DNA of 64,000 bases from an uncultured Rhodothermales bacterium (GTDB taxonomy: Bacteria; Bacteroidota; Rhodothermia; Rhodothermales; VXPQ01), in the NCBI GenBank assembly GCA_965651265.1, contig CBFGRV010000005.1:7708-71707 (forward strand), written 5' to 3'. The notes beneath the pieces were generated by a model. It saw nothing but the letters and a program-made list of their open reading frames with translations, ran no database searches and was not told where the DNA came from. Shown piece by piece: positions 1 through 64,000 of this stretch. The position numbers and the translations under genes were made by a program. Position 1 is the stretch's first letter. The number at the start of each line of letters is the position of its first letter.

Positions 1-1
1 C

Positions 2-268
2 GTACCTCAAACGGGCCTCGAGAACTACGGAGGGCCCGTGGTTACGGCTGGAGGGCTCATCTTCATCGGCGCCACGAGAGACGAAATGTTTCGGGCTCTG
101 GACGCGAAGACGGGCGAAGTGCTCTGGGAGACGAAGCTCCCCGCCGGCGGGTACGCGACCCCCGCCACGTACGAGGTCAATGGGAAGCAGTACGTGGTGA
201 TCGCCGCCGGGGGAGGGAAGATGAACACGAAATCGGGAGACGCCTACGTGGCCTTCGCCCTGCCTTGA
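2..268 (+). CDS. PQQ-dependent (quinoprotein) glucose/sugar dehydrogenase, C-terminal fragment; gene continues upstream of the window
   Basis: The frame is open from the window edge (..[68 protein letters not shown]..). This tail is the typical last propeller blade of membrane quinoprotein glucose dehydrogenases. Confidence 0.75.
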
Positions 269-389
269 GACAGATACATTAACGTCAAGGGCTGGTAACG
301 GAAAGACGACATCCTTGACAGGCATCGGCGCGTGGAGTTACCCTGATGACCCCTAACGCCCACGATCCTCCAGCCACCCCAGAGTTCAC

Positions 390-782
390 ATGCCGAGCCA
401 GTGGAAGCCTGACGGATACACCACCGTGTCACCCTACCTCGTCACCAGAAATGCGGCCGGAGTGATCGAATTCCTCCAAAACGTCCTGGACGCCGAGCCG
501 CTTCGCCGCTACGCCGGGCCGGACGGCACGATCATGCACGCTGAAGTTCGGATCGACGATTCTGTTGTGATGATGGGCGATGCGGGCGCAGATTGGCCAG
601 CCATGCCGTGTCACCTGCACGTGTACGTTCCAGATGTGGATCGAACCTACGCCCGCGCGCTCGAGTACGGCGCCGAAGCGGTGCAGGAGCCTACCCGCCG
701 CGAAGGCGACCCCGATCGTCGTGGCGGCGTGAAGGATCCAGGCGGGAATACGTGGTGGTTCTCTACGCAACAGGAAGGCTGA
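390..782 (+). CDS. VOC/glyoxalase-bleomycin resistance family protein (PhnB-like)
   Basis: 130 aa. The pattern YLVTRNAAGVIEFLQNVLDAEP..MHAEVRIDDSVVMMGDAG..GGVKDPGGNTWWF is typical of single-domain VOC proteins. Confidence 0.75.
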   Translation: MPSQWKPDGYTTVSPYLVTRNAAGVIEFLQNVLDAEPLRRYAGPDGTIMHAEVRIDDSVVMMGDAGADWPAMPCHLHVYVPDVDRTYARALEYGAEAVQEPTRREGDPDRRGGVKDPGGNTWWFSTQQEG

Positions 783-783
783 C

Positions 784-1524
784 GTGAAAACGCGAGTCGA
801 ACGGCGGGCGACGGGCGATGGCGGAACGGCGCGAGAAAAGTCGAGGCGTGCCCGACAGATGTCGACGGCGTTCTTGATGGCTTGCCTTCTGGGACACATC
901 GGTGCGAACCTATCCCAGGCCCAGGTCGGCAAGCTGTATCCCGTCGATGAGGCGTACGAAGACTCCACGTTTATCGCGTTCCGCCTGCATCTGCTCGAAG
1001 CCATAGCGGCGCGAGATACGAGCTTCCTGTTCGCTCACGTGGACAAGGGAATACGAACGAGCTTCGGAGCAGGAGGAGGTCTGGCGGATTTCAAGGAGCG
1101 GTGGCGGCCCTCATCTCCGAAATCCGACCTCTGGCGAACTCTGGGTAGAATCGTCGGTGGCGGCGGAATTTACCGCGACGGAATGTTCCAGGCGCCTTAC
1201 TACTACGCGGCCTTTCCAGGCGAAGAGCACGACCCCTTTCAGCACGGCGTCGTCATTGGACAAAACGTGAACGTACGCTCACGACCGGACATCACCAGCC
1301 CGGTGCTTACCCGGCTGAGCTACGACATTGTCCGCGTGGAGAGCTACCCGACGCAGAGCGATCGAGCCATCGCGTCCGCTGACGACTGGGTCCACGTGCG
1401 CCTGGCGGATGGTCGTGAGGGATACGTATCCAGCCGGTACATCGGGAATCCGGTCGGCTACCGGGCTATCTTCAACTATCACGACGGAAAGTGGCGGATG
1501 ACCGCCCTCGTAGCCGGTGACTGA
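784..1524 (+). CDS. SH3b-domain protein, probably exported (function unknown)
   Basis: C-terminal bacterial SH3-like segment NVNVRSRPDITSPVLTRLSYDIVRVES..DDWVHVRLADGREGYVSSRYI. GTG start at 784. An alternative ATG at 859 gives a signal-like N-terminus, MSTAFLMACLLGHIGANLSQAQ. Confidence 0.55.
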   Translation: MKTRVERRATGDGGTAREKSRRARQMSTAFLMACLLGHIGANLSQAQVGKLYPVDEAYEDSTFIAFRLHLLEAIAARDTSFLFAHVDKGIRTSFGAGGGLADFKERWRPSSPKSDLWRTLGRIVGGGGIYRDGMFQAPYYYAAFPGEEHDPFQHGVVIGQNVNVRSRPDITSPVLTRLSYDIVRVESYPTQSDRAIASADDWVHVRLADGREGYVSSRYIGNPVGYRAIFNYHDGKWRMTALVAGD

Positions 1525-1527
1525 GCC

Positions 1528-2802
1528 TCAAATCTCGAAGTCGCTCTCGTCGAGCTCGATCCTCGAGTTGTTCATGATGGCCTCGTGAGCTTTTATGGTC
1601 ACGACCGCCGTATTGAATCCCTCCTGATAGCCGGCCGCCGGCGGGTAGGGCCCGAATGCGTGATTATCGAAGAACTCTCTCAGCGCGTAAAAGAGCGGAG
1701 TCTCCATATTCGGATCGTCTTCCGTCGGGTCGATGTTCTGCGCGTCAAGCTTCGTCGCGTCGGCCACGAGCGCGATGCCGGTCTCCTTATAGAAGTTGTC
1801 TTTCCTGGCGTAGACCTCCCAGCCCAGCATGGGGGCATCCACCTCCTTGAACATCCATGCCTTGTTGTCGCGGAACATGATGGTGCTGTCGCGCCCGTAG
1901 AACAGGTCGTACGCGCCGTCGAAGGAGCTCGTCAGGGTGGCGTCGTAGCTGAGGTGCACGCCGCTCGGGAAACCGAAAACGACCTGGATGGTGTCGGGCA
2001 TGTCGCGCCCGTCGTTCCAGAGCATGATCTGCCCGAAGCCGGTCACGCTCGACGGCCGCTCGTTGAGGAACCACATGGCCGGATCGAGCTGGTGCACGCC
2101 GACCTCGCCGATCAGTCCCGTCGATAGCTCCGGGTCCAAACGCCAGTTTTGCTCCATCTCGCGCTCACGATTGGGCGAAGTCCTCCGCCAGCTGGTCTTG
2201 GCGTGCCACTGCGCACGCGCCATAGTCGCTTTTCCGAGAGCGCCGCTACGGATGAATTGGAAGACCGAGCGATAGTTTGGATGTGATCGCGACAGGAGCC
2301 CAACTTGAAAGATTTGATCGGAGGCGTTCTGCGCGGCGACCGCCATCGCACGGGCATCCTCGATAGATGCGGCCATTGGGGCCTCTACGTACACGTGCTT
2401 GCCGGCCTCGAGGGCGTCTACGGCGATCTGGCGATGCACATGTGTGGGGGTCGCGATGATCACCGTCGAGATCTCGGGATCGTCTAACACGACGCGGTAG
2501 TCCGAGTGCCGTGCGGCCTCAGGCAGCGACCGTTCGGCGCGGGTCAACATCACGTCGTATGTGTCTACGATGGCGGAGATATTTGCCTCCTCGATGCGAA
2601 GCAGGGTGTCGGCAATCTCGCGTCCCCATTGGCCGTACCCAATGAGGGCAACGTTCACGGTCTGCTCAGCGGACCTTGCTGCGGCCTCCTCAGCGGCCGC
2701 AAAGCCGCCGAGAATGCTGCTCAGCGGAACCAGCGAGCTCTTCTTCAGAAAATGTCGGCGGCTGAGCACCCGAGGATCGGACATATTGTCTGGCGCAGTC
2801 AT
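1528..2802 (-). CDS. Gfo/Idh/MocA family oxidoreductase with twin-arginine (Tat) signal
   Basis: Tat motif SRRHFLKKSSL. Rossmann N-terminus VNVALIGYGQWG and EAPMA motif (HVYVEAPMA). Start placed at internal ATG 2802, directly abutting the apbE stop (2804); the longer ORF-track start would overlap apbE. Confidence 0.8.
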   Translation of the reverse strand: MTAPDNMSDPRVLSRRHFLKKSSLVPLSSILGGFAAAEEAAARSAEQTVNVALIGYGQWGREIADTLLRIEEANISAIVDTYDVMLTRAERSLPEAARHSDYRVVLDDPEISTVIIATPTHVHRQIAVDALEAGKHVYVEAPMAASIEDARAMAVAAQNASDQIFQVGLLSRSHPNYRSVFQFIRSGALGKATMARAQWHAKTSWRRTSPNREREMEQNWRLDPELSTGLIGEVGVHQLDPAMWFLNERPSSVTGFGQIMLWNDGRDMPDTIQVVFGFPSGVHLSYDATLTSSFDGAYDLFYGRDSTIMFRDNKAWMFKEVDAPMLGWEVYARKDNFYKETGIALVADATKLDAQNIDPTEDDPNMETPLFYALREFFDNHAFGPYPPAAGYQEGFNTAVVTIKAHEAIMNNSRIELDESDFEI

Positions 2803-2803
2803 G

Positions 2804-3826
2804 TTACTGGCTGGATGTGGATGGTGGCTGCACGAGGATCTGGCGTGCTGACTCCAGGGCCGTAAGTCCAAACTCAACGACTCTAAAAAAGGCTTTGTTC
2901 TGATCGGGCACGACGATGAGCGCGCGCATTCCTTCTTCCAATCCGAACGGCCAAATGCCAATCGGCTCCGAATCTTCGTGGATGTGCTCGTCTGACACGT
3001 CGGTACCGGCGGCTACGAGGAGCGCCGTGGAGATCGCATCGCTCTCCGTGGCGTTTGCGGCCGTGACGGCGGAGAGCACGGCTCCATGGACGGGTTCACC
3101 GCTTCTCGGATCCAGAACGTGTCCGTAGGTCCGGCCGCCGGCCTCGAACGACTTACCCCATACGGCCGAGACCGACAGGGATTCATCCCGGAGATCGACC
3201 AGCGCGAGAGGCTCGTCGCGCGCATCTGGGCGTGGTATGGCGACTTTCCACGCCTCCTCCTCCGGCGGCGACCCGAGGGCGTAGACCGTGCTTGTACCGC
3301 CGTGCAAGAGCGCCCGGTCGACGCCCGCCTCCCGAAGCAGTGCAACGGCTTCGTCGATGGCGTATCCCTTTCCAATTGCACCGAAATCGAGCATCACGCC
3401 TTCTCGAAGGAACCGCACGGATCGATCCGATTCCTGAAGATTCACCAGGTCCATCCCGGTGAGCGCTCGGGCATCCTCCAGCTGTTCCGGATCGGGCATG
3501 TGGCCCGTGTTCCGGAAAAATCCCCATGCCCGCATCAAGGGCGAGATGGTGAGATCGAACGTCCCGTTCGTCTGTCGATGCAGCCGCTTGGCCGTCCGTA
3601 GCAGGTCGAATAGTTCCGACGATACGCGAACGTCCTCGGATGCCGCGCGCGCATTGATGCGGCTTACATCGCTGGCGGCATCGTAGATGGTGAGGCGCGC
3701 CTCTATGCGTTCGATCTCGTCGAGCGCCGCCTCGCCGGCCGCGCGAAGCCTCACGGCGTCCTCCCCGTAGAGAATCAGCTCGAACCGGCACGCCATGGCC
3801 ATCCGAGCCAGCCGGACCGTGACCAT
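2804..3826 (-). CDS. apbE: FAD:protein FMN transferase (ApbE family)
   Basis: 340 aa. N-terminus MACRFELILYGED..AALDEIERIEARLTIYDAASDVSRIN and the later GAIGKGYAIDEA are ApbE hallmarks. No signal peptide or lipobox is visible. Confidence 0.85.
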   Translation of the reverse strand: MVTVRLARMAMACRFELILYGEDAVRLRAAGEAALDEIERIEARLTIYDAASDVSRINARAASEDVRVSSELFDLLRTAKRLHRQTNGTFDLTISPLMRAWGFFRNTGHMPDPEQLEDARALTGMDLVNLQESDRSVRFLREGVMLDFGAIGKGYAIDEAVALLREAGVDRALLHGGTSTVYALGSPPEEEAWKVAIPRPDARDEPLALVDLRDESLSVSAVWGKSFEAGGRTYGHVLDPRSGEPVHGAVLSAVTAANATESDAISTALLVAAGTDVSDEHIHEDSEPIGIWPFGLEEGMRALIVVPDQNKAFFRVVEFGLTALESARQILVQPPSTSSQ

Positions 3827-3931
3827 AGCTGTGCTGCGTTGCTGTTCGGATTTTGCCCCGAGCGATCGGTGCCGGCGGCTTCGAGGCGGCAGGGCGGCCG
3901 TGACGACCGCCCATCCCGAATCACCTGCCCG

Positions 3932-5284
3932 TTACGAAAGCTCGAGCGTTCCGTAGGTAATCGGCTGAATCTCGCGGCCGCTGCCCGTTGTGATCTTGCG
4001 GGTCTTCTCGTCGAAATACAGCATCTCGCCCAGGCGCTCCGACATCTCGGCCAGCGAGATGACGACCTGCGTCTTGATCGCTAGATCGATGTTGCCGTTC
4101 GGCTGCTTGTTCTCGCGAATGGACTCGAGCCAGTTCTGGACGTGAGCCGGCACGCTGACGCCCGGCTCGATGTTCTCATGCACTTCCTGGTCGACGAGAT
4201 CGGCGAAGGGCCGCTCCGGCCGCAGGTTCACGGTATTGCCGCCGAAGTACAGCGTGCCCTCATGCCCGCGAATCACCTGCTCGAGGCCCTGCTCGTTCAC
4301 CGTGCTTCCGATCACCATGATGGTGAGTCCGCTCGGGAATTCGGCCAGAACTTGTGTGTTATCCGGCACATCGCGATCCGGCGTGATCTTGCGCGTCCCG
4401 AGGCACGCCACACGTACGGGAAATTCGGGTGCACCGGTGGCCAGGAGGAGCGGATGGATGCGATGCGCCAGCAGGTCACCGAGAATTCCCGCGCAATAGG
4501 GGTAGTACTTGCGCCAACGGTGATATTCGTCGGCGCTGAAGGGGCGGTCGCTGACCGGGCCAAGCCAACGCTGCCAATCGATGTGCTGAGGATTCGCATC
4601 CGGATCGATCTCGTAGTTCCACTCGCCATCCGGGTTGTTGCGCATATACGAGTCCTGCGCGAGCACGAGAGGGCCGATCTTGCCCGCCTGAATCATCTCG
4701 GCCGCCTTGTGCCATTTACCTTCCGTGCAGTACTGCGAGCCAATCTGGAAGATGGCGCCGGTTTCCATGGCGGTGTCGTAGATATCGAACGCCTCCTCGA
4801 GATACCGCGTCATCGGCTTTTCGCAGTAGACGTGCTTGCCCGCATTCATGGCGTCGACGGCAACCTGCCGGTGCCAGTGGTCGACCGTTCCAATGAATAC
4901 GGCGTCGATATCGTTTCTATCGAGGAGCGCCCGGTAATCACGGTACCCATCCGCCGCGGTTACGCCAAGCTCGGCGACGGCCTGGTCCACCCGCTTGTCG
5001 AACACATCCGACGCAGCCACACCTTCGGCGTTGAACTCGTCGCCGTGCCGCACGATAGTACCCAGGTGCGCATTGAATCCCTGGCCGCCCACACCGATGA
5101 AGCCTACGCGGATTCTGTCATTTGCTCCGATCACTCCGATGGCGGGGCCGGTCTGCGTTACCTGCTCGGCTACCTTAGGAGAGCAGCCAGCCATCACGGC
5201 GGTTGCAGCCAGCGCACTCTTCTTCACGAACTCGCGGCGCGAGGTGCTCACGCCCTTGAAGGCCTTCTTTTTCTTCATGACCAT
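3932..5284 (-). CDS. Gfo/Idh/MocA family oxidoreductase with Tat signal, possibly a lipoprotein
   Basis: Start at internal ATG 5284 gives MVMKKKKAFKGVSTSRREFVKKSALAATAVMAGCS: a twin-arginine motif followed by a lipobox-like MAGC. Rossmann segment RVGFIGVGGQG and HVYCEKPM motif. Confidence 0.8.
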   Translation of the reverse strand: MVMKKKKAFKGVSTSRREFVKKSALAATAVMAGCSPKVAEQVTQTGPAIGVIGANDRIRVGFIGVGGQGFNAHLGTIVRHGDEFNAEGVAASDVFDKRVDQAVAELGVTAADGYRDYRALLDRNDIDAVFIGTVDHWHRQVAVDAMNAGKHVYCEKPMTRYLEEAFDIYDTAMETGAIFQIGSQYCTEGKWHKAAEMIQAGKIGPLVLAQDSYMRNNPDGEWNYEIDPDANPQHIDWQRWLGPVSDRPFSADEYHRWRKYYPYCAGILGDLLAHRIHPLLLATGAPEFPVRVACLGTRKITPDRDVPDNTQVLAEFPSGLTIMVIGSTVNEQGLEQVIRGHEGTLYFGGNTVNLRPERPFADLVDQEVHENIEPGVSVPAHVQNWLESIRENKQPNGNIDLAIKTQVVISLAEMSERLGEMLYFDEKTRKITTGSGREIQPITYGTLELS

Positions 5285-5538
5285 ATGCGGTGTATAGTGG
5301 GATTGAATGTTCTTGCGCAGGATTGATCTATGCTCATGGGAGGGGATATCTCGGCATCGGAGCACCCTCAAATATAAGGTAGACCGGAGGAAGAATGGGG
5401 ACGTTCCGGCGCTTGAGAACGCACTGAAAGCGCGTCCATCGGTCGGATAGGGTGGAAACACCATTTTTCATATACCGTTTCCCGTGAATCATTTTCAAGT
5501 GTATTCCGGTCCAAAACGAAGAGACTCTCAATCCAACC

Positions 5539-6135
5539 GTGCGAATCATGCGAATCAGTCTACGTCGCCTCGTTCACGCTGTCGTCGGGGTGGCCGTACT
5601 CGCGGTCTTCACTCCGCTGGCATCGCCGATCGCCGCGGCGCAGAGCTACACCCTGAAGGGCGATAGCAAATTGTGGGTGGACGGCACCTCGAACAAGAAC
5701 GATTGGACCGTTGAAGCTTCAGAGATCGATGCCACTGCCACCATCGACAATGCTACTCATGTCCCCAGCACCGTCCAATTGACGGTTCCCGCGGCCAAGT
5801 TGAAAGGCGGCCGGAGCACGATCATGGATCGATTGATGCGGGATGCCTTGAAAGTCGAAGAGCATCCAAACATCACCTACGAGCTGGTGGAGGTCACTTC
5901 GAATGACGGTTCGAAGCTGTCGACAAACGGAAATCTCACGCTGGCCGGCGTAACGCGACAGATTCAGATGGACGTCAACGTGGAGGAGACGTCAGAAGGA
6001 ATTCGCTATACTGGCAGCGTTCCGCTCAAAATGAGCGACTTTGAAATCCGGCCGCCCACGGCGATGTTCGGAGCGCTCCGCACGGGCGATGAAGTGACGG
6101 TGGGCTTCGACGTCGTATTCGTCCCACAGGGCTGA
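5539..6135 (+). CDS. YceI-like periplasmic (polyisoprenoid-binding family) protein
   Basis: Signal peptide followed by a YceI-like pattern (..HPNITYELVEV..GNLTLAGVTRQIQMDV..PLKMSDFEIRPP..). Start is GTG 5539 or ATG 5548, within a 9-nt tandem duplication GCGAATCAT/GCGAATCAG. Confidence 0.7.
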   Translation: MRIMRISLRRLVHAVVGVAVLAVFTPLASPIAAAQSYTLKGDSKLWVDGTSNKNDWTVEASEIDATATIDNATHVPSTVQLTVPAAKLKGGRSTIMDRLMRDALKVEEHPNITYELVEVTSNDGSKLSTNGNLTLAGVTRQIQMDVNVEETSEGIRYTGSVPLKMSDFEIRPPTAMFGALRTGDEVTVGFDVVFVPQG

Positions 6136-6146
6136 TTCCGGATCGG

Positions 6147-6851
6147 CTATGGATGCCGGCCCATCGGGGTCTTATCTGACACATCCGTGCCGGGCCCCGG
6201 GATGGATGCATCCATGAGGATGTCGGCGACGCCGCTTCCGACCAATTCCGCGACACGGCTTATCGCCAGATCGTAGTCATCGGCCGCGAGTAGTTCAGGG
6301 ATGCCGGCATCGATCAGGGCATACCACCGTTCCCGTCGCCTCTCAAATGACGGAAAGTGGGCCGACATTGGTGCTCTCAGACGGGCCATCCACTCGAGGA
6401 ATATGGCATACTCCGGGCCAAGCTCGGCCTCCAGCCGCTGGCGCAGTCTTACTGCCAGTGCGGGCGCTGCCCCGGACGTGGAGATGGCTACAGTCAGCTT
6501 CCCTCGCTGGAGGATGGATCCGGCCACGAACGTGCAGTGGGGGACGTCGTCCATGGCATTGATCAAGACCCTCTCGCGCTGAGCTTCCTCCCAGATCGGA
6601 CGGGTGCGCACGGGATCCACGTACGTGACAATCGCCAGGAAAGCGCCGCATAGGTCTCCCTCTTGATAGTCACGGCGATGCCACTCGACATCATATTTCG
6701 ACACGTCAAACTCTGGATCGGCGCCGACGAGAGAAACGGCTGCTTGGCAGGCCAGCAGGCCTTGAATCTTGCGTTCCGCTTCGAGTCCGCTTCCGATGAC
6801 GACACATCGTCGGCCGCCCAGATCATTCAGAAAGATGGGGTAAACCTGCAT
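6147..6851 (-). CDS. Siroheme synthase N-terminal-domain protein (precorrin-2 dehydrogenase / sirohydrochlorin ferrochelatase, SirC/Met8/CysG-N type)
   Basis: MQVYPIFLNDLGGRRCVVIGSGLEAERKIQGLL.. aligns with the CysG N-domain (PIF..L..R.CLVVGGG.VA.RK). Contains ISTSGAAPALA. Start taken at ATG 6851, just after the cysH stop. Confidence 0.75.
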   Translation of the reverse strand: MQVYPIFLNDLGGRRCVVIGSGLEAERKIQGLLACQAAVSLVGADPEFDVSKYDVEWHRRDYQEGDLCGAFLAIVTYVDPVRTRPIWEEAQRERVLINAMDDVPHCTFVAGSILQRGKLTVAISTSGAAPALAVRLRQRLEAELGPEYAIFLEWMARLRAPMSAHFPSFERRRERWYALIDAGIPELLAADDYDLAISRVAELVGSGVADILMDASIPGPGTDVSDKTPMGRHP

Positions 6852-6855
6852 CTCG

Positions 6856-7590
6856 CTAGCTGTCGGCGTTGGGCGGCGCCGGCGCGTCGGCGCGGGCGCT
6901 GCTCGATACGTGAATACCACACTCCAATTTGACGTGCTCAGGCCATCGCCCGGCTCTTTGATCCTCGTGATCGTCCACGGCTCTTGTGCACGGAATGCAG
7001 CCGACGCTCGGGTAGCCTCGGTCGTGAAGGGAGTTGTAGGGAAGATCGTAGAGGTTGATGTAGCGCCAGACGTCGTCGCCCGACCAGTCTACGAGGGGAT
7101 TGATCTTGAGCAGACCGTTTCCATCGTCCCACTCGACGAGACGCGCCATAGCGCGAGTGGGTGATTGATCGCGACGGATGCCTGTGATCCAGGCCGAACG
7201 ATCGCGCAGAAAGCGCCGAAGCGGCTGCACCTTGCGCAAGAAGCAGCATCGATCCGGATCCGTTCGCCAGAGCCGATCCCCCTCACGCCGGGCCTGTTCA
7301 GGAAGGGAGATCCCGGAATGGACGCGGATGAAGCGAACGCCCAGGCGTTTTGCAAGCCGCCTCTTCACCTCATGAGTTTGTGGAAAGAGCAGGTCCGTAT
7401 CCAGGTAGAAGACCTCGGGATCGCAAACGACGCGTGAAAGCATGTGCATGAGCACGACCCCCGACGGGCCAAAGCCGGTTGCGAGGGCGACTTCCCGGCC
7501 GAACGAACTATACGCCCATTCGAGGAGATCCTCCGGGTAGCGGGTGGCGAATCGTTGGTTAAGAGCTGCGATGTCGGAGGAATTCATCAC
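6856..7590 (-). CDS. cysH: Adenylylsulfate (APS)/PAPS reductase, thioredoxin-dependent, Fe-S (APS) type
   Basis: PAPS_reduct fold with C-terminal ECGIH. The additional Cys motifs CCFLRKVQPL and GCIPCT are characteristic of [4Fe-4S] APS reductases. ATGA overlap with the cobA stop. Confidence 0.85.
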   Translation of the reverse strand: MMNSSDIAALNQRFATRYPEDLLEWAYSSFGREVALATGFGPSGVVLMHMLSRVVCDPEVFYLDTDLLFPQTHEVKRRLAKRLGVRFIRVHSGISLPEQARREGDRLWRTDPDRCCFLRKVQPLRRFLRDRSAWITGIRRDQSPTRAMARLVEWDDGNGLLKINPLVDWSGDDVWRYINLYDLPYNSLHDRGYPSVGCIPCTRAVDDHEDQRAGRWPEHVKLECGIHVSSSARADAPAPPNADS

Positions 7591-8390
7591 GTCGACCTCA
7601 CCACAATGGATCTCAAGAGCGCGGGTCCGTGAAGCGCGGAAGCGGGCTCGTCTTGCGGCCGGATTCGATCTCGCAATGCCACGACGTCGCCGATCACGAT
7701 CGTGGCGGGCGGAGCGAGATTCCTGGCGCGTTCACTGATGTCGGACAGCGTCCCGAAGACGGCCACCTGCCTGTTTGTCGTGCCGGAGGCGATTACCGCC
7801 ACCGGCGTCTTTGAAGGGCGCCCGGCCTGAATCAGGCTATGGGCGACCTCAGCCAGGCGTTGAAGTCCCATCAGGACCACGATCGTGCCGATGGAGGCCA
7901 GCGCTTTCCAGTCCGGCTCATCGTTCTCATAGGCCGTACGACCGGTTACCACGGCGAACCCGGTCGAGACCTGACGATGGGTCAGCGGAATTCCCACGCC
8001 GCCCGGAACGGCGACCGCGCTTGTGATGCCTGGTACGACCTCGCAGCGGATGCCGGCGGCCGCGAGAGCCAGACACTCCTCGCCGCCTCTTCCGAAGACG
8101 AACGGATCGCCGCCCTTGAGTCGAACGACGATTCGGCCGCGTCGCGCGTGCTCGATCAAAAGCCCGTTGATATCCTCCTGCCGGTAGCTGTGGCCCTCGG
8201 GCGATTTGCCCGCGAATATCCGGGCGGCATCCGGCCGAACGTAGTCGAGCAGGTCGGGGTGTACAAGGCGATCGTACACTACGGTGTCGGCCAGGCGCAG
8301 CAACTTCAGCCCCTTCACGGTGATGAGCTCCGGATCGCCGGGACCCGCCCCCACGAGGTAGACGACGGCGGATTCAGGCCGGCTGGGCAT
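7587..8390 (-). CDS. cobA: Uroporphyrinogen-III C-methyltransferase (SUMT)
   Basis: VYLVGAGPGDPELITVKGLKLLRLADTVVYDRLV, RLKGGDPFVFGRGGEE and VVPGITSA. Start chosen at ATG 8390 (MPSRPESAVVYLVGAGPGD); the ORF-track start at 8432 would overlap cysI by 59 nt. Confidence 0.85.
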   Translation of the reverse strand: MPSRPESAVVYLVGAGPGDPELITVKGLKLLRLADTVVYDRLVHPDLLDYVRPDAARIFAGKSPEGHSYRQEDINGLLIEHARRGRIVVRLKGGDPFVFGRGGEECLALAAAGIRCEVVPGITSAVAVPGGVGIPLTHRQVSTGFAVVTGRTAYENDEPDWKALASIGTIVVLMGLQRLAEVAHSLIQAGRPSKTPVAVIASGTTNRQVAVFGTLSDISERARNLAPPATIVIGDVVALRDRIRPQDEPASALHGPALLRSIVVRST

Positions 8391-10104
8391 CGCTTTCGAG
8401 CTCTTTGATGTGATCATCGATGTCCGTGACACCGAAGCGCAGGCAGAAGTCGCCCAACGACTCTCCGGGCACTCGCTGCGCCTTGTAGATGCTCAGCACG
8501 GTGCGCAGCGTAGGAACGATCTCGTCGATGGGCACGAGATCGCGGAAAGGTTTATTCAGGCGCGTTCCTGACGATGTGCCGCCGAGGAAAAGCGCATATC
8601 GGCCCGGTGAGCGCCCAACGATTCCGATCTCGGAGAGGTAGGGTCGCGCACATCCGTTTGGACATCCCGTCATGCGGACGCCGATTCGTTCTTCCTGCAA
8701 ATCGAGTTTTTGGATTTCGGTCTCCAGTGCGTCCAGGAGATCGGGCATGGCGCGTTCTGCTTCGGCAAGCGCGAGGCCGCACGTCGGTAGCGCGGGGCAT
8801 GCCATGGCGAGTTGCCGCAGCGGGCTGATCTGGTCGACATCCGTAATTCCCAATCCTGCGAGCAGGGCATCGATCGCGGCACGGTCCCTCGGCTCGATGT
8901 CGGTCAGGAGGACGTTTTGATTGGGCGTCAGGCGAATCCCCGGGCGAAAACGAGCGACGATGTCTCGAAGCCCGGCCTTGAGCGGCCCGCCGATGCGGCC
9001 GTTTTCGATGTAGATGCCCAGGTACCATCTTCCATCGTGCTGCCGGCTCCAACCGAGGTAGAGCTCGAGCTCGAGAGGTGGGACGTCAACCGGCTCGGGC
9101 AATTCGTAGCCGAGCCGCTCGAAGAGCGCAGATCTGAATCTGTCGACGCCCCAGTCGTCGACCAGGTACTTCAGCCGCGCGCGGCGCCGGTTGTTGCGGT
9201 CGCCGTGGTCGCGTTGAATCAGAACGATCGCTTCGACGACATCCACCACGCGCTCGACCGTGGCAAACCCAATCGGATCGGCGAGTCGGGGATAGGTCTC
9301 CGACTTGTTGTGCGTCATGCCGAGGCCGCCGCCCGCCAGCACATTGAATCCGATGAGCTGCCCATTGCGCACCACTGCCACCAGTCCGACATCCTGTGAA
9401 TACACATCGATGCTGTTATCGCCCGGAAAGGCGATTCCCACCTTGAACTTCCGTGGGAGGTAGGTCTCGCCGTAGATCGGATCGGGCTCCACCTTCGCCA
9501 CACTCGAGTCGACCCTCTCGCCATCGAGCCAGATTTCGTGATAAGCCCGCGTCTTCGGAAGGAGGTGCTCGCTTAGCTGCCTCGCAATATCCAGGATTTC
9601 GAAGTGAAAGGGCTCGCTTGGGGGCACGGGCGTGTACATCAGGTTGCGGGCAACGTCACCGCAGGCCGCCAGTGTCGTGACAAGCGACTCGTTGATCTCG
9701 GCAATCGCCTCCTTCAAGTCCTGCTTGAGGACGGAGTGCAACTGCAGGCCCTGCCGCGTCGTGACGCGGAGGGTGCCGTTCCCAAACCGATCAGCGAGCT
9801 CGTCGTGCACGAGATATTGCTCGGCCGTCAGCTGCCCGCCCGGAATTCGGGACCGGATCATGAAGATGTGGTGCCTATCGGCCTGGCGCCGATCGCGATC
9901 ATCCTGCTGGTAGACGCCGTGGAACTTGAGGATCTGGCGATCGACCTCATCGAAGTGATTCGTACCATCCCGGAGAGAGGCGCACAAGTTTGCGCGGAGG
10001 CCACGGCTTCCTCGCTTGATGGATTCGACCGTGAGCTTCGGTGCCTTCGAAAAGCCTGGTGGCAACTTCGCACGATTGCGCGCAGGTAGAGGTCGTTCCG
10101 GCAT
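8374..10104 (-). CDS. cysI: Assimilatory sulfite reductase hemoprotein (siroheme/[4Fe-4S]); electron donor (flavoprotein or ferredoxin) not resolved
   Basis: KFHGVYQQDDRD motif. Siroheme/Fe-S cysteine motifs ACPALPTCGLA and TGCPNGCARP. Start at ATG 10104; the track start at 10146 is a TTG inside the terminator U-tract. Confidence 0.85.
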   Translation of the reverse strand: MPERPLPARNRAKLPPGFSKAPKLTVESIKRGSRGLRANLCASLRDGTNHFDEVDRQILKFHGVYQQDDRDRRQADRHHIFMIRSRIPGGQLTAEQYLVHDELADRFGNGTLRVTTRQGLQLHSVLKQDLKEAIAEINESLVTTLAACGDVARNLMYTPVPPSEPFHFEILDIARQLSEHLLPKTRAYHEIWLDGERVDSSVAKVEPDPIYGETYLPRKFKVGIAFPGDNSIDVYSQDVGLVAVVRNGQLIGFNVLAGGGLGMTHNKSETYPRLADPIGFATVERVVDVVEAIVLIQRDHGDRNNRRRARLKYLVDDWGVDRFRSALFERLGYELPEPVDVPPLELELYLGWSRQHDGRWYLGIYIENGRIGGPLKAGLRDIVARFRPGIRLTPNQNVLLTDIEPRDRAAIDALLAGLGITDVDQISPLRQLAMACPALPTCGLALAEAERAMPDLLDALETEIQKLDLQEERIGVRMTGCPNGCARPYLSEIGIVGRSPGRYALFLGGTSSGTRLNKPFRDLVPIDEIVPTLRTVLSIYKAQRVPGESLGDFCLRFGVTDIDDHIKELESDAQPA

Positions 10105-10144
10105 ATGGATAGGTTGGATGGAGTCGGGGGCGAAGGGAGTGCAC

Positions 10145-10179
10145 AAAAAAGCCCGCTCATCAGCGCGAGATGAGCGGGC
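10145..10179 (-). terminator. Intrinsic (Rho-independent) terminator inside the cysI leader
   Basis: The minus strand reads GCCCGCTCATC-TCGCGCT-GATGAGCGGGC-TTTTTT: an 11-bp perfect stem, 7-nt loop and U6 tract. It ends 40 nt upstream of the cysI ATG. Confidence 0.8.
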
Positions 10180-10212
10180 GAGTCCCGAAGGGTCTGACGG
10201 CGCGCGTGCGCG

Positions 10213-10332
10213 CTAGTCGTTTCGGCAAGCTCTTGCATCGCTCATCCGCATACAGGTGCAGCACTGCATGCACGGCATACACCGACAGCAGCGGGCACCA
10301 CAAGGATGGGAAGAGGACGAATGGCGATGCAT
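10213..10332 (-). CDS. Candidate leader peptide (39 aa, 9 Cys + 5 Met) of a sulfur-amino-acid attenuator
   Basis: Hand translation of the minus strand from ATG 10332-10330 to TAG 10215-10213 gives MHRHSSSSHPCGARCCRCMPCMQCCTCMRMSDARACRND. It is under 60 aa and so absent from the ORF track. It lies between the fprA stop and the terminator. No SD-like sequence was seen. Confidence 0.55.
   Translation of the reverse strand: MHRHSSSSHPCGARCCRCMPCMQCCTCMRMSDARACRND
10234..10249 (-). promoter_or_regulatory. Candidate attenuator segment 2 (alternative pairing partner)
   Basis: The minus strand reads GCGGATGAGCGATGCA. GATGAGCG (10246-10239) is complementary to CGCTCATC in the terminator 5' arm (10176-10169). 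GCGATGCA (10241-10234) is complementary to TGCATCGC at the uORF start (10331-10324). The two pairings share bases and are mutually exclusive. Confidence 0.45.
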
Positions 10333-10524
10333 TAGAGTGTGAGTCGCGTGGTTGGGCGAGCGTTGATGTGCAAGAAATCGCAGGGCGGGCGCCGTGTCAA
10401 CTATGCTATGTCACCGGAAGCGATACCGAATTGTGTAGATTCGATGAAGAAGTGCGGCATTCGCTGCCAATAAGGGCTGCCGCCGAACCATCTCCATGGA
10501 ACTGCGCCGTGGGGGCGAGGGGCA

Positions 10525-11925
10525 TCAATCTGGTGGATGTCGAACCGCCGCCCACATCTCGTCGATGCTCGTGAACTTCACGCGTGGCCGCCCGAGCGCC
10601 TCACCCCGCTGAATCTCCATTTGATCCAGGCGGCACCAATCCTCGTAGGTGAAGAAGCGTGGCTGACGTTCACGGATCAGGCGCTCGATGGCCTGCGCCG
10701 AGGGCTCCGCCGGCTCGAGGACGAGTCCCGCCTGGAGATCCTGCATCATGGCTTCGACGGTTTCGACCGCATCGGCCTTGTTCGTGCCGATGACTCCGGT
10801 AGGCCCGCGCTTTATCCATCCGGCAACATACTCGCCAGTGACATGGTGGCGCGTCTTCGGGTCCAGGACGCGACCGGATTCGTTCAAAATGACGCTCCAA
10901 TTCTCGTCGAACGGAACATCAGGCAGGGGCACGCCCTCGTAGCCGACGGACCGAAACACCAGCTGTGCCGGCAACTCCTCGTGCTGGCCGGTAGGACGCG
11001 GGCGAAGCCGTCCGCGCTCGTCCCGATACAGCTCATTTCGCACGACGCGAAGTCCCATCACGCGACCCTCGCTGTCGCCGAGGATCTCTACCGGCGAGAC
11101 CAGAAACCGGATGTGGAGCTGGCGGCTTTTGCCCGACGGGCGATTCTTCGAGAACTCCTGCATAATCTCGACATTGCGCACCGTATTGCGATCGGCAGAC
11201 TCCAGGTCGGCGGCGCTTTCCGGGTCCAATTCGACGTCCTCTTGCGTGACCAGGCAGTCCGCATCCTCCATCTCGCCCAGCTCCTTCACCTCGGGTGGGG
11301 TGAAGGCCGCCTGAGCGGGACCACGCCGCCCCAGCATATAAACCTCCCGGACGCGGCTTCGACGCAGCGCATCCAGCGCATAGTCGGCGATATCGGTCTG
11401 CGCGAGCTCCTCCGGGGTGCGACACAGGATCCGCGCCACATCGACAGCCACATTCCCGACCCCGATGATCGCCACCTGCTCGGCGGAAAGGTCGAAGGTC
11501 AGATGACGAAAGTCCGGATGTCCGTTATACCACGCCACGAATTCCGTGGCGGAGTGGCTTCCGGCGAGATCTTCGCCCGGAATGCCCATCGACCGGTCGG
11601 TCTGTGCGCCGGTCGCGTACACGATCATATGGTAATGCCGCCGCAGATCGTCGCGCGTCACGTCGGTGCCGAACTCGACATTTCCGTAGAAGCGGAATCC
11701 CTGCTGCATGGCCGTCTTGTGGAAGACCCGGCACACGTTCTTGATCTTCTGATGATCGGGAGCTACACCTCCACGAACGAGCCCGAAGGGGGTCGGCAGC
11801 CGGTCGAACATATCGACCTCGATGGCTCGATTCGCCTGCTTGAGCAGGGCATCAGCGGCATAGAATGCGGCCGGCCCCGCTCCAATGATGGCGACGCGCA
11901 AGGGCTGCACTTCAATGGCGAGCAT
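10525..11925 (-). CDS. fprA: NADPH:ferredoxin (adrenodoxin-type) reductase, FprA-like
   Basis: 466 aa. VAIIGAGPAAFYAADALLK, PTPFGLVRGGVAPDH, IIGVGNVAVDVARIL, GRRGPAQAAFT and GWIKRGPTGVIGTNK closely parallel mycobacterial FprA and adrenodoxin reductase. Confidence 0.8.
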   Translation of the reverse strand: MLAIEVQPLRVAIIGAGPAAFYAADALLKQANRAIEVDMFDRLPTPFGLVRGGVAPDHQKIKNVCRVFHKTAMQQGFRFYGNVEFGTDVTRDDLRRHYHMIVYATGAQTDRSMGIPGEDLAGSHSATEFVAWYNGHPDFRHLTFDLSAEQVAIIGVGNVAVDVARILCRTPEELAQTDIADYALDALRRSRVREVYMLGRRGPAQAAFTPPEVKELGEMEDADCLVTQEDVELDPESAADLESADRNTVRNVEIMQEFSKNRPSGKSRQLHIRFLVSPVEILGDSEGRVMGLRVVRNELYRDERGRLRPRPTGQHEELPAQLVFRSVGYEGVPLPDVPFDENWSVILNESGRVLDPKTRHHVTGEYVAGWIKRGPTGVIGTNKADAVETVEAMMQDLQAGLVLEPAEPSAQAIERLIRERQPRFFTYEDWCRLDQMEIQRGEALGRPRVKFTSIDEMWAAVRHPPD

Positions 11926-11945
11926 GGTTTATCGGTTGCATGTAC

Positions 11946-12995
11946 TCAGGACGCGCGCTCCAATCGCTCCTGCAGCCGAAAAATGGCGGATTCTCGCACG
12001 ATCAAGCGCGCTGCAAAGATTCGACGCACAGGCCCCACCGGGCGTTCGCTCTCCAGATGGCGGAGCAGTTCGTGCGCGGCAGCGTTGCCGATTTCCGTCT
12101 TGGGGATGGCCATCGTGGTCAGCGGCGGGGAAGTATGTGCGGCGATGGGGATATCATCATACCCTATGATGGCCAGGTCGTTCGGGATGCGCAGCCCGGC
12201 TGAACGCGCCACCTCCATCGCGCCGAGCGCCATCAGATCGTTCGCCGCGAATACGGCCTCCGGCGGATCGGCGAACTTGAGAAGTCGGCGCATGGCCGTC
12301 TGCCCGCCACTGAATCGGAAGTCGCCATCGACCACGAAACGGCTGTCGAACTCGACACCTCCGACCTGCAGTGCTCGCCGAAAACCGCGATACTGATTCA
12401 AGCGACCATAGCTCCGACTACCGGGGCCCGTGAGCGGACCCGATATCATCCCGATTCGGGTAAAGCCTTGTTCGATGAGGTGCATCGTGGCGTCAAAAGC
12501 GCCCTGCTCCGAATCCACCAGCAACTTGGTTATGCCCTCGATCCCGTAATCGCGCTCGATGGCCACCACCGGCATCTGAGGGTTCTCTGTTACGAACTCT
12601 TCGACATCCTCCTTCCGTACACAATCCCCGATCAGCACGACGGCATCGACCTGCTTCTCGAGTAGCATCCGATAGTTCTCTTCGCCGATTTGGAAGCTGT
12701 GATTCGAGTCGCATAGAACGAGGGATCGCTCGTGTTTGCGAAGCTCGTGGCTCAAACTGCGCACGATGTCCGTGTAGAAGGGATTGGTGATGTCGGAGAC
12801 GATCACGCCCACGGTGAAACTGCGCCGCGTCTTCAGGCTCTGTGCCAGTCGATTTGGGCGGTAGTTGAGGGCGCGAATGGCCTCCATGACGCGGGCGCGC
12901 GTGGAATGCGGCACCCAATCCGCGTCGTTGATGACGGCGGAGACAGTCGCAATGGACACGCCGCAATGATGTGCTACGTCCTTGATGGTCGGCAT
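11946..12995 (-). CDS. LacI family transcriptional regulator
   Basis: N-terminal HTH MPTIKDVAHHCGVSIATVSAVIN..RVMEAIRALNYRPNRLAQSL followed by a periplasmic-binding-fold sensor domain. Its stop is 20 nt upstream of the fprA start on the same strand. Confidence 0.85.
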   Translation of the reverse strand: MPTIKDVAHHCGVSIATVSAVINDADWVPHSTRARVMEAIRALNYRPNRLAQSLKTRRSFTVGVIVSDITNPFYTDIVRSLSHELRKHERSLVLCDSNHSFQIGEENYRMLLEKQVDAVVLIGDCVRKEDVEEFVTENPQMPVVAIERDYGIEGITKLLVDSEQGAFDATMHLIEQGFTRIGMISGPLTGPGSRSYGRLNQYRGFRRALQVGGVEFDSRFVVDGDFRFSGGQTAMRRLLKFADPPEAVFAANDLMALGAMEVARSAGLRIPNDLAIIGYDDIPIAAHTSPPLTTMAIPKTEIGNAAAHELLRHLESERPVGPVRRIFAARLIVRESAIFRLQERLERAS

Positions 12996-13119
12996 CGAGC
13001 TCCGAGGTACGGCATAACTGAAAGCGCTTTTGGCGGCTGGAAGTTAGTGTACCAATGGCCCTCTGTAAAGCGTCACAGCCGTTGACTATCTTCTGCGTCC
13101 ACCTCAGACCCATCCGCCC

Positions 13120-15219
13120 ATGTCTGCCGACCCCGAACCGATGCTCGTGGACCGCGAGCTGTCGTGGCTCTCCTTCAATGTCCGCGTGCTGCAGGAAGCA
13201 CAGGATCCGACCGTTCCGCTGTACGAACGGCTTAAATTCCTGGCCATCTATTCGTCCAATCTGGACGAGTTCTTTCGCGTTCGCGTGGCGTCGCTGCGCA
13301 GTCTGCTCCGGCTAAAAAAGAGGGCCGTCGACAAGCTGGGCATCCAGCCGGAAGAGTTGCTCGCTCGGATCCACGAGGTCGTGTCGGCCCAGCAGGAGCA
13401 GTTCGGCGCCACTTTTCGAAACGATATCTTGCCCCTGCTGGAAGAACGCGGCATTCACCTGTTGGATGACGCTGCGTTGAACGATTCACAACGGGCCTAC
13501 CTTCGAGGCTATTTCGATGAGCACGTTCGAGAGCACGTTCACCCGCACGTGCTCGGGGCACAGCCTGCGCCCTTCCTCGAGAACCGGCAGGTCTACCTGG
13601 CCGTGGAGCTGTGGCCGAAGCAACAGGGCGTCGGTCTTTCCGCCGAGGCGCCGAGGATTGGCATCATCGAGGTGCCGAGCCCACCCGTACAGCGTTTCGT
13701 CAGGATGCCGTCTGACGACGGCCGGCATTACGTCATCTTTCTGGATGACGTCATCCGCGTGGCGCTGCCAGAGCTGTTTTCCGGCTTCGATGTGGGGGAG
13801 GCCTATGCTATCAAGTTATCCCGCGATGCGGAGCTGTATCTCGAAGACGAATTTTCCGGAAGCATCGCCGAACAAATTCGAAAGAGCCTCAAGAAGCGTG
13901 AGCGGGGCCTTCCGTGTCGGTTCTTGTACGATTTGCGCGCCTCGTACCATGTCATCGGGATGCTCCAGTCGACCTTCGACCTGGCCGCTGAGGATCTCGT
14001 GTTAGGTGGGCGCTATCACAACCTTCACGATCTGGCCGATTTTCCGGATTTCGGTCTTTCGGATGTCCGCTATGAGAAGCTGCCGCCTCTGCCGCATCCC
14101 GACCTCGAAGGCTCGGCGTCGATCTTCGGCACCATCGCTGAGAAGGACCGCATCCTGCACTTTCCGTACCAGCGCTTCGAGTACGTACTGAAGTTCCTGG
14201 AGCAGGCCGCGGCCGATCCAGACGTGGACTCGATCTGGATCACACTCTACCGGACGGCGCCGAACTCCGCCGTCGTGGGTGCGCTGCTCGAAGCCGCCCG
14301 GCAGGGTAAGCAGGTGACGGCATTCGTGGAGGTAAAAGCCCGATTCGACGAAGCATCCAATCTCGAATGGGCCGCACAGATGGAAGCGGCCGGAGTCCGC
14401 ACGCTGTACAGCTTCCGCGACCTGAAAGTACATGCGAAGATGCTGCTCGTCGGGCGACAGGAGGACGAGCACAAGTGGTACGCGTATCTAAGCACCGGCA
14501 ACTTCAATGAGGCCACGTCCAGAGTGTACGCGGATCACGCTCTCTTTACGGCCGACCCGCGCATCACACAAGAGGTCCGGCGCGTGTTCGCCTTTCTGGA
14601 AGGGGAGGAGAGTAAGCCGGAGTTCGAGCATCTCCTCGTTGCACCATTCTACCTCCGCAAATCCCTCTACAAACTGTTCGATGCGGAGATCGAGCAGGCA
14701 GAGAGCGGCGCGACGGCCCGGTTCATTGGGAAGCTGAATGCCCTTGAAGACGACAAGATGATCTTCAAGCTCTATGAGGCTAGTAGCGCCGGTGTGGACA
14801 TCGAGTTGATCGTGCGTGGCATCTGCTGCCTGGTACCGGGCATGGCCGGGCTAAGCCAGAACATCCGCGCTCGAAGCATCATCGACCGATTCCTCGAGCA
14901 CGCTCGTCTCTTCGTCTTCCACAACGGAGGCGATGAGGTCCACTATCTCGCCTCGGCCGATCTCATGAAGCGCAATTTGAATCGGCGCGTCGAGGTCGCC
15001 TTCCCGGTGTACGATCCCGACCTCCGGGCCGAGTTGCGCGAAATTCTGGAGCTGCAGCGGCAGGACAACGTCAAGGCACGCATCATCGATGCAGAGCAAT
15101 CAAACGGGTACGCGCCACGCGACGGCCGAGAACCGGTTCGAGCCCAAACGGCGACCTACGAGCTGCTGCGCGAGAAGTGGGAGCGTGCGCAACAGGATGT
15201 CGCAGTACCGGTGGCCTGA
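13120..15219 (+). CDS. ppk1: Polyphosphate kinase 1
   Basis: RELSWLSFNVRVLQEA..ERLKFLAIYSSNLDEFFRVRV. Catalytic His context DLKVHAKMLLV. Two PLD-like C-terminal domains. Confidence 0.9.
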   Translation: MSADPEPMLVDRELSWLSFNVRVLQEAQDPTVPLYERLKFLAIYSSNLDEFFRVRVASLRSLLRLKKRAVDKLGIQPEELLARIHEVVSAQQEQFGATFRNDILPLLEERGIHLLDDAALNDSQRAYLRGYFDEHVREHVHPHVLGAQPAPFLENRQVYLAVELWPKQQGVGLSAEAPRIGIIEVPSPPVQRFVRMPSDDGRHYVIFLDDVIRVALPELFSGFDVGEAYAIKLSRDAELYLEDEFSGSIAEQIRKSLKKRERGLPCRFLYDLRASYHVIGMLQSTFDLAAEDLVLGGRYHNLHDLADFPDFGLSDVRYEKLPPLPHPDLEGSASIFGTIAEKDRILHFPYQRFEYVLKFLEQAAADPDVDSIWITLYRTAPNSAVVGALLEAARQGKQVTAFVEVKARFDEASNLEWAAQMEAAGVRTLYSFRDLKVHAKMLLVGRQEDEHKWYAYLSTGNFNEATSRVYADHALFTADPRITQEVRRVFAFLEGEESKPEFEHLLVAPFYLRKSLYKLFDAEIEQAESGATARFIGKLNALEDDKMIFKLYEASSAGVDIELIVRGICCLVPGMAGLSQNIRARSIIDRFLEHARLFVFHNGGDEVHYLASADLMKRNLNRRVEVAFPVYDPDLRAELREILELQRQDNVKARIIDAEQSNGYAPRDGREPVRAQTATYELLREKWERAQQDVAVPVA

Positions 15220-15276
15220 TCAAGAAAATCAGAATGCTCGTCAACCACGTTCTCCCGCTCTCGAGCTGCGAAGTGC

Positions 15277-15783
15277 ATGAAAACGATCCTCTTTTTCCGC
15301 CACGGCAAGTCGGATTGGAAGGCCGGCTTCGGCCAAGACCACGAGCGTCCGATTAACGAACGTGGGCGGTCCGATGTCGGCAGGATGGGGCGCTTTCTGG
15401 TCGGAATCGAATGCCTGCCCGATCGAATCCTTAGCTCGAGTGCGGTTCGTGCCCGCACCACGATGGAGCTGGCTCGCGCGGCAGGAGGCTGGGGAGAGAT
15501 CTCAACGGAGATCACCGACGCGCTTTACGAGGCCTCGCCGTCAGGGGTCCTCGCCCTGGTGCGCGCTCAGAATGACGTGTTTGAGCGTTTGCTGCTGGTC
15601 GGACACGAACCTACCTGGTCCACGCTCATCGGCGGCCTCGTCGGTCAGGCCGCCGTCCGGGTATCGACCGCGACCATGGCGCGCGTGGATTTTCACGCCA
15701 CGAGGTGGAACCAGATCGACTACGGCCGGGGCGAGCTTCGATGGCTCGTGCCGCCGAAACTGGTCAAGAACTTTTTCGAATAG
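15277..15783 (+). CDS. sixA: Histidine phosphatase superfamily protein, SixA-like phosphohistidine phosphatase
   Basis: 168 aa. RHG motif at the N-terminus (ILFFRHGKSDW), SSSAVRARTT, and a later LLVGHEP His motif. Confidence 0.75.
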   Translation: MKTILFFRHGKSDWKAGFGQDHERPINERGRSDVGRMGRFLVGIECLPDRILSSSAVRARTTMELARAAGGWGEISTEITDALYEASPSGVLALVRAQNDVFERLLLVGHEPTWSTLIGGLVGQAAVRVSTATMARVDFHATRWNQIDYGRGELRWLVPPKLVKNFFE

Positions 15784-15795
15784 CCGCCCGGAGTG

Positions 15796-16878
15796 CTACT
15801 GCGCGAGTGCCCGCGTCAAGGCTTGCCGATAGACGGCGGCGTAGCTAGCGATCGTTTGTTCGACGGTCGGGACCTCGACCGCACGCCGCTCCTCTGATCG
15901 TGAGAGGATGGCGTCGATCACCGCGCCCATTTCGTCCGGCGTCTCGCACCGGTGCACTCGGTCGGAATGCCCGGGCGCGCCGACATCGCGGCACACGACG
16001 TGCATTCCGGTTGCGAGCGCCTCGAGAAATACGAAGCCCTGGGCCTCGTACTCGGCTGGATGGAGCAGAATACGCGCATACTGCATGTGGCGGAGTACGC
16101 GGTGTCGAGGCAAAAAGCCGGTAAAGACGACGTTGGCACCGGCTCGAGTCTCGAGAGCCTCACGTAACGGCCCGTCGCCGATCATGCCGAAACGAACGTG
16201 CGGCATCATGTCCGCGACGGCAAGCGCATCCTCCGGCCGCTTCACGGGGATGAGCGATCCAACGTATAGCACGTCGAAGCTCGTGTGGTCACGACCGTCG
16301 GACACCTCCGGCGCCGGGGAAGGAAGATCGCCTAAATCCATCCCCAGGGGGATGATGGCGTCCACCCCGCGCCGTAGTCCACGCCGGGCCGTTTCCGCGG
16401 CCTGATCCGAGCCTGCCGTAAGCACGAACGAGCCACGGCGCAGCCATCTCGCGTAGAGGCCCGGCTGACGAAGCTCCTGTCCGGCAATGCTGGCGACGTG
16501 GCCGCAACGCAAGCGGCGAGCCCCTAACTCGCCCAGCACTGCACATTCGCCGACCCAGAAGCTGTGGAGGAGATCCGGCTGCGCGTCGTTCACGATCCGC
16601 AGCGCGCGTCGCCAGACATCCAACCGGAACAATGAACGGCGATTGCCCGCGCCCAGCGCCCATACGTGGGCTCCATTCCAGTCGTACTCCCTGGACTCAT
16701 ATGGATAGTGGATGGCCAGAACGCCGACCCAATCGGCGATCCCATCCCTCGCGGCCGCACGGACATACGTTTGCACGGCGGGGAGGCAGGTGTCGTCGAG
16801 CTCATCCGCCGGAAATCCTGGCAAGATGAAGAGCAAACGGCGGGGTCGTTGGGCATCCTCCCGGCCCGACCCGTTCAA
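15796..16878 (-). CDS. Glycosyltransferase, GT4 (GT-B, group 1) family
   Basis: C-terminal EX7E-type motif PAEYEAQGFVFLEALATG and VGSLIPVKRPE. There is no in-frame ATG near the domain start. The proposed TTG at 16878 forms a TTGA overlap with the upstream radical SAM stop. Start uncertain. Confidence 0.75.
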   Translation of the reverse strand: MNGSGREDAQRPRRLLFILPGFPADELDDTCLPAVQTYVRAAARDGIADWVGVLAIHYPYESREYDWNGAHVWALGAGNRRSLFRLDVWRRALRIVNDAQPDLLHSFWVGECAVLGELGARRLRCGHVASIAGQELRQPGLYARWLRRGSFVLTAGSDQAAETARRGLRRGVDAIIPLGMDLGDLPSPAPEVSDGRDHTSFDVLYVGSLIPVKRPEDALAVADMMPHVRFGMIGDGPLREALETRAGANVVFTGFLPRHRVLRHMQYARILLHPAEYEAQGFVFLEALATGMHVVCRDVGAPGHSDRVHRCETPDEMGAVIDAILSRSEERRAVEVPTVEQTIASYAAVYRQALTRALAQ

Positions 16879-17909
16879 GGTCGCTGATGCGGCTTTAGAT
16901 TGAGAGTGCACACACAGCGCCGGCAAATCGGATCCTCCACCATGTCGAGGTGCGCTCGAAATTCGGCGGCACGATTTCCGTTGACGATCTCGGTGAGGGG
17001 CTGCTCGCGGATGTTGCCGATAGGCGCATGGAAAAAGCATGGGCGAACGGTCCCATCGGCCTCGACGACGGCCGACACCCACGGCGCATTGCATTGAGGC
17101 ACGGCAAACGTGTCTTCGTCGATGAGCGCTCGATAATAGCGCACGAGTCCTCGGATCTGATCCGGCGACTCGGCGACGAATCCGGATGAAAAGTCCTTGC
17201 GATGCGTGCGCAGGAGCGCATTCACGACGAGGTCGAAATGAGTGATCTCCTCAGGAGTCAGGGCGACATCGGCCGTGCCCTGCCAGGGGATCTCGCGATT
17301 GAACGCGCTGCTCGAGACGTCCGCCGCCAGAAACGAGATGCGATCGACGGGGAGGGCCTTTGCGGTATCGATGATGTTGGCGATGTCGAAGTAGTTTCGG
17401 CGCTGGATTACGCATCGAGCCGTGATGCGCATCTTGGGCTTTACCGCTCGAAGCGCCTTTACGCCTGCCTGCAGCTTCGCACTCGCTCCATCCACATTTC
17501 GGATGCGGTCGTGTACACGTGGGCTGCCATCGAGCGAGACGATCACCTCGTGGCACCATTTCGCGATTTCCTCCGCATGCGGTTTCAGGAGGATGCCGGA
17601 GCTGAGAAGGGTGATCTTGATCTTTAGCTGCCGAAGCAGCTGGCACAATACCCAGAGGTTGCTGTGCATCAGGGCCTCGCCGCCGGAAAGCACGACCCGC
17701 CGCACGCGCAACCGTTTGAAATCTGCCAGATGCGGCGCGATGTCGTCGGTAGTCAGCTCGCGCCGCTCACGATTCGCCTTCCAGATGTCGCACATCACGC
17801 AGCGGCAGTTGCAGCCGCTGTGCGGCATCAAGACGAGAACCGGAAGCGCCCGGATCTTTCCGTTCGCCAGCGACCGCTTTCTCTGGATGTAGTCAATCGG
17901 AGATACCAT
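16875..17909 (-). CDS. Radical SAM protein with C-terminal SPASM/twitch-type auxiliary-cluster region
   Basis: CX3CX2C motif (SGCNCRCVMC) and SGGEALMH. C-terminal CX12GX4C (CNAPWVSAVVEADGTVRPC) followed by CRRCVC. Confidence 0.8.
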   Translation of the reverse strand: MVSPIDYIQRKRSLANGKIRALPVLVLMPHSGCNCRCVMCDIWKANRERRELTTDDIAPHLADFKRLRVRRVVLSGGEALMHSNLWVLCQLLRQLKIKITLLSSGILLKPHAEEIAKWCHEVIVSLDGSPRVHDRIRNVDGASAKLQAGVKALRAVKPKMRITARCVIQRRNYFDIANIIDTAKALPVDRISFLAADVSSSAFNREIPWQGTADVALTPEEITHFDLVVNALLRTHRKDFSSGFVAESPDQIRGLVRYYRALIDEDTFAVPQCNAPWVSAVVEADGTVRPCFFHAPIGNIREQPLTEIVNGNRAAEFRAHLDMVEDPICRRCVCTLNLKPHQRP

Positions 17910-17948
17910 TCGCCAAGCACAAAAGGAGAATCCCGCCCGAATGCCGCC

Positions 17949-19442
17949 TCAAAACCCCGTGGTTTCCGGCCTCTGATACCGGATCAGCTTCTGGAGGGCG
18001 AGCAGCTCGAGCGGCATCGCGTAGATCTGGAGTCGATAACGCCAGGCGCTGAGCCCGCGGAGCAGCAGGCGCATTCCGGGGCTCAATTTCGTGTCTGTGA
18101 CGGTAGGATAAAAGGCGTTCACGACGCGTTCGAAATTCCGAACCCGTCGCCGCAACGGATCCCTCAACCACCACGATACTCCGGTGCGTCGCTGCGCGAA
18201 TTCTTGCCACTCCTCACTGACCCACTCGTCTAGCGCTGTCGGGAATCGAAAGCCACTCGCCACCGCACTGTCATACAGCTCGCCGGCGAGAGGCACCGGG
18301 GTGTACATGTAAAAGATGGTTTCGGCATCCGGATGGACGGCCTTAAGGCGCCGCACGAATCGAAGCGTTTCGGCCACATCACGCTCCGGTTCCGGTGGAT
18401 TGCCGAGTACGAAGGAGAATTCCGGGATGATGCCGTACGATCGCATCACGGCGGCGAGCTCGAGCGTTGCCTCGGCTGAGGCCTTTCCGCCTTTGTTCAT
18501 TCGGCGGAGCGTTTCATCCGACCCCGATTCGGCGCCCAGGAAAACCATCCGAAGACCGCTTCGCTGCATCAGTCGCCAGGTTGCCGCATCGTACTTGAGC
18601 AGCGTGTCGATGCGTGCCTCACCCCACCATCCGATACCGTGATGTGCGATGCGGTCGGCGAATTCGGCCGTCCGTTTCTCACTAACGAAAAAGTTGTTGT
18701 CGTAAAATTCCACGGCATCGGCGCCAAAGCGATCGACAAGGTGCGTAACCGTCGCAGCCGTGCGTTCCGCCGATTGCGCCTTCCACCGACCATCTACCAT
18801 GTTCACGACCGCACAGAAGTTGCATCGAAAGGGGCAGCCGTAGCTCGAGTGATGAGGCAGCGTGCGCACACCCATAAAAGTGCGACGGACGTAGCGCTCT
18901 ACGGGCACGCGATGGTAGGGGAAATCGGGCAGATCATCAGGATCTGGAATAGGGGCCGGCGCCACCGCTTCCCGTGCCGACGTACTCGTGACGACACCTG
19001 GGATTCCGTCCGTGCTGCGCCCCTCGCGCAGCGCCCTGAGAAACGACAGGAAGCAATGCTCGCCGTGTCCGGCAACAACCACATCGACATAATCCGATCG
19101 AAGGCACACCTCGGCATGCTGCGTGGGGAAGTACCCGCCCCAGACGATCTTAACATCCGGCCGCTCGCGCCGCAGCCGCCGGGCCGCACGCACGGCATCC
19201 GTCAGCTGCGGTCCCCCCATCACCGTAATGCCCAGCACCGTCGCGCCCAGATCATCGATGGCGCTCACCAGGTCTTCGTGCCTCTCCAGATTGCCATCCA
19301 CGATCCGGTAATCGAACTCACCCTCCAGCAGAGCACCGACGGCGAGCAGGGCCATCGGAAGGACGGGCTTGCGCGAGGCGGAACTCTGGGGATTGTAGAG
19401 GATGACGGTTGGATGCCGCATGGAGCGAATGGTGTGCCTCAC
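17949..19442 (-). CDS. B12-binding-domain radical SAM protein (class B), paralog 3
   Basis: N-terminal Rossmann-like cobalamin-binding region (VILYNPQSS..LPMALLAVGALL..ATVLGITVMGG). Radical SAM motif YGCPFRCNFC. GTG 19442 forms a GTGA overlap with the upstream stop; alternative ATG at 19421. Confidence 0.8.
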   Translation of the reverse strand: MRHTIRSMRHPTVILYNPQSSASRKPVLPMALLAVGALLEGEFDYRIVDGNLERHEDLVSAIDDLGATVLGITVMGGPQLTDAVRAARRLRRERPDVKIVWGGYFPTQHAEVCLRSDYVDVVVAGHGEHCFLSFLRALREGRSTDGIPGVVTSTSAREAVAPAPIPDPDDLPDFPYHRVPVERYVRRTFMGVRTLPHHSSYGCPFRCNFCAVVNMVDGRWKAQSAERTAATVTHLVDRFGADAVEFYDNNFFVSEKRTAEFADRIAHHGIGWWGEARIDTLLKYDAATWRLMQRSGLRMVFLGAESGSDETLRRMNKGGKASAEATLELAAVMRSYGIIPEFSFVLGNPPEPERDVAETLRFVRRLKAVHPDAETIFYMYTPVPLAGELYDSAVASGFRFPTALDEWVSEEWQEFAQRRTGVSWWLRDPLRRRVRNFERVVNAFYPTVTDTKLSPGMRLLLRGLSAWRYRLQIYAMPLELLALQKLIRYQRPETTGF

Positions 19443-21124
19443 ATCACGCTGAAAACAGTTAACGTCTCGTTCCAGTGACGCTTCTCGTCAACGCGTGCGA
19501 GTCGGTATCCACTCGCCTCCAGAAGCCGGAGGTATTCATCGGACACCCCATCCGAAGACAGCACGATCAGCGCTATTCCTTCAGGATTGAGGTGCTGCCG
19601 CAGATTCGCAGAGAAGCGGGACATAACGTCGTCAGACCGCCATGCGAGATCGAACGTCGACCTCGGTGAACCGCAGTAGTACGGGGGATTGAAGAGGACG
19701 ACGTCAAATCTCCCGAGGTCGCCGAAGAGGTCGGCTTCGAGGGCCTCGATTCGGACACCGTTCTCCGCAGCGTTCTGGCGCGTCGTGGTCACGGCCAACG
19801 GATTGATGTCGACGGCGATGACGTCTGCTCCACGAAGCGCCGCCGCGATGCCGCAGATGCCTGTTCCGCAACCCAGATCGAGGACGCGCGCGCCACGCGG
19901 TAGCAGGTCATCCAGAATGAGGCCGGCGAGATATGCACCGGAGCGAAACACGATGGGATGGAAGAGGCCGGGCGAAATTCGAAGCGATATGCCGCGGAAA
20001 CACTCGACCACCGGACGCTCCAGCCGATGCCGCTGGGCCAAGACGAACCGCAACCGAAGCGCATTCCGTCCGACAGCCTGAAGGATGCGGTGCGGCTTCA
20101 TCTCGACGATCGCGACGCCGGATGGCAGGTGGGTCCGCCCCTCGAGTAGCGGGAAATCTGCCGTTCCACGGCGATTTCGAATACCGGCTACGAGCCTGCG
20201 TGCGCTCCATCGAAGGCCATGCTTCGGCCGGTGCACGGTCCAGGTGATTCTGCAAGCGGCCGAGAGCTGCCGCATTCGCTCATGCGTGAGAAAGTTCTCG
20301 GAGGCCAGCGCATCCGATGCTATTCCGTACTGGCGCGCAAATCTCTGCCGGCGCTCCTCCACCATCCGCATGCCGCTTCGGGGCGAGCGATACACAGGCG
20401 AGTCGACGACGGCGATCTTACCCTGCGGGCCAAGGACGCGTATCGCCTCTCCCAGTGTGGCCTCATACCGTTCGGAATAGTGGAGAGCGGCATTGAAAAT
20501 CACGAGGTCGAAGCTGGCCGATTCGAAAGGGAGTCGATCATAGTCAGCGGCAACGCATGCGAAATTGCTTGAGTAATGGACGCGAGCTCCTAGTCCGTCG
20601 AGGCTGTCCGTGCGGACATCCACAGCGCAGACGCGGTGACCCCGCAGAGCCAGCCTGTTGGACATCCATCCGTTTCCCGCGCCGACATCGAGAATGCGCA
20701 GAGGCTCAACGAGGTCGGAGCGCATCCGTTCGAGCGGATGGACGAGCTTTTCGAGCAGGCAATCGAAACTTGCTGCGCGGATCCTCCAGTCCCGGGAGAA
20801 TCGCCCGGTGACGTCGACATACGGTAGCGCGCGATAGTATTCCGACGCCGGGTTCCCGCGGCCCTCGCGGCGCCGGATCAAACCGTATTCCGCGACGAAT
20901 CGGCGGAGCCTGTCGAGCCGATCGGGCGCGATCATCTCCCAGATGCCGTTCACCCTGTGGAACGTGACACCCTGGTGGCTGCAGCGCAGCTCGTCAACTC
21001 CGATGGAGACGAGTGGGGCGCCACACATCGGACACGCTAACCGGAGCCACTCGGCTGCCGGATCGATATCGGATGCTGCCTTATGCCCTGCCGCAAAGGT
21101 TTCCGTTGGGCTATGTTCACTCAT
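19439..21124 (-). CDS. Fusion protein: Zn-ribbon + class I SAM methyltransferase + second small-domain (HemK/PrmC-like, NPPY) methyltransferase
   Basis: Zn-ribbon LACPMCGAPL..LRCSHQG. First motif I ILDVGAGNGW with FDLVIFNAALHY. Second motif I VLDLGCGTGICG with FDVVLFNPPYY (NPPY). ATGA overlaps at both ends. Confidence 0.7.
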   Translation of the reverse strand: MSEHSPTETFAAGHKAASDIDPAAEWLRLACPMCGAPLVSIGVDELRCSHQGVTFHRVNGIWEMIAPDRLDRLRRFVAEYGLIRRREGRGNPASEYYRALPYVDVTGRFSRDWRIRAASFDCLLEKLVHPLERMRSDLVEPLRILDVGAGNGWMSNRLALRGHRVCAVDVRTDSLDGLGARVHYSSNFACVAADYDRLPFESASFDLVIFNAALHYSERYEATLGEAIRVLGPQGKIAVVDSPVYRSPRSGMRMVEERRQRFARQYGIASDALASENFLTHERMRQLSAACRITWTVHRPKHGLRWSARRLVAGIRNRRGTADFPLLEGRTHLPSGVAIVEMKPHRILQAVGRNALRLRFVLAQRHRLERPVVECFRGISLRISPGLFHPIVFRSGAYLAGLILDDLLPRGARVLDLGCGTGICGIAAALRGADVIAVDINPLAVTTTRQNAAENGVRIEALEADLFGDLGRFDVVLFNPPYYCGSPRSTFDLAWRSDDVMSRFSANLRQHLNPEGIALIVLSSDGVSDEYLRLLEASGYRLARVDEKRHWNETLTVFSVM

Positions 21125-21954
21125 CGCCGCCGCATCTCGATGATGAAATGATCGCTCAGGTTGGCCGCGACTCGCAGGTGCCGGATCGGTTGCTCCAGGC
21201 GAAAGAGGCTATTGGCAAGAACCGGCCGCTTCTCGATCAATGAGGCCGCGTAGGAGGGGGGAATCAGCACGCCCATTGCCGATGTCCGCACCGTATCAAA
21301 GTGAGGGCTGAATTCGCGCGCTATTGCGGCCGGTGTGGTGTAGTGCACGGTAGCCCCTCGAAATGGGGCCGCCCCGCCTAGCCGGCGGAACGCACTCCGA
21401 GGCCGACCGCGCGCCAGGTACCAGCCCCACTCCCAGGGGCAGTACCTCCCAATCACGACAAAAAGAGCCCATCCCTCCGGCCGGACCACGCGAGCGAGGC
21501 GTTGCGCGAAAGCGGGTCGATCTGCAATACAATTGAGGACCCCGAAGTTCGCCAGCGCCAGATCGAAGGGGCCATCTGGCAGGTGGCCGGTGGCGACGTC
21601 GGCGACCTCGAACGTCGGCTCGGCGCCGAGCGGTAGGGCAGCCTGGGCTGCCTTTGCCCGCGCGAGCCCAATCATTCGGGGTGAAGCATCGATCCCAAGA
21701 GCGCGTATGCCCCGTCTTGCAAGCCAGAGGACATCCTCGCCGGTGCCGCATCCAAGGTCGAGCACACGATCACCGGCATGGGTGATTCGTGCAAGCTCGT
21801 TGTGCACGATGCCGCGAAGACGCCTCGCGACCTGCGTGTTTGAGAATTCCGAATCGTACCCATCCGCCACCTCGTCGAATGTCGGAGGAGTGCCAACGTC
21901 TGGCCATGTCGTGTTCCGTGCGCTACGCATGGACCCGGCCTGGCTCGCGTTCAT
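21121..21954 (-). CDS. Class I SAM-dependent methyltransferase
   Basis: Motif I VLDLGCGTGEDVLWLARRG and post-I GIDASPRM. Alternative ATG at 21930 would reduce the overlap with the upstream gene from 32 to 8 nt. Confidence 0.75.
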   Translation of the reverse strand: MNASQAGSMRSARNTTWPDVGTPPTFDEVADGYDSEFSNTQVARRLRGIVHNELARITHAGDRVLDLGCGTGEDVLWLARRGIRALGIDASPRMIGLARAKAAQAALPLGAEPTFEVADVATGHLPDGPFDLALANFGVLNCIADRPAFAQRLARVVRPEGWALFVVIGRYCPWEWGWYLARGRPRSAFRRLGGAAPFRGATVHYTTPAAIAREFSPHFDTVRTSAMGVLIPPSYAASLIEKRPVLANSLFRLEQPIRHLRVAANLSDHFIIEMRRR

Positions 21955-23329
21955 GGCCCGTCAGCAGCATTCCGATCCGGCCGGCCTGGGACGCAACGAA
22001 ATGCCGCGCGAGATGGACGGGGTTCGATGCGCCTCGCTGCCGTTCGCGATGCAGCGCCCACGTGTTCACCACCCAACGGTTAGCGTGGACGAAGTACCGA
22101 CGCGAGCGGCGTCCAGCCACCGTGAGATCGCGATCCGACCCATCACTCCACGATCTCAGCGCCACGACGCGGTCCGCCACCTCTTCGTAGTAGGGGGTGC
22201 CTTTTATGGGATAGGCAAGCGTGGTCAGGAGCCGATCCGGCATCGCCCTTTTCAGGCATTCGACCGTTTCGCGCAGGTCAGCTTCCGTCTCACCTTCGTA
22301 GCCAAGCATGATGAACATCCCCGCCTCGATTCCATGTCGCTGCAGAAGCTGGACGACCTCCGGCACGCGTGCGGCGTTCGTGCGGCGCTTCATCCGATCC
22401 AGGACGCTCTGAGACCCGCTCTCGCTGCCGATCCACAATCTAAAGCACCCCATTTCCGCCAGCCTCCGCGCGACCTCCTCATCGATTCGATCCTCACGCG
22501 AGATCGTTTCAAAAGGAATCCGGATCGAACGCCGCTCGAGCTCGTCCGCGTAGGCGCGAAACCAGCTTGGCTTGATGGTGAACACGTCATCCGCGTACCA
22601 CAACATGTCGGGTCGATATCGATCCAGGATGAACTCCACTTCGTCGGCCACATTCTGCGGTGAGCGCCGCCTGTGCGAGTAGCCGAAAACGGAGTGGCTG
22701 CACCACGTGCACGTGTACGGGCATCCGCGTGCGGTGATGAGCGAGACGGAGCCGCGCCCGTGATGCCTGCGCCACGCTTCCAGATAAAGATCCAGGTCGA
22801 TGGCCGCTCGATCCGGAAAGGGGAGGGCATCCAGATTCTGGATGAACGGGCGCGGGGGCGTCGCGATGATCTCATCACCTTGCTTGAACGCGATGCCGGC
22901 AATGCCATGAAGTTGCTGCAGACCGCTCTCGATCAGATGCGGCAAGAGCTCGCGCATGGTCGCCTCTCCCTCGCCAATCACGACGACATCCGCGCCGTGC
23001 GCCAGATACCTATCTGGATAGTTGGCCGGCTCCGGACCGCCAACGACGACCCTTGCCCCGTACCGCCTGGCCGTATGGATCAAGCGAAGAGCCGACGGCC
23101 TCGTGATCAGATTGCAGTAGATGCCGACAACAGGCGGCCGATCTTGTTGAAGGATGCGCTCGAATTCCGTGCGGTGCCTGAACGTAGAATCGAAGACGGC
23201 TACATCAAAGTCGTGAGCCTTGAGGTATGCAGAGATATAGAGCAACCCCAGCGGCGGATAGGGGCGCATCACCTCGCGTTCCTGCGGGTCCTCGCTGAGG
23301 AAATAGGCGTGCGTCAGAAGGACATCCAT
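21923..23329 (-). CDS. B12-binding-domain radical SAM protein (class B), paralog 2
   Basis: MDVLLTHAYFLSEDPQEREVMRPYPPLGLLYISAYL.., VVIGEGE, and radical SAM motif RGCPYTCTWC. Clearly paralogous to the next gene upstream. Confidence 0.8.
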   Translation of the reverse strand: MDVLLTHAYFLSEDPQEREVMRPYPPLGLLYISAYLKAHDFDVAVFDSTFRHRTEFERILQQDRPPVVGIYCNLITRPSALRLIHTARRYGARVVVGGPEPANYPDRYLAHGADVVVIGEGEATMRELLPHLIESGLQQLHGIAGIAFKQGDEIIATPPRPFIQNLDALPFPDRAAIDLDLYLEAWRRHHGRGSVSLITARGCPYTCTWCSHSVFGYSHRRRSPQNVADEVEFILDRYRPDMLWYADDVFTIKPSWFRAYADELERRSIRIPFETISREDRIDEEVARRLAEMGCFRLWIGSESGSQSVLDRMKRRTNAARVPEVVQLLQRHGIEAGMFIMLGYEGETEADLRETVECLKRAMPDRLLTTLAYPIKGTPYYEEVADRVVALRSWSDGSDRDLTVAGRRSRRYFVHANRWVVNTWALHRERQRGASNPVHLARHFVASQAGRIGMLLTGHEREPGRVHA

Positions 23330-24762
23330 GCTCGGCGCCGGGCGACGGGGAGAGTGATGCCATGGTAGAGGAGAGCGGCTGCCTCACGAAGCAGCTCGGC
23401 AGGACGGAGACGCGTTTCGCGCTTCGCAAAGTACTCGCGGAGCCTGGCAGACGCTTTGCGCATCCTGAATTCCTTGTGGAGGGTGCTGTGCAACCGTCGG
23501 TACACCTCGGTTCCGAAGGCGCCCCTGTACATCATCGCGAGGTCGTCCGAATCCGTCCAGTTCTGCTTGGCTCCGAGCTGGTCACGCACGCGGTCGAAGA
23601 ACGGTGTACCTGGAAGCGGATAGGACACGGAAACCCCGATTCGGTCCGGGTTGCATTCCCGCACGAGCGCGAACGTCGCCTCGATGTCCTCACGCGTCTC
23701 GCCGAGGTAGCCGAGCTGGATGAAGAAGCCCACCTCGATTCCGGCCTCGTGGAGCCGCCGCGTGGCTTCGCGCACTTGCTCGACTCGAATGCCTTTGTCC
23801 ATCGCATCGAGGACCTCTTGTGAGCCGGATTCCACGCCGGTCCATACCGACTCGCAGCCTGCGCGGCGGAGTGCCTCGATCTCGCCTGGACGGAGCAGCA
23901 AGTCGACACGGCTCAGGCACTTGAACGGCGTTCTAAGCCCTTGCTCTTCAACCAGACCGGCAAACCTCTGGAGCCATCCGGGTTTTATCCCCACGATATC
24001 GTCCATAAACCAGATGTGCTCCGCCCCGAAGCTATCCCGAAGAAGCTGCAGTTCTTCGACCACGTTCTCGGGAGAGCGCGCATGGTATCGCTGGCCCCAG
24101 ATTGGTTTCGCGCACCAATTGCAGTGGAAGGGGCATCCCCGCGAGGTCACGATGTTGAGCGAGAATCTGCCGTGCCGGCGCTCCCAGATGCCGCGGTACC
24201 GTTCGATGTCCACGAGGTCCCAAGCTGGGAGAGGGAGGTCGTCCAGGTTTCGGATGACGGCTCGGGGCGGGGTGCGCTCGACGCCGCCTGCGACCGGCAA
24301 CGCCAGGCCGTCGACTTCGTCTCGGTGGGCCCAATTTGCGAGGAGCTCGACGAGCGTGCGTTCACCCTCGCCGATGATCACGGCATCCGCACCGGCCGTC
24401 AAATAGGGCTCTGGCCGATCCGAGGCATCGGATCCCGCGACCACCACCCTGCATCCTCGCTGCTTTGCGGCGCCGATCATTCGCATCGCCGCCTCCCGCA
24501 TCCGGAGCAGGCACATCTTCGAGAGGTAGTTGAAGTTGTCTTCGTACAGAATGGCGAACGACGGACGATGGCGCTCCAGAGCCTGGGTCCATTCGTCCTC
24601 CGATGTGGCCAGCATCGAATCGTGTAGCGAGACATCCCATCCTTGCCCGCGAAGAACCGCCGCCGCATAGAGGGCGCCGAGCGGCGGATACGGCTCCATC
24701 GCGTCCCACAGTTTGGGATCGAAGCGGAGATGGTAGGCCTGTCCGATGAGAACGTCGCTCAT
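23314..24762 (-). CDS. B12-binding-domain radical SAM protein (class B), paralog 1
   Basis: Start at ATG 24762 (MSDVLIGQAYHLRFDPKLWDAMEPYPPLGALYAAAVL), an ATGA overlap with the upstream stop. AVIIGEGE. Radical SAM motif RGCPFHCNWC. Confidence 0.8.
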   Translation of the reverse strand: MSDVLIGQAYHLRFDPKLWDAMEPYPPLGALYAAAVLRGQGWDVSLHDSMLATSEDEWTQALERHRPSFAILYEDNFNYLSKMCLLRMREAAMRMIGAAKQRGCRVVVAGSDASDRPEPYLTAGADAVIIGEGERTLVELLANWAHRDEVDGLALPVAGGVERTPPRAVIRNLDDLPLPAWDLVDIERYRGIWERRHGRFSLNIVTSRGCPFHCNWCAKPIWGQRYHARSPENVVEELQLLRDSFGAEHIWFMDDIVGIKPGWLQRFAGLVEEQGLRTPFKCLSRVDLLLRPGEIEALRRAGCESVWTGVESGSQEVLDAMDKGIRVEQVREATRRLHEAGIEVGFFIQLGYLGETREDIEATFALVRECNPDRIGVSVSYPLPGTPFFDRVRDQLGAKQNWTDSDDLAMMYRGAFGTEVYRRLHSTLHKEFRMRKASARLREYFAKRETRLRPAELLREAAALLYHGITLPVARRRAWMSF

Positions 24763-25835
24763 GCCGCCGATCCGTATTCCCCTGCGAAAAGGCCTGGCCA
24801 GTCGTAAACGGCTTCGACCTCCGACCGATTGCGCATTTCCGGAGGGAAGAAAGGCGCGAGGTGGGCGTCGTCCGTCGAGCATCCGAGTGCCTTACGGATG
24901 CGCCGTTGGAAAAGGCATGCCACTACGCCGGCATAGCCACCCTCGGGCACGGTGTAGCGACCGAGCTTGTAGGCCGGCGCAATCCGCATCCAACACCAGC
25001 CTCGAAGAGAGGCGCGAGCGCGGTAGGCCTGGACGAAGGCGGAATACAGCAGCCTGTTCAGGGCATCGCCTACCCGGCCCAGCAGCATCCGCTCGACGAT
25101 GCGCGTCAAGAAGGGACGAGGTGGCTCCGGCACTCGATGATTCGTTTCGCCGGTCGCCGCGGTATTGGGCAGCAGCCGCGACGTCCACCGGTTTGCATGG
25201 CGAAATCTCGTGTGAACGTCCTTCCCCCAAAGTGGCACGGCCTGGACGATTTCGTGGGCCGTGAACAGATTCTCATCTGGAACCCGCAGGCAGGATTCAT
25301 CGAGCAGGTAGTTCGGACAGAGCCGGGCGTCGAAAAACGCGGTGCGTCGCGTCAAACGCGCCAGGGGAACGATAAACAGGCGAGAAATCCACAATCGATT
25401 CGATGCCGTGATGCAGAACAGATCGACATCGCACGTCGGACCCGCATTTCGAACGGCGAGCGATCCGGACACCGCCACCGACCGGACGAACGGGACGAAC
25501 CGGAGCCAACCGGCATATCGTTGTGCCTGCTTCCACAGTAGCCTGGCCCGCATTTCGCGTCGTCGCCGTAGACGGATCAAGCGTTCGCGGCCGCGAAGGC
25601 ACACAAACTTTCCCGTATCATAAAGGATGTCGGGCCCGATGTCGCTGAGGCACTGCGTCAGGCGGGCCCGGTCTAGTTGAACTCCGATCACACGGACCAG
25701 CAGCTCGTCGTGCGACAATGCAAAATCGAAGAGGTCGGCATAAACGACGGCAAGCAGGACGCCACGCCGCCGTTCATCCTCGTCGCTCTTGGTCGTTTGC
25801 AGGGGCGGGTCAACCAGTTCAGGCGAGATTTTCAT
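24759..25835 (-). CDS. Hypothetical protein with nucleotidyltransferase-fold (Pol-beta-like GS..DxD) signature; first gene of the radical SAM operon
   Basis: VSGSLAVRNAGPTCDVDLFCIT fits the G-S-x(9-13)-D-x-D minimal NTase motif. No other family was recognised. Start is ATG 25835 (MKISPE) or further upstream at 25865. Confidence 0.5.
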   Translation of the reverse strand: MKISPELVDPPLQTTKSDEDERRRGVLLAVVYADLFDFALSHDELLVRVIGVQLDRARLTQCLSDIGPDILYDTGKFVCLRGRERLIRLRRRREMRARLLWKQAQRYAGWLRFVPFVRSVAVSGSLAVRNAGPTCDVDLFCITASNRLWISRLFIVPLARLTRRTAFFDARLCPNYLLDESCLRVPDENLFTAHEIVQAVPLWGKDVHTRFRHANRWTSRLLPNTAATGETNHRVPEPPRPFLTRIVERMLLGRVGDALNRLLYSAFVQAYRARASLRGWCWMRIAPAYKLGRYTVPEGGYAGVVACLFQRRIRKALGCSTDDAHLAPFFPPEMRNRSEVEAVYDWPGLFAGEYGSAA

Positions 25836-25890
25836 GGGGCCGCACGGACTTCTGAACGAGCACAACGATGATCAACGGACTCAAGCGCCC

Positions 25891-27366
25891 GTGAGGCAGG
25901 CCGCTACAGATGTCGGACCTGCGCGCGGCACGCTCGCGCGAATCGGACTCATCTCAGGGGCTGCCGTAGCGATTGCGATTCTCCTGATTCCAGCTCCGAT
26001 GGGGCTGTCAGTCCCAGCCTGGAGGACGGCAGCCGTCGGTGCACTCATGGCGATCTGGTGGATGACGGAAGCCATTCCCATCCCCGCCACCGCCCTCTTG
26101 CCCCTCGCGTTGTTTCCGCTCCTCGGGGTCGCCGACATCAGCGAGGCCGCGGCGCCCTACGCCAATCCGCTCATCTTTCTCTTCCTCGGCGGATTCATCG
26201 TAGCGATCGCGATGGCGCGATGGAGTCTTCACCGCCGGATCGCCCTCCGAATCATCCATCTCGTTGGTGTTCAACCGCGCCGAATAGTTACGGGCTTCGC
26301 CATTTCTGCTGCCTTCCTGAGCATGTGGGTGAGCAACACGGCAACGGCCTTGATGATGTTGCCCATCGGACTCTCCATCGTGGAACTCGTGCAACGCCGC
26401 GCTGACCCAGCTGCATCGCCATCGGATGACGGCGGCAAATTTGCGACATGTCTCGTCCTGACCATCGCCTATGCCTGCAGCATAGGAGGGATGGCGACGC
26501 TCATCGGCACGCCCCCGAATGCCTTTTTCGCGGGCTTCATGCTGGAGACCTACGGGCGCTCCATCGGATTTCTCGAGTGGATGGGCATCGGCCTTCCGCT
26601 GGTAATCTGCACGCTTCCCATCCTCGTTCTGATGCTGACGCGGCTTCTCTTTCCGTTCCGAATCTTGGAAATCCATGGTGGCAGACAATTTGTCGCCGAT
26701 TCCCTGGTGCGGCTGGGCCCCCTTTCGCGCGGCGAGCGACTTGTTGCGATCGTCTTCACGGCCACGGCTTTCCTATGGATTTCGCGCCCCTTGCTCGAAT
26801 CCGTTCTTCCGGGGCTCTCGGATGCCGGGATTGCCATCACCATGGGGCTCGTCCTATTCATTCTGCCCGTGGATGCCGGCCGTGGCGAATTCGTGCTCCG
26901 GTGGAAGGATGCCGAGAAAGTGCCGTGGGGTGTTCTCATCCTGTTCGGAGGGGGACTGAGCCTGGCCTCCGCGATCGATCAGACCGGGCTGGCAGCGTGG
27001 ATAGGTGTGCAGGCAGCCGCGCTCGGAGGATGGCATCCCTTCATCCTCATCCTTGCGGTGGTAGCCACGATCGTGCTCCTGACGGAGCTGACGAGCAACA
27101 CGGCAACGGCCGCGGCCTTCGTCCCGATCGCTGCCTCGATGGCCGTGGGGCTCGGATACGACGCTCTGATGTTCGCCGTCCCGGTGACCCTCGGCGCGAG
27201 TGCGGCCTTCATGCTGCCCGTGGCCACGCCACCTAACGCCATCGTGTATGGGACGGGGATGGTGAGCATCCCCCAGATGGCGCGTGGGGGTCTGGCCCTC
27301 AATCTTATTTTTGCCGTACTGCTGAGCGCCGCGGGCTACCTGCTCGTCCCAGTGCTTTTCGCTTGA
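25891..27366 (+). CDS. DASS/SLC13-family anion:sodium symporter
   Basis: Two hairpin SNT motifs (WVSNTATALMMLPI and LTSNTATAAAFVPI) and MAIWWMTEAIPIPATALLP. The start is uncertain: the ORF opens at 25789, GTG 25891 is proposed, and ATG 25834 would overlap the divergent gene start. Confidence 0.8.
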   Translation: MRQAATDVGPARGTLARIGLISGAAVAIAILLIPAPMGLSVPAWRTAAVGALMAIWWMTEAIPIPATALLPLALFPLLGVADISEAAAPYANPLIFLFLGGFIVAIAMARWSLHRRIALRIIHLVGVQPRRIVTGFAISAAFLSMWVSNTATALMMLPIGLSIVELVQRRADPAASPSDDGGKFATCLVLTIAYACSIGGMATLIGTPPNAFFAGFMLETYGRSIGFLEWMGIGLPLVICTLPILVLMLTRLLFPFRILEIHGGRQFVADSLVRLGPLSRGERLVAIVFTATAFLWISRPLLESVLPGLSDAGIAITMGLVLFILPVDAGRGEFVLRWKDAEKVPWGVLILFGGGLSLASAIDQTGLAAWIGVQAAALGGWHPFILILAVVATIVLLTELTSNTATAAAFVPIAASMAVGLGYDALMFAVPVTLGASAAFMLPVATPPNAIVYGTGMVSIPQMARGGLALNLIFAVLLSAAGYLLVPVLFA

Positions 27367-27404
27367 AAGGAGGATGGTGGCGAGCGTGGCGTCCGCCTGG
27401 CGGC

Positions 27405-29009
27405 TTACGACGCTGAGACCGAATCCATTACCGGCCCGCCATGAAGCATCTCCTCCGTGACGCCATCGCGATAGCTCTCGAAGTTTCGGGCGAATAGCTC
27501 GGCGAGCTGGCGCGCCTGGCGATCGTAGTGCGCTCCATCCGCCCACGTGTTCCGAGGGATCAGGACGTCGGACGGCACCTGCCGGCACGCAGTCGGTACC
27601 TCGAACCCGAAATGTTCGTCGCGGGTGGTGGGCTGATTGCGCAATGATCCGTCATGGATCGCATTGATGATGGCGCGCGTGTGGGCTAGATCCATGCGCC
27701 GCCCTACTCCGTAAGGGCCCCCCGTGTATCCCGTGTTGACCAACCACGCATCCGCTTGGTGGCGTCGCATCCTCTCGGCGAGCATGCTGGCATACTTGCT
27801 CGGGTGCCAGACCATGAACGCGGCGCCGAAGCAAGCCGAGAAGGTGGCCTCAGGCTCGTCCACACCCACTTCCGTTCCCGCGACCTTGGCCGTGTAGCCG
27901 CTGATGAAATGGTACATGGCCTGTGCGGGGGTGAGTCGGGCAACAGGCGGAAGAACACCGAACGCGTCGTAGGTCAGGAAGATGATGTTGCTGGGATGCC
28001 CGCCGACGCACGGAATCTTCGCGTTTTCGATGTGCTCGATGGGATAGGCGGCGCGCGTGTTGAGGGTGATGCTTGTATCGCTGTAGTCCACCTCGCGGGT
28101 CTGTTCGTCGAAGACTACGTTCTCCAGCACGGTCCCAAACCGAATGGCGCCGTGGATCTGCGGCTCCTTCTCGGGCGAGAGGTTGAGCACCTTGGCGTAG
28201 CATCCTCCCTCGATGTTGAAGATGCCGTTGTCCCCCCAGCAGTGCTCGTCGTCGCCGATGAGACGGCGGCCAGGGTCGGCGGAAAGCGTCGTCTTTCCCG
28301 TTCCTGAGAGACCGAAGAAGAGCGATACATCCCCGTCACGCCCTTCATTGGCGGAGCAGTGCATCGAAAGCACGTCCACGCGGGGCATCAGGTAATTCAT
28401 GACCGTGAAGATGCCCTTCTTCATTTCGCCGGCATACTCCGTGCCGAGGATGACCATCTCACGATCCTCGAAGCTCAAGTCGACGCTCGTCTTTGAGGTC
28501 ATGTGGGATGTGTAGCGGTTGCACGGGAATTCGCCGGCGTTGAAAATCGTGAAATCTGGTTCACCGAAATCATCCAGCTTCTCCTCGGGGACCCGGATCA
28601 GCATGTTATGCATGAACAGCGCGTGATAGGCACGAGAGCAGATGATGCGCACCTTGAGCCGATATCTAGGATCCCAACCCGCGTAGCCATCAACGACGTA
28701 AAGCCGTTCGCGTGTGTTCAGGTAGTCGATCGCTCGCTCGCGGTTGACGAGGAAGGTGTGGTGATCCAACTTGACGTTGATACGGCCCCACCAGATGTCG
28801 CCGCTGCTTTCGGGGTGGTCGACGACTCTCTTATCCGCCGGACTGCGGCCCGTCTTCTCGCCGGATGAGATGGCGAGGGCTCCGGAGCTGACAATGGCCG
28901 CCGTTCGGTCGTATCGCAGGGCGTCCTCGTAAATCTTGGCGGGTACTCGATTTCTATAGATCTCGGGGACGGAAATCCCTTGATCCTCCAGAGAAAATGC
29001 GTTCGACAT
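27405..29009 (-). CDS. pckA: Phosphoenolpyruvate carboxykinase (ATP)
   Basis: 534 aa. [16 protein letters not shown], kinase-1a [13 protein letters not shown] and IGDDEHCW. Confidence 0.9.
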
Positions 29010-29118
29010 CGAATGCGTGGAAGAGCTTTATTATTCAACGAAGGCGGCAACGGGTCGGAAGCGTTTCCGCATCCTATCAATATGCATGCCTTCCGAATGC
29101 GGATCCCGTGAAAATCGA

Positions 29119-30996
29119 TCAGGGCTCCGCGATCTGCTCCGTCTGAAGCTTATGGGTGGGGAGGGTGAACGTGAATGTGGCCCCCTCGTCCGGATTTGCG
29201 GTCGCCGAAATCGAACCGTCGTGGCGCTCGACGATTCGGCGGCAGATGGCCAACCCGATGCCACTGCCGGAGTACTTGGCGCGAGAGTGGAGACGCTGAA
29301 ATGGGGTGAAGATCCGCTCAGCGTGATTCTCGTCGAAACCGATGCCGTTGTCGGAGACCGAGATGCGCCAGCCGGGCCGTGTGGTTGCCTCCACCTCTTC
29401 GGCCGTGATGCGGATCACGGGTGTGACATTCGGACGTCGAAACTTCAGGGAGTTCGCGATCAAGTTCTGAAAGAGCTGCCTCATTTGTGACTCGTCGGCA
29501 TCGAGCGTTGGAAGATGCTCGGCCTGGATTTCTGCGGAGGTCTCCTTCAGAGGAACTTCGAGGTCGAGCAAGACCTCTTCCAATACCTTGTTCAGATCGG
29601 TCGGCGTTTGCCGGCGTTGACGGGTCTGAATGCGCGAATACTCAAGGAGGTCATTGATGAGTTGTGACATTCGGGCAGCCGCATGCTCGATACGATCCAG
29701 GTAGTCGCCACCGTCCTCCGGCAGCGACTCCTCGAAATCGGAGCGAAGCAACCCTGTGAAGGTCCGGATCTTTCGGAGCGGCTCCTGTAGATCGTGTGAC
29801 GCTGCGTACGCGAATTCCTGAAGCTCCCGATTCCGAATCTTAAGCTGCCGATTGGCTTCCTCGAGCCTTCGCTCGGCTCGACGCCGTTCGCGAACCTCGC
29901 CGGTCAATGACTCATTCAGTTTCTGGAGGTCGTTCGTCTTCTCGATAACCCGAGTCTCCAGCGTTTCATTGAGATCGCGCAGCTTGCGCTCGACCTTCCT
30001 GCGCTCGCGGAGCTCGTTCCGTGAAGCATCGTAGAGCCGAGCATTATCGACGGCAAGTCCACAGATGCGACCAAGCTCGAGGAGTAGCGGGAGATCGCGT
30101 TCGTCGAAGCTGCGCCCACTCTCCGCCGCTACCATGGACATTACCCCGACGGTACGGCCACGAGCTTTGAGAGGCACACACGCATACGAGACGAGGCCGA
30201 GGGATCGGAGGATGCGATAGTGATCGTCGTTGCGAGCGGTCGTCCTGAGGTTGCTGTCCGTGATCTGCGCTACGATCAACGGCTCGCCGCTTTCCACGAC
30301 CTCGAAAATCTTACCCGCTGTCTCGGGACTAAGCGGAAAGCGGGCCCGCAGGTTGCGGGCAAGCTCCGCCTTTTCAGGGTTCGAGTGTCGGATGGCGGCC
30401 AGCCCCAGAGTGCCATCCTCCTGGAGGAGGTCGATGGCACACCAATCTGCAAGCTCCGGCACGAGGGCGCCGACGACGTTCGTCATCGTTTCCTCGTAGT
30501 CGAGTGATTCGGTCACGGCGAAGCTGGCCTCGGCAACGAAGCGCACGGAATCTTCGGCGCGCTTTCGATCCGTGATGTCGCGAGCAATGGCGAGCAGTTG
30601 GCGTGGACGATCCGTCTCGTCCTTGATGGGGGTGACGATGACATCCCACCACTTAGGCCGTCCTTTCAGGGTGGGTCGATAACCTTCGAAACGGCCGATG
30701 CGCCCCTGTCTCGCATCAAGGAGTGCCTGCCGCACCTTCTCGCGATGCTCGCCTGCCCAGAGATCGATCCACGGCTTGCCAATCCATCGGTTCAGATCAA
30801 CGATCTCCATCAGATGGCGACCGCTGCTGTTCATGGAAAGCAACCGCCCCTCAAGATCGAGAACCTTGATACTATCTTGGCTGCTGTCGGCTAGCGCTCG
30901 ATACAGAGGCTCTCCAGCCTCCATATCACCTCCAGGCGAAAGCGTTTGCTCCTTGTCGTGAGGGGATGCGGGCACGGTGTACGACGGCGCGTTCAA
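29119..30996 (-). CDS. Sensor histidine kinase (PAS-GAF-coiled coil-HisKA-HATPase), no adjacent response regulator
   Basis: H-box AASHDLQEPLRKI, N-box LFQNLIANSLKF and G-boxes DNGIGF and GSGIGLAICRRIV. PAS-like and GAF-like N-terminal regions. Confidence 0.85.
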   Translation of the reverse strand: MNAPSYTVPASPHDKEQTLSPGGDMEAGEPLYRALADSSQDSIKVLDLEGRLLSMNSSGRHLMEIVDLNRWIGKPWIDLWAGEHREKVRQALLDARQGRIGRFEGYRPTLKGRPKWWDVIVTPIKDETDRPRQLLAIARDITDRKRAEDSVRFVAEASFAVTESLDYEETMTNVVGALVPELADWCAIDLLQEDGTLGLAAIRHSNPEKAELARNLRARFPLSPETAGKIFEVVESGEPLIVAQITDSNLRTTARNDDHYRILRSLGLVSYACVPLKARGRTVGVMSMVAAESGRSFDERDLPLLLELGRICGLAVDNARLYDASRNELRERRKVERKLRDLNETLETRVIEKTNDLQKLNESLTGEVRERRRAERRLEEANRQLKIRNRELQEFAYAASHDLQEPLRKIRTFTGLLRSDFEESLPEDGGDYLDRIEHAAARMSQLINDLLEYSRIQTRQRRQTPTDLNKVLEEVLLDLEVPLKETSAEIQAEHLPTLDADESQMRQLFQNLIANSLKFRRPNVTPVIRITAEEVEATTRPGWRISVSDNGIGFDENHAERIFTPFQRLHSRAKYSGSGIGLAICRRIVERHDGSISATANPDEGATFTFTLPTHKLQTEQIAEP

Positions 30997-31210
30997 ACAC
31001 GCAAATGAAACGGAAAACTACAGCGGCCTCTCCAGCGCGGCGTCTGGGCTAAGAAACTTTTACAGAATCGTATAACTCCCTAACGAACCGTCTACATAGC
31101 CTATCAGGCCGTACGTAACCCAAATGATGGTACCGCACGGTGGTACGGTTTCAGAGGCACGATGGGACGAGTTCGGAGCTCGGTGTGTCTCGTGAAAGTG
31201 AGTCAGGCGA

Positions 31211-32719
31211 CTAGGATCCGGACTCAATAGCCGCCAGCGCTGAAAACGTTTCCAGAAGTGATGGGTAGAGGCCACGGTACACGTGATACGAGGCCTCGTA
31301 GCGTTCGGCGGCAGAAGGGCTGACCGGCGTCGAGCCCGTGATATGAATGGCGGACTCGCACGCGGCGTCGACATCCGGCCATCTTCCCGCCCCCACCGCC
31401 GCCAATAACGCGGCGCCGTATGCGGCTCCCTCCGTGGTGTTAACCGTGACGAGCTCGACGCCGAGGACGTCCGCCAGGATTTGACGCCAGACATCGCTGC
31501 GGGCTCCTCCCCCGGATACTCGCACCTGATCGATCGACCGAAGACCGGCGGCCTTCATGAGCTCGAAGCTGTCGCGCAGACCGAAAGCGACGCCCTCCAG
31601 TACCGCACGCGTCATGTGATTGCGACCATGGCGGACGGTCAACCCGACGAAGGCTCCGCGCGCCGTCGGATCGGCATGAGGCGTGCGCTCACCCGTGAGA
31701 TACGGAAGAAAGAGCAGCCCCTCGGCCCCCGGTGATATCGAGGCTGCCGGGTCGATGAGGCCGGCAAACTCGGTACCCGGCGCGATTTGATCGCGATACC
31801 ATCGAAGGCTTCCCGCGGCCGACAGCATCACGCCCATGAGGTGCCATCTACCCGGTACGGCATGGCAAAATGAATGGAGTCGACCCTCCGGCTCGATGAA
31901 GGGTTCATCCACGCTTGCGAAAACCACGCCTGACGTTCCCAGCGTCAGCGCCACGACGCCCTCGCGAACGGCCCCAACGCCTACCGCTTGCGCGCTCTGG
32001 TCTCCGCCTCCGGCCACGACGGGCGTCTCGGGTCGAAGTCCGGTGGCCTTCGCCGCCTCCCGTGTGATTGCGCCGGTCACCTCGGGCCCCTCGTGCGTCT
32101 TAGGAAGCCAGGATCGTGGTATGTCGAGGCGGTCGAGAACGAGATCGGACCAATCACGCGATCGAATGTCGAGCAAGAGCGTTCCCGCGGCTCCGGCCCT
32201 GTCCGTCGCCCGCTCCCCGGTCAGACGAAATCGAACGTAGTCCTTAGGAAGGAGAACGGCATCGATTTGATGGTAGATCTCCGGTTCGTGATGGCGGACC
32301 CAGAGGAGCTTGGGAGCCGTGAAGCCCGTGAGTGCGTCGTTTCCGGTGGTGGCAATGAGGGTATCACGCCCCACCTTCTCGCGGATTTCGTCGCACTCGG
32401 CGGCCGTGCGTTGATCGTTCCAGAGGATGGCAGGCCTGAGCACCTGGCCCGATGCATCGAGGAGCACCAGGCCATGCATCTGGCCGGTAAGGCCCACGGC
32501 TTCGACATCGTTCCCATCGATGCCTGCCTGGGTCAGGGCCGCACGAATGCTCTGAACGGCGCCTTCCCACCACAGATCGGGATGCTGCTCGCTCCAGAGG
32601 GGTTTCGGCGTTTCGAAGCCGTACTCACTGGAGGCCGTAGCCACGACGAGGCCCTCCCCATCGATGAGGAGGGCCTTGGTGGCCGTGGTAGAGACGTCTA
32701 TACCGAGAAAGTATGCCAT
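31211..32719 (-). CDS. xylB: Xylulokinase (FGGY carbohydrate kinase family)
   Basis: Start at ATG 32719 (MAYFLGIDVSTTATKALLID), TGQMHGLVLLD and VSGGGARSDVWRQILADV. Confidence 0.8.
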   Translation of the reverse strand: MAYFLGIDVSTTATKALLIDGEGLVVATASSEYGFETPKPLWSEQHPDLWWEGAVQSIRAALTQAGIDGNDVEAVGLTGQMHGLVLLDASGQVLRPAILWNDQRTAAECDEIREKVGRDTLIATTGNDALTGFTAPKLLWVRHHEPEIYHQIDAVLLPKDYVRFRLTGERATDRAGAAGTLLLDIRSRDWSDLVLDRLDIPRSWLPKTHEGPEVTGAITREAAKATGLRPETPVVAGGGDQSAQAVGVGAVREGVVALTLGTSGVVFASVDEPFIEPEGRLHSFCHAVPGRWHLMGVMLSAAGSLRWYRDQIAPGTEFAGLIDPAASISPGAEGLLFLPYLTGERTPHADPTARGAFVGLTVRHGRNHMTRAVLEGVAFGLRDSFELMKAAGLRSIDQVRVSGGGARSDVWRQILADVLGVELVTVNTTEGAAYGAALLAAVGAGRWPDVDAACESAIHITGSTPVSPSAAERYEASYHVYRGLYPSLLETFSALAAIESGS

Positions 32720-32742
32720 GCGGTCGAGATCGGCCGCAGGCG

Positions 32743-33114
32743 TCAGGCCTGCTGCGCCACCCAGAGCGTGCAGTAACCTTCCGGATGAATGGGTCCAGGT
32801 ACGACCTGACAGCCGCCACACTGCGCACCGGCCTCAGGTTCCGTAAAGAGCTGGCAGTTACTGCAGTACATATCGGCGTGTGGCGAGTCGTCCACGTATT
32901 GTGTGGTCTCTCGCTGTTGAATCTGCGCTTCCGTCAAGCCGGAGGTATCCATGCACGAGAAGCTTTCTCCGGCCGCGGTATCACCGTTCGTACTCTGTTC
33001 GCTGCCGCCGCCGCAGGCGCTGAGTAGGGTCGGTGTGATGACGCCGGCCGTACCGAGGGCCGCCAGCTTCTGGATGAACTCGCGTCGGGTGCCAGTCTGC
33101 TTATCGTTTGCCAT
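32743..33114 (-). CDS. High-potential iron-sulfur protein (HiPIP), Tat-exported
   Basis: Tat motif TRREFIQKLAALG. Four-Cys HiPIP pattern YVDDSPHADMYCSNCQLF..CGGC..GYCTLW. Strong SD (AGGAGGAACC) before the ATG. Confidence 0.8.
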   Translation of the reverse strand: MANDKQTGTRREFIQKLAALGTAGVITPTLLSACGGGSEQSTNGDTAAGESFSCMDTSGLTEAQIQQRETTQYVDDSPHADMYCSNCQLFTEPEAGAQCGGCQVVPGPIHPEGYCTLWVAQQA

Positions 33115-33136
33115 GGTTCCTCCTGTTGGGTTGCAC

Positions 33137-33162
33137 TTCTATGTAGTCCGGCTATGTAGTCC
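33137..33162. repeat. Exact 13-bp tandem duplication CTATGTAGTCCGG x2 in the HiPIP/NRAMP divergent intergenic region
   Basis: Read directly: 33137-33149 and 33150-33162 are identical. Confidence 0.95.
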
Positions 33163-33217
33163 GGCGACTGGCTGTCGCCCTGCCGGAGTATCGGGTGAGA
33201 TACTGGTGCCACGCTAT

Positions 33218-33268
33218 TGTATCTGTTGCCCGGCACATTTTCCACTACGATGTATCTTGTTGCCGGTC
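33218..33268. repeat. Imperfect direct repeat TGTATCT(T)GTTGCC(C)GG, two copies about 32 bp apart, upstream of the NRAMP gene
   Basis: TTGTATCTGTTGCCCGGC (33218-33234) and GATGTATCTTGTTGCCGGTC (33250-33268). Candidate operator half-sites. Confidence 0.6.
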
Positions 33269-33283
33269 TGAAACGATGTTTAG

Positions 33284-34711
33284 ATGGAGTCTAAATTGGC
33301 GATCCAGCTAGAGCCGGCGGAAACAACGTGGATCCGGCCCGCCCCGAAGGGCTGGGCCATCGCACTCGTCGTCGGACCGTCCCTTGTCTGGTGTGCCGAG
33401 TACATAGGCTCGGGTGAGGTCATCCTGGCCACACGGACCGGTGCAGTTCTCGGCACAGCCGTGCTCTGGGCCGTCGTCTTCGGGATCTTCCTGAAGTATT
33501 GGATTGGCATGTCCGGCGCCCGCTATACGGTATGCACGGGCGAGGGGATGATCGACATGTGTGCACGCATGCCCGGCCCCCGCAACTGGGCTGTGTGGAT
33601 CATTCTCGTAGCGCAGCTCGCGGCGGCTGCCATCTCGATTGCGTCGATTGCCGCGGCAGCCGGTGCCTTCGTCCATGCCCTTTTACCGGTCTCGTCCCAG
33701 GTGGGCGGATGGGTCATTACGATCTTTGCCGTAGTTGTCGTGTGGTCGGGAACGTTCGATATCCTGAAGATCGTGATGAGCATATTCGTTCTGATTACGG
33801 TCATCGGGGTCATCTATGTGGCCGGATACGTTCTCCCCGGCGCCGCTGAGCTGTTTGCCGGCCTGATGCCCGGCGTACCGCCCGTACCCGACTGGGCCAT
33901 CGAACAGGGCACACATGAGAACGGCTGGAGGGAGGTCCTGCCGTTGCTGGGATGGGGCGCGGGCGGTTTCGCGAGCCAGGTCTGGTACACATACTGGGTG
34001 CTTGGGGCAGGCTACGGCGCGGCGAGCGGCCGCTCGTACGGAGAACCCGCACCCATCGAGAAGCTCCGCCGCCTCGGTCGCGAAGAGGCGCTCCGGCTGA
34101 AGGGCTGGTGCCGGGTCGTGTACGCCGATGCAACACTCGCCATGGTGATCGGTATCGTCGTCACCTCATGTTTCCTGATCGCAGGCGCCGGAATTCTAAG
34201 ACCACTCTCGCTAGCTCCCGATGGGCCCCAGGTCGCGATCACGCTTTCGACCATCTTTTCAAGTCGCTGGGCCGAGATCGGAGGCACACTCTTCCTGCTG
34301 GGCGGACTATCGGCTCTGGTCGCCACGCAGATTGGCCAGCTTGCCGGTTGGCCAAGGCTCCTTGCGGACGCCGTTCGCATCTGCATCCCGGTATTCAACC
34401 GTCGCCTGGAGTGGAAACAGCAATTTCGATCGTTCCTCCTCCTCTTTTTTGCATCCAACATGATACTCGTCTACACACTGGGCCTCCGCCCGGTGGCCCT
34501 CGTGAAGTTGGGGGCTGTGTTGGATGGCTTGCTACTCACCCCGCTGCAGGCACTCTGGGTACTGCTCGGTCTATTCGTGGTGCTTCCGAAAGTGCTGAGC
34601 CGTGAAGCCTACGAGGAGCTTCGACCCCATTGGATCATCGCGCTTGGCCTGGTCGTGGCCTTTCTAGTTTTCGGATACTTCTGTGTATTCCAGATGCCGT
34701 ACGTGCTCTGA
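33284..34711 (+). CDS. NRAMP-family (divergent) metal-ion transporter
   Basis: 475 aa and about 11 TM segments. N-terminal GPSLVWCAEYIGSGEVILATRTGAVLGTAVLW aligns with the MntH TM1 region, but GSGE replaces the canonical DPGN. Confidence 0.7.
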   Translation: MESKLAIQLEPAETTWIRPAPKGWAIALVVGPSLVWCAEYIGSGEVILATRTGAVLGTAVLWAVVFGIFLKYWIGMSGARYTVCTGEGMIDMCARMPGPRNWAVWIILVAQLAAAAISIASIAAAAGAFVHALLPVSSQVGGWVITIFAVVVVWSGTFDILKIVMSIFVLITVIGVIYVAGYVLPGAAELFAGLMPGVPPVPDWAIEQGTHENGWREVLPLLGWGAGGFASQVWYTYWVLGAGYGAASGRSYGEPAPIEKLRRLGREEALRLKGWCRVVYADATLAMVIGIVVTSCFLIAGAGILRPLSLAPDGPQVAITLSTIFSSRWAEIGGTLFLLGGLSALVATQIGQLAGWPRLLADAVRICIPVFNRRLEWKQQFRSFLLLFFASNMILVYTLGLRPVALVKLGAVLDGLLLTPLQALWVLLGLFVVLPKVLSREAYEELRPHWIIALGLVVAFLVFGYFCVFQMPYVL

Positions 34712-34722
34712 GCCGACGACTT

Positions 34723-35349
34723 TTGAAGAACCTTCCATCCGATATAGTCTTTCGCCACCTCCGGTTCGATCCCGAATATCTGGAGGGCTGGGAGGCCCTG
34801 CTTTCCCGGTACGAAGCGGAGCGCGCGCATGAGTTCACGGGCAAGAAACGTCGCCGGGAGTTCATCCTCGGGCGTGCGGCGGCCCGCCTGCTTCTCTCGG
34901 ACGAGCTGGCAGTCGAGCCGCAAGCCGTTCCGCTGTCCGTAGCCGAAAGCGGTGCCATCGATGTGGTCGGCGCCGATCTGCATGTCTCTATTGCGCATTC
35001 CGGTGATCACGCCGTCGCGGCGGCATCCTCGCGGATGGTTGGCGTCGACATCGAGTCGATCGTGCCGCGGAATACCGAACTACGCCGATTCCTGGTGCAT
35101 CCCGACGAACAGGAGCTGCTCGAATCCATACCCCTTGATCCCAATAGGTCGCAGATACTCTGGTGGACCCTCAAGGAGGCTACCCTGAAGGCGATGCGAA
35201 CGGGGCTGCGCTTTCCACCCAGGAAAATTCGGCTCGATGTCGATCTCGGCGAGGAGCGAGCCAGGGCGTACGTGGAAGAAGGACGCGACTGGGACCTCTT
35301 TTTCGAGGAGTGGGATGGCTACTACGTGGCCGTCGCAGCGGAGCCCTGA
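34723..35349 (+). CDS. 4'-phosphopantetheinyl transferase (Sfp type)
   Basis: Motifs VGVDIESI and WWTLKEATLKA. The ORF opens at TTG 34630, inside the NRAMP 3' end, with no ATG. TTG 34723 is proposed as the start but is uncertain. Confidence 0.7.
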   Translation: MKNLPSDIVFRHLRFDPEYLEGWEALLSRYEAERAHEFTGKKRRREFILGRAAARLLLSDELAVEPQAVPLSVAESGAIDVVGADLHVSIAHSGDHAVAAASSRMVGVDIESIVPRNTELRRFLVHPDEQELLESIPLDPNRSQILWWTLKEATLKAMRTGLRFPPRKIRLDVDLGEERARAYVEEGRDWDLFFEEWDGYYVAVAAEP

Positions 35350-35360
35350 GAAGATCGGCC

Positions 35361-37814
35361 CTATCGACGCACGATGAACGACTGCGCGATCGTTCCCTGC
35401 GGCGAGGTCACTCTCACGAAATAGACGCCGTTCGGTATGTCCGATGCCTCGATGTCGACATCGTAGCGGCCGGGCGCTCGCTCATCATCAAGAAGAGTTC
35501 CTAGACGCCGGCCGAGAATATCAAACAGCTCGACCTTCAGGTGGGCGGATCGGTCGAGTGTGAGCGGGATCGATGCCCGATCGGTAACGGGATGGGGGTG
35601 GGCCTGGCCAAGCCGGACGTGCAAAGGAAGCGCATCGGGTGGATCTACGGCCACGGATCCGCCTTGCGCACCCACATAGGAGATGCGCGATAGCCTCGAG
35701 TCGCTGCTGCCCCCGCCGAAAGTGGATCCCCATTCCAACATGTAGATGGCTCCATCCGGCCCGATTTCCATATCCATCGGCCGGATGAAGGTGAGGGAGG
35801 GCAGGAAAGGGTTGATTTTCAGCACGCTGCCGTCCTCATCGAGCTTGACCTCCTTCACCCAGCGCCGGCTCCACTCGTAGATGAAGACGGTGTCATCATA
35901 ATAGGAGGGCAGTTTTCGACCGGAGTCGAGCGATGCGTCGAAGTGATAGACTGGCCCGGCCATGGCCGTACGCGAGCCGGCTCCGAACTCGGGGAACTCT
36001 GCCGAAACGGGATAGGGATACCAGATCCAGGCCGGCTGAGGAGGTGGGAGCTGTTCGGCGCCGGTGTTGTTCGGAGAGTCGTTCGTCGGCCCGTTTAAAC
36101 AATCAAAGAGATCGCCGGAGATGCCCGAGGCGAAATCATAATCCCGATATGGCTTGTTGTCGCCAATACAGAATGGCCAACCGAAATATCCGGCTGTGCG
36201 CGCCTGATTGAATTCGTCATATCCGCGCGGTCCCCGGCTGGCATCGTCCGCGTTGGCATCGGGCCCGACATCTCCCCAGTATAGCCATCCTGATTTCTTG
36301 TCGATGGAGATGCGAAATGGGTTACGCAGTCCCATCGCATAGATCTCCGGCAACCCGTCCTCGGGATTGGAAAACAGGTTGCCATCGGGTATGTCGTAGG
36401 ACCCGTCAGGTGTCGGCGTGATGCGCAGGATTTTTCCCCGCAGGTCGTTTGTGTTACCCGAGGTCCGCTGGGCATCCCATGCTGATCGACCGTTCCTCTC
36501 GTCTATGGGGGCAAATCCTTCGGATTCGAATGGATTCGTGTTGTCCCCCAGGGACGCGTAGAGATTCCCGTCGGGCCCGAAGGCCAGGGAGCCCCCACTG
36601 TGGCAGCACTGTATCCGTTGAGTGGGGATTTCGAGCAGCACCTTCTCGCTGGCCAGGTCGAGCTCGGTGCCGTTCAACGAAAATCGGGAGATTCGCTGCT
36701 TGGCCTCCTGCCCAGCGGGCGAGTAAAAGAGGTAGATCCAGCCGTTCTCCTCAAAAGCAGGATCGTGGGTGACGCCCAGCAAGCCATCCTCGTGACCGGT
36801 ATGCACATTGAGGTTGCCGGCAGGGGTCGTCGCCCCGACATCGGGATCGTACAGCTTGACGGCGCCGGCGCGCTGGACGTAGAGCACGCGTCCGTCCGGC
36901 AGGACGGTGAGCTCCATCGGGTCGAGTGTGTCGTCATCGAGGATCGTGCGCTCGAAGCTCTGATCCAGCGTCGCGGAGCAATCGCCCTCGACAGCGCCCA
37001 TCGCCCAGAGGATTCCGCCGAGGACGTGATCCTGAAACGGCGGCTCGTCATAGCTTTCTTTGGTGTGCCCCAAACCCGTGTACCAGGATCGCCCTTCGTC
37101 GACGGGCCGACACCAGGAGATCGGGTGATCGTACCCGAGGCTCCCGCCGGTGTAAGAATCCTCGTCGAGCGTGAGAAGGACGTGTACGGCCCCGCGAGGG
37201 TTCTGCTGGTAGTTATACCACTCGTCGCGGCGTTCCCATCTGAGCGGCAGGTGCGACGTGGATGGATGAACTCGATCGTTCACAACCACCACCGCATCCT
37301 GGATGGCTGGATGGGAGGCGAAGTAGGCGCCGACGAGCTCACCGTACCATGGCCAGTCGTATTCGGTGTCGGCCGCGGAATGGATGCCGACGAAACCGCC
37401 GCCCTCCTGGATGTATTTCTCGAATGCGTCCTGTTGGTCGGCGTCTAAAATGTCGCCAGTGGTCGACAGGAATACGACCGCATCGTAGCCGGCTAGTGTC
37501 GCCTCATTGAAGACGCTTGCATCTTCTGTGTGGTCGACGCCGAAACCGTGTGTATCCCCGAGCCCCTCGATCATCGCGACGCCATCCTCGATGGAGTCGT
37601 GTCGGAATCCCGCGGTCTTCGAGAACACCAGCACGGACGACTCCTGTGCGAGCGTCGAGCCTGTTGATGCCGCGGAAAGCAAGAAGACGGCGAGTATCAT
37701 CCCCGCTGCGGTTACGCTGCGCGCATTCGGCGCCGATTCTACTCGACGTACCGCCTGCAACATTACGTCAAACCTGTGGCCCTTCTGCGCGTTCGTAAAA
37801 TCTGGCCAAGACAT
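35361..37814 (-). CDS. Secreted fusion protein: ThuA-like domain + PQQ-dependent soluble sugar (glucose/sorbosone) dehydrogenase beta-propeller + T9SS (Por) C-terminal sorting domain
   Basis: ThuA-like [31 protein letters not shown]. Propeller segments follow. The C-terminal ~80 aa ([44 protein letters not shown]) is a typical Por_Secre_tail. Confidence 0.75.
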
Positions 37815-37817
37815 TTT

Positions 37818-37879
37818 TTCGATGGAATCTGGACGTGCACTTGAAGAGGTGCGTGGGACGCCTCCTTTTGATGGAATCT
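37818..37879. repeat. 13-nt direct repeat TT(C/T)GATGGAATCT, two copies 49 nt apart in the divergent region; the second copy contains the icmF ATG
   Basis: ttcgatggaatct at 37818-37830 and tttgatggaatct at 37867-37879, read directly. Confidence 0.7.
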
Positions 37880-40800
37880 AAGCGATACACGCCTCAACAC
37901 CCTATTCGCTTCGTCACGGCGGCTTCGCTGTTCGACGGACATGACGCCGCCATCAACATTATTCGCCGAATTCTCCAGGCGAGCGGTGCCGAAGTGATCC
38001 ACCTTGGCCACAACCGCTCTGTGCAGGATGTGGTCGAAACGGCCATCGAGGAAGACGCGCAGGGAATCGCGGTGTCCTCGTACCAGGGCGGCCACATGGA
38101 GTACTTCAAGTATATGTATGATTTGCTCCAGGAGCGCGGGGCGGGGCACGTCAAGATATTTGGTGGAGGGGGTGGGGTGATCGTCCCCGAGGAAATCACC
38201 GAACTCGAGGCGTACGGCATCGCAAAGATCTTTCATCCCGAGCATGGGATGGCCATGGGCCTTCAGGGGATGGTCGATTACATGCTCGAGCAGACGGACT
38301 TTGAAACCCCGCGGCAGCAGGACGGGGCCCACACGCCGCCTCGGGATCCGGCTCGGATCGCCCGCATGCTCAGCGAAGTCGAATCACGGCGGCTCCAGGA
38401 GGCGGCCGTTCCAGCCGGTGACGTGCCTGAATTCGCTCACTCCATTTTCGAGGCGCAGGCCGAACGACGTTCCGCCGCACCGACCATCGGCATCACGGGC
38501 ACCGGCGGCGCGGGCAAGTCCACGCTGACCGATGAGATCGTTCGCCGCTTCCTGAACGACTTCGACGACCTCGAAGTCGCCATCCTCTCCGTCGATCCAA
38601 CCCGACGCCGCACTGGAGGTGCACTTCTTGGAGATCGCATCCGAATGAACGCCATCTACGGGCGTCATGCGGAGAGGGTATACATGCGCTCTTTTGCGAC
38701 TCGCCAGGCCCACAGGTCGACGTCACAGGCGCTGCGCGATGCCGTCGAGATCTGCCGCGCCGCCGGCTACGATCTCATTCTCCTGGAAACCGCAGGGATT
38801 GGGCAGAGCGACACGGAGATCGTCGATCTCGCCGATGTCTCCGTGTACGTCATGACGCACGACTTCGGGGCGCCCAGCCAGCTCGAAAAAATTGGAATGC
38901 TGGACCTCGCCGATTTCGTCATCCTCAACAAGTTCGAGAAGCGCGGCAGCTCCGATGCATTACGCGACATCCGCAAGCAGGTCCAACGCAATCGGGGCCT
39001 CTTCGATAGGGACCCGGAATCGATGCCGGTCTACCCTACGATGGCCTCCCGCTTCGACGATCCCGGTGTCTCGCGCTTTTATCTAGCTCTGCTCGATCAT
39101 CTTCGAGAGCACTACAATTTCGACCGCATCTCCCCGACGTACCGTGCCGAGGAGCTTCCCGAAGTGGATCCTCGGGAGTTGGCGATCATCCCACCAGGCC
39201 GGCAACGGTATCTCGGAGAGGTGGCGGAATCGTGTCGGCGCTATCGGGAATGGGCGGAAAAGCAGGTGGAAATCGCCCGGAAGTGGGGCCAGGCGGCCGG
39301 AGCTCTCGAGCAGGTTCAGGAATGGGATCCCGAGGATCGAGAGGTGCTTGTGGATCGCCTCGAACAGATGAAGTCCCACTGGTGGCAGCAGCTCGATATC
39401 CGATCCAGGCGGATCCTCGAAAGATGGGACGACGAGACCGCTCGCTACTCGGGAGACAGCTTCACGTATACCGTTCGAGGCCGGGAGATCGAGGTCGATA
39501 TTGCCGACGAGTCCCTTTCCGGCACCCGAATTCCGCGCGTTGCGCTGCCGAAGACGAAGGATCCGGGGGAGCGTCTTCGCTTCGCGCTGCTCGAGAACCT
39601 TCCGGGCTACTTCCCCTACACGGCCGGGGTGTTTCCATTTAAGCGCCGCAATGAGGATCCAACGCGAATGTTTGCGGGCGAAGGGTCCCCGGAGCGCACG
39701 AACCGCCGTTTTCATCTGGTTTCGGAGGGAATGCCGGCCAAGCGACTCTCGACGGCCTTCGATTCAGTCACGCTCTACGGCTACGATCCCGACGAGCGGC
39801 CCGACATATACGGCAAGGTCGGGAATGCCGGCGTGTCGATCTGTACGCTCGACGACATGAAGAAGCTCTACTCGGGCTTCAATCTATGCGACCCGTCCAC
39901 GAGCGTCTCGATGACGATCAACGGACCCGCCCCGATGATCCTGGCCATGTTCATGAACACGGCGATCGATCAGCAGATCGAGTTTTACCTCAAGGAGCAG
40001 GGGAGATGGGAGGATGCGGAGCGAGTGATTGCCGAGCGTCTCGGCGAGGATCGGCCGCGCTACGAGCCGTACGGACCCAACGGCGCCATGGATGAGCTGC
40101 CGCCTACGCACGACGGCTCCGGCCTCGGGCTTCTCGGCACCAGTGGCTCCGAGCTGGTCGAGTGGGGCATCCTGTCCCAAGACGAGTACGCGCGCATCGC
40201 CGCCCACGCCATCCATGTAGTCAGGGGCACCGTCCAGGCCGACATCCTGAAGGAAGACCAGGCCCAGAACACCTGCATCTTCTCGACGGAGTTCGCGCTC
40301 CGCCTGATGGGAGATGTCCAGCAGTATTTCGTCGACCACGACGTCCGCAACTTCTACTCGGTCTCCATATCGGGCTACCACATCGCGGAGGCCGGCGCCA
40401 ATCCGATCACGCAGTTGGCCTTCACGTTGGCCAACGGCTTCACATACGTGGAGTACTACCTCGGGCGTGGCATGCACGTCGATGCATTTGCGCCTAACCT
40501 CTCGTTCTTCTTCTCGAACGGGATGGATCCGGAATACAGCGTGATCGGCCGGGTCGCGCGCCGCATCTGGGCCGTGGCGATGAAAGAAAAGTACGGCGCC
40601 AATGAGCGGAGCCAGAAGCTCAAGTACCACATCCAGACCTCCGGCCGTAGCCTGCACGCGAAGGAGATGCAATTCAACGACATCCGCACGACGCTGCAGG
40701 CGCTGATGGCCGTGTACGACAACTGCAACTCGCTCCACACCAACGCCTACGACGAGGCGGTGACAACGCCCACGGAGGAAAGCGTCCGCCGCGCCATTGC

Positions 40801-41326
40801 GATCCAGCTCATCATCGCACGTGAGCTGGGTCTCGCCAAGAACGAAAATCCGCTGCAGGGTGCCTTCATCATCGAGGAGCTGACCGATCTGGTCGAGGAG
40901 GCCGTGCTATCGGAATTCGAGCGGCTCAACGACCGAGGTGGGGTTCTTGGTGCGATGGAGTCCATGTACCAGCGCGGCAAGATTCAATCCGAGTCGATGG
41001 TTTATGAGCGCAAGAAGCATAGCGGAGAGCTGCCCGTGATCGGCGTGAACGTCTTCACGGCGCGCAACGGCGAGGCCGACGAGGAAGGCACGGTCGAGCT
41101 GATGCGCTCATCGGAAGATGAGAAGCAGCATCAACTCCGTCATCTGCACGAGTTTCAGCGACGAAATGCGGAACGGTCCGAGCAGGCTCTGGATCGACTC
41201 AAGAAGGTGGCACGATCAGGTGGAAACGTATTCGCTGAGCTCCTCGAGACCGTCAAAGTTTGCTCGCTCGGACAGATCACACGCGCCCTTTTCGATGTGG
41301 GTGGCGAATACCGTCGCAACATGTAG
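37871..41326 (+). CDS. icmF: Fused isobutyryl-CoA mutase (B12-binding domain + MeaB-like G-protein chaperone + mutase substrate domain)
   Basis: N-terminal B12-binding DxHD-type motif ([13 protein letters not shown]). P-loop GTGGAGKST with NKFE G4 motif. Large C-terminal methylmalonyl-CoA-mutase-like TIM barrel. About 1150 aa, matching the IcmF architecture. Confidence 0.85.
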
Positions 41327-41338
41327 ACGAAGAAAGGG

Positions 41339-41749
41339 ATGAAAACGAAGGCCACGGACAGCTCCGTAGAGCGATTCATCGACGCGATCGAAGACGCCGG
41401 ACAACGGGAAGACTGCAAAACGCTGACGGACATGATGCAACGCGTCACCGGGGCATCGCCGAAAATGTGGGGCGATGCGATCGTAGGGTTCGGAGATTTT
41501 CGTTACCGATACGAGAGCGGGCGGGAGGGCGACTGGTTTCTGACCGGATTCTCTCCGCGAAAGGGAAAAATCTCCATCTACACGATGACCGGTTTCGATC
41601 GGTATCCCGATCTCATGGAGCGCCTCGGAAAGTACAAGGTCGGCAAGTCGTGCCTCTACATTAGACGGCTGGACGACGTCGATCTGGGCGTTCTCGAAGA
41701 GCTCGCGGGCCGATCCGTCAAGGAAACCGCGGAGCGATACTCTACGTGA
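41339..41749 (+). CDS. DUF1801 (YdhG-like) domain protein
   Basis: 136 aa. VERFIDAIED..KTLTDMMQRVTGASPKMWGDAIVGFGDFRYRYESGREGDWFLTGFSPRKGKISIY is typical of DUF1801. Confidence 0.7.
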   Translation: MKTKATDSSVERFIDAIEDAGQREDCKTLTDMMQRVTGASPKMWGDAIVGFGDFRYRYESGREGDWFLTGFSPRKGKISIYTMTGFDRYPDLMERLGKYKVGKSCLYIRRLDDVDLGVLEELAGRSVKETAERYST

Positions 41750-42945
41750 TCGAGCTGTCGACGGAGCCCGGTCTTCTGATTTTCGGCCCGGGGTGGATGA
41801 GAGCGCGCCGTCCCGCCGTCTTACTGCGCGATCCGGTTGAGATCCTCCGGTGCGACCGCGTTCCGGACGTCATGCCTGCGCTGGAAGAGGCGGCTGCGAG
41901 GGCACGTTCCGGGATGATCGTGGCCGGGTTCGTGACGTACGAGGCCGCCCCGGCGTTCGATTCGGCGCACGTCACGCATGCATCCGACGGCCCGCTGGTG
42001 TGGTTCGGCGTATACGACCCAGGAAGCGTCGTCATCTCGCGAAAACTAGCGCCACCGAGCGAACCCTCCGGGGTAGCCCTTCGAAACACCCGCTTTCGCT
42101 TGACGAGGGACGAATACGCAAAGGCTTTTGGATGCATCCAGCAGGCCATCTACGAAGGGGATGTCTACCAGATCAACTACACGTCCCCGTTGACCTTTGA
42201 ATTTGTTGGAAGCCCGCTTTCCCTCTGGCACCACCTTTTCCATCGTCAACCGGTTGAGTTCGGGGCCTACATCGATACGGGAGACCGCCAGATCCTGAGC
42301 TGCTCGCCGGAGCTGTTTTTTGAACTCTCCGGTCGGAGCGTCCTTACCCGGCCGATGAAGGGCACGATACGCCGGGGGCACACCGAGGTTGAAGACGACG
42401 TCCTTGCCACCCGCCTGGCCACCGATGCCAAGGCGCAGGCCGAGAACGTCATGATCGTGGATCTCCTCCGAAACGACCTGTCCCGATGCTGCGAGCAGGG
42501 CTCGGTGCGCGTGCCGGACCTGTTCCGGATCGAGCGCTATCGGACGCTGATCCAGATGACCTCCGAGATCGAAGGTCGATTGCGACCTGGGCTGGGTGTG
42601 CCCGATCTATTCCGCCAGCTCTTTCCCTGTGGGTCTGTTACGGGCGCTCCCAAGATCTCCGCAATGAAACAGATCGCCAAACTCGAATCCAGCCCGCGAG
42701 ACGTCTACTGCGGAGCAATCGGCTGGATGCACAACGATGAGGCCGCCTTCAATGTCGCGATCCGCACCTCCGTGGTCCGCGATGGGCACGGCGTCCTCGG
42801 AATCGGGAGCGGCATTGTAGCCGACTCGAAGGTCGACGACGAGTTCGATGAATGCCTGCTCAAGGCTCGGTTCTTGACCGACGGGATCGGAGAAGACGAT
42901 GCCATGGAGGAAACAATCGATGCCGGCGGGCGGAGGATCGTTTGA
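41746..42945 (+). CDS. pabB: Aminodeoxychorismate synthase component I (chorismate-binding enzyme)
   Basis: SPELFFEL..TRPMKGT, ENVMIVDLLRNDLSR, GSVTGAPKISAM and VYCGAIGW. GTGA overlap with the DUF1801 stop. Confidence 0.8.
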   Translation: MIELSTEPGLLIFGPGWMRARRPAVLLRDPVEILRCDRVPDVMPALEEAAARARSGMIVAGFVTYEAAPAFDSAHVTHASDGPLVWFGVYDPGSVVISRKLAPPSEPSGVALRNTRFRLTRDEYAKAFGCIQQAIYEGDVYQINYTSPLTFEFVGSPLSLWHHLFHRQPVEFGAYIDTGDRQILSCSPELFFELSGRSVLTRPMKGTIRRGHTEVEDDVLATRLATDAKAQAENVMIVDLLRNDLSRCCEQGSVRVPDLFRIERYRTLIQMTSEIEGRLRPGLGVPDLFRQLFPCGSVTGAPKISAMKQIAKLESSPRDVYCGAIGWMHNDEAAFNVAIRTSVVRDGHGVLGIGSGIVADSKVDDEFDECLLKARFLTDGIGEDDAMEETIDAGGRRIV

Positions 42946-43637
42946 TGGTTCGCCCCGCACGAGCCGAAGAGAACCACGACGACAGTGGCCCCGATGGGCT
43001 CATCGAGACGATGCGTGCCGAGGGGGGGCGCATTGCGCTGATCGAACTGCATGCCGCCCGGCTGCGTGCCTCGGCACGTGAGCTCGGATTCCGATTCGAT
43101 GAAGTGCGCTGGCGCACCACGGTCGAGAGCGTTGCGGAGGGGGCCGACATGCTTAAGGTGCGATCTTTGCTCCATCGCGACGGCACGATGGAAGTGTCGA
43201 CCGACCTTTTGGAACCCGAGAAGACCCTGTGGCGCGCCGTGCTCTCACCCTACCGCATAATGTCGGATGACAGGTACAGGCAGTACAAGACGACGCGCAG
43301 GCATCTCTACGACTCGGAGCGGCTCCGTATTTTGGCCCTTGGCTACGACGAGGTGATCTTTCTGAATGAGCTAGGGGAATGCGCAGAGGGATCCCGGACC
43401 AATATCATCTTGGTGAAAGACGGGAAGTGGATCACGCCGCCTACAGCGGCCGGTGCATTGCCCGGGGTGTTTCGCCGGCACCTCATAGAGACTCAAGGCC
43501 TTAAGGAAGGTCGCGTTACTCCACGTGATTTCGAAACGGCTGCAGCAGTTTACTTATGTAATGCAGTGCGCGGGTTGATCCGGGCCGAAATTTCGGTTGC
43601 ACCGGAACAGCCTGAAGAAGATGTTAGGTCCACATGA
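42945..43637 (+). CDS. pabC: Aminodeoxychorismate lyase / class IV aminotransferase-fold protein
   Basis: YKTTRR (catalytic Lys context), ECAEGSRTNIILVKDGKWITPP and GALPGVFRR. Its ATG overlaps the pabB TGA. Confidence 0.7.
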   Translation: MVRPARAEENHDDSGPDGLIETMRAEGGRIALIELHAARLRASARELGFRFDEVRWRTTVESVAEGADMLKVRSLLHRDGTMEVSTDLLEPEKTLWRAVLSPYRIMSDDRYRQYKTTRRHLYDSERLRILALGYDEVIFLNELGECAEGSRTNIILVKDGKWITPPTAAGALPGVFRRHLIETQGLKEGRVTPRDFETAAAVYLCNAVRGLIRAEISVAPEQPEEDVRST

Positions 43638-43657
43638 ATTGACCGGCCAAACCCTCG

Positions 43658-45598
43658 ATGCCCTCATCCACCATTGTTGAAAGAATATCGGCCCTCCTCG
43701 AGAAGACGGCGCCTTTCAGCGCCCTTCCGGAGGCGGAGCGGAAGGAGTTGCTGTCCGATGTGTCGATCGAGTACTTCGCTGCGGGCGAAGTGATCATCCA
43801 ACAGGGACAGACGACGCACACGGGTCTGTACGTGGTCGAATCGGGGCTCGTGCGCCTCATGGATGTCGCGCGACAACGACTCATCGAAAAGGCAGGGGAG
43901 GGCGACGATTTCGGATCGTTCGGCCTGATCAAGGGCGGCGCGGCCATCTACGAAGCGAAGGCCATCGAGCCTACGGTTTGCGCTCTCGTACGCGGCGATC
44001 GCTTCCAGCAGCTTTACGAGAAGTACGACGATTTCGCGGCCCATTACGACAGTGAGCTAAAACTCTACGTCCGGCGCCTGGGCACGCCGATGGATGTCAC
44101 CGGCGGTCACCTCTTGTTCAGCCGCAGCTTCAATCAATTCGCACATCGTCGACTCGTCACCTGCGAATCCGGTACGTCTGCACAGAAGGCGGCGGCACTC
44201 ATGCAGCAGGAGGGTGTCGATTCGCTCATCGTGATGCAAGGGGACAGGCTGCTCGGCATCCTCACGGATAGCGATCTGCGAAATGGCATCGTGGCGGCGG
44301 GCAAATCCGGCGATACGCCCGTGCGCAAGATCATGACGGCTCCGGCGTTGACCATTCCCAGCGATGCGACGCTCTACGAGGCCCTCACGATGATGCTGTC
44401 GCGACGCGTGCACCGCCTCGTGCTCGTCGACCCCAACGATCCCAATCGTCCTGTCGGGGTGGTGACGGATCGCGACATCTCGCACTTTCGAGCGCTCGAT
44501 CCGGTGGCCACGGCGGGTCGCATCGGGAACGCCTCCTCCATCGATGAGCTGACGTACATCCGGACGGCCACGAGTGAGCAGCTGTTGAATCTCTACCGCC
44601 AGGGGGCGAAGCCGGAGATCCTGAACCGGCTGATGATGGTCTTTTACGACCGGCTCGCCGTGCGCATCCTGGAGTTGGTCGAGAAGGAACTCCAGGAGGA
44701 GGAGCCGCGGTTGAGCCCGTCGTTGAGGTGGGCATGGATTCGACTGGGAAGCGGCGGCCGCGAGGAGATGGCCCTGAATTCGGAGCAGCACAATGCACTC
44801 GTCTACGAGGATCCGTCCACCGAGGAGGAGTCGAGCCAGGCCGAGAGATGGTTCAACCGTTTCGCCGAAAAGGTGAACGAAGGGCTCGAGCGTTGCGGAT
44901 TTCAACCAAGCGAGTACGTGGCGCGGGATCCTCGCTGGCGCCGGTCGCTCCGAGACTGGAAGATGTCGTACCGGGAGTGGGTCTTGCAATCGGATGAACG
45001 ATCGCTTGCTCCCACGCCTATTTTCTTCGACCTGCGCTGTGTCTATGGCGACGAGCGATTGGTGGATGAGATCAAGCAAGCCATCATCGACTCGCTCAAT
45101 GTGCAGGCCATGGACGAGGAGCGAGTTTTTCTGCGCCTGATGGCCGCACATGCGATGGAGCACCGGCCTCCCGTCGGGCTGTTGAGGAAGGTCCTCGACC
45201 GTGTGAGTGAAGGGCGCAATACCTTCGACGTGCACGAAGGGGGAATCCGACCCATCGCGGATGCGGCGCGGGTTCTAGCGCTCGAGATTCGGTACCTTGA
45301 GTCGACCAATACCTTCGATCGACTGCGCCGGGCGGCTCGCGAGCTGGAAGATCTCACCCGCACGCTCGATGAGGCACTCGACGCCTACCAGTATCTAGTT
45401 GACTTCAGGCTCGAGAGCCAGCTCAAGGCCGTTGAGGCGGGGGATCCTCCCGTCAATGAAATCGATACTCTAAGTAACAAGATGCAGCAGCGACTGCTCA
45501 AGAATGCTTTCGCGCATGCTGCCGACCTGCAGGATGCCCTCGCTCGTCGATACCAGCTCGGTCGGAAGTGGCTCTCACGCGAGCAGCTCGGCCTCTAG
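43658..45598 (+). CDS. Cyclic-nucleotide-binding + CBS-pair + DUF294-type nucleotidyltransferase signal-transduction protein
   Basis: cNMP-binding-like N-terminus, then tandem CBS (VDSLIVMQGDRLLGILTDSDLR; VHRLVLVD..PVGVVTDRDI). NTase core is RLGSGGREEMALNSEQHNALVYED, followed by a C-terminal DUF294_C-like helical region. Confidence 0.75.
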   Translation: MPSSTIVERISALLEKTAPFSALPEAERKELLSDVSIEYFAAGEVIIQQGQTTHTGLYVVESGLVRLMDVARQRLIEKAGEGDDFGSFGLIKGGAAIYEAKAIEPTVCALVRGDRFQQLYEKYDDFAAHYDSELKLYVRRLGTPMDVTGGHLLFSRSFNQFAHRRLVTCESGTSAQKAAALMQQEGVDSLIVMQGDRLLGILTDSDLRNGIVAAGKSGDTPVRKIMTAPALTIPSDATLYEALTMMLSRRVHRLVLVDPNDPNRPVGVVTDRDISHFRALDPVATAGRIGNASSIDELTYIRTATSEQLLNLYRQGAKPEILNRLMMVFYDRLAVRILELVEKELQEEEPRLSPSLRWAWIRLGSGGREEMALNSEQHNALVYEDPSTEEESSQAERWFNRFAEKVNEGLERCGFQPSEYVARDPRWRRSLRDWKMSYREWVLQSDERSLAPTPIFFDLRCVYGDERLVDEIKQAIIDSLNVQAMDEERVFLRLMAAHAMEHRPPVGLLRKVLDRVSEGRNTFDVHEGGIRPIADAARVLALEIRYLESTNTFDRLRRAARELEDLTRTLDEALDAYQYLVDFRLESQLKAVEAGDPPVNEIDTLSNKMQQRLLKNAFAHAADLQDALARRYQLGRKWLSREQLGL

Positions 45599-45624
45599 AT
45601 GTAAATCCGGCTCACCGCCGTCAA

Positions 45625-45654
45625 CCAGCAACCATTAATCAGCCACCAGCAACA
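45625..45654. repeat. 9-nt direct repeat ACCAGCAAC, two copies with 21-nt periodicity, just upstream of acs
   Basis: 45625-45633 and 45646-45654, read directly. Flanked by short palindromes TTAAT and GTTAAC. Confidence 0.6.
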
Positions 45655-45672
45655 AGTTAACCTATCGCAGCC

Positions 45673-47643
45673 ATGGCAGAGGTAACCGCCGCGTACTCCG
45701 GACAGGCGAAGATTTTCGATCCACCCGCAGCATTCAAGCGTCGTGCACACATCTCCTCGATGGAAGAATATCAGGAGATGTATCGGCGCTCCATCGAGGA
45801 TTCGGAAGGCTTCTGGAGGGAGCAAGCGCAGCGGATCGATTGGTTCAAGCCCTTCGAAACCGTCAAGGACGTATCGTTCGCGAGCCGAGACCTCTACATC
45901 CGATGGTTCGACGGGGGCAAGCTGAATGCGTGCTACAACTGCGTGGATCGCCATCTCGAGAAGCATGGCGATCGGACGGCGTTCATCTTCGAACCGGATG
46001 ATCCGAACGCCGAAGCCGAGCACATCACCTACAATCAACTTTATGAGCGAGTATGCCGCTTCGCCAACGTCCTGAAGCGACTCAGCGTCAAGCGAGGTGA
46101 CCGCGTAACGATCTACCTGCCGATGATTCCGGAGGCCGCATACGCCATGCTGGCGTGCGCCCGCATCGGGGCCATCCACTCCGTCGTATTCGCCGGTTTC
46201 TCCCCGGACTCCCTTGCCGATCGCATCCTCGACGGCGACTCCAATATTCTGATCACAGCCGACGAGGGCATTCGCGGAGGCAGGACCGTCGCCCTGAAGG
46301 TGAACGCCGACAAGGCCCTCGAGCGCTGCCCCGGCGTCAAGAATGTGGTCGTCGTCAAGCATACCGGCGGGAACGTGAACATGGTCGCCGGCCGGGATTA
46401 CTGGTACCACGAGGAAGCGGAGCAGGTCGACACCGATTGCCCGCCCGAGGAAATGGATGCGGAAGATCCCCTGTTCATCCTGTACACCTCCGGATCGACG
46501 GGAAAACCGAAAGGTGTGCTACACACGACAGGCGGCTACCTCGTCTTCAATGCTCTGACGCACCAATATGTCTTCGACTATCACGAAGACGACGTGTACT
46601 GGTGCACGGCCGATGTCGGATGGGTCACCGGTCATTCCTATATCGTGTACGGTCCCCTCGCCAATGCTGCCACCGGGGTCCTCTTCGAGGGTACACCCAC
46701 CTACCCGGATGCCTCGCGCTTCTGGCAGGTCGTGGACAAGCACAACGTGAGCATATTCTACACGGCGCCGACGGCCATCCGCGCGCTTATGCGCGAAGGA
46801 GATGAGTTCGTCACCCGCACGGACCGTAGTTCACTCCGCCTGCTGGGTACCGTCGGCGAGCCCATCAACCCGGAGGCATGGCTCTGGTACTACAACACCG
46901 TGGGCGAAGGCCGCTGCCCCGTCGTCGATACATGGTGGCAGACGGAAACGGGTGGCATCATGATCTCACCGCTGCCCGGTGCCATCCCCCAGAAACCCGG
47001 TTCCGCGACGCTGCCCTTCTTCGGCGTACAGCCGGAGGTCGTTGATCAGAACGGGCGTGTGCAGGAGGGCCCGGCGGAAGGCTTCCTCGTCATGAAGGAT
47101 TCGTGGCCGGGGCAAATGCGGACCGTCTTCCGCGATCACGATCGGTTCATTCGGACGTACTTCAGCCAGTATGAGGGCAAGTACTTCACGGGTGACGGAT
47201 GCCGCCGAGACGAAGACGGCTATTACTGGATAACAGGGCGTGTGGATGACGTGCTGAACGTCTCCGGTCACCGAATGGGGACGGCCGAGATCGAGAGCGC
47301 GCTCGTCTCGCACGACCTGGTGGCCGAAGCTGCCGTAGTCGGTTTCCCGCACGATATAAAAGGGCAGGGGATCTACTGCTTCGTGACGCTCATCGCCGAC
47401 GCAGAACCCAGCGATGCGCTCCGAAACGAGTTGGTGCAGCACGTGCGCAACGAGATCGGACCCATCGCGAAGCCCGACTTCATCCAGTTCACTCCGGCGT
47501 TGCCGAAGACGCGATCCGGCAAGATCATGCGGCGCATTCTGCGTAAGATCGCAGCCAATGAGTACGAGGATCTCGGCGATACCTCGACACTCGCTGATTC
47601 GTCCGTCGTCCAGAGTCTGGTCGAGCAGCGGCAGAATCGCTGA
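45673..47643 (+). CDS. acs: Acetyl-CoA synthetase (acetate-CoA ligase, AMP-forming)
   Basis: 656 aa. AMP-binding motif [22 protein letters not shown] and [17 protein letters not shown]. Confidence 0.9.
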
Positions 47644-47699
47644 TCGTTGCGGAGGAGCGTCTAGCGAGGGCTGGCATCGGAACGCCTGCCGCAGTATCA

Positions 47700-48098
47700 T
47701 TGCTGCGGCAATCCAGAAGGCACCGAGTAGCCATCCGCGTGAACCCAAACGACCGGCACGGTCCACAGCCCATAAGTCCGGGCCAGGAGATCGGTGCGAG
47801 ACCGTCGACGGCTCGCAGGCAGTATTGGCGTCGCCAACTACGGCGCACGACCGTCCTGCTTCTCGTCTGGGCTATCGTCGGGTTCGGGCTCAGCATCCTC
47901 TTCGTTGAAGAGCTCAACCAGATTCACTTCGGCGATATGCCGCTGGGTTTCTGGATGGCGCAGCAGGGTTCGATCTACGTCTTCATCGTGCTCATTCTCG
48001 CGTACGCTTTGATGATGGAGCGTGCCGATCGTGAGATGGGTATGGAGGATGAGCGATATGGCCACGCGGATGCGGGATCATCCACGGAGGGCCACTAG
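47700..48098 (+). CDS. DUF4212 small membrane protein (solute:sodium symporter small subunit)
   Basis: Core LLLVWAIVGFGLSILFVEELNQIHFGDMPLGFWMAQQGSIYVFIVLILAYALMMERADREMG is typical of DUF4212. The start is unresolved (TTG 47700 or GTG 47739). Its stop directly abuts the ATG of the symporter. Confidence 0.7.
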   Translation: MLRQSRRHRVAIRVNPNDRHGPQPISPGQEIGARPSTARRQYWRRQLRRTTVLLLVWAIVGFGLSILFVEELNQIHFGDMPLGFWMAQQGSIYVFIVLILAYALMMERADREMGMEDERYGHADAGSSTEGH

Positions 48099-49754
48099 AT
48101 GGGGATTCAGGGCTGGACCTGGGTGACCGTCGGGCTGACGTTCGCGGCGTATCTATACATTGGGTACCGAAGCCGCGTTCAATCGACGCGGGGTTTCTGG
48201 GTAGCGGGGCAGGGTGTGCCGGCCATCGCAAACGGAGCGGCAACGGCCGCCGACTGGATGAGTGCGGCCTCGTTCATCTCCATGGCCGGCCTCATCTCCT
48301 TCATGGGATTCGACGGAGCCGTGTATCTCCTGGGCTGGACGGGAGGTTACGTCCTCTTGGCGCTCCTCCTCGCGCCCTTTCTCCGCAAATTTGGTCGCTT
48401 CACCGTACCGGATTTCGTCGGCGAGCGGTTCTACTCTCGGACGGCACGGGTGGTGGCGGCCATTGCTGCCATCTTCGTGTCGTTCACCTACGTGGCCGGC
48501 CAGATGGCTGGGGTCGGCGTGGCGTTCAGCCGCTTTCTCGAAATTCCGTTCGAGGCCGGTGTCGTCATCGGTATGGCCATCGTCGCATTCTTTGCCGTCG
48601 TGGGTGGGATGAAGGGCATCACCTACACGCAGGTGGCCCAGTACTGCGTGCTCATCTTTGCCTACACGGTGCCCGCCATCGCCATCGCGTTCGTGCTCAC
48701 CGGCAATCCCATTCCACAGGTCGCAATGGAGGAGATCCTGCCGAAGCTCGACGCCATCCAGCGCGATCTGGGATTGACGGCCTACTCGAATCCGTTCACG
48801 GGCATCTCGAAGCTGAACGTTTTCGCGATCACACTTTGTTTGATGGCGGGAACGGCCGGCCTCCCGCATGTCATCGTTCGCTTCTATACAGTCAAGAACG
48901 TTCGCGCGGCTCGATGGTCTGCGTTCTGGGCGCTCGTCTTCATAGGACTCTTGTACACGACGGCGCCGGCCGTGGCCATGTTCGCGAAGTATCACATCCT
49001 GAGTCAATTCGCGGAGCTCGGGCCCGCCTTTGCCGAGCAGAGCTGGGTACAGAACTGGGTCGCCACAGGACTAATCGAGCTGCCGGAGGAGGGCGTCACC
49101 GACGTTCAATCGCTGCTCTCCGGCATCAACCGCGACATCATCGTGCTTGCCACGCCGGAGATCGCTCGATTGCCCGCGATCGTCGTGGCGCTGGTTGCCG
49201 CAGGCGGACTCGCGGCTGCGCTCTCCACGGCATCCGGGCTGCTGCTCGTGATTTCATCCTCCCTGGCGCACGATATCTACGGATCGGTCATCAACCCGCA
49301 GGCCACCGAACGCCGCCGGCTCTTCATTGGTCGTGTGATGATCTGCTTCGCCGTCATCCTCGCGGGCATCCTCGGGATCTACCCGCTCGGATTCGTGGCC
49401 GAAGTCGTGGCGTTTGCCTTCGGGCTGGCCGCAGCCTCGTTCTTTCCTGTCATCGTTCTCGGCATCTTCTGGAAGCGAGCCAACAGGCAGGGCGCCATCG
49501 CCGGAATGAGCGTCGGGCTGGCGTTTACCTTCATCATGATTGCGCTCATGCGCGCTCAGAACGTGCTTCCCGGCATTGAGGAGCCCGTCATCGAGAGCTT
49601 CCTGGGCATTGGGGCGCAGGGGATAGGAGTGATTGGGATGCTGCTCAACTTCGCGATAACCATCGGGGTATCGCTGGCGACGAGTCCACCTCCTGCGGAG
49701 GTGCAAGCCCTCGTCGAGGACGTCCGTTACCCGGAAGTCAAATCACGCCGCTAG
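48099..49754 (+). CDS. Sodium:solute symporter family permease (ActP-like cation/acetate symporter partner of DUF4212)
   Basis: 551 aa and about 13 TM segments. SSF pattern (GRSRVQSTRGFWVAGQGVPAIANGAATAADWMSAASFISMAG). Genomic pairing with DUF4212 and acs. Confidence 0.85.
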   Translation: MGIQGWTWVTVGLTFAAYLYIGYRSRVQSTRGFWVAGQGVPAIANGAATAADWMSAASFISMAGLISFMGFDGAVYLLGWTGGYVLLALLLAPFLRKFGRFTVPDFVGERFYSRTARVVAAIAAIFVSFTYVAGQMAGVGVAFSRFLEIPFEAGVVIGMAIVAFFAVVGGMKGITYTQVAQYCVLIFAYTVPAIAIAFVLTGNPIPQVAMEEILPKLDAIQRDLGLTAYSNPFTGISKLNVFAITLCLMAGTAGLPHVIVRFYTVKNVRAARWSAFWALVFIGLLYTTAPAVAMFAKYHILSQFAELGPAFAEQSWVQNWVATGLIELPEEGVTDVQSLLSGINRDIIVLATPEIARLPAIVVALVAAGGLAAALSTASGLLLVISSSLAHDIYGSVINPQATERRRLFIGRVMICFAVILAGILGIYPLGFVAEVVAFAFGLAAASFFPVIVLGIFWKRANRQGAIAGMSVGLAFTFIMIALMRAQNVLPGIEEPVIESFLGIGAQGIGVIGMLLNFAITIGVSLATSPPPAEVQALVEDVRYPEVKSRR

Positions 49755-49803
49755 CCGGTATTGTTGTCGAGGACGCGTGACGGCCCCACGGGTGCCCCCA
49801 GGT

Positions 49804-50775
49804 TCAGCCCGGGAGATGATCTGCGTTCTCCTCGAACGGCGATGCCTGCGGAGCCGCGTCCTCAGAGATTGCCCGCGCCATCCGCCACGCACCCACCACA
49901 GGTCGATTCTTCGGCTCGACGACTCGCCAGCCCGGCATCTCCAGACGCAAGGCTTCCTCGATCGCCGCACGGAAGTACGGCTCTTTCACGAGCCCTCCAA
50001 GGAAGGACAATTGCTTCTCGATGCTCGAACAGCGTGCCTCCAGCCATCGCACCTGCCGTGCGAGCTTCCGCGTCTGATCGGTCACGATTTCGTTGGATAC
50101 GGAATCCCCATTTCGTGCCGCCTGCAGAACGAGAGGTGCAAACTGCTGCAGCGGGACTTTCTCTTCGTAAACGAGCTTCACCAGATCATCAGGAGTGGAG
50201 ACCTGGCGCGCATCCGCTAGCATTTCGACGAGCTCCGTCGCCGGCCCACCGTCGAACGCGTGGGCGACGGCCCGCAAACCCATCGAACCGAGTGCGTAGC
50301 CGCTACCCTCGTCTCCGATCAGGTAACCCCATCCGCCAGCTCGCAGAAACTCACCGTTCGCCGTCCGCGCGATCGAGACTGAACCCGTTCCCGAGATCAG
50401 CATGATGCCGCTCTCCCCCTCGAATGCGGCCTCGAGCGCAATGTCCCCGTCATGGGTGATGACAATCTTTGCCGGAGCCCGGTCCCCGAGCTCGGCCCGG
50501 ATTCCATCCTCGATGCGCTGCTGCTCGCGCTTGCGCCCGGCGCCCGCAACGCCCGCGCAGACGGCAGCTATCGGACGCCCATCGAGGCGCTTCATCGCCT
50601 GCAGGATGAGCTCGGAGAGTACGTAGATCGACCCCTCGAATCCGACACGCGCCGGATTACCGGACGATCCGAACAGATTCAGGATCTCGTCATCTTGCTC
50701 CAACGCCGCGAGTAGTTCCGTCTTCGAACCTCCCGCATCGATCCCAACAAAGACGGGCAGATCGGATGGCATCAT
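49804..50775 (-). CDS. BadF/BadG/BcrA/BcrD-type ATPase, N-acetylglucosamine kinase-like
   Basis: VFVGIDAGGSKTE, ISGTGSV and GGWGYLIGDEGSGYALG. Confidence 0.75.
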   Translation of the reverse strand: MMPSDLPVFVGIDAGGSKTELLAALEQDDEILNLFGSSGNPARVGFEGSIYVLSELILQAMKRLDGRPIAAVCAGVAGAGRKREQQRIEDGIRAELGDRAPAKIVITHDGDIALEAAFEGESGIMLISGTGSVSIARTANGEFLRAGGWGYLIGDEGSGYALGSMGLRAVAHAFDGGPATELVEMLADARQVSTPDDLVKLVYEEKVPLQQFAPLVLQAARNGDSVSNEIVTDQTRKLARQVRWLEARCSSIEKQLSFLGGLVKEPYFRAAIEEALRLEMPGWRVVEPKNRPVVGAWRMARAISEDAAPQASPFEENADHLPG

Positions 50776-52781
50776 GAACCAGGAATCAATTGGATGGATT
50801 GTTTGCGACGGTTCGGATCGCCGAGTGTGACGGCCTCAGGAAGTCGATCCGAAACGAGGTATCGACCAAAAAACCGATTGGCCGGAAATTGACGGTGGCG
50901 GAATCGAAGCGTCTCCCAGTCCGATGTCGAGATCCAGGAGACCCAACGAGCCGGAGAACTGAGCGATTCGGTGAGCCGGGATGGACCAAAATAAGAGGTG
51001 GTCGGGTGTCCCATCCCTGGAAGCTCGATAGGTGCGTATCGCGCGCTCGGCTTCGGGCCCGGCACCAGACTATCCACGGACCAGCCTGGGAAGTAATACC
51101 GATGTGGCTGAATCCGTTCCCATCGCCAGGTCGTTGGGTCGCTTCCGTATTCCCCTGCCAGAAGGGCGACGGTTTTGACCAGGGTCTCGTAGAGCACAAG
51201 GTTTTGAGCCAGCGCCGTGTCTGGCACCTGGACATCGGGCCACCGACCAAGACTGTCGCGATAGACGGTGACCCAGCGATCGAAAACCGACGCTGCGATA
51301 CTTGCGCGGTCGAACGCAAAATCCCAGTTCCGGAGGTAGGTGAGTGCCTCCGTTACCAATTGTGCATGTTCAGGCACGGCGATCGCCGAATGCGTCATGG
51401 TCGGCGCGAGCCGGGCCGCCCACGGACTCTCCATATCATTGAGCACATCGATCGTTTCGACTCCCAGGTCGGGTGCACTCAGCGAGTCGATGCGAGCGGC
51501 CACAAAGCGCGACCAGGGTGAAATACCGACCAGCCGTCCCCGCGCGAAGCTCTCGTCGACCGGAGGGCTCCCCATCACAGCGACCGATCCGTCCCGAGAC
51601 AGCATCATCCCATCACCACGGAACAGCTGGAAACTCGACGGCGATCTGTCCTGGGCGAGGGCGATCCACGCACCGGCGTCGCTCAGAGCGCCGAAGCCGC
51701 TCCAGTTGACCACCCATCCGGGTATCAAGCTGGACGTAGTGTCGGCCGATGCCAGCGTATCGAGGCGGGTGGTGCCGTTGGAATCCTCGCGATTCACGAC
51801 GGGAAAGAAGACCTCGACCGGATCGGCGGGCACGCGCAGAAGCTGTTCACGCCCTTCATCGGTCCGAATACGCTCGTATCTCCAGGTCATGGCTGACGTG
51901 TCGCGCCAGGCCGGCTCCACAGAGAGGTCGCTCGAGAGAAGCACGGCCCACGCGAATGCATCCGTGCGACCCATGGGGGCGAAGGGTGTCCCGATCAGGG
52001 TTGTGAGCGAGAAAGAGGCGCTGTCCGATTCGATTTGGACGGGATGCAGAATAGGTACGGCGGATGCTCCATAGACCTGTCGGTGAACGAGTTGCGTGCC
52101 CGAGCTGTCCTGCAATGCCCAGGCCACACTGTGCTCGAATCCGTGAAGATGCAACCATTCGCGCAGCTGGCGATCAGAGCGAACGAAATCGATCAGCGTC
52201 GGAGGAATAGATGCCAGCTCGCGCGTGGATGGACGGGCAGCCGCCAACCACGCAATCAGCCGCTCGATGGCGAGTGCGTGCCACGGCTCCCACGGCTCAG
52301 GGCTGTGCTCCAGAAGGACGAACTCGTTGGATCGCAGCCCTTGCTGATCCGCCCACACCGCGTTGACGCCACGTGCATAGGCATCCAGAATCGCCCGCTC
52401 GTCGGCCGGGAGGCGCTGATAGGCAGTTCGGGCCGCGCGCGCCAGGCCGATGCGGCGCACCACCTGATCCAGCGCCAACATCTGCCCCCCGTACCACTCA
52501 GACAGACGTCCGACGGCCGTCTGACGCCACAGGGCCATCGTCCACGCATGCTCCCGCGCGTGGATGAAGCCAAGCGCGGCATAAGTGTCGGACCGCTGAG
52601 CGGCATGGATGATGGCCGAGCCATCGTCATGGAAGTCGATGGTCAGCGAATCAGATAGCTCTGAGATCCGAACGACCGGAGGGGTGCGTTCACCCAACCC
52701 GTAGGCCATATACAGTGTCAGCCACGTGCCGAACAAGAGCAGAGATAGGACGATGGCGGCCGCGATGATAATGCGCACCAT
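50772..52781 (-). CDS. Penicillin acylase family (Ntn-hydrolase) protein
   Basis: 669 aa. N-terminal TM/signal segment. ALGFIHAREHAWTMALWRQTAVGRLSEWYG resembles penicillin/AHL acylase alpha-subunit motifs. ATGA overlap with the downstream kinase. Confidence 0.7.
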   Translation of the reverse strand: MVRIIIAAAIVLSLLLFGTWLTLYMAYGLGERTPPVVRISELSDSLTIDFHDDGSAIIHAAQRSDTYAALGFIHAREHAWTMALWRQTAVGRLSEWYGGQMLALDQVVRRIGLARAARTAYQRLPADERAILDAYARGVNAVWADQQGLRSNEFVLLEHSPEPWEPWHALAIERLIAWLAAARPSTRELASIPPTLIDFVRSDRQLREWLHLHGFEHSVAWALQDSSGTQLVHRQVYGASAVPILHPVQIESDSASFSLTTLIGTPFAPMGRTDAFAWAVLLSSDLSVEPAWRDTSAMTWRYERIRTDEGREQLLRVPADPVEVFFPVVNREDSNGTTRLDTLASADTTSSLIPGWVVNWSGFGALSDAGAWIALAQDRSPSSFQLFRGDGMMLSRDGSVAVMGSPPVDESFARGRLVGISPWSRFVAARIDSLSAPDLGVETIDVLNDMESPWAARLAPTMTHSAIAVPEHAQLVTEALTYLRNWDFAFDRASIAASVFDRWVTVYRDSLGRWPDVQVPDTALAQNLVLYETLVKTVALLAGEYGSDPTTWRWERIQPHRYYFPGWSVDSLVPGPKPSARYAPIELPGMGHPTTSYFGPSRLTESLSSPARWVSWISTSDWETLRFRHRQFPANRFFGRYLVSDRLPEAVTLGDPNRRKQSIQLIPGS

Positions 52782-52796
52782 ATTCGATGTGCGTAA

Positions 52797-54497
52797 TTAG
52801 ACGTGCGTGAGACCTTGCCGCGTCCGCATCTCGTCGAGCCAGACGCGGAAATCGTCAAGGCTCTTCGCGTTCAGGCACTGTTCGGCCGTGAGCCACCCTT
52901 TTCTGGCCACAGCCACACCCCACTGCATATAGTAGAGCTCGTCGATGGAATGGGCGTCCGGGTTGATGGAGATCAGAACTCCGCGTTCGGTCGCCCTCCG
53001 CACCCATCGCCAGTCGAGATCGAGCCGGCGCGGATTCGCGTTGATCTCGATGGCGACGCCGTGATCCGCACAGGCGTCGATGACTTTCTCATGATCGATG
53101 GGATAGCCTTCACGCCGCAAAAGCAGCCGTCCGGTGGGATGGCCCAACATCGTCGTATACGGATTCTCGATGGCCCGGATGAGCCGCTCCGTTGCTTCGT
53201 CACGCGTCATGTTGAAACGCGAGTGGATGCTGGCTACGACCAGATCGAATCCAGCCAGCACCTCTTCCGGATAATCGAGCGATCCGTCCGGTAGGATGTC
53301 CGATTCGATGCCGCTGAAGATGTGAAAACCGGGCGGATTCATCTCGTTGAGGCGCCGGATCTCCTCTTGCTGCTGCCGCACGCGTTCGATGCTCAGGCCG
53401 TTTGCGACCGTGAGTGAACGACTGTGATCACATGCGCCGTAGTATGCATAACCCAAACCCCGGGCTGCATTCGTCATCTGCTCCAGGGAGTGGGCGCCGT
53501 CGCTGTAGGTAGAATGGTTATGCAGGATGCCCTTCAGATCATCGAGGGTGATGAGATCGGGGAGGAGGCCTTCGCGTGCAGCCTCGATCTCACCCATGTT
53601 CTCGCGCAGTTCCGGTTCAATGTACGGGAGGCCGGCCGCCGCGAAGATATCCTCTTCGTCATGGACAGCGCCGGGTACCCCGAGCTGCTCCCGAAAAGCT
53701 CGCAAATGATCCTCCGAACCGGTACGCTGCCAGAGCTCCAGGCCGTAGCGGTCCGGCAGCACGACATGTATCTCGAGGGGCATGCCGTCGGTCAATTGGC
53801 CTCGCAGCGTGCGGCAACCCTCGCTCGACTCGGCGTTCGTTTCCCACATGCTGTGCAGGGCCTCGCACGCTGCATTCAGATCATCGGCAGAAGCCACTAT
53901 TTCGACCTTCTCGACGGTCTCCAGCTTGCGGCGAATTTCGCCCGCATACTCTGCGCGATCGACGTGCCCCAGCTCGCGAATCTTGAGCAAGAGCGGTTGG
54001 GCCTGGGTGACTGCCTGGTCGAATCGGCGGCGCGTCCCGTACCGTTTGAGTAGCGCGATGCTCTTGAGGATATTCTCCTGCGATTTCTCGCCGAAGCCGG
54101 GAAGCTCCGCAAGGCGGCCGATCTGGGCAGCCGCCTCGAGATCCTCAAGCGTGGTGATTCCGAGCGTCTGCCACAGACGCCGAACCTTCTTGGCTCCCAG
54201 TCCTTTTACGCGAAGCAGTTCACCTAATCCGGGAGGAATGGCGCTCAGGAGATCCTCGTAGAGATCGAAGGTACCGTGCTCGTAAATTTCCTTTATCTGT
54301 TCGGCAATCCTGCTCCCTATTCCTCGGAGCTCGTGCAGCCGATTATCTTCGATGAGGACTTGAAGCGACTCGTCGGCGCGCTCCAACGTCCGCGCAGCCG
54401 CGCTGAAAGCGCGCGCCCGAAACTCATTTCCACCGGTCAACTCGATCAATGCAGCCGTATCTTTCAAGAGACGGGCAACTTCCTTATTTGTAAGCAT
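52797..54497 (-). CDS. DNA polymerase X family protein with C-terminal PHP phosphoesterase domain
   Basis: MLTNKEVARLLKDTAALIELTGGNEFRARAF (HhH). PHP motifs LHNHSTYSDG and ACDHS. Start taken at ATG 54497. Confidence 0.85.
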   Translation of the reverse strand: MLTNKEVARLLKDTAALIELTGGNEFRARAFSAAARTLERADESLQVLIEDNRLHELRGIGSRIAEQIKEIYEHGTFDLYEDLLSAIPPGLGELLRVKGLGAKKVRRLWQTLGITTLEDLEAAAQIGRLAELPGFGEKSQENILKSIALLKRYGTRRRFDQAVTQAQPLLLKIRELGHVDRAEYAGEIRRKLETVEKVEIVASADDLNAACEALHSMWETNAESSEGCRTLRGQLTDGMPLEIHVVLPDRYGLELWQRTGSEDHLRAFREQLGVPGAVHDEEDIFAAAGLPYIEPELRENMGEIEAAREGLLPDLITLDDLKGILHNHSTYSDGAHSLEQMTNAARGLGYAYYGACDHSRSLTVANGLSIERVRQQQEEIRRLNEMNPPGFHIFSGIESDILPDGSLDYPEEVLAGFDLVVASIHSRFNMTRDEATERLIRAIENPYTTMLGHPTGRLLLRREGYPIDHEKVIDACADHGVAIEINANPRRLDLDWRWVRRATERGVLISINPDAHSIDELYYMQWGVAVARKGWLTAEQCLNAKSLDDFRVWLDEMRTRQGLTHV

Positions 54498-54716
54498 GGG
54501 CCTTCCGAGTATCCTGATCGGCGCACTGTTCACGGATGATTTGCGGGAGGGATCCTACGAGGAGTGCTCCTGTACCAATTGTAACAATAATTCTTGCGTA
54601 CCATCGAATCTCAGGGTCCCCGGGATTCGTCTCCTCCCACCGCCCGATCACTTTCTGAATGCGACCCGGAAGGGTTCAACCGGCACTGCTCATGACGTCA
54701 GTTTCGTAGGAGAAGT

Positions 54717-56396
54717 ATGAAGCGGAACCACAAACTCGTCACTCTCGCCATTACCGTTCTTGCGATCGGAGTTTTCCTCGGCGTCGAATTGGGGACCATC
54801 TTCTCGGGGAATGATACATACGAGTCGCTCAAGAAGCTCGAGAGCGCCTTCGTGACGATCAATGAGCGGTACGTTCAAGACGTCGACTCCTCCGTGCTGA
54901 CCGAGAGTGCCATCGAAGGAATGCTCCGTCGGCTCGATCCGCACTCTGTCTACATCGATGCCGAGCAGATGAGGGACGTGCAGGAGGACTTCAATGCGTC
55001 CTTCGAAGGGATCGGCATTTCCTTCGAGATCATAGATGGTCCGGACGGCAGGGACACGGTTACCGTGCTTAATCCGCTTCCCGGTGGCCCTAGCGAGGCC
55101 GCAGGGCTCCACTCGGGCGATCGAATCGTCGCGGTCAACGATTCGTCTGCGATCGGATTCACGAATGCCGACGTTCAGCGCACACTCAAGGGGCCGCGCG
55201 GCACCAAAGTCAAAGTCACCGTCAAGCGTCCAGGGTATCCGGAGCTGCTTTACTTCACGATCACGCGCGACAAAATTCCACTCTACACCCTCGACGCACA
55301 CTACATGCTCGACGAGCGAACGGGATACATCCGTCTCAATCGTTTCGCGCGGACTACATACGACGAATTCATGGATGCCCTCACGGACCTTCGGGCGCGG
55401 GGCATGGAGCGGCTCATTCTTGATCTCCGGGACAATGCCGGGGGCTTCATGGATATGGCCATCAAGATCAGCGACGAGTTCCTGGGTGAGGGTGAGCTCG
55501 TGGTGGAGGCGCGGAGTCGCCATGAAGAGTACAATCAGGAAGTCATTGCACGTGGCGGAGACAGCTTCGAGACGGGCCCTGTCATCGTGCTGGTGAATGA
55601 GAATTCTGCATCAGCGAGCGAGATCGTCGCCGGCGCTCTTCAGGATCACGATCGAGCGCTCATCGTCGGCCGCCGAACGTTCGGTAAGGGCCTCGTCCAG
55701 AAGCAGTTTCCGCTTCGCGACGGCAGCGTACTGCGGATGACGATCTCCCGATTCTATACGCCGTCAGGCCGGCTCATTCAGACACCTTACGAGAATGGTG
55801 AGCGCCGAGACTATTACGAGGCCAAGGCGGAGAGATTCCGGCGGGAGCGCACGCTGAGTGTGGAGGAAATCCGAGAAAGCCTGCCGGATTCACTCCGCTA
55901 CACCACAGACTCGGGGCGAGCCGTTTACGGAGGCGGAGGTATTTTCCCTGACTATCTCGTTTATCCTGACTCGCTGGGTGCTTTCGAACGCGCCATCATC
56001 GGACGTTCTCTCGACAACGACTTCTCGCGACTGTGGCTGGATCGGAAGGGGAGTGCTTTCGAAAGTGTGTGGGAGGGACGTGTGGAGGCCTACGTCGACG
56101 AGTTCGAGCTCTCCGAGCAGGATTTCCAGGAGTTTCTAGCCTTTGTGAAGGAGCGCGGACTTGAAATCGTTCCTACAGAAGAGGATTTACCCGATGCCGA
56201 GTCCGATTCGACCGTGTACTTCACGCAGGCGGAGGTCGACGCGGCGCGAGGACTCCTGGAGAATCGCATCAAAGCTCGCATCGGGCAGCGATTTTTCGAT
56301 CGCAGTGTCTGGTATATGGTGATGAAGGAAGTGGATACGGTGCTGCAGGAAGCGAACAGCCTCTGGGCGAGTGCCGAAGAACTGGCGCTTCGCTGA
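54717..56396 (+). CDS. S41 family C-terminal processing peptidase
   Basis: N-terminal TM. PDZ (GIGISFEI..GGPSEAAGLHSGDRIVAVND). Catalytic region NENSASASEIVAGALQD..GRRTFGKGLVQ. Confidence 0.85.
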   Translation: MKRNHKLVTLAITVLAIGVFLGVELGTIFSGNDTYESLKKLESAFVTINERYVQDVDSSVLTESAIEGMLRRLDPHSVYIDAEQMRDVQEDFNASFEGIGISFEIIDGPDGRDTVTVLNPLPGGPSEAAGLHSGDRIVAVNDSSAIGFTNADVQRTLKGPRGTKVKVTVKRPGYPELLYFTITRDKIPLYTLDAHYMLDERTGYIRLNRFARTTYDEFMDALTDLRARGMERLILDLRDNAGGFMDMAIKISDEFLGEGELVVEARSRHEEYNQEVIARGGDSFETGPVIVLVNENSASASEIVAGALQDHDRALIVGRRTFGKGLVQKQFPLRDGSVLRMTISRFYTPSGRLIQTPYENGERRDYYEAKAERFRRERTLSVEEIRESLPDSLRYTTDSGRAVYGGGGIFPDYLVYPDSLGAFERAIIGRSLDNDFSRLWLDRKGSAFESVWEGRVEAYVDEFELSEQDFQEFLAFVKERGLEIVPTEEDLPDAESDSTVYFTQAEVDAARGLLENRIKARIGQRFFDRSVWYMVMKEVDTVLQEANSLWASAEELALR

Positions 56397-56463
56397 TGCA
56401 GGCGCCGAGGTTCAGTAGTCTGGCACGGCTGGATTGGCAGCTCCGCCAAGGTTTCACCATTCG

Positions 56464-56492
56464 TTGACAATACTGGACCTAATAGGTATACT
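56464..56492 (+). promoter_or_regulatory. Near-consensus sigma70-type promoter (TTGACA-17 nt-TATACT) upstream of exbB
   Basis: TTGACA at 56464-56469, a 17-nt spacer, and TATACT at 56487-56492. The predicted TSS is about 56499, about 140 nt before the exbB ATG. Confidence 0.5.
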
Positions 56493-56638
56493 CTGCCGAT
56501 GCGGTCACATCAGCACGCCGATCCCGCCTGGGATGTCCTGACTTCTACCGGCCTGACTGGAACTGAATTCGGGTTCAGATCCGCATCGTTGCGTCACTCG
56601 GTAATCATAACATCGCTTTTTCCCGGAGGAACTTGTCC

Positions 56639-57397
56639 ATGAAGCTTCAGACTGTGATGATGCTGCTTCTGCAAGAGGCAGCCGCAGACGAAGGTGTAAT
56701 AAATGTTCTCGTCGAGCGCTTCAATGAGGGCGGCCCCTGGATGTGGCCAGTGCTCATCTGTTTGATCTTCGGCCTCGCCATTGCATTCGAGCGCATCATC
56801 ACGCTAAACCGTGCGGACATCGATACCCGCAGGTTTATCGTGGACGTTAAGCGCGCCCTCGACGAAGGCGGCGTCACGGCTGCAGAAGAGGTTTGCGCGA
56901 GGACTCGCGGTCCCGTCGCCTCCGTATTTCAGGCAGGTCTCCTCCGGTCGGACGAAGGCATCGAGGCGGTCGAAAAAGCCGTCGTCTCCTATGGCTCCAT
57001 CGAAATGAGCTTCCTCGAGCGAGGGCTGGTGTGGTTGTCCCTGTTTATTTCGCTTGCTCCGATGCTCGGCTTCCTCGGAACGGTCGTGGGTATGATCGAG
57101 GCGTTCGATGCCATCGAGCAGGCCGGCGACATCTCTCCGTCCCTGGTGGCCGGCGGTATTAAGGTCGCCCTCCTGACCACGGCATTCGGTCTGATCGTGG
57201 CCATCATCCTGCAATTCTTCTACAACTACGCTGTTTCAAAAATCGACCGCATCGTGGTCGAGATGGAAGATGCCTCCATCGAATTGATCGACTCTCTCGT
57301 GCTACTCGAAGCCGGCCGATCTGTTAGTGCGCCGGTACGCGACCGCACAACCAGTAGCTCGCCTACGACCGGACCGGATACGACCTCGGCTCCGTAA
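56639..57397 (+). CDS. exbB: MotA/TolQ/ExbB proton-channel family protein
   Basis: GGPWMWPVLICLIFGLAIAFERIITL and APMLGFLGTVVGMIEAF. SD GGAGGA lies 7 nt before ATG 56639. Confidence 0.85.
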   Translation: MKLQTVMMLLLQEAAADEGVINVLVERFNEGGPWMWPVLICLIFGLAIAFERIITLNRADIDTRRFIVDVKRALDEGGVTAAEEVCARTRGPVASVFQAGLLRSDEGIEAVEKAVVSYGSIEMSFLERGLVWLSLFISLAPMLGFLGTVVGMIEAFDAIEQAGDISPSLVAGGIKVALLTTAFGLIVAIILQFFYNYAVSKIDRIVVEMEDASIELIDSLVLLEAGRSVSAPVRDRTTSSSPTTGPDTTSAP

Positions 57398-57432
57398 TCC
57401 TGGAGATGCCGATCATCTAAACCTCGACTACC

Positions 57433-57705
57433 ATGGACACCATTCTACCTATTGCCATCTGGGCCGCAGTCATCGCGATGGGTTTGGCCCTCCTGGCACT
57501 CGTCGTGTTCGGAGTGCGGAGCATCTTCTACGGAAAGATCAATCTCATCACTGCGCTCATCGTCGTGATCCCCGTCGTGTTACTGGGCGTGCTCGGTCTC
57601 GTGATGGGAGATTGGACGGTGGCCGGCATCTGGACCATGGTGATCATGTTCGTCCTTGCGGCTGTCGGCCTTCTCCTATCGGGAATCCGCGGTCTCTTCA
57701 GTTGA
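57433..57705 (+). CDS. Small hydrophobic protein (about 3 TM helices), unknown function
   Basis: 90 aa, almost entirely hydrophobic (IAIWAAVIAMGLALLALVVFG.., LITALIVVIPVVLLGVLGLV.., MVIMFVLAAVGLLL). It sits between exbB and exbD. Confidence 0.5.
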   Translation: MDTILPIAIWAAVIAMGLALLALVVFGVRSIFYGKINLITALIVVIPVVLLGVLGLVMGDWTVAGIWTMVIMFVLAAVGLLLSGIRGLFS

Positions 57706-57804
57706 TAGATCGCCCGAGGGACCTTTCGTAATCCTCTTTCGTGTAGATTCTTGAGGCTGCCGTCCCAACGGTAAATTTCCACGCAAGAAGCGCTGAATGC
57801 TGAA

Positions 57805-58380
57805 ATGGCTGGGCTGTTAAAGAAAAAGAGGGAGCGCGAGGCGGGAGAGATTCCGACCGCGTCGATGGCGGACATTGCCTTTCTGCTGCTGATCTTCTTC
57901 CTCGTGACGACTACGATCAATGTCGATACCGGCATTGGGATGACGCTGCCTCCTCCGCTCGAGCAGGATCAGGAACCGCCGCCCGTAAGGGAGCGGAATA
58001 TGCTCAAGATCCTCGTGAACGCGCAGGGCCAGGTGCTACTGGAAGACAAGCCGTCATCCGTGGCACGCATCCGCGAAGAGGTCAAGAAGCATGTGCTGAA
58101 TGAAGGCGCTGATCCAAACTACGCGGAGTCGGCGGCGAAGGCCGTCGTCTCCCTCAAGACAGACCGGCAGACGCCCTACACAGTCTACATCGACGTGTTG
58201 GACGAGATCTGGATGGCCTACTTTGAGATGTGGGACGCGGAGGCCCGACGTCTGGGGTACCCGAGCTATGACGCATATCGAAAGTACCTCGACGAACACA
58301 ACATCGAGGAAAACGAGGTGCGGGAGAAGATCAAAGCGCAGATCTCCATCGCAGAGCCGGAAGACAGCGGTCAGAGCTGA
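57805..58380 (+). CDS. exbD: ExbD/TolR biopolymer transport protein (long form)
   Basis: IPTASMADIAFLLLIFFLVTTT N-terminal anchor typical of ExbD. Extended C-terminus. Confidence 0.8.
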   Translation: MAGLLKKKREREAGEIPTASMADIAFLLLIFFLVTTTINVDTGIGMTLPPPLEQDQEPPPVRERNMLKILVNAQGQVLLEDKPSSVARIREEVKKHVLNEGADPNYAESAAKAVVSLKTDRQTPYTVYIDVLDEIWMAYFEMWDAEARRLGYPSYDAYRKYLDEHNIEENEVREKIKAQISIAEPEDSGQS

Positions 58381-58413
58381 TCCTCGCATCTGACCTCAAC
58401 CTGATTATCGTTT

Positions 58414-58866
58414 ATGTCACACTTCGAGAAGAAGAGCGCGAAGACCCAACCGGCGATCCCAATGGCGTCGATGCCGGACATCATCTTCATGCTCATCATT
58501 TTCTTCATGGTCACCACTGTGCTTCGGGAGACCGAGGTGCAGGTGCGCACCCAGCTTCCTGAGGCTGAAGCGCTGACCAAGATCGAGCAGAAGCGCCTGA
58601 TCTCGTACATCTACATCGGCCCACGGAAGCTGGCAAACAACCAATTGGGTGAGACAGCCATCCAGATCGACGACGCCATCGTCGAGGATATGGGAAGCAT
58701 CCGCACGATTATGTACCGGAAGCTCCTGGAGCAGCCCCGTCTCATCGTCTCACTTCGTGTGGATGAGGATGCCGAGATGGGTATCGTCACCGATGTGCAG
58801 CAGGAGCTGCGCGAGGCCGGCACCCTCCGCATCAACTACTCGAGCCGCACGCAGCGGCCCTCATAG
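58414..58866 (+). CDS. exbD: ExbD/TolR biopolymer transport protein
   Basis: IPMASMPDIIFMLIIFFMVTTV anchor and a periplasmic domain (..IVSLRVDEDAEMGIVTDVQQELREAG). Confidence 0.8.
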   Translation: MSHFEKKSAKTQPAIPMASMPDIIFMLIIFFMVTTVLRETEVQVRTQLPEAEALTKIEQKRLISYIYIGPRKLANNQLGETAIQIDDAIVEDMGSIRTIMYRKLLEQPRLIVSLRVDEDAEMGIVTDVQQELREAGTLRINYSSRTQRPS

Positions 58867-59039
58867 CCAGGCGCCATATCTGCCAGAATGAGCAGCAAGC
58901 CTCATCGGTTGAACCGGTGGGGCTTTCTTGCTGGATGGCGGTTCGAGGCGCACGCGCTCTCGTATTTTACAGACTATAAACGTTTCGCGGACCGGCGTGC
59001 CGTTATATTCCGCCGCACGTCACACCAGATTGCGTCCAC

Positions 59040-60068
59040 ATGGGGCACAAGATTACTCTCATCCCAGGCGATGGAATTGGGCCGGAGGTTTCCTCCGCCG
59101 CCGTGCGCGTGCTGGAGGCTACAGGCCTCTCGTTCGAATGGGATATCCAGAATCGAGTCGGAGCGGCGGCGGTCGAGAAGGGTGATGAGCCGCTGCCCGT
59201 GCAAGTGCTAGATTCAATTCGCGCCAACAAGGTAGCCTTAAAGGGTCCGGTGACCACGCCGGTCGGAAAAGGCTTCAAGAGCGTCAATGTCCAGCTTCGG
59301 CAGAAGCTCGATCTCTACGCGAATGTTCGGCCGGCACAATCCCTGCCGGGAATCCGGACGCCCTTCGAGGATGTGAACCTGGTCATCTTCCGAGAAAACA
59401 CGGAAGGGCTGTATTCCGGGATCGAGACCTATGACGAGCGACTCGAGATTGCCGATGCGACGGCGCGGGTAACGCGTCGCGGCACCGAACGCATTATCCG
59501 ATTCTGCTTCGAGTATGCGCGACGCCATGGCCTGCACAAAGTGACCCTGGCCCACAAGGCCAACATCCTCAAGGTGACATCCGGGATGTTTCTTCGGATC
59601 GGCGAACAGATTGCGGCAGAATACCCTGAGATCGAATTCAATGATCGCATCATCGACAATATGTGCATGCAACTCGTCATCAGGCCGCAGGACTACGAGT
59701 GCATTGTTACGACCAACCTCTTCGGTGACATCCTCAGTGATCTCTGCGCCGGACTCGTCGGCGGTCTCGGCGTGGTTGCGGGAGCCAATATCGGCGACGA
59801 ATATGCCGTGTTCGAAGCCGTGCACGGAAGTGCTCCTGACATTGCCGGTCAGGACCTCGCCAATCCAACCGCCTTGATACGGAGTGCCATCATGATGCTG
59901 CGGCATCTAGAGGAGCCGATGGCAGCCCGTGCTGTGGAGGATGCACTCTACGAGATGTACGCGGAAAACGACAACCTGACCCGCGATGTCGGCGGACACG
60001 CCTCAACCACCGAGTTTGCCGAACAGTTGGCGGCCCGAGTCTCCGACAAATGCGCAGTCGCCGACTAA
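59040..60068 (+). CDS. Isocitrate dehydrogenase, NAD-dependent (IDH3-like; isocitrate/isopropylmalate dehydrogenase family)
   Basis: ITLIPGDGIGPEV, LKGPVTTPVGKGFKSVNVQLRQKLDLYANVRP, FRENTEGLYSG, NLFGDILSD and HGSAPDIAG. Confidence 0.8.
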   Translation: MGHKITLIPGDGIGPEVSSAAVRVLEATGLSFEWDIQNRVGAAAVEKGDEPLPVQVLDSIRANKVALKGPVTTPVGKGFKSVNVQLRQKLDLYANVRPAQSLPGIRTPFEDVNLVIFRENTEGLYSGIETYDERLEIADATARVTRRGTERIIRFCFEYARRHGLHKVTLAHKANILKVTSGMFLRIGEQIAAEYPEIEFNDRIIDNMCMQLVIRPQDYECIVTTNLFGDILSDLCAGLVGGLGVVAGANIGDEYAVFEAVHGSAPDIAGQDLANPTALIRSAIMMLRHLEEPMAARAVEDALYEMYAENDNLTRDVGGHASTTEFAEQLAARVSDKCAVAD

Positions 60069-60099
60069 GTCGTGATTGAGATTCTCGTCTGATCACAAG

Positions 60100-60525
60100 A
60101 TGATTCAACGCAAGCAATCCGTTTACCTCCTCCTGGGTGCGCTCGCCGTTGCAGCGGTTTTCCTCTTCGACGGCGTATTTGAAACGGAAGCGGCCCAGAC
60201 TCTTGGCTGGTATGCGCCGGCGCTGCTGGTCATCGGAATCGTCACCGCGCTGGCCGCGATTGTGGCGATCTTCCTGTATGGCGACCGCAACCGGCAGAAG
60301 CGGGTAGTGGTGGGGATCCAGTACTGTACCCTTCTCTTCATGTTGGTCCTGTATGGCGGTCTCGTGCTGGCCGGGGCGGCCCAGAGTCTGAATCAGGGGG
60401 CACTCGACACGGTGACGATCATTGGCCTGGCGCTCCCGATCCTCGCGTACGTGCTCTTCTACCTGGCACGTCGAGGAATTCAGGCCGACATCGAGCTCGT
60501 ACGATCGATGGATCGACTGCGGTGA
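60100..60525 (+). CDS. DUF4293-like membrane protein
   Basis: MIQRKQSVYLLLGALAVAAVFLF.. is the N-terminus typical of Bacteroidota DUF4293 proteins. Four TM segments. Start taken at ATG 60100. Confidence 0.6.
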   Translation: MIQRKQSVYLLLGALAVAAVFLFDGVFETEAAQTLGWYAPALLVIGIVTALAAIVAIFLYGDRNRQKRVVVGIQYCTLLFMLVLYGGLVLAGAAQSLNQGALDTVTIIGLALPILAYVLFYLARRGIQADIELVRSMDRLR

Positions 60526-61457
60526 GCTCAGTGGGCGCGGCGGTTGATCGCGATGAAGACCGGCCCGCATCGGTCGTCTGGATTTTGCTGATCGGCCTAT
60601 CGACGTTCTCTTTCAGCCCGATTCTCGTGCGTTTCGCGCAGGATGCGCCCGGCATGACCATCGCGGTGTGGCGCACGGTTTTTGCCGCCGCGATGCTCGC
60701 AGCGCCGGCCCTTCATCGCGTGCGCGGCGAGATGCGCGCCTTCACGCGCCGCGATCTCTCGATGATCGTCGTCGGTGGCGTTTTCCTCGGCCTCCATTTC
60801 GTCCTGTGGATCGAATCACTCTACCACACGAGCGTGGCGAGCACGTCCGTTCTGGTCACGACGAGCCCGATTTTCCTCGCCATCCTGGGCTACATATTCC
60901 TGAAGGAGCGGCTCTCGCGGCGCGAGTACGTCGCGATCGCGATGGCCGTTGCCGGTGCGGCCCTGATCGGCATCGGCGATCTGAAGGGGGGAACGGGTCC
61001 AAGACCACTTCTGGGCAATACGCTGGCGCTGACCTCGGCACTTCTCGTCAGCGTCTATTTGCTGGTCGGGCGGGTCGTGCGCCGCAAGACCTCCTGGCTG
61101 GCCTACGTCTTTCCACTGTACGCTATGGCGGCGATCACCATCCTCGTCGTCGCCCTTGCACTCGGGACGCCGCTGTTCGGCTTTTCTGCCGGAGTCTACG
61201 CCCTGTGCGCCGCGATGGCCATTGGGCCGCAGATCATCGGACACGGTTCATTCAATTACGCGGTTAGGTACGTTCCGGCGGCCATCCTGGGGCTGCTTTC
61301 GCTCGTGGAGCCTATCGGGGCATCCATTCTTGCGTACGTGCTCTTTGGTGAGGTACCGACGGCCGCCGCCGTGATCGGCATGCTTGTCGTGCTCATTGCC
61401 ATTGCCTTCGCCGTGCTACGTCGTGGCCGTTCGGCGGCCGAAATCCACACCGACTAG
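60522..61457 (+). CDS. EamA/DMT superfamily transporter
   Basis: About 10 TM segments arranged as two EamA-like repeats. GTGA overlap with the upstream stop. Confidence 0.75.
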   Translation: MSSVGAAVDRDEDRPASVVWILLIGLSTFSFSPILVRFAQDAPGMTIAVWRTVFAAAMLAAPALHRVRGEMRAFTRRDLSMIVVGGVFLGLHFVLWIESLYHTSVASTSVLVTTSPIFLAILGYIFLKERLSRREYVAIAMAVAGAALIGIGDLKGGTGPRPLLGNTLALTSALLVSVYLLVGRVVRRKTSWLAYVFPLYAMAAITILVVALALGTPLFGFSAGVYALCAAMAIGPQIIGHGSFNYAVRYVPAAILGLLSLVEPIGASILAYVLFGEVPTAAAVIGMLVVLIAIAFAVLRRGRSAAEIHTD

Positions 61458-61477
61458 AACGTCGCGGCGGTGGACTG

Positions 61478-62503
61478 TCACACGATGAAGCGCTCCGGCG
61501 GTAAATCCGAGAAATGTCGGTGCCCGCGGACGAAATACTCCAGCACGATGCTCGACCGAAAGGTCGGAAGTAGAGCCTCCTTTGGGCGTTCCGCGGCGTA
61601 GGCAGAACGCATCTTCATCGCATCGCGATAGGCTCTCTTGATGGCCGCTGCCTCCGCAGGGCGCCCGGCAGCCAGCGCCCGCGCTACCGCTAGTGCGTCG
61701 AACATCAGCCGGGCCGCGAACACGCGCTTCCATTCGGTTTCCGGGAGGTTCTTGTAGAGCAGGAGCAGATTATTGCGAAAGTTATAGTACACCTTTCTGA
61801 CGTTGCCACGGGGAAGAGACCCTCCGCCCAGGTGGTAGACTCGACTCGACGGTTCGACGCGAATGCGATAACCTGCTCGCTGGAGGCGCCAGCACAGATC
61901 GATCTCTTCCATGTGCATGACGAAACGTTCATCCAGCAGGCCCACCTCGTCCAATGCTGATCTCCTGAGAAGGACGGCGGCCCCGGTTGCCCAGAAGATG
62001 TCGCGCGCATCATCGTACTGCCCGTGGTCGTCTTCCAGCGTAAAGAAGATGCGGCCGCGTGTAAACGGATAACCGTAGCGATCGAGAAATCCACCAGAGC
62101 CTCCCGCGTACTCGAACCGATTGCGGTTCTCGTGCTGCAACAGCTTCGGCTGGACAGCGGCTACACCGCGCTCGCGTTCAAGGACGTCGACGAGTGGATC
62201 CAACCAGGTCGGCTCGACTTCGACGTCGTTATTGAGGAGTGCCACATAGCGGCCCGTTGCATGTGGGATCGCCTCGTTGTTACCGCGGCAAAACATCCAA
62301 TTTTCCGGGTGCCGAACGATCTTGATCTGCGGATAGGTCTGCGCGACCCAATCGGCCGATCCATCCGTCGAAGCGTTGTCCGCCAATATGATCTCGAGGT
62401 CCGGATAGGACGTATTCACGACGGAGGGTAGACAGGACTTTAACAGGGGAAGCGCATTCCACGTCACGATCACGATGGAGACACGCGGTCGGAGTGATGG
62501 CAT
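61478..62503 (-). CDS. Glycosyltransferase family 2
   Basis: VSIVIVTWNALPLLKSCLPS..ADNASTDGS and a DxD-type region (LLNNDVEV). Start at ATG 62503. Confidence 0.8.
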   Translation of the reverse strand: MPSLRPRVSIVIVTWNALPLLKSCLPSVVNTSYPDLEIILADNASTDGSADWVAQTYPQIKIVRHPENWMFCRGNNEAIPHATGRYVALLNNDVEVEPTWLDPLVDVLERERGVAAVQPKLLQHENRNRFEYAGGSGGFLDRYGYPFTRGRIFFTLEDDHGQYDDARDIFWATGAAVLLRRSALDEVGLLDERFVMHMEEIDLCWRLQRAGYRIRVEPSSRVYHLGGGSLPRGNVRKVYYNFRNNLLLLYKNLPETEWKRVFAARLMFDALAVARALAAGRPAEAAAIKRAYRDAMKMRSAYAAERPKEALLPTFRSSIVLEYFVRGHRHFSDLPPERFIV

Positions 62504-62669
62504 CGATAATCCTGTCGAATCGGGAGATGGGCGTCGTATTTTGTGGGCCGGCGGCAAACAGCCGAAAGGGCGCCGCCGCCGGGCGAAATGCGCTACGGGA
62601 TTCGAGCCCGTTCGGCGGTGCCTAGTTTAGAGCATCTACTCGCCAGGGGCAAACAAGGAATATCCGCCC

Positions 62670-64000
62670 ATGCAGCGGTCGATTTCTTACGACGAGGCAC
62701 GTGCTGTCCTCCAAAAATATTGGGGACATGCGGACTTTCGTCCGGGCCAGTGGGAGATCATCGAGCACGTACTGAGTGGACGCGACCTGCTCGCCATCCT
62801 TCCCACGGGCGGTGGAAAGTCGATCTGCTACCAGGTGCCGGCTCTGCTCAGCGAGGGGCTTACCATCGTCATCTCGCCGCTCATCGCACTGATGCAGGAT
62901 CAGGTCGCCGGCCTGCGCAGCCGGAACATCCCGGCGTCGTTCATCAACAGTGCGCTATCCGTTCGTGAGATCGATCAGCGGTGGACGGACGCCGAGCATG
63001 GTCGGTACAAGCTGCTCTACGTGGCTCCGGAGCGGCTGCAGTCCGAGATGTTTTTGGCTCGCTCATCGCGCCTGAAGGTGTCGATTCTAGCCGTCGACGA
63101 GGCGCACTGCATCTCGGAATGGGGCCACAATTTTCGGCCCTCGTATCTGGAGATCCCGCAGGGCCGCACGCGGTTGGGCGACCCTGTGACCATGGCCGTG
63201 ACGGCCACGGCGACTCCGGAGGTTCGGGCGGATATCATCGAGCACCTCCGACTCCGCAAGCCGAAAGTCATAGTCCGGGGTTTCGACCGTCCGAATGTCG
63301 TCTGGTCCGTGTTTCAGACGGAAAACAAGCGCACCAAGGTACTCGACGTGCTGGAAAACGTGCCTGGTTGCGGCATCATCTACTCCGCCACCCGAAAAGG
63401 AGTGGAGGAATGGTCGAAGTGGCTCGCCGCCCGGAATTTTGGCGTGGCCAGCTATCATGGGGGTATGCCAGGATCGCTCCGCGAGACGATGCAGGAGAGC
63501 TGGATCAGTGGACATCGTCGCATCATGGTGGCGACCAATGCCTTCGGAATGGGAATCGATAAGCCCGATGTCCGCTTTGTGGTGCACGTCGATCTACCGT
63601 CGACTCTGGAAGGCTATTACCAGGAGGCCGGGCGCGGCGGGCGCGATGGCAAGACGTCGTACGCGACCCTCATCTATCACCCGCGCGACGAGGAGACGCC
63701 GCGCGTGCTCATCGACGAAAGTCATCCGTCAGGCAAAGAAGTTCGCATCGTGTACGACGCCGTGTGCAATCTCGGCCAGATTCCCGTCGGCAGCCTCATC
63801 GAGGCGCCGGTCTCGATAGATGTCGAGGCCGTCTCGCGCCTCACCGGATTCACATCCGGCAAGATTCGGACTGCCGTCGATCTCCTGGAGCGGCAGGGGG
63901 CCTGGACGATTCTCGCTCCGCGCAGAAACTTCGGAATCCTCAGATTCTCACAGCCGGCAGACGCTATCCGTGGCTTCGCGTTGCGCACGGGAGGCGCGCT
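62670..64000 (+). CDS. recQ: ATP-dependent DNA helicase RecQ, N-terminal ~443 codons; runs off the window end
   Basis: Hand translation from ATG 62670 gives MQRSISYDEARAVLQKYWGHADFRPGQWEIIEHVLSGRDLLAILPTGGGKSICYQVPALL..ISPLIALMQDQV..LAVDEAHCISEWGHNFRP..ATNAFGMGIDKPDVRFVVH..YYQEAGRGGRDG. It is absent from the ORF track because no stop codon is reached. Confidence 0.85.
   Translation, partial: MQRSISYDEARAVLQKYWGHADFRPGQWEIIEHVLSGRDLLAILPTGGGKSICYQVPALLSEGLTIVISPLIALMQDQVAGLRSRNIPASFINSALSVREIDQRWTDAEHGRYKLLYVAPERLQSEMFLARSSRLKVSILAVDEAHCISEWGHNFRPSYLEIPQGRTRLGDPVTMAVTATATPEVRADIIEHLRLRKPKVIVRGFDRPNVVWSVFQTENKRTKVLDVLENVPGCGIIYSATRKGVEEWSKWLAARNFGVASYHGGMPGSLRETMQESWISGHRRIMVATNAFGMGIDKPDVRFVVHVDLPSTLEGYYQEAGRGGRDGKTSYATLIYHPRDEETPRVLIDESHPSGKEVRIVYDAVCNLGQIPVGSLIEAPVSIDVEAVSRLTGFTSGKIRTAVDLLERQGAWTILAPRRNFGILRFSQPADAIRGFALRTGGA

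Follow-up and report, generated by a model that had tools for sequence, protein, structure and literature searches.

We found that the intergenic region between fprA and cysI, on the minus strand of the 64-kb stretch of DNA analysed here (the window, whose coordinates are used throughout), probably carries a ribosome-mediated (leader-peptide) transcription attenuator controlling the cysI-cobA-cysH-sirohaem synthase operon. The recurrence of the same layout in related bacteria makes a "stalled ribosome" switch very probable. The initial annotation of this DNA had proposed an attenuator of the trp/his type working with Cys (and Met) codons, and this proposal is supported by the conservation of the module, the energies of the helices, the simulated switch and the lack of any riboswitch match at the leader.

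The fprA stop codon is located at 10525 and the cysI ATG at 10104, in agreement with the 420-nt gap announced in the initial annotation. The genes concerned, from upstream to downstream, are the following.

10525..11925, minus strand: fprA-type NADPH-ferredoxin reductase, upstream neighbour (PDB 1LQT, E 5e-120)
8374..10104, minus strand: cysI/sir, assimilatory sulfite reductase haemoprotein, first regulated gene (NF010029, 734 bits for a cut-off of 457)
7587..8432, minus strand: cobA, uroporphyrinogen-III C-methyltransferase (sirohaem synthesis), second gene (NF004790, 302 bits)
6856..7590, minus strand: cysH (PAPS/APS reductase), third gene (NF002537, 247 bits)
6147..6920, minus strand: gene for a sirohaem synthase N-terminal domain (precorrin-2 dehydrogenase/ferrochelatase), fourth gene (TIGR01470, 122 bits)

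Since its listed ORF overlaps cysH, the sirohaem synthase gene has an uncertain start codon. Relatives show this gene order too. The leader itself contains, in the order of transcription, the following elements.

10395..10400, minus strand: TTGACA, -35-like hexamer of the inferred leader promoter, conserved as TTGAC(A/G) in relatives
10372..10381, minus strand: GCGATTTCTT, inferred -10-region-like promoter block, 13-17 nt after the -35
10213..10332, minus strand: leader ORF, MHRHSSSSHPCGARCCRCMPCMQCCTCMRMSDARACRND followed by the stop codon, predicted by translation, with Cys/Met enrichment and counterparts in 15/15 relatives
10316..10332, minus strand: segment 1, anti-antiterminator 5' strand AUGCAUCGCCAUUCGUC, paired with segment 2 in the minimum-free-energy fold
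10249..10302, minus strand: regulatory codon run, codons 11-28, with 8 Cys codons (4 UGU, 4 UGC) and 3 Met codons
10234..10249, minus strand: segment 2 GCGGAUGAGCGAUGCA, with two alternative partners, segment 1 and (for its core) the terminator 5' arm
10169..10179, minus strand: segment 3, terminator 5' arm GCCCGCUCAUC, 100% paired in 5 sequences
10151..10161, minus strand: segment 4, terminator 3' arm GAUGAGCGGGC, hairpin of -22.0 kcal/mol
10145..10150, minus strand: U6 tract of the intrinsic terminator, with T4-T10 at the equivalent place in relatives

The 39-codon upstream ORF (uORF) runs from ATG 10332, the earliest start codon of its frame, to TAG 10213, and ends 108 nt before the cysI ATG on the same strand as the operon. 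Its translation is identical to the one first reported, with nine Cys and five Met residues and eight of the Cys within 17 residues (11-27), including the consecutive pairs C15-C16 and C24-C25; the ninth Cys (C36, UGC) and M30 are located 3' of the regulatory codon run. Cys accounts for 24% of the residues and internal Met for 11%, compared to 0.93% and 2.0%, respectively, in the background formed by the 33 long ORFs of the window (binomial P = 7e-11 for at least nine Cys in 38 residues and P = 0.007 for Met). When the entire 64 kb was dinucleotide-shuffled 40 times and read in all six frames, the maximum was 4-6 Cys in 17 residues. Neither a second Cys/Met-rich uORF nor a second terminator/leader motif was found in the 64-kb window, a length from which a regulon claim is not supportable. 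No Shine-Dalgarno sequence precedes the uORF or cysI; the uORF is predicted to be translated, and this absence at both starts fits a Bacteroidota-like lineage. The small uORF is unannotated, gene callers missing such ORFs or merging them into over-extended cysI models.

The terminator stem (10179..10151) consists of 11 perfect pairs, 8 of them G-C, closed by a 7-nt loop, with the T6 tract (10150..10145) 40 nt from the cysI ATG and the stem 33 nt after the uORF stop codon. All other terminator-like matches in the 64 kb show at most 8 pairs and at most 4 G-C pairs; their count across positions 1-60000 equals the shuffle expectation, and the final 4 kb contains eight of them for 2.9 ± 1.7 expected, all weak. 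The terminator was therefore borne out as first described (an 11-bp perfect hairpin with U6, 40 nt before cysI), and the accompanying statement that it is the only canonical one in 64 kb proved essentially right. Upstream of the uORF AUG, the TTGACA hexamer is found at 63 nt and the -10-like block at about 40 nt. A sigma-70 scan gave no call at TTGACA because the downstream element is not TATAAT-like. TTGAC(A/G) is kept at the equivalent relative position in the related loci L005, L081, L083, L099 and L089, and the -10-like block reads (G/T)AT(T/C)(T/C)CTT at equal spacing in relatives. These promoter-like elements predict a 5' UTR of about 30 nt before the uORF AUG.

We then consider the RNA helices. 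The conserved core of segment 1, UGCAUCGC (10331-10324), which contains the start codon, pairs with GCGAUGCA (10241-10234) in segment 2; in the window this helix 1:2 reaches 15 bp with one bulge (-22.6 kcal/mol) and is present in the minimum-free-energy fold. The overlapping GAUGAGCG (10246-10239) pairs with CGCUCAUC (10176-10169) in the terminator 5' arm to give the antiterminator 2:3 (-16.8 kcal/mol), and the 3:4 hairpin has an energy of -22.0 kcal/mol. All the pairings of the four-segment scheme drawn by hand in the initial annotation thus exist, with three coherent helix energies. Folding of the 301-nt leader gave a z of -3.6. In constrained folds with segment 4 still unmade and no ribosome, segment 2 was retained by segment 1, and helix 2:3 formed when segments 4 and 1 were both blocked. 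A ribosome was then moved along the uORF in silico with a 28-nt footprint and with the built-in assumption that helices are unable to span it. Pairing of segment 2 with the terminator 5' arm involved 10 nt of the arm for every A-site position from codon 2 to codon 25, a range that takes in seven of the nine Cys and two of the four internal Met codons; from codon 28 to the stop codon this number was 0. The terminator remained when the ribosome was beyond codon 27 or absent. The energy gained with the 5' arm in the stalled state was -11.5 kcal/mol compared to -5.1 ± 2.6 in shuffles (4/300 as good), and only -3.0 kcal/mol with the ribosome at the stop codon, from where it does not physically cover the core of segment 2. 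The regulatory Cys codons are located between segments 1 and 2, outside segment 1, so that the model requires helices unable to close around a stalled ribosome.

From these elements we infer a switch in which transcription would begin at the leader's own promoter, near 10365, with a ribosome starting the 39-codon leader while RNA polymerase advances. When Cys-tRNA, and probably elongator Met-tRNA too, is scarce, the ribosome would stall at codons 11-25, between segments 1 and 2, and the freed segment 2 (GAUGAGCG) could pair with the emerging terminator 5' arm (CGCUCAUC); the terminator would then be blocked and the polymerase would proceed into cysI, which is the expected physiological response. 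When sulfur amino acids are plentiful, the ribosome would continue over segment 2 to the stop codon. Segment 2 would then be under the ribosome, separated from segment 3, or back in its helix with segment 1, and the 11-bp hairpin with the U6 tract would form and end transcription 40 nt before cysI. If the leader were not translated, helices 1:2 and 3:4 would form and transcription would likewise terminate.

The relatives comprise 15 distinct loci from Rhodothermales-like, Salinibacter and Balneolales groups, 14 of them found through CysI alone and one (L099) by a leader-pattern match. A Cys-rich uORF, homologous or analogous, is present upstream of the sulfite-reductase operon in all 15. In ten of them (L005, L081, L083, L099, L087, L089, L103, L090, L102 and L101) it is followed by a strong stem of 10-14 pairs with at most one mismatch and a run of T4-T10, and the conservation of the uORF and stem in front of cysI orthologs, proposed in the initial annotation as a check, was thereby found. 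One of these ten, L087, comes from the Rhodothermaceae isolate genome CP020382.1. L091 possesses the uORF, and a similar stem begins beyond the stretch analysed; the Cys uORF of L084, L088, L092 and L001 is not followed by a U-tract terminator. In eight of the 11 leaders for which the distance was measured (the window's among the 11), stop codon and terminator are 29-35 nt apart. The pooled uORFs (417 residues) contain 17% Cys and 11% internal Met, for a background of 0.9% and 2.0%.

The window belongs to a 5-member subfamily whose uORFs are invariant only at the Cys/Met codons and in segments 1 and 2. Although UGAGCGAUGC is coding sequence of the uORF (for MSDA or LSDA), it does not vary among the five members, and segment 2 is unchanged at synonymous positions. 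The 8-bp core of helix 1:2 is kept in 5/5 members and its 7-bp extension is found in this window only. Covarying stems, which had also been suggested as a check, were absent from the subfamily: the 5-member alignment gave no statistical support for helices 1:2, 2:3 or 3:4, because these helices are almost invariant. Changes on both sides affect a single pair in each of the helices 1:2 and 3:4, and the covariation score was matched by 39/500 shuffles for 1:2 plus 3:4 and by 500/500 for 2:3.

The same alignment bears on another reading, in which the ORF would code for a functional Cys-rich micro-protein (e.g. metal- or sulfur-binding, or redox-active), the hairpin would terminate or insulate its small transcript, and cysI would be expressed by read-through or from another promoter. 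Cys-rich small proteins exist, the subfamily keeps the MSDA/LSDA motif and an MHR at the N-terminus, and peTrpL (PMC7298713) is a precedent for a leader peptide with a second function. However, the conserved motifs of the peptide are encoded by the pairing segments of the RNA, and in L099 a GCAUCGC copy is located 6 nt further 3', in a different reading frame. Beyond the subfamily the composition alone is conserved, with lengths from 25 to 51 aa and no kept sequence, and the ORF is always directly 5' of the sulfite-reductase operon. A peptide-profile search of 5.8 billion protein sequences retrieved no candidate, hence no homologous called protein, and the size of the family is therefore not obtainable in this way. 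We consider a micro-protein very improbable.

The genes upstream of the relatives' leaders are fprA, a divergent GFO/IDH/MocA gene, BtpA/DUF525 or an ECF sigma factor, and the promoter-like block is retained despite this changing neighbour. Judged from these gene orders, the leader module travels with the operon independently of the upstream gene, and fprA is outside the conserved module. These comparisons already contradict the idea of a coincidence, in which the hairpin would be an ordinary fprA 3' terminator and the Cys-rich frame a by-product of GC-rich palindromic sequence (UGC/GCA). It is true that fprA is upstream on the same strand with no terminator in between, and that off-frame Cys-rich readings in GC-rich DNA occur at 7/51 distant control loci; in the inspected control L034 the frame is inside the upstream gene, and five others share its conserved motif. 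But the module precedes cysI also where the upstream gene is unrelated or on the opposite strand, it is present in an AT-rich Balneolales genome, it has its own conserved promoter-like block, and its 8 Cys in 17 residues exceed all 40 of the whole-window shuffles. A chance association is hardly credible.

A genome scan with CysI gave 80 loci, of which 75, at 26-34% identity, were distant and used as controls only; these 75 are mostly from Verrucomicrobiota, with Kribbella, an Actinomycetota MAG and a Yoonia MAG. "Cys-rich frames" at distant loci were rejected as off-frame readings of the upstream gene or of cysI itself. In L002 (Sulfobacillus), L003 and L004 (Nitriliruptorales), no convincing Cys uORF was found. 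Metagenomes were scanned with the pattern TGAGCGATGC-N40-70-CCCGCTCATCTC, and one of the eight matches (L099) was a true leader. Five others were within one transporter-like coding sequence of about 300 aa, and L098 (inside a long ORF) and L097 (unrelated, with no Cys-rich frame) were not leaders either.

The antiterminator was evaluated in the relatives by a duplex test, in which the terminator 5' arm was compared with the whole upstream region, and by the stalled-state energy. In the Balneolales L101, AGAGAUAGGGGUUU pairs with AAGCCCGCUAUCUCU at -20.1 kcal/mol, the complementarity being kept with a different sequence, and the stalled-state gain is -13.7 vs -4.0 ± 2.6 in shuffles (P ~0.007). 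L081 exhibited a gain of -14.5 vs -5.0 ± 2.4, with 0/300 shuffles as good. For L005 the stalled-state row is uninformative, since the chosen stall codon, C27, masks segment 2; its antiterminator was seen in the duplex test and in truncated-transcript folding instead. The antiterminator is weak in L083 and L099 (P ~0.17), and in L087, L089, L103, L090 and L102 the best one is no better than shuffles in both tests, so that the 2:3 mechanism is not shown group-wide. In L081, L083, L099 and L101 the truncated transcript prefers 2:3 already in the absence of a ribosome; the "no translation means termination" state is therefore not general.

These results give some weight to a scheme in which the uORF would sense Cys-tRNA and act by a route other than 2:3 (possibly coupling of ribosome and polymerase, Rho, or a mycobacterial type of translational control over cysI), with the hairpin as a constitutive partial terminator or RNA-stability element. 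Besides the five terminator-bearing relatives with no antiterminator above shuffles, L084, L088, L092 and L001 lack a U-tract terminator behind the Cys uORF, and the experimentally proven precedent is translational. We nevertheless regard it as unlikely, for the antiterminator clearly beats chance in the window, L081, L005 and L101, where it sits exactly between the Cys run and the stop codon, and segment 2 is invariant at synonymous positions. In addition, the minimum-free-energy fold leaves the cysI start (10104 and the preceding 40 nt) unpaired, and there is no ribosome-binding site that could be sequestered. A terminator/antiterminator attenuator is thus retained as the best explanation.

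A search of the whole window with Rfam at the gathering score gave no family at the leader, and none was found between 10050 and 10560 at E up to 10; in particular, the SAM-I aptamer (RF00162) had no match in either search. Sub-threshold matches to sX13, Atu_C7 and mir-5366 concerned the bare terminator hairpin only and were rejected. SAM-I matches at 72-92 bits are found in the leaders of L084, L088, L092 and the Salinibacter L001, where the riboswitch and the Cys uORF share one leader in front of an equivalent operon. Internal Met amounts to 11% in the leaders with no riboswitch vs 4% in those with one (Fisher P 0.007, on sequences that are not independent). The presence of SAM-I together with a Met-poor Cys uORF in these four sister lineages is a hint that the Met codons of the window replace the SAM sensor. 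It is possible, as a tentative suggestion, that the window leader is a dual sensor of Cys-tRNA and elongator Met-tRNA, with interleaved UGY/AUG codons (CMC, CMPCMQCC) in place of the two-part leader of its sisters, in which a SAM-I riboswitch/terminator precedes a Met-poor Cys uORF. If so, it would be the first attenuator built on methionine codons and would document an evolutionary swap between a metabolite-binding riboswitch and leader-peptide codons for one regulatory input, the sister genomes that carry both a SAM riboswitch and a Cys uORF offering a natural experiment on the substitution of riboswitch by ribosome sensing. The likeness to SAM-I (S-box) leaders lies in the sulfur metabolite and in terminator-based control of Cys/Met-pathway genes; the difference is that the window has no aptamer and that sensing would be of tRNA charging, not of a bound ligand.

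The leader would constitute a new, un-catalogued leader-peptide attenuator, absent from Rfam 15. It would add cysteine, and possibly methionine, to the amino acids under classical terminator/antiterminator leader-peptide control, and would provide a concrete conserved regulatory element for assimilatory sulfate reduction in Rhodothermota/Balneolota, phylum-level relatives of Bacteroidota in which RNA-level regulation is barely charted and genes have no Shine-Dalgarno sequence. No concept is overturned, because the mechanism is a textbook one. A literature search on Cys or Met leader peptides in Bacteroidetes or Rhodothermus retrieved nothing relevant. What is new is the family, the operon and the lineage, the last as claimed in the initial annotation; the concept itself had already been predicted or was known elsewhere.

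As in the trp, his, leu, thr, ilv and pheA leaders of E. coli and Salmonella, a short uORF rich in codons of the end product is combined with four segments forming mutually exclusive 1:2, 2:3 and 3:4 helices, and an intrinsic terminator is located just upstream of the first structural gene. Leaders that sense several amino acids at once are known for thr (Thr and Ile) and ilv (Leu, Val and Ile). The window leader differs from these classical attenuators in its regulatory amino acids (Cys, probably with Met), in having no Shine-Dalgarno sequence, in its Rhodothermota-like lineage, in having no Rfam leader match, in that the regulatory codons are in the 1-2 loop instead of within segment 1, and in that the start codon is part of segment 1.

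The only experimentally tested Cys-sensing uORF found in our literature search is the polycysteine leaderless sORF of mycobacteria (Ms5788A; Canestrari et al. 2020, bioRxiv 10.1101/834739 / Mol Microbiol 114:93). As the initial annotation stated, such attenuators had been tested by experiment; they are, however, translational and not terminator-based, operating by sequestration of a ribosome-binding site on a leaderless mRNA (10.1101/834739). Both systems place a Cys-run uORF, with at least two consecutive Cys codons, before cysteine/sulfur-assimilation genes, and stalling at Cys codons de-represses, or in the window would de-repress, the operon downstream. By contrast, the window possesses a canonical intrinsic terminator and an antiterminator and no ribosome-binding site to sequester, and its uORF is also Met-rich and has a predicted 5' UTR of about 30 nt before the AUG.

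Two sets of predictions mean that the Cys-leader idea is not new. The first, uORFC-8-2, lies in front of cysS in Rhodobacterales and was predicted to attenuate transcription through the ribosome (Brewer et al. 2021, PMC8632094). Its AUG is conserved, its tandem Cys codons are found mostly at positions 14-15, and its terminator stem has a U run (PMC8632094). The tandem Cys codons at positions 15-16 of the window uORF resemble this arrangement. However, uORFC-8-2 is associated with the Cys-tRNA synthetase gene cysS whereas the window leader would control cysI and the sulfide-producing pathway, and it has only two Cys codons, no Met enrichment and an alphaproteobacterial host, being itself computational only. 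No sequence relationship is evident between the two, which are set apart by gene context. The second set comes from Actinobacteria, where candidate Cys leader peptides were predicted for cys/cbs operons (Seliverstov et al. 2005, PMC1262725); their ORFs are likewise short, lie upstream of cysteine biosynthesis operons and contain runs of Cys codons close to their stop codon. No terminator hairpins were detected in those leaders and Rho dependence was suggested for them, whereas in the window a strong, conserved terminator follows about 30 nt after the stop codon.

Translation of the candidate leader ORF (uORF) on the minus strand of the 420-nt gap between the fprA-type gene and cysI, from ATG 10332, the earliest possible start in its frame, to TAG 10213, gave MHRHSSSSHPCGARCCRCMPCMQCCTCMRMSDARACRND, a peptide with 9 Cys and 5 Met and with 8 of the Cys in residues 11-27, in agreement with the initial annotation. 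In 40 dinucleotide-shuffled copies of the window, the best 17-residue stretch of any ORF held 4-6 Cys, compared to 8 for the uORF. Against the background of the window's 33 long ORFs (Cys 0.93%, Met 2.0%), the Cys count has a P of 7e-11 and the internal Met count a P of 0.007, and the fold of the 301-nt leader is 3.6 standard deviations more stable than that of shuffles. The Cys density is thus not a composition artefact. A terminator scan found the hairpin that had been described by eye, a perfect 11-bp stem (10179..10151, 8 G-C, loop of 7) followed by T6 (10150..10145). It is, essentially as had been claimed, the sole canonical intrinsic terminator in the 64 kb: all remaining terminator-like matches had ≤8 pairs and ≤4 G-C pairs, and their counts were at chance level in 1-60000; the final 4 kb alone exceeded chance, with weak matches throughout.

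Features of the cysI leader and its flanking genes in the window (leader nt 1 is the A of the uORF AUG)
10525-11925, minus: fprA-type reductase gene, ending at 10525, homologue of M. tuberculosis FprA (1LQT, E 5e-120)
10332-10316, minus: segment 1, leader nt 1-17
10302-10249, minus: Cys/Met run, codons 11-28
10249-10234, minus: segment 2, leader nt 84-99
10215-10213, minus: uORF stop codon, leader nt 118-120
10179-10169, minus: segment 3, leader nt 154-164
10161-10151, minus: segment 4, leader nt 172-182
10150-10145, minus: U6 tract, leader nt 183-188
10104, minus: start of cysI/sir, sulfite-reductase haemoprotein (NF010029, 734 bits)
8432-7587, minus: cobA, downstream of cysI
7590-6856, minus: cysH, downstream of cobA
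6920-6147, minus: sirohaem-synthase N-terminal-domain gene, downstream of cysH

The three pairings proposed in the initial annotation were recovered by folding, with energies of -22.6 kcal/mol for 1:2 (anti-antiterminator), -16.8 for 2:3 (antiterminator) and -22.0 for 3:4 (terminator). The leader folded without constraint formed 1:2 and 3:4; when segment 4 was blocked, as if not yet transcribed, segment 2 was still held by segment 1, and the 2:3 helix formed when segments 4 and 1 were both blocked. A 28-nt ribosome footprint was moved along the uORF, with helices spanning the ribosome disallowed and the downstream RNA folded up to the terminator loop. As long as the A site was at codons 2-25, segment 2 paired with 10 nt of the terminator 5' arm; 7 of the 9 Cys codons fall in this range, as do 2 of the 4 internal Met codons. 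The pairing decayed at codons 26-27 and was zero from codon 28 through the stop codon. Adding the 5' arm to the stalled state gained -11.5 kcal/mol versus -5.1 ± 2.6 when the intervening RNA was shuffled (4/300 as good), and -3.0 kcal/mol with the ribosome at the stop codon. On these duplex energies, constrained folds, footprint scan and stalled-state gain, the four-segment scheme is energetically coherent. The regulatory codons sit between segments 1 and 2, outside segment 1, and the switch model presumes that no helix closes around the stalled ribosome. At the stop codon the ribosome leaves the segment 2 core uncovered; in the replete state, termination would follow either from the ribosome parting segments 2 and 3 or from segment 1 recapturing segment 2.

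For relatives, sequence 5' of the cysI operon was taken from loci picked on CysI similarity alone (L-numbers below), with one locus, L099, added from a metagenome leader-pattern scan. The nearest non-identical CysI relatives are only 62-65% identical, so that the lineage is sparsely sampled. A small Cys-rich ORF, whose conservation the attenuator proposal called for, was present in the leader in 15 of 15 distinct loci. In ten of them (type A) a strong stem with a T-run comes directly after the uORF (10-14 stem pairs, ≤1 mismatch; T4-T10); for L091, listed beside these ten, the stretch covered takes in only the start of a stem like the L090/L102 terminator. Counting the window, 11 leaders were measured, and in 8 of them 29-35 nt separate the stop codon from the terminator stem.

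Type A leader peptides
L005 (Rhodothermales MAG): MHRISTSSSVFSSDMCLCLLPMQHCTCMKMSDADMCRACC
L081: MMHRVTQISLTACMCLCMQSMQHCTRAEMSDASMNRFET
L083 (GTG start): MHRAAHIMFSSAAGCCCCCMATHACAELSDAMTRFVC
L099: MRRIALIANCSTCDSCLCCCMDSHTCAELSDAMARFVC
L087 (CP020382.1): MVTRSSIAPVGLPRQVCCMCLCDGMCMCCCDAYASACTRMGHAGAPRGSGT
L089: MIARAHTVCCMCVLCDGCMCCTRTRTPGCRGPQENAGCSSNDRLF
L103: MVALFQVMPMCCDGCMCCTRPPRHARMEEMQVHR
L090: MRISLCMCMQGMTRTTKPLEGSGQT
L102: MRMSPCMCMCMRGMTRNTTPMGELRQT
L091: MRRSVCMCMCMRAMTPNTTPLEGLRRT
L101 (AT-rich Balneolales): MPNSMCMCPCCCKAVLRDRGLSIYCDW

The first gene after the leader is cobA (uroporphyrinogen methyltransferase) in L099 (oriented 3445-3625; downstream ORF from 3706), and a rhodanese gene, then cysI-cobA-cysH-cysG and a sulfate/Na+ symporter-like gene, in L101 (1935-2080), which ties the leader to the pathway and not to cysI itself. 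Public gene calls of CysI in relatives over-extend the N terminus by 35-120 residues; the called start of one 698-aa model (P0020, L091:3001) lies inside a CMCMCM uORF, so that leader and terminator are hidden in mis-annotated coding sequence, and among the other models, of 610-630 aa, are P0002, P0004 and P0018. A 'W-RCGW-RCC--RC' Cys-rich frame is kept upstream of an Akkermansiaceae nirA/cysI-like gene (L034:2345-2515, with L033, L045, L054, L065, L067 and L079). In L034 it falls, out of frame, within an upstream gene of 573 aa (949-2670), and it was therefore rejected as a leader peptide and counted as an artefact, a caution for Cys-uORF screens in GC-rich DNA.

In the window's five-member subfamily, helix 2:3 was 96% paired with no pair changed on both sides, helix 3:4 was 100% paired with one compensatory pair, and helix 1:2 kept its 8-bp core, a 7-bp extension being found in the window only. 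The covarying stems looked for in support of the proposal were thus not seen, and the aligned helices indicate conservation, not covariation. In L101, AGAGAUAGGGGUUU, just past the Cys run, pairs with the terminator arm AAGCCCGCUAUCUCU (duplex -20.1 kcal/mol), with a stalled-state gain of -13.7 versus -4.0 ± 2.6 in shuffles (P about 0.007). The gain was -14.5 versus -5.0 ± 2.4 in L081, and the L005 antiterminator duplex reached -20.2 kcal/mol (0/200 shuffles as good). The footprint scan of L087 gave a three-state pattern, with 13 nt paired only with the ribosome in the Cys run; in the stalled-state energy test L087 did no better than shuffles. That test gave weak gains in L083 and L099 (P about 0.17) and no antiterminator above chance in L089, L103, L090 and L102. 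From the subfamily conservation, the support in L101, L081 and L005 and these negatives, the predicted 2:3 switch appears well supported in the window, its near relatives and one independent lineage, and is unproven for the whole group.

Inside the uORF, the subfamily keeps invariant the Cys/Met codons, segment 1 (UGC..CGC) and segment 2 (UGAGCGAUGC), and varies freely from segment 2 to the terminator. The kept peptide motifs, an initial MHR and MSDA or LSDA, fall on the two pairing segments, and in L099 a GCAUCGC copy, displaced by 6 nt in the 3' direction, is read in a different frame as R-I-A. No relatives of the leader peptide turned up when 5.8 billion predicted proteins were searched with a profile. 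Between subfamilies composition alone is kept (17% Cys, 11% internal Met, 417 residues), for which reason the pattern reads as the signature of a leader peptide and a folded micro-protein was set aside.

The hairpin could also be a mere terminator of fprA. The upstream neighbour differs among loci, being fprA, a divergent GFO/IDH/MocA gene, BtpA/DUF525 on the opposite strand or an ECF sigma factor, while a promoter-like block, TTGAC(A/G)-N17-19-(T/G)AT(T/C)(T/C)CTT, stays upstream of the leaders (window 10400-10395 and 10381-10372, minus; equivalents in L005, L081, L083, L099 and L089). This rules out the fprA-terminator reading and assigns the uORF-terminator module to the sulfite-reductase operon, with its own predicted promoter. 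A sigma-70 scan misses the block because its downstream element does not resemble TATAAT, and the block could represent the kind of promoter that this lineage uses. Just upstream of the -35-like box, CTTCATCGAATCTACACAA is near-identical in the window (10449-10431, minus) and L005 (2597-2615), and in these two only; it could be a transcription-factor site giving a second control layer, or reflect mere closer kinship.

The genes cysI, cobA, cysH and the sirohaem-synthase-domain gene overlap or abut on the minus strand. The regulated unit therefore serves both to turn activated sulfate into sulfide and to supply the sirohaem that the reductase requires as cofactor. An FprA/adrenodoxin-reductase-type NADPH-ferredoxin reductase gene lies beside or near cysI in several genomes (window 10525-11925, minus; L081:1-323; L083:1-1077) and cysJ is absent there, which suggests that electrons pass via ferredoxin to a ferredoxin-type sulfite reductase. 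The top-scoring NCBIfam name of CysI is 'NADPH-dependent', at odds with this reading. In the window, fprA is immediately preceded, on the same minus strand, by a LacI-family repressor gene (11946-12995), and a GFO/IDH/MocA oxidoreductase gene (3932-5464) lies beyond the operon 3' end; GFO/IDH/MocA genes are also among the operon neighbours in L081, L083, L091 and L102.

Four loci (type B) have a genuine SAM-I riboswitch (RF00162, 72-92 bits), complete with a terminator of its own, ahead of a Met-poor Cys-rich uORF, e.g. MPLPAHPMCCCCSSRC or ...EICLCRCCRMAMSCC, which is followed by cysI.

Type B leaders
L084: SAM-I aptamer 2422-2531, Cys uORF about 2650-2803
L088: SAM-I aptamer 2450-2564, Cys uORF about 2693-2826
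L092: SAM-I aptamer 1239-1355, Cys uORF about 1490-1632
L001 (Salinibacter): SAM-I aptamer 2198-2313, Cys uORF about 2450-2568

No clear second U-tract terminator follows the uORF in these four loci. A riboswitch in tandem with a Cys-sensing uORF is not, to our knowledge, a described arrangement. There is a roughly five-fold enrichment of internal Met codons, which are interleaved with Cys codons (CMC, CMCMCM), Met making up 11% of residues in leaders without a SAM riboswitch versus 4% in those with one (46/417 vs 7/173, Fisher P = 0.007), in phylogenetically non-independent sequences and with uncertain type B start codons. AUG adjoining UGC makes palindromes (UGCAUGCA), which may be selected for structure. 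These three points keep dual Cys/Met sensing, with Met codons standing in for the SAM sensor, a plausible reading on the doubtful side; if true, it would raise the element above the moderate interest that it has by itself.

Attenuation of the trp/his type with Cys codons before the sulfite-reductase operon, as first proposed, remains quite probably the best explanation; we infer the transcription start, uORF translation, stalling, termination and physiological response. No Rfam 15 family matches any leader, type B SAM aptamers excepted, and the literature on Bacteroidetes, Rhodothermus or relatives gave no Cys or Met leader peptides, in line with the novelty claimed for this lineage. A 2005 study predicted Cys leader peptides in Actinobacteria that lack terminators (PMC1262725), and one of 2021 a tandem-Cys-codon uORF with an intrinsic terminator upstream of cysS in Rhodobacterales (PMC8632094). 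The mycobacterial precedent that had been invoked is indeed experimentally established as Cys-sensing; these leaderless poly-Cys sORFs act translationally, by unmasking a ribosome-binding site (10.1101/834739). The window element does not show their ribosome-binding-site sequestration without a terminator and hence lies outside that class, whereas at the sequence level it fits the classical trp/his-type attenuator and would function alike. As such it adds a previously uncatalogued family, from a new lineage and on a new operon, to a kind of regulation that is well known.

Follow-up and report, generated by a model that had tools for sequence, protein, structure and literature searches.

The tailoring of gentamicin is one of the closest described parallels to the locus presented here, an eight-gene cassette (g1 to g8) of an uncultured Rhodothermales bacterium. 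Both bring together several B12-radical-SAM enzymes, an MTS-type N-methyltransferase and GT4 glycosylation; in gentamicin tailoring these are GenK/GenD1, GenN and the GT4 enzymes GenM1/M2, all working on one sugar scaffold. There, an amino sugar receives its C-methyl from GenD1 and its N-methyl from GenN (PMC4340712). However, the cassette is without cyclitol or aminotransferase machinery, an NTase is one of its core members, and its radical SAM enzymes are not orthologues of those of gentamicin (their best curated matches stay below 160 bits, with no gentamicin family among them). Gentamicin genes reside in actinomycete antibiotic clusters, whereas the cassette is found in Wzx/Wzy loci of Rhodothermales and Chloroflexota. 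An aminoglycoside cluster was rejected, the cyclitol-forming enzyme and sugar aminotransferases being absent from the eight products and the flanking products.

Fosfomycin biosynthesis offers another comparison. Its class B radical SAM enzyme Fom3 accepts 2-HEP only after Fom1 has cytidylylated it (PMC8158854). By analogy, the g1-g2 pair may likewise join a nucleotidyltransferase to a B12-radical-SAM methylase that needs a nucleotide handle, a likeness that is functional only. The transferase domain of Fom1 belongs to a fold class other than Pol-beta, whereas g1 is Pol-beta/MNT/ANT-like, and PEP mutase and other phosphonate genes are absent from the operon and its flanks.

Lipids and peptides are also modified by such enzymes. 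In the hopanoid system, a lipid-attached amino sugar is remodelled by the glycosyltransferase HpnI, the deacetylase HpnK and the radical SAM enzyme HpnJ, which has a B12 domain. HpnJ is the top curated match of g2, and amidohydrolases accompany some versions of the cassette, but the score is low, no hopanoid genes lie nearby, and the taxa and neighbouring genes differ. Hopanoid (hpn) tailoring was rejected, with scores of 125 bits for HpnJ (cutoff 577.6) and 96 for HpnR (cutoff 650), and with housekeeping genes such as Ppk, PEPCK and a DASS transporter in the flanks. The proteusin system (polytheonamide PoyB/C/D/E) resembles the cassette in combining multiple class B C-methylases with an N-methyltransferase and one additional radical SAM enzyme, but the cassette lacks a precursor peptide and a leader, as well as a protease and a transporter, its context is glycan assembly, and it scores far below the cutoffs of the RiPP models. 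The resemblance to proteusin-type and hopanoid tailoring that a preliminary description had seen comes down to generic class B radical SAM similarity. Its view that the operon matches no named system agrees with the low curated scores for HpnJ, BchE and the RiPP C-methylase, and a published description of the cassette was not found in the literature searched.

Layout of the operon

The window, that is, the whole stretch of 64,000 nucleotides that was analysed (GCA_965651265.1 CBFGRV010000005.1:7708-71707), carries the eight co-directional ORFs on the minus strand at 15796-25835 (Table 1). The tight single operon described earlier is present with its overlaps, although two starts had to be corrected: g1 likely begins at ATG 25835, as in public assembly calls, and not at TTG 25865, and g8 begins at 16878, not 17094. 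Domain matches also bear out the reported content: the radical SAM enzymes number four and the methyltransferase domains three, alongside one NTase-fold protein and one GT4. The locus is not an assembly artefact, because more than 20 metagenome contigs repeat it with an identical g5.

Table 1. Genes of the operon and the junctions between them, the latter read from the sequence
Feature	Position	Strand	Description
g1	24759..25835	-	NTase-fold protein, 358 aa, cassette marker gene
g2	23314..24762	-	class B (B12-binding) radical SAM; conserved g1 partner
g3	21923..23329	-	second class B radical SAM
g4	21121..21954	-	class I SAM methyltransferase, 277 aa; 269 aa if ATG 21930
g5	19439..21124	-	Cys-ribbon + class I methyltransferase + MTS/HemK2-like NPPY methyltransferase fusion
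g6	17949..19442	-	third class B radical SAM; start GTG 19442 or ATG 19421
g7	16875..17909	-	radical SAM + SPASM/twitch auxiliary-cluster domain
g8	15796..16878	-	GT4 glycosyltransferase, 360 aa, TTG start overlaps g7 stop
g1/g2 junction			ATGA overlap
g2/g3 junction			16-nt overlap
g3/g4 junction			8- or 32-nt overlap
g4/g5 junction			ATGA overlap
g5/g6 junction			GTGA overlap; 17-nt gap with ATG 19421 start
g6/g7 junction			39-nt gap
g7/g8 junction			TTGA overlap

The marker protein g1

Taken alone, g1 has no Pfam or NCBIfam match. In an alignment of 51 family members, G124-S125 and D136-x-D138 are invariant, as is a Y-A-D-x-F-D motif in an extra conserved N-terminal domain, and 40 of the 51 weakly touch PF01909. 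The protein (AF2 model, pLDDT 92) consists of a winged-helix-like N-terminal domain, a nucleotidyltransferase core of Pol-beta type and a helical C-terminal domain, and the core carries the hG[GS]x9-13Dh[DE]h motif of that fold. From sequence and model, g1 is predicted to be an active-looking Pol-beta-type nucleotidyltransferase. The family comprises at least 7,000 sequence clusters (7,008 representatives), with no Pfam model and no solved relative; searching its profile against the PDB returned nothing beyond the motif.

ANT-type enzymes adenylylate sugar hydroxyls. Aminoglycoside and lincosamide nucleotidyltransferases (ANT(4'), AadA, AAD(9)) and the MNT antitoxins share with g1 the Pol-beta core, the G-S...DxD residues and the layout of an NTase plus a helical domain. 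However, g1 adds the N-terminal domain with YADxFD, and its structural matches in Foldseek (MNT, ANT(4'), AadA, DrrA and GlnE) are all weak, with E-values of 0.014 or more and low TM-scores.

The radical SAM enzymes

The products of g2, g3 and g6 each match PF02310 (49-74 bits) and PF04055 (54-82 bits) and have the class B architecture of an N-terminal cobalamin-binding domain followed by a radical SAM core, with the CX3CX2C motifs CPFHCNWC, CPYTCTWC and CPFRCNFC, respectively. None rises above the cutoff of a characterised class B subfamily among the curated family models. For g2, the top curated matches include, besides the hopanoid enzymes, TIGR04072, a "lipid biosynthesis B12-binding/radical SAM protein" (115 bits). 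The best for g3 is BchE (TIGR02026) at 158.9 bits; this is the highest BchE score in the cassette and far under the cutoff of 481.35, so that a BchE identity is ruled out for its radical SAM enzymes. The RiPP C-methylase TIGR03975 (72-82 bits, cutoff 281.85) and ApyD (94-112, cutoff 750) are likewise distant, and these scores, together with the lack of a precursor gene, led to the rejection of a proteusin/RiPP cluster. The fourth enzyme, g7, matches PF04055 (63.6 bits) and the SPASM family PF13186 (54.1 bits) and has five cysteines in its C-terminal domain, which makes it a SPASM/twitch protein.

Class B radical SAM enzymes also perform non-methylating reactions, such as cyclisation and ring contraction, among others, so methylation by g2, g3 and g6 is an assumption. 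Among solved structures, the best relative of both g2 and g3 is 9ccb (about 70 bits), a protein-modifying enzyme to which a paper on MgmA, the C-methylase of an MCR glutamine, refers. The best for g6 is AprD4 (51.8 bits), which is also among the solved relatives of g2, and the best for g7 is BlsE, a cytosylglucuronate decarboxylase (36 bits).

Methyltransferases and glycosyltransferase

The product of g4, whose gene overlaps both neighbours, matches Methyltransf_25/11/23. In g5, a Cys-rich ribbon and a Methyltransf_25/11 domain (residues ~25-330) precede an MTS/HemK2-like NPPY methyltransferase (residues ~350-560, with FNPPYY present); in Chloroflexota, each half is encoded by a gene of its own. 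With 105.8 bits, residues 410-560 exceed the TIGR00537 (HemK2/MTQ2) cutoff of 87, which together with the NPPY motif places this half with HemK2/MTQ2. It is the only part of g1-g8 to reach the cutoff of a curated family. Its best solved relative, however, is GenN, the gentamicin N-3'' methyltransferase, which at 54.7 bits outranks HemK2 among solved structures; the substrate of this half may thus be either protein Gln or an amino sugar. The last gene, g8, encodes Glycos_transf_1 and Glyco_trans_1_4 domains, and its best curated matches, all weak, are glycolipid synthases (IagA/BgsA, MGlcDAG synthase and GlcN-PG synthase).

One could consider a protein or ribosomal peptide encoded elsewhere as the target, with C-methylation as by MgmA, Mmp10 or PoyC, Gln/Asn N-methylation as by HemK2 or PoyE, and then glycosylation. 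The relationship of g2 and g3 to 9ccb, the HemK2/MTQ2 assignment of the g5 C-terminal half and the weak matches to ApyD and TIGR03975 would fit this. However, those RiPP scores are far under cutoff; a protease, a leader-binding (RRE) protein and an ABC exporter are all absent from the operon and flanks; and no gap within the operon exceeds 39 nt, with 56-163 nt of intergenic sequence upstream. No precursor-peptide gene was found, and across about 80 loci no family of small ORFs in or beside the cassette extends beyond two loci that are closely related, which upholds the earlier remark on the missing precursor. A RiPP is unlikely because no conserved small ORF accompanies the cassette. Nor is there a recurrent candidate target protein, the recurrent neighbours being glycan-assembly genes, and a protein or peptide target is considered very unlikely.

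Distribution of the cassette

The operon had been called an orphan. This does not hold, since the genes are conserved together in Rhodothermales, Chloroflexota, Acidobacteriota and Elusimicrobia. Relatives of g1 are found in 234 GTDB species. A B12-radical-SAM gene directly follows g1 in 51 of the 75 loci with enough downstream sequence, and at least one such gene is present in 68 of 80. Beyond this pair, related loci carry variable sets of the other window genes: orthologues of g3, g4 and g6 occur in 29, 44 and 28 of the 80 loci, and eight loci have six or more window families. Most related loci have a g2 orthologue, scoring 600-730 bits, straight after g1. The nearest relative (L017) has a g3 truncated to 155 aa and a g7 of 81% identity; a g8 orthologue follows g7 there and in another Rhodothermales locus (L013). 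All eight families are present in a Chloroflexota locus (L079), with identities of 62% for g2, 64% for g3, 59% for g6 and 52% for g7, and with a GT4 near the cassette. The operon is one version of an uncharacterised modular cassette common to distant bacterial phyla.

Association with glycan assembly

In two Rhodothermales loci (L008 and L091), the cassette lies immediately downstream of a Poly_export-Wzz/GNVR-Wzy_C-Polysacc_synt-GT cluster. Elsewhere, g1 and one B12-radical-SAM gene sit inside a Bac_transf/GT4/Wzx/Wzy/GT2 cluster (L010), or a Wzy_C protein (L007) or a WecA-type Glycos_transf_4 (L093) is encoded upstream. Co-location of the Wzx/Wzy type, with initiating transferase, flippase, polymerase and glycosyltransferases, is seen in L008, L091, L010, L079 and others, whereas among the window genes scanned only the GT4 g8 is present. 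Across the 80 loci, the recurrent neighbours are GT4 (25 loci), Wzy-like multi-TM proteins (21) and Wzx (11), along with GT-C PMT_2, membrane GT2 and Wzy_C; Wza and Wzc are also found. The share of glycan-assembly genes falls from 26% at 0-2 kb from the cassette to 17% at 2-4 kb and 14% at 4-6 kb, a control that is biased beyond 6 kb because its reference set was drawn from genes within 6 kb.

The g1 domain is also fused to such proteins, namely GT4 (four proteins), a cellulose-synthase-like GT2 and Wzy_C. Within a GT-rich cluster, a B12-radical-SAM gene comes after a GT4::g1 fusion, and a Wzy_C::g1 ORF (L094), intact in the DNA, is followed by a g2 orthologue of 58% identity with a start/stop overlap.

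If the target were instead a membrane lipid or glycolipid, the radical SAM enzymes would act on an alkyl or polyprenyl chain, or on the head group of a glycolipid, by methylation or cross-linking, and the GT4 would add the sugar; the chemistry would be like that of HpnI/HpnK/HpnJ or HpnP/HpnR. The curated matches of g2 (HpnJ, TIGR04072 and HpnR) and of g8 point this way, and one short cassette (L092) adjoins KAS III, carboxyltransferase, ketoreductase and GH3 genes. Lipid tailoring nevertheless looks unlikely: the scores are far under family cutoffs of 360-650 bits, lipid-synthesis genes are not recurrent neighbours in the 80 loci, the fusion partners of g1 are GT4, GT2 and Wzy with no lipid enzymes, and squalene-hopene cyclase and hpn genes were not seen in the scanned parts of the window.

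A sugar polymer as the likely target

Since the cassette mostly lies beside, or is fused to, polysaccharide-assembly genes, a surface sugar polymer is the most likely target, rather than a peptide or lipid, and most likely in the form of a Wzx/Wzy-type polymer or a lipid-linked repeat unit of that type. The absence of a recognisable substrate reported earlier stands for the window itself, but not overall, as the context of the relatives and the g1 fusions point to a glycan. On balance, and with some reserve, the cassette is taken to be horizontally mobile and to C-, N- and O-methylate and otherwise remodel a surface-polysaccharide sugar. The nearest solved relatives that act on sugars are GenN (g5 C-terminal half), BlsE (g7), AprD4 (g6 and g2) and aminoglycoside nucleotidyltransferases (g1), all weak likenesses of 36-70 bits.

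In the scheme that we infer, g8, or glycosyltransferases encoded elsewhere, would first put a sugar, probably an amino sugar, on a carrier or acceptor. The g1 protein would then nucleotidylate a hydroxyl or phosphate of this intermediate, the nucleotide being a recognition handle or activating group for its constant partner g2, much as Fom1 provides a handle for Fom3. Next, g2, g3 and g6 would alkylate, most likely methylate, unactivated carbons, and g7 would oxidise, decarboxylate or epimerise at the sugar. Finally, g4 and both halves of g5 would add O- and N-methyls, with the NPPY domain acting on an amino or amide nitrogen.

A bolder version, offered tentatively and itself rather doubtful, is that the large, unnamed g1 family tags lipid-linked or polymeric sugars with a nucleotide and that up to four B12-radical-SAM enzymes then produce multiply C-methylated or rearranged sugars, as a surface-diversification module that crosses phyla. 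If true, this would be the first class B radical SAM chemistry on a cell-surface polysaccharide and would yield a type of sugar so far unseen in the glycans of bacteria.

Some observations run against a glycan target. Among solved structures, g2 and g3 come closest to the protein-modifying 9ccb, and the g5 C-terminal half passes a protein-glutamine methyltransferase cutoff. About one-third of related loci, many on short contigs, have no glycan gene within 6 kb, and the window operon itself lies between housekeeping genes, with Ppk and a His-phosphatase on one side and the DASS transporter and PEPCK on the other. Among about 30 window genes scanned, there is no Wzx, Wzy or initiating transferase, and g8 is the sole glycan gene.

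This isolation would also suit a product that is small and diffusible: a sugar of primary metabolism would be tailored into a natural product of aminoglycoside-like or nucleoside-sugar type. The tailoring of gentamicin and apramycin draws on enzymes of the types seen here: GenK/GenD1-type, GenN-like, AprD4-like and BlsE-like proteins, a GT4 and an ANT-like NTase (PMC4340712; PMC5819394). However, no 2-deoxy-scyllo-inosose synthase, aminotransferase, dedicated exporter or resistance gene is found in or next to the operon, and related cassettes form part of Wzx/Wzy loci, with fusions to the membrane proteins Wzy and GT2. The number of radical SAM and methyltransferase genes also varies per genome, which is closer to surface-glycan diversity than to a fixed pathway. 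A small-molecule product is thus regarded as quite unlikely.

Other versions of the cassette carry accessory genes, each in six loci: Amidohydro_1, which could be a sugar N-deacetylase, and PNP_UDP_1, which resembles an MTA/SAH/5'-dA nucleosidase. Both fit the picture of sugar tailoring. The divergent DASS transporter adjoining g1 is kept in related Rhodothermales, which is probably just synteny.

An eight-gene operon in its setting

The open reading frames of the window and their Pfam matches bear out the eight-gene operon, and the domains assigned to it, of the preliminary description. Its account of the junctions also holds on reading the sequence: from g1 to g8 they are ATGA, a 16-nt overlap, an 8- or 32-nt overlap, ATGA, GTGA (or a 17-nt gap), a 39-nt gap and TTGA. 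Over 20 contigs from metagenomes carry the identical locus. GC content is uniform along the window, and Rfam and tRNA scans of it returned no matches. Scans of the window for sigma-70 promoters and for terminators stayed at chance level; the promoter result carries little weight here, as promoters of the Bacteroidota type depart from the sigma-70 consensus.

Features of the window and of compared loci (L handles: loci in other genomes or contigs with g1 relatives)
Sequence	Feature	Position	Strand	Content
Window	Operon	15796-25865	minus	eight ORFs, all co-directional
Window	g1	start 25835 (public-assembly gene call)	minus	NTase-fold protein
Window	g2, g3, g6		minus	each B12-binding and Radical_SAM domains (Pfam)
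Window	g4		minus	class I methyltransferase (Pfam)
Window	g5		minus	two fused methyltransferases, the second MTS/HemK-like with FNPPYY (Pfam)
Window	g7		minus	Radical_SAM and SPASM (Pfam)
Window	g8	start 16878 (public-assembly gene call)	minus	GT4 (Pfam)
Window	One flank			polyphosphate kinase, histidine phosphatase, LacI regulator, sulfite/nitrite reductase; housekeeping
Window	Other flank			divergent DASS (Na/sulfate-type) transporter, PEP carboxykinase, PAS-GAF histidine kinase; housekeeping
Window	DASS transporter	25999-27366	plus	Na/sulfate or dicarboxylate type, divergent from g1
Window	ThuA fusion	35361-37814	minus	ThuA and glucose/sorbosone dehydrogenase with Por_Secre_tail (T9SS sorting)
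Window	IcmF-like protein	37835-41326	plus	1,163-aa fusion, B12-binding/MeaB GTPase/methylmalonyl-CoA-mutase (B12-dependent mutase)
Window	DUF294 protein	43658-45598	plus	cNMP-binding, CBS and DUF294; putative nucleotidyltransferase
Window	Antisense ORF	21533-22663	plus	opposite operon
Window	Antisense ORF	18639-19478	plus	opposite operon
Window	Antisense ORF	10537-12396	plus	opposite flanking gene
L017	Short g3 orthologue	12489-12953		first 155 residues only
L069	PNP_UDP_1 gene	5773-6621		MTA/SAH-nucleosidase-like
L091	23S_rRNA_IVP gene	18706-19206		166 aa, four-helix bundle
L092	ACR_tran fragment	1993-2304		103 aa
L092	ACR_tran fragment	9432-9872		146 aa
L092	RND pump gene	14900-18934		full length

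The layout with a DASS gene divergent from g1 recurs in four Rhodothermales loci (L013, L014, L015 and L017). The window's transporter and flanking kinase are 74% and 71% identical, respectively, to their copies in L017, an uncultured Rhodothermales MAG with the same cassette, which places the window in a Rhodothermales-like bacterium. Because other Rhodothermales have the cassette in EPS loci, this adjacency probably reflects lineage synteny rather than function. Elsewhere in the window, the IcmF-like protein indicates that the organism uses cobalamin outside the operon too, the T9SS sorting tail of the ThuA fusion fits a Bacteroidota/Rhodothermota-type host, and the DUF294 protein is a second NTase-type protein, unrelated to g1. 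The three long antisense ORFs are in all likelihood a consequence of the GC content (61%) and not genes; the one that was scanned, opposite the flanking gene, has no Pfam match.

A large nucleotidyltransferase family

Taken alone, g1 has no Pfam or NCBIfam match. In an alignment of 51 family members, G124-S125 and D136-x-D138 are invariant, and 40 of these members touch PF01909 weakly. The AlphaFold model of g1 is confident (pLDDT 92), and against the PDB it finds only minimal nucleotidyltransferases, ANT(4'), AadA, AAD(9), DrrA and GlnE, all weakly. Motifs and model together identify g1 as an NTase-fold protein. A LicD/fukutin-type phosphotransferase was ruled out, with zero members matching that family even at E=1. 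A word-seeded search found 134 relatives of g1, and extending it to a full profile gave 7,008 cluster representatives at E<=0.001, 3,366 of them at E<=1e-30. For all its size, the family has no Pfam model, and none of its relatives has a solved structure.

Distribution and co-conservation

The distribution scan covered one genome per GTDB species, a set of representatives that leaves out the window's own species. Relatives of g1 occur in 234 species, and 80 loci were kept. In the Rhodothermales loci, g1 is full-length at 44-52% identity. Many loci belong to the Chloroflexota (Anaerolineae, Chloroflexia, Caldilineae and Ardenticatenia), and there is a single locus each from the Acidobacteriota and the Elusimicrobia. 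Two Gammaproteobacteria and one Microgenomates have g1 only and no other cassette genes.

When all eight window proteins were mapped onto every ORF of the 80 loci, at least one B12-radical-SAM gene was found in 68 of them, and it lies immediately 3' of g1 in 51 of the 75 with sufficient downstream sequence. Orthologues of g2 score 600-730 bits across phyla, a conservation far above that of g1. What follows g2 varies: a fourth B12-radical-SAM type, missing from the window, then g3, g4, the g5 halves (two separate genes in Chloroflexota), g6, g7 and GT4. At least six of the window's families are present in eight loci, and one Chloroflexota locus, L079, has all eight (g2 62%, g3 64%, g6 59% and g7 52% identical). 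Identity this high between phyla suggests that the cassette has moved horizontally as one unit. In L017, the nearest relative, the flanks are 71-74% identical versus only about 51% for g1 and g8. The term "orphan," applied to the operon on first reading, fails on this comparison with other genomes.

A glycan-assembly context

In two Rhodothermales loci (L008 and L091), the cassette lies directly downstream of a Poly_export-Wzz/GNVR-Wzy_C-flippase-glycosyltransferase cluster. A Wzy_C protein is encoded immediately upstream in L007 and a WecA-type transferase upstream in L093. In L010, a distant version, g1 and one B12-radical-SAM gene sit within a Bac_transf/GT4/Wzx/Wzy/GT2 cluster. A first census by bulk Pfam counts, on a sample that favoured short-cassette loci, gave a modest glycan signal (4 GT4, 4 PMT_2 and 3 Wzy_C among 101 proteins). 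The signal was clearer when 498 adjoining proteins were clustered and representatives scanned: GT4 recurs in 25 loci, Wzy-like multi-pass membrane proteins in 21 and Wzx-type flippases in 11, along with GT-C/PMT_2, Wzy_C, and a membrane GT2 encoded immediately 5' of g1. Some cassettes contain an Amidohydro_1 gene (six loci) or a PNP_UDP_1 nucleosidase gene (also six loci). At least one glycan gene lies within 6 kb in 52 of 81 loci, many of which are short. Glycan-assembly genes become less frequent away from the cassette, with a share of 26% at 0-2 kb, 17% at 2-4 kb and 14% at 4-6 kb, and this decay is read within 6 kb only, as values beyond that are biased.

Compared with gene neighbourhood by itself, fusions give a more direct link between glycan assembly and the g1-g2 pair. 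Six of the 150 best profile matches fuse the g1 domain to a complete GT4 (four), a cellulose-synthase-like GT2 (one) or Wzy_C (one). Next after one GT4::g1 gene comes a B12-radical-SAM gene, in a cluster that also has an amidohydrolase, a methyltransferase and three more GT genes. The Wzy_C::g1 ORF is intact on translation of its contig and is followed, with stop and start overlapping, by a g2 orthologue 58% identical to that of the window. The operon had been described as having no recognisable substrate; comparison with other genomes, through this context and these fusions, says otherwise. On balance, the cassette is somewhat favoured to be a set of tailoring enzymes for a glycan.

Relatives of known function

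Known class B radical SAM enzymes work on antibiotics, pigments and hopanoids and in a small number of protein modifications. For the operon proteins, Pfam and NCBIfam gave superfamily-level matches and no curated family assignment. The resemblances to RiPP and hopanoid enzymes suggested at the outset proved generic, with scores far below the family cutoffs. BchE scores 159 bits against 481. Phosphonate P-methylation was ruled out: PhpK (120 against 600) and Sden_1168 matches are far under cutoff, and PEP mutase is absent. The only cutoff passed is that of TIGR00537 (HemK2/MTQ2), by the C-terminal domain of g5 (105.8 bits against 87). Tailoring of a glycolipid or other lipid would be in keeping with the hopanoid enzymes of this class, and it is considered unlikely, with HpnJ scoring 125 bits against 577.6.

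The nearest solved structures are GenN, the gentamicin 3''-N-methyltransferase, for the g5 C-terminal domain (54.7 bits), BlsE, a nucleoside-sugar decarboxylase, for g7, and AprD4 of apramycin biosynthesis for g6. For g2 and g3 the nearest is 9ccb (about 70 bits), an entry to which a paper about MgmA, the MCR glutamine methylase, refers, and then AprD4. These similarities lean to sugar-modifying enzymes, though they are weak and not decisive. GenN and AprD4 would also suit a diffusible, aminoglycoside-like product; next to the Wzx and Wzy neighbours and the Wzy_C and GT2 fusions, such a product seems distinctly unlikely.

A peptide or protein substrate would recall the 9ccb match. The scores of the TIGR03975 RiPP C-methylase (72-82 bits against 282) and the MCR glutamine methylase (104 against 360) are low. 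No gap within the operon exceeds 39 nt, and upstream of g1 there is a divergent intergenic region of 56-163 nt. Every small ORF within or beside the cassette was compared across loci; none is conserved beyond pairs of near-identical genomes, a negative outcome for a precursor peptide. The operon and flanking products scanned include no protease, leader-binding protein or exporter. Modification of a protein or RiPP is accordingly rated highly improbable.

A proposed pathway and its significance

The domains, the operon layout, the co-conservation, the glycan context and the fusions are observed; for the favoured role in glycan tailoring, we infer the substrate, the order of steps and the methylation chemistry. 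With its NTP- and metal-binding motifs intact, g1 would nucleotidylate an intermediate that bears a sugar and is linked to a lipid or to a nucleotide. Alkylation of unactivated carbons would fall to g2, the fixed partner of g1, and to g3 and g6, and g7 would carry out a redox, decarboxylation or epimerisation step. O- and N-methyl groups would be added by g4 and both g5 domains, and g8 would place or transfer the sugar. By analogy, the g1-g2 logic is modelled on the nucleotide-handle pair Fom1/Fom3, in which Fom3, a class B radical SAM methylase partnered by Fom1, acts on a cytidylylated substrate (PMC8158854). That of sugar methylation is modelled, likewise by analogy, on GenD1 and GenN (PMC4340712).

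The literature searched contained no description of B12-radical-SAM enzymes encoded in polysaccharide loci, and polysaccharides, glycans and sugars go unmentioned in a 2026 review of this enzyme class. Calling the system undescribed was reasonable. It is not categorically new, because aminoglycosides already provide examples of sugars tailored by enzymes of this class. The most original elements are the g1 family, which has no name, and the fixed g1-g2 pairing. If the cassette does C-alkylate surface glycans, the envelopes of Rhodothermales and Chloroflexota would contain new sugar structures, a nucleotidyltransferase family with thousands of members and no Pfam model would gain a role, and "nucleotide handle" logic would have a second case after fosfomycin biosynthesis. 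As a lead drawn from sequence, the cassette is a solid and testable one to candidate new glycan enzymology, and g1 and g2 offer a concrete pair for in vitro work.

Variants of the cassette

Short cassettes with the PNP_UDP_1 gene are L028, L041, L054, L068, L069 and L083, and its product could clear 5'-deoxyadenosine and SAH from the radical SAM and methyltransferase enzymes. A cell-wall-linked variant is found in six Chloroflexia loci (L038, L046, L056, L063, L074 and L084). Here g1 comes after two large membrane proteins, both multi-pass (about 790 and 875 aa; the second is GT-C/PMT_2), and before a D-Ala-D-Ala carboxypeptidase. In L038, L056, L074 and L084, B12-radical-SAM genes lie a few kb from g1 on the opposite strand. 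The short cassette of L092 (g1, two B12-radical-SAM genes and a methyltransferase) adjoins a KAS III/carboxyltransferase/ketoreductase/GH3 block, and the nearby ACR_tran fragments, which come before a full-length pump gene, may be traces of an insertion that interrupted such a gene. In L017, the truncated g3 orthologue (70% identity) may represent decay of one radical SAM gene, with g1, g2 and g4-g8 intact. In the Rhodothermales-type cassette of L091, the 23S_rRNA_IVP gene separates the g6 orthologue from that of g7.
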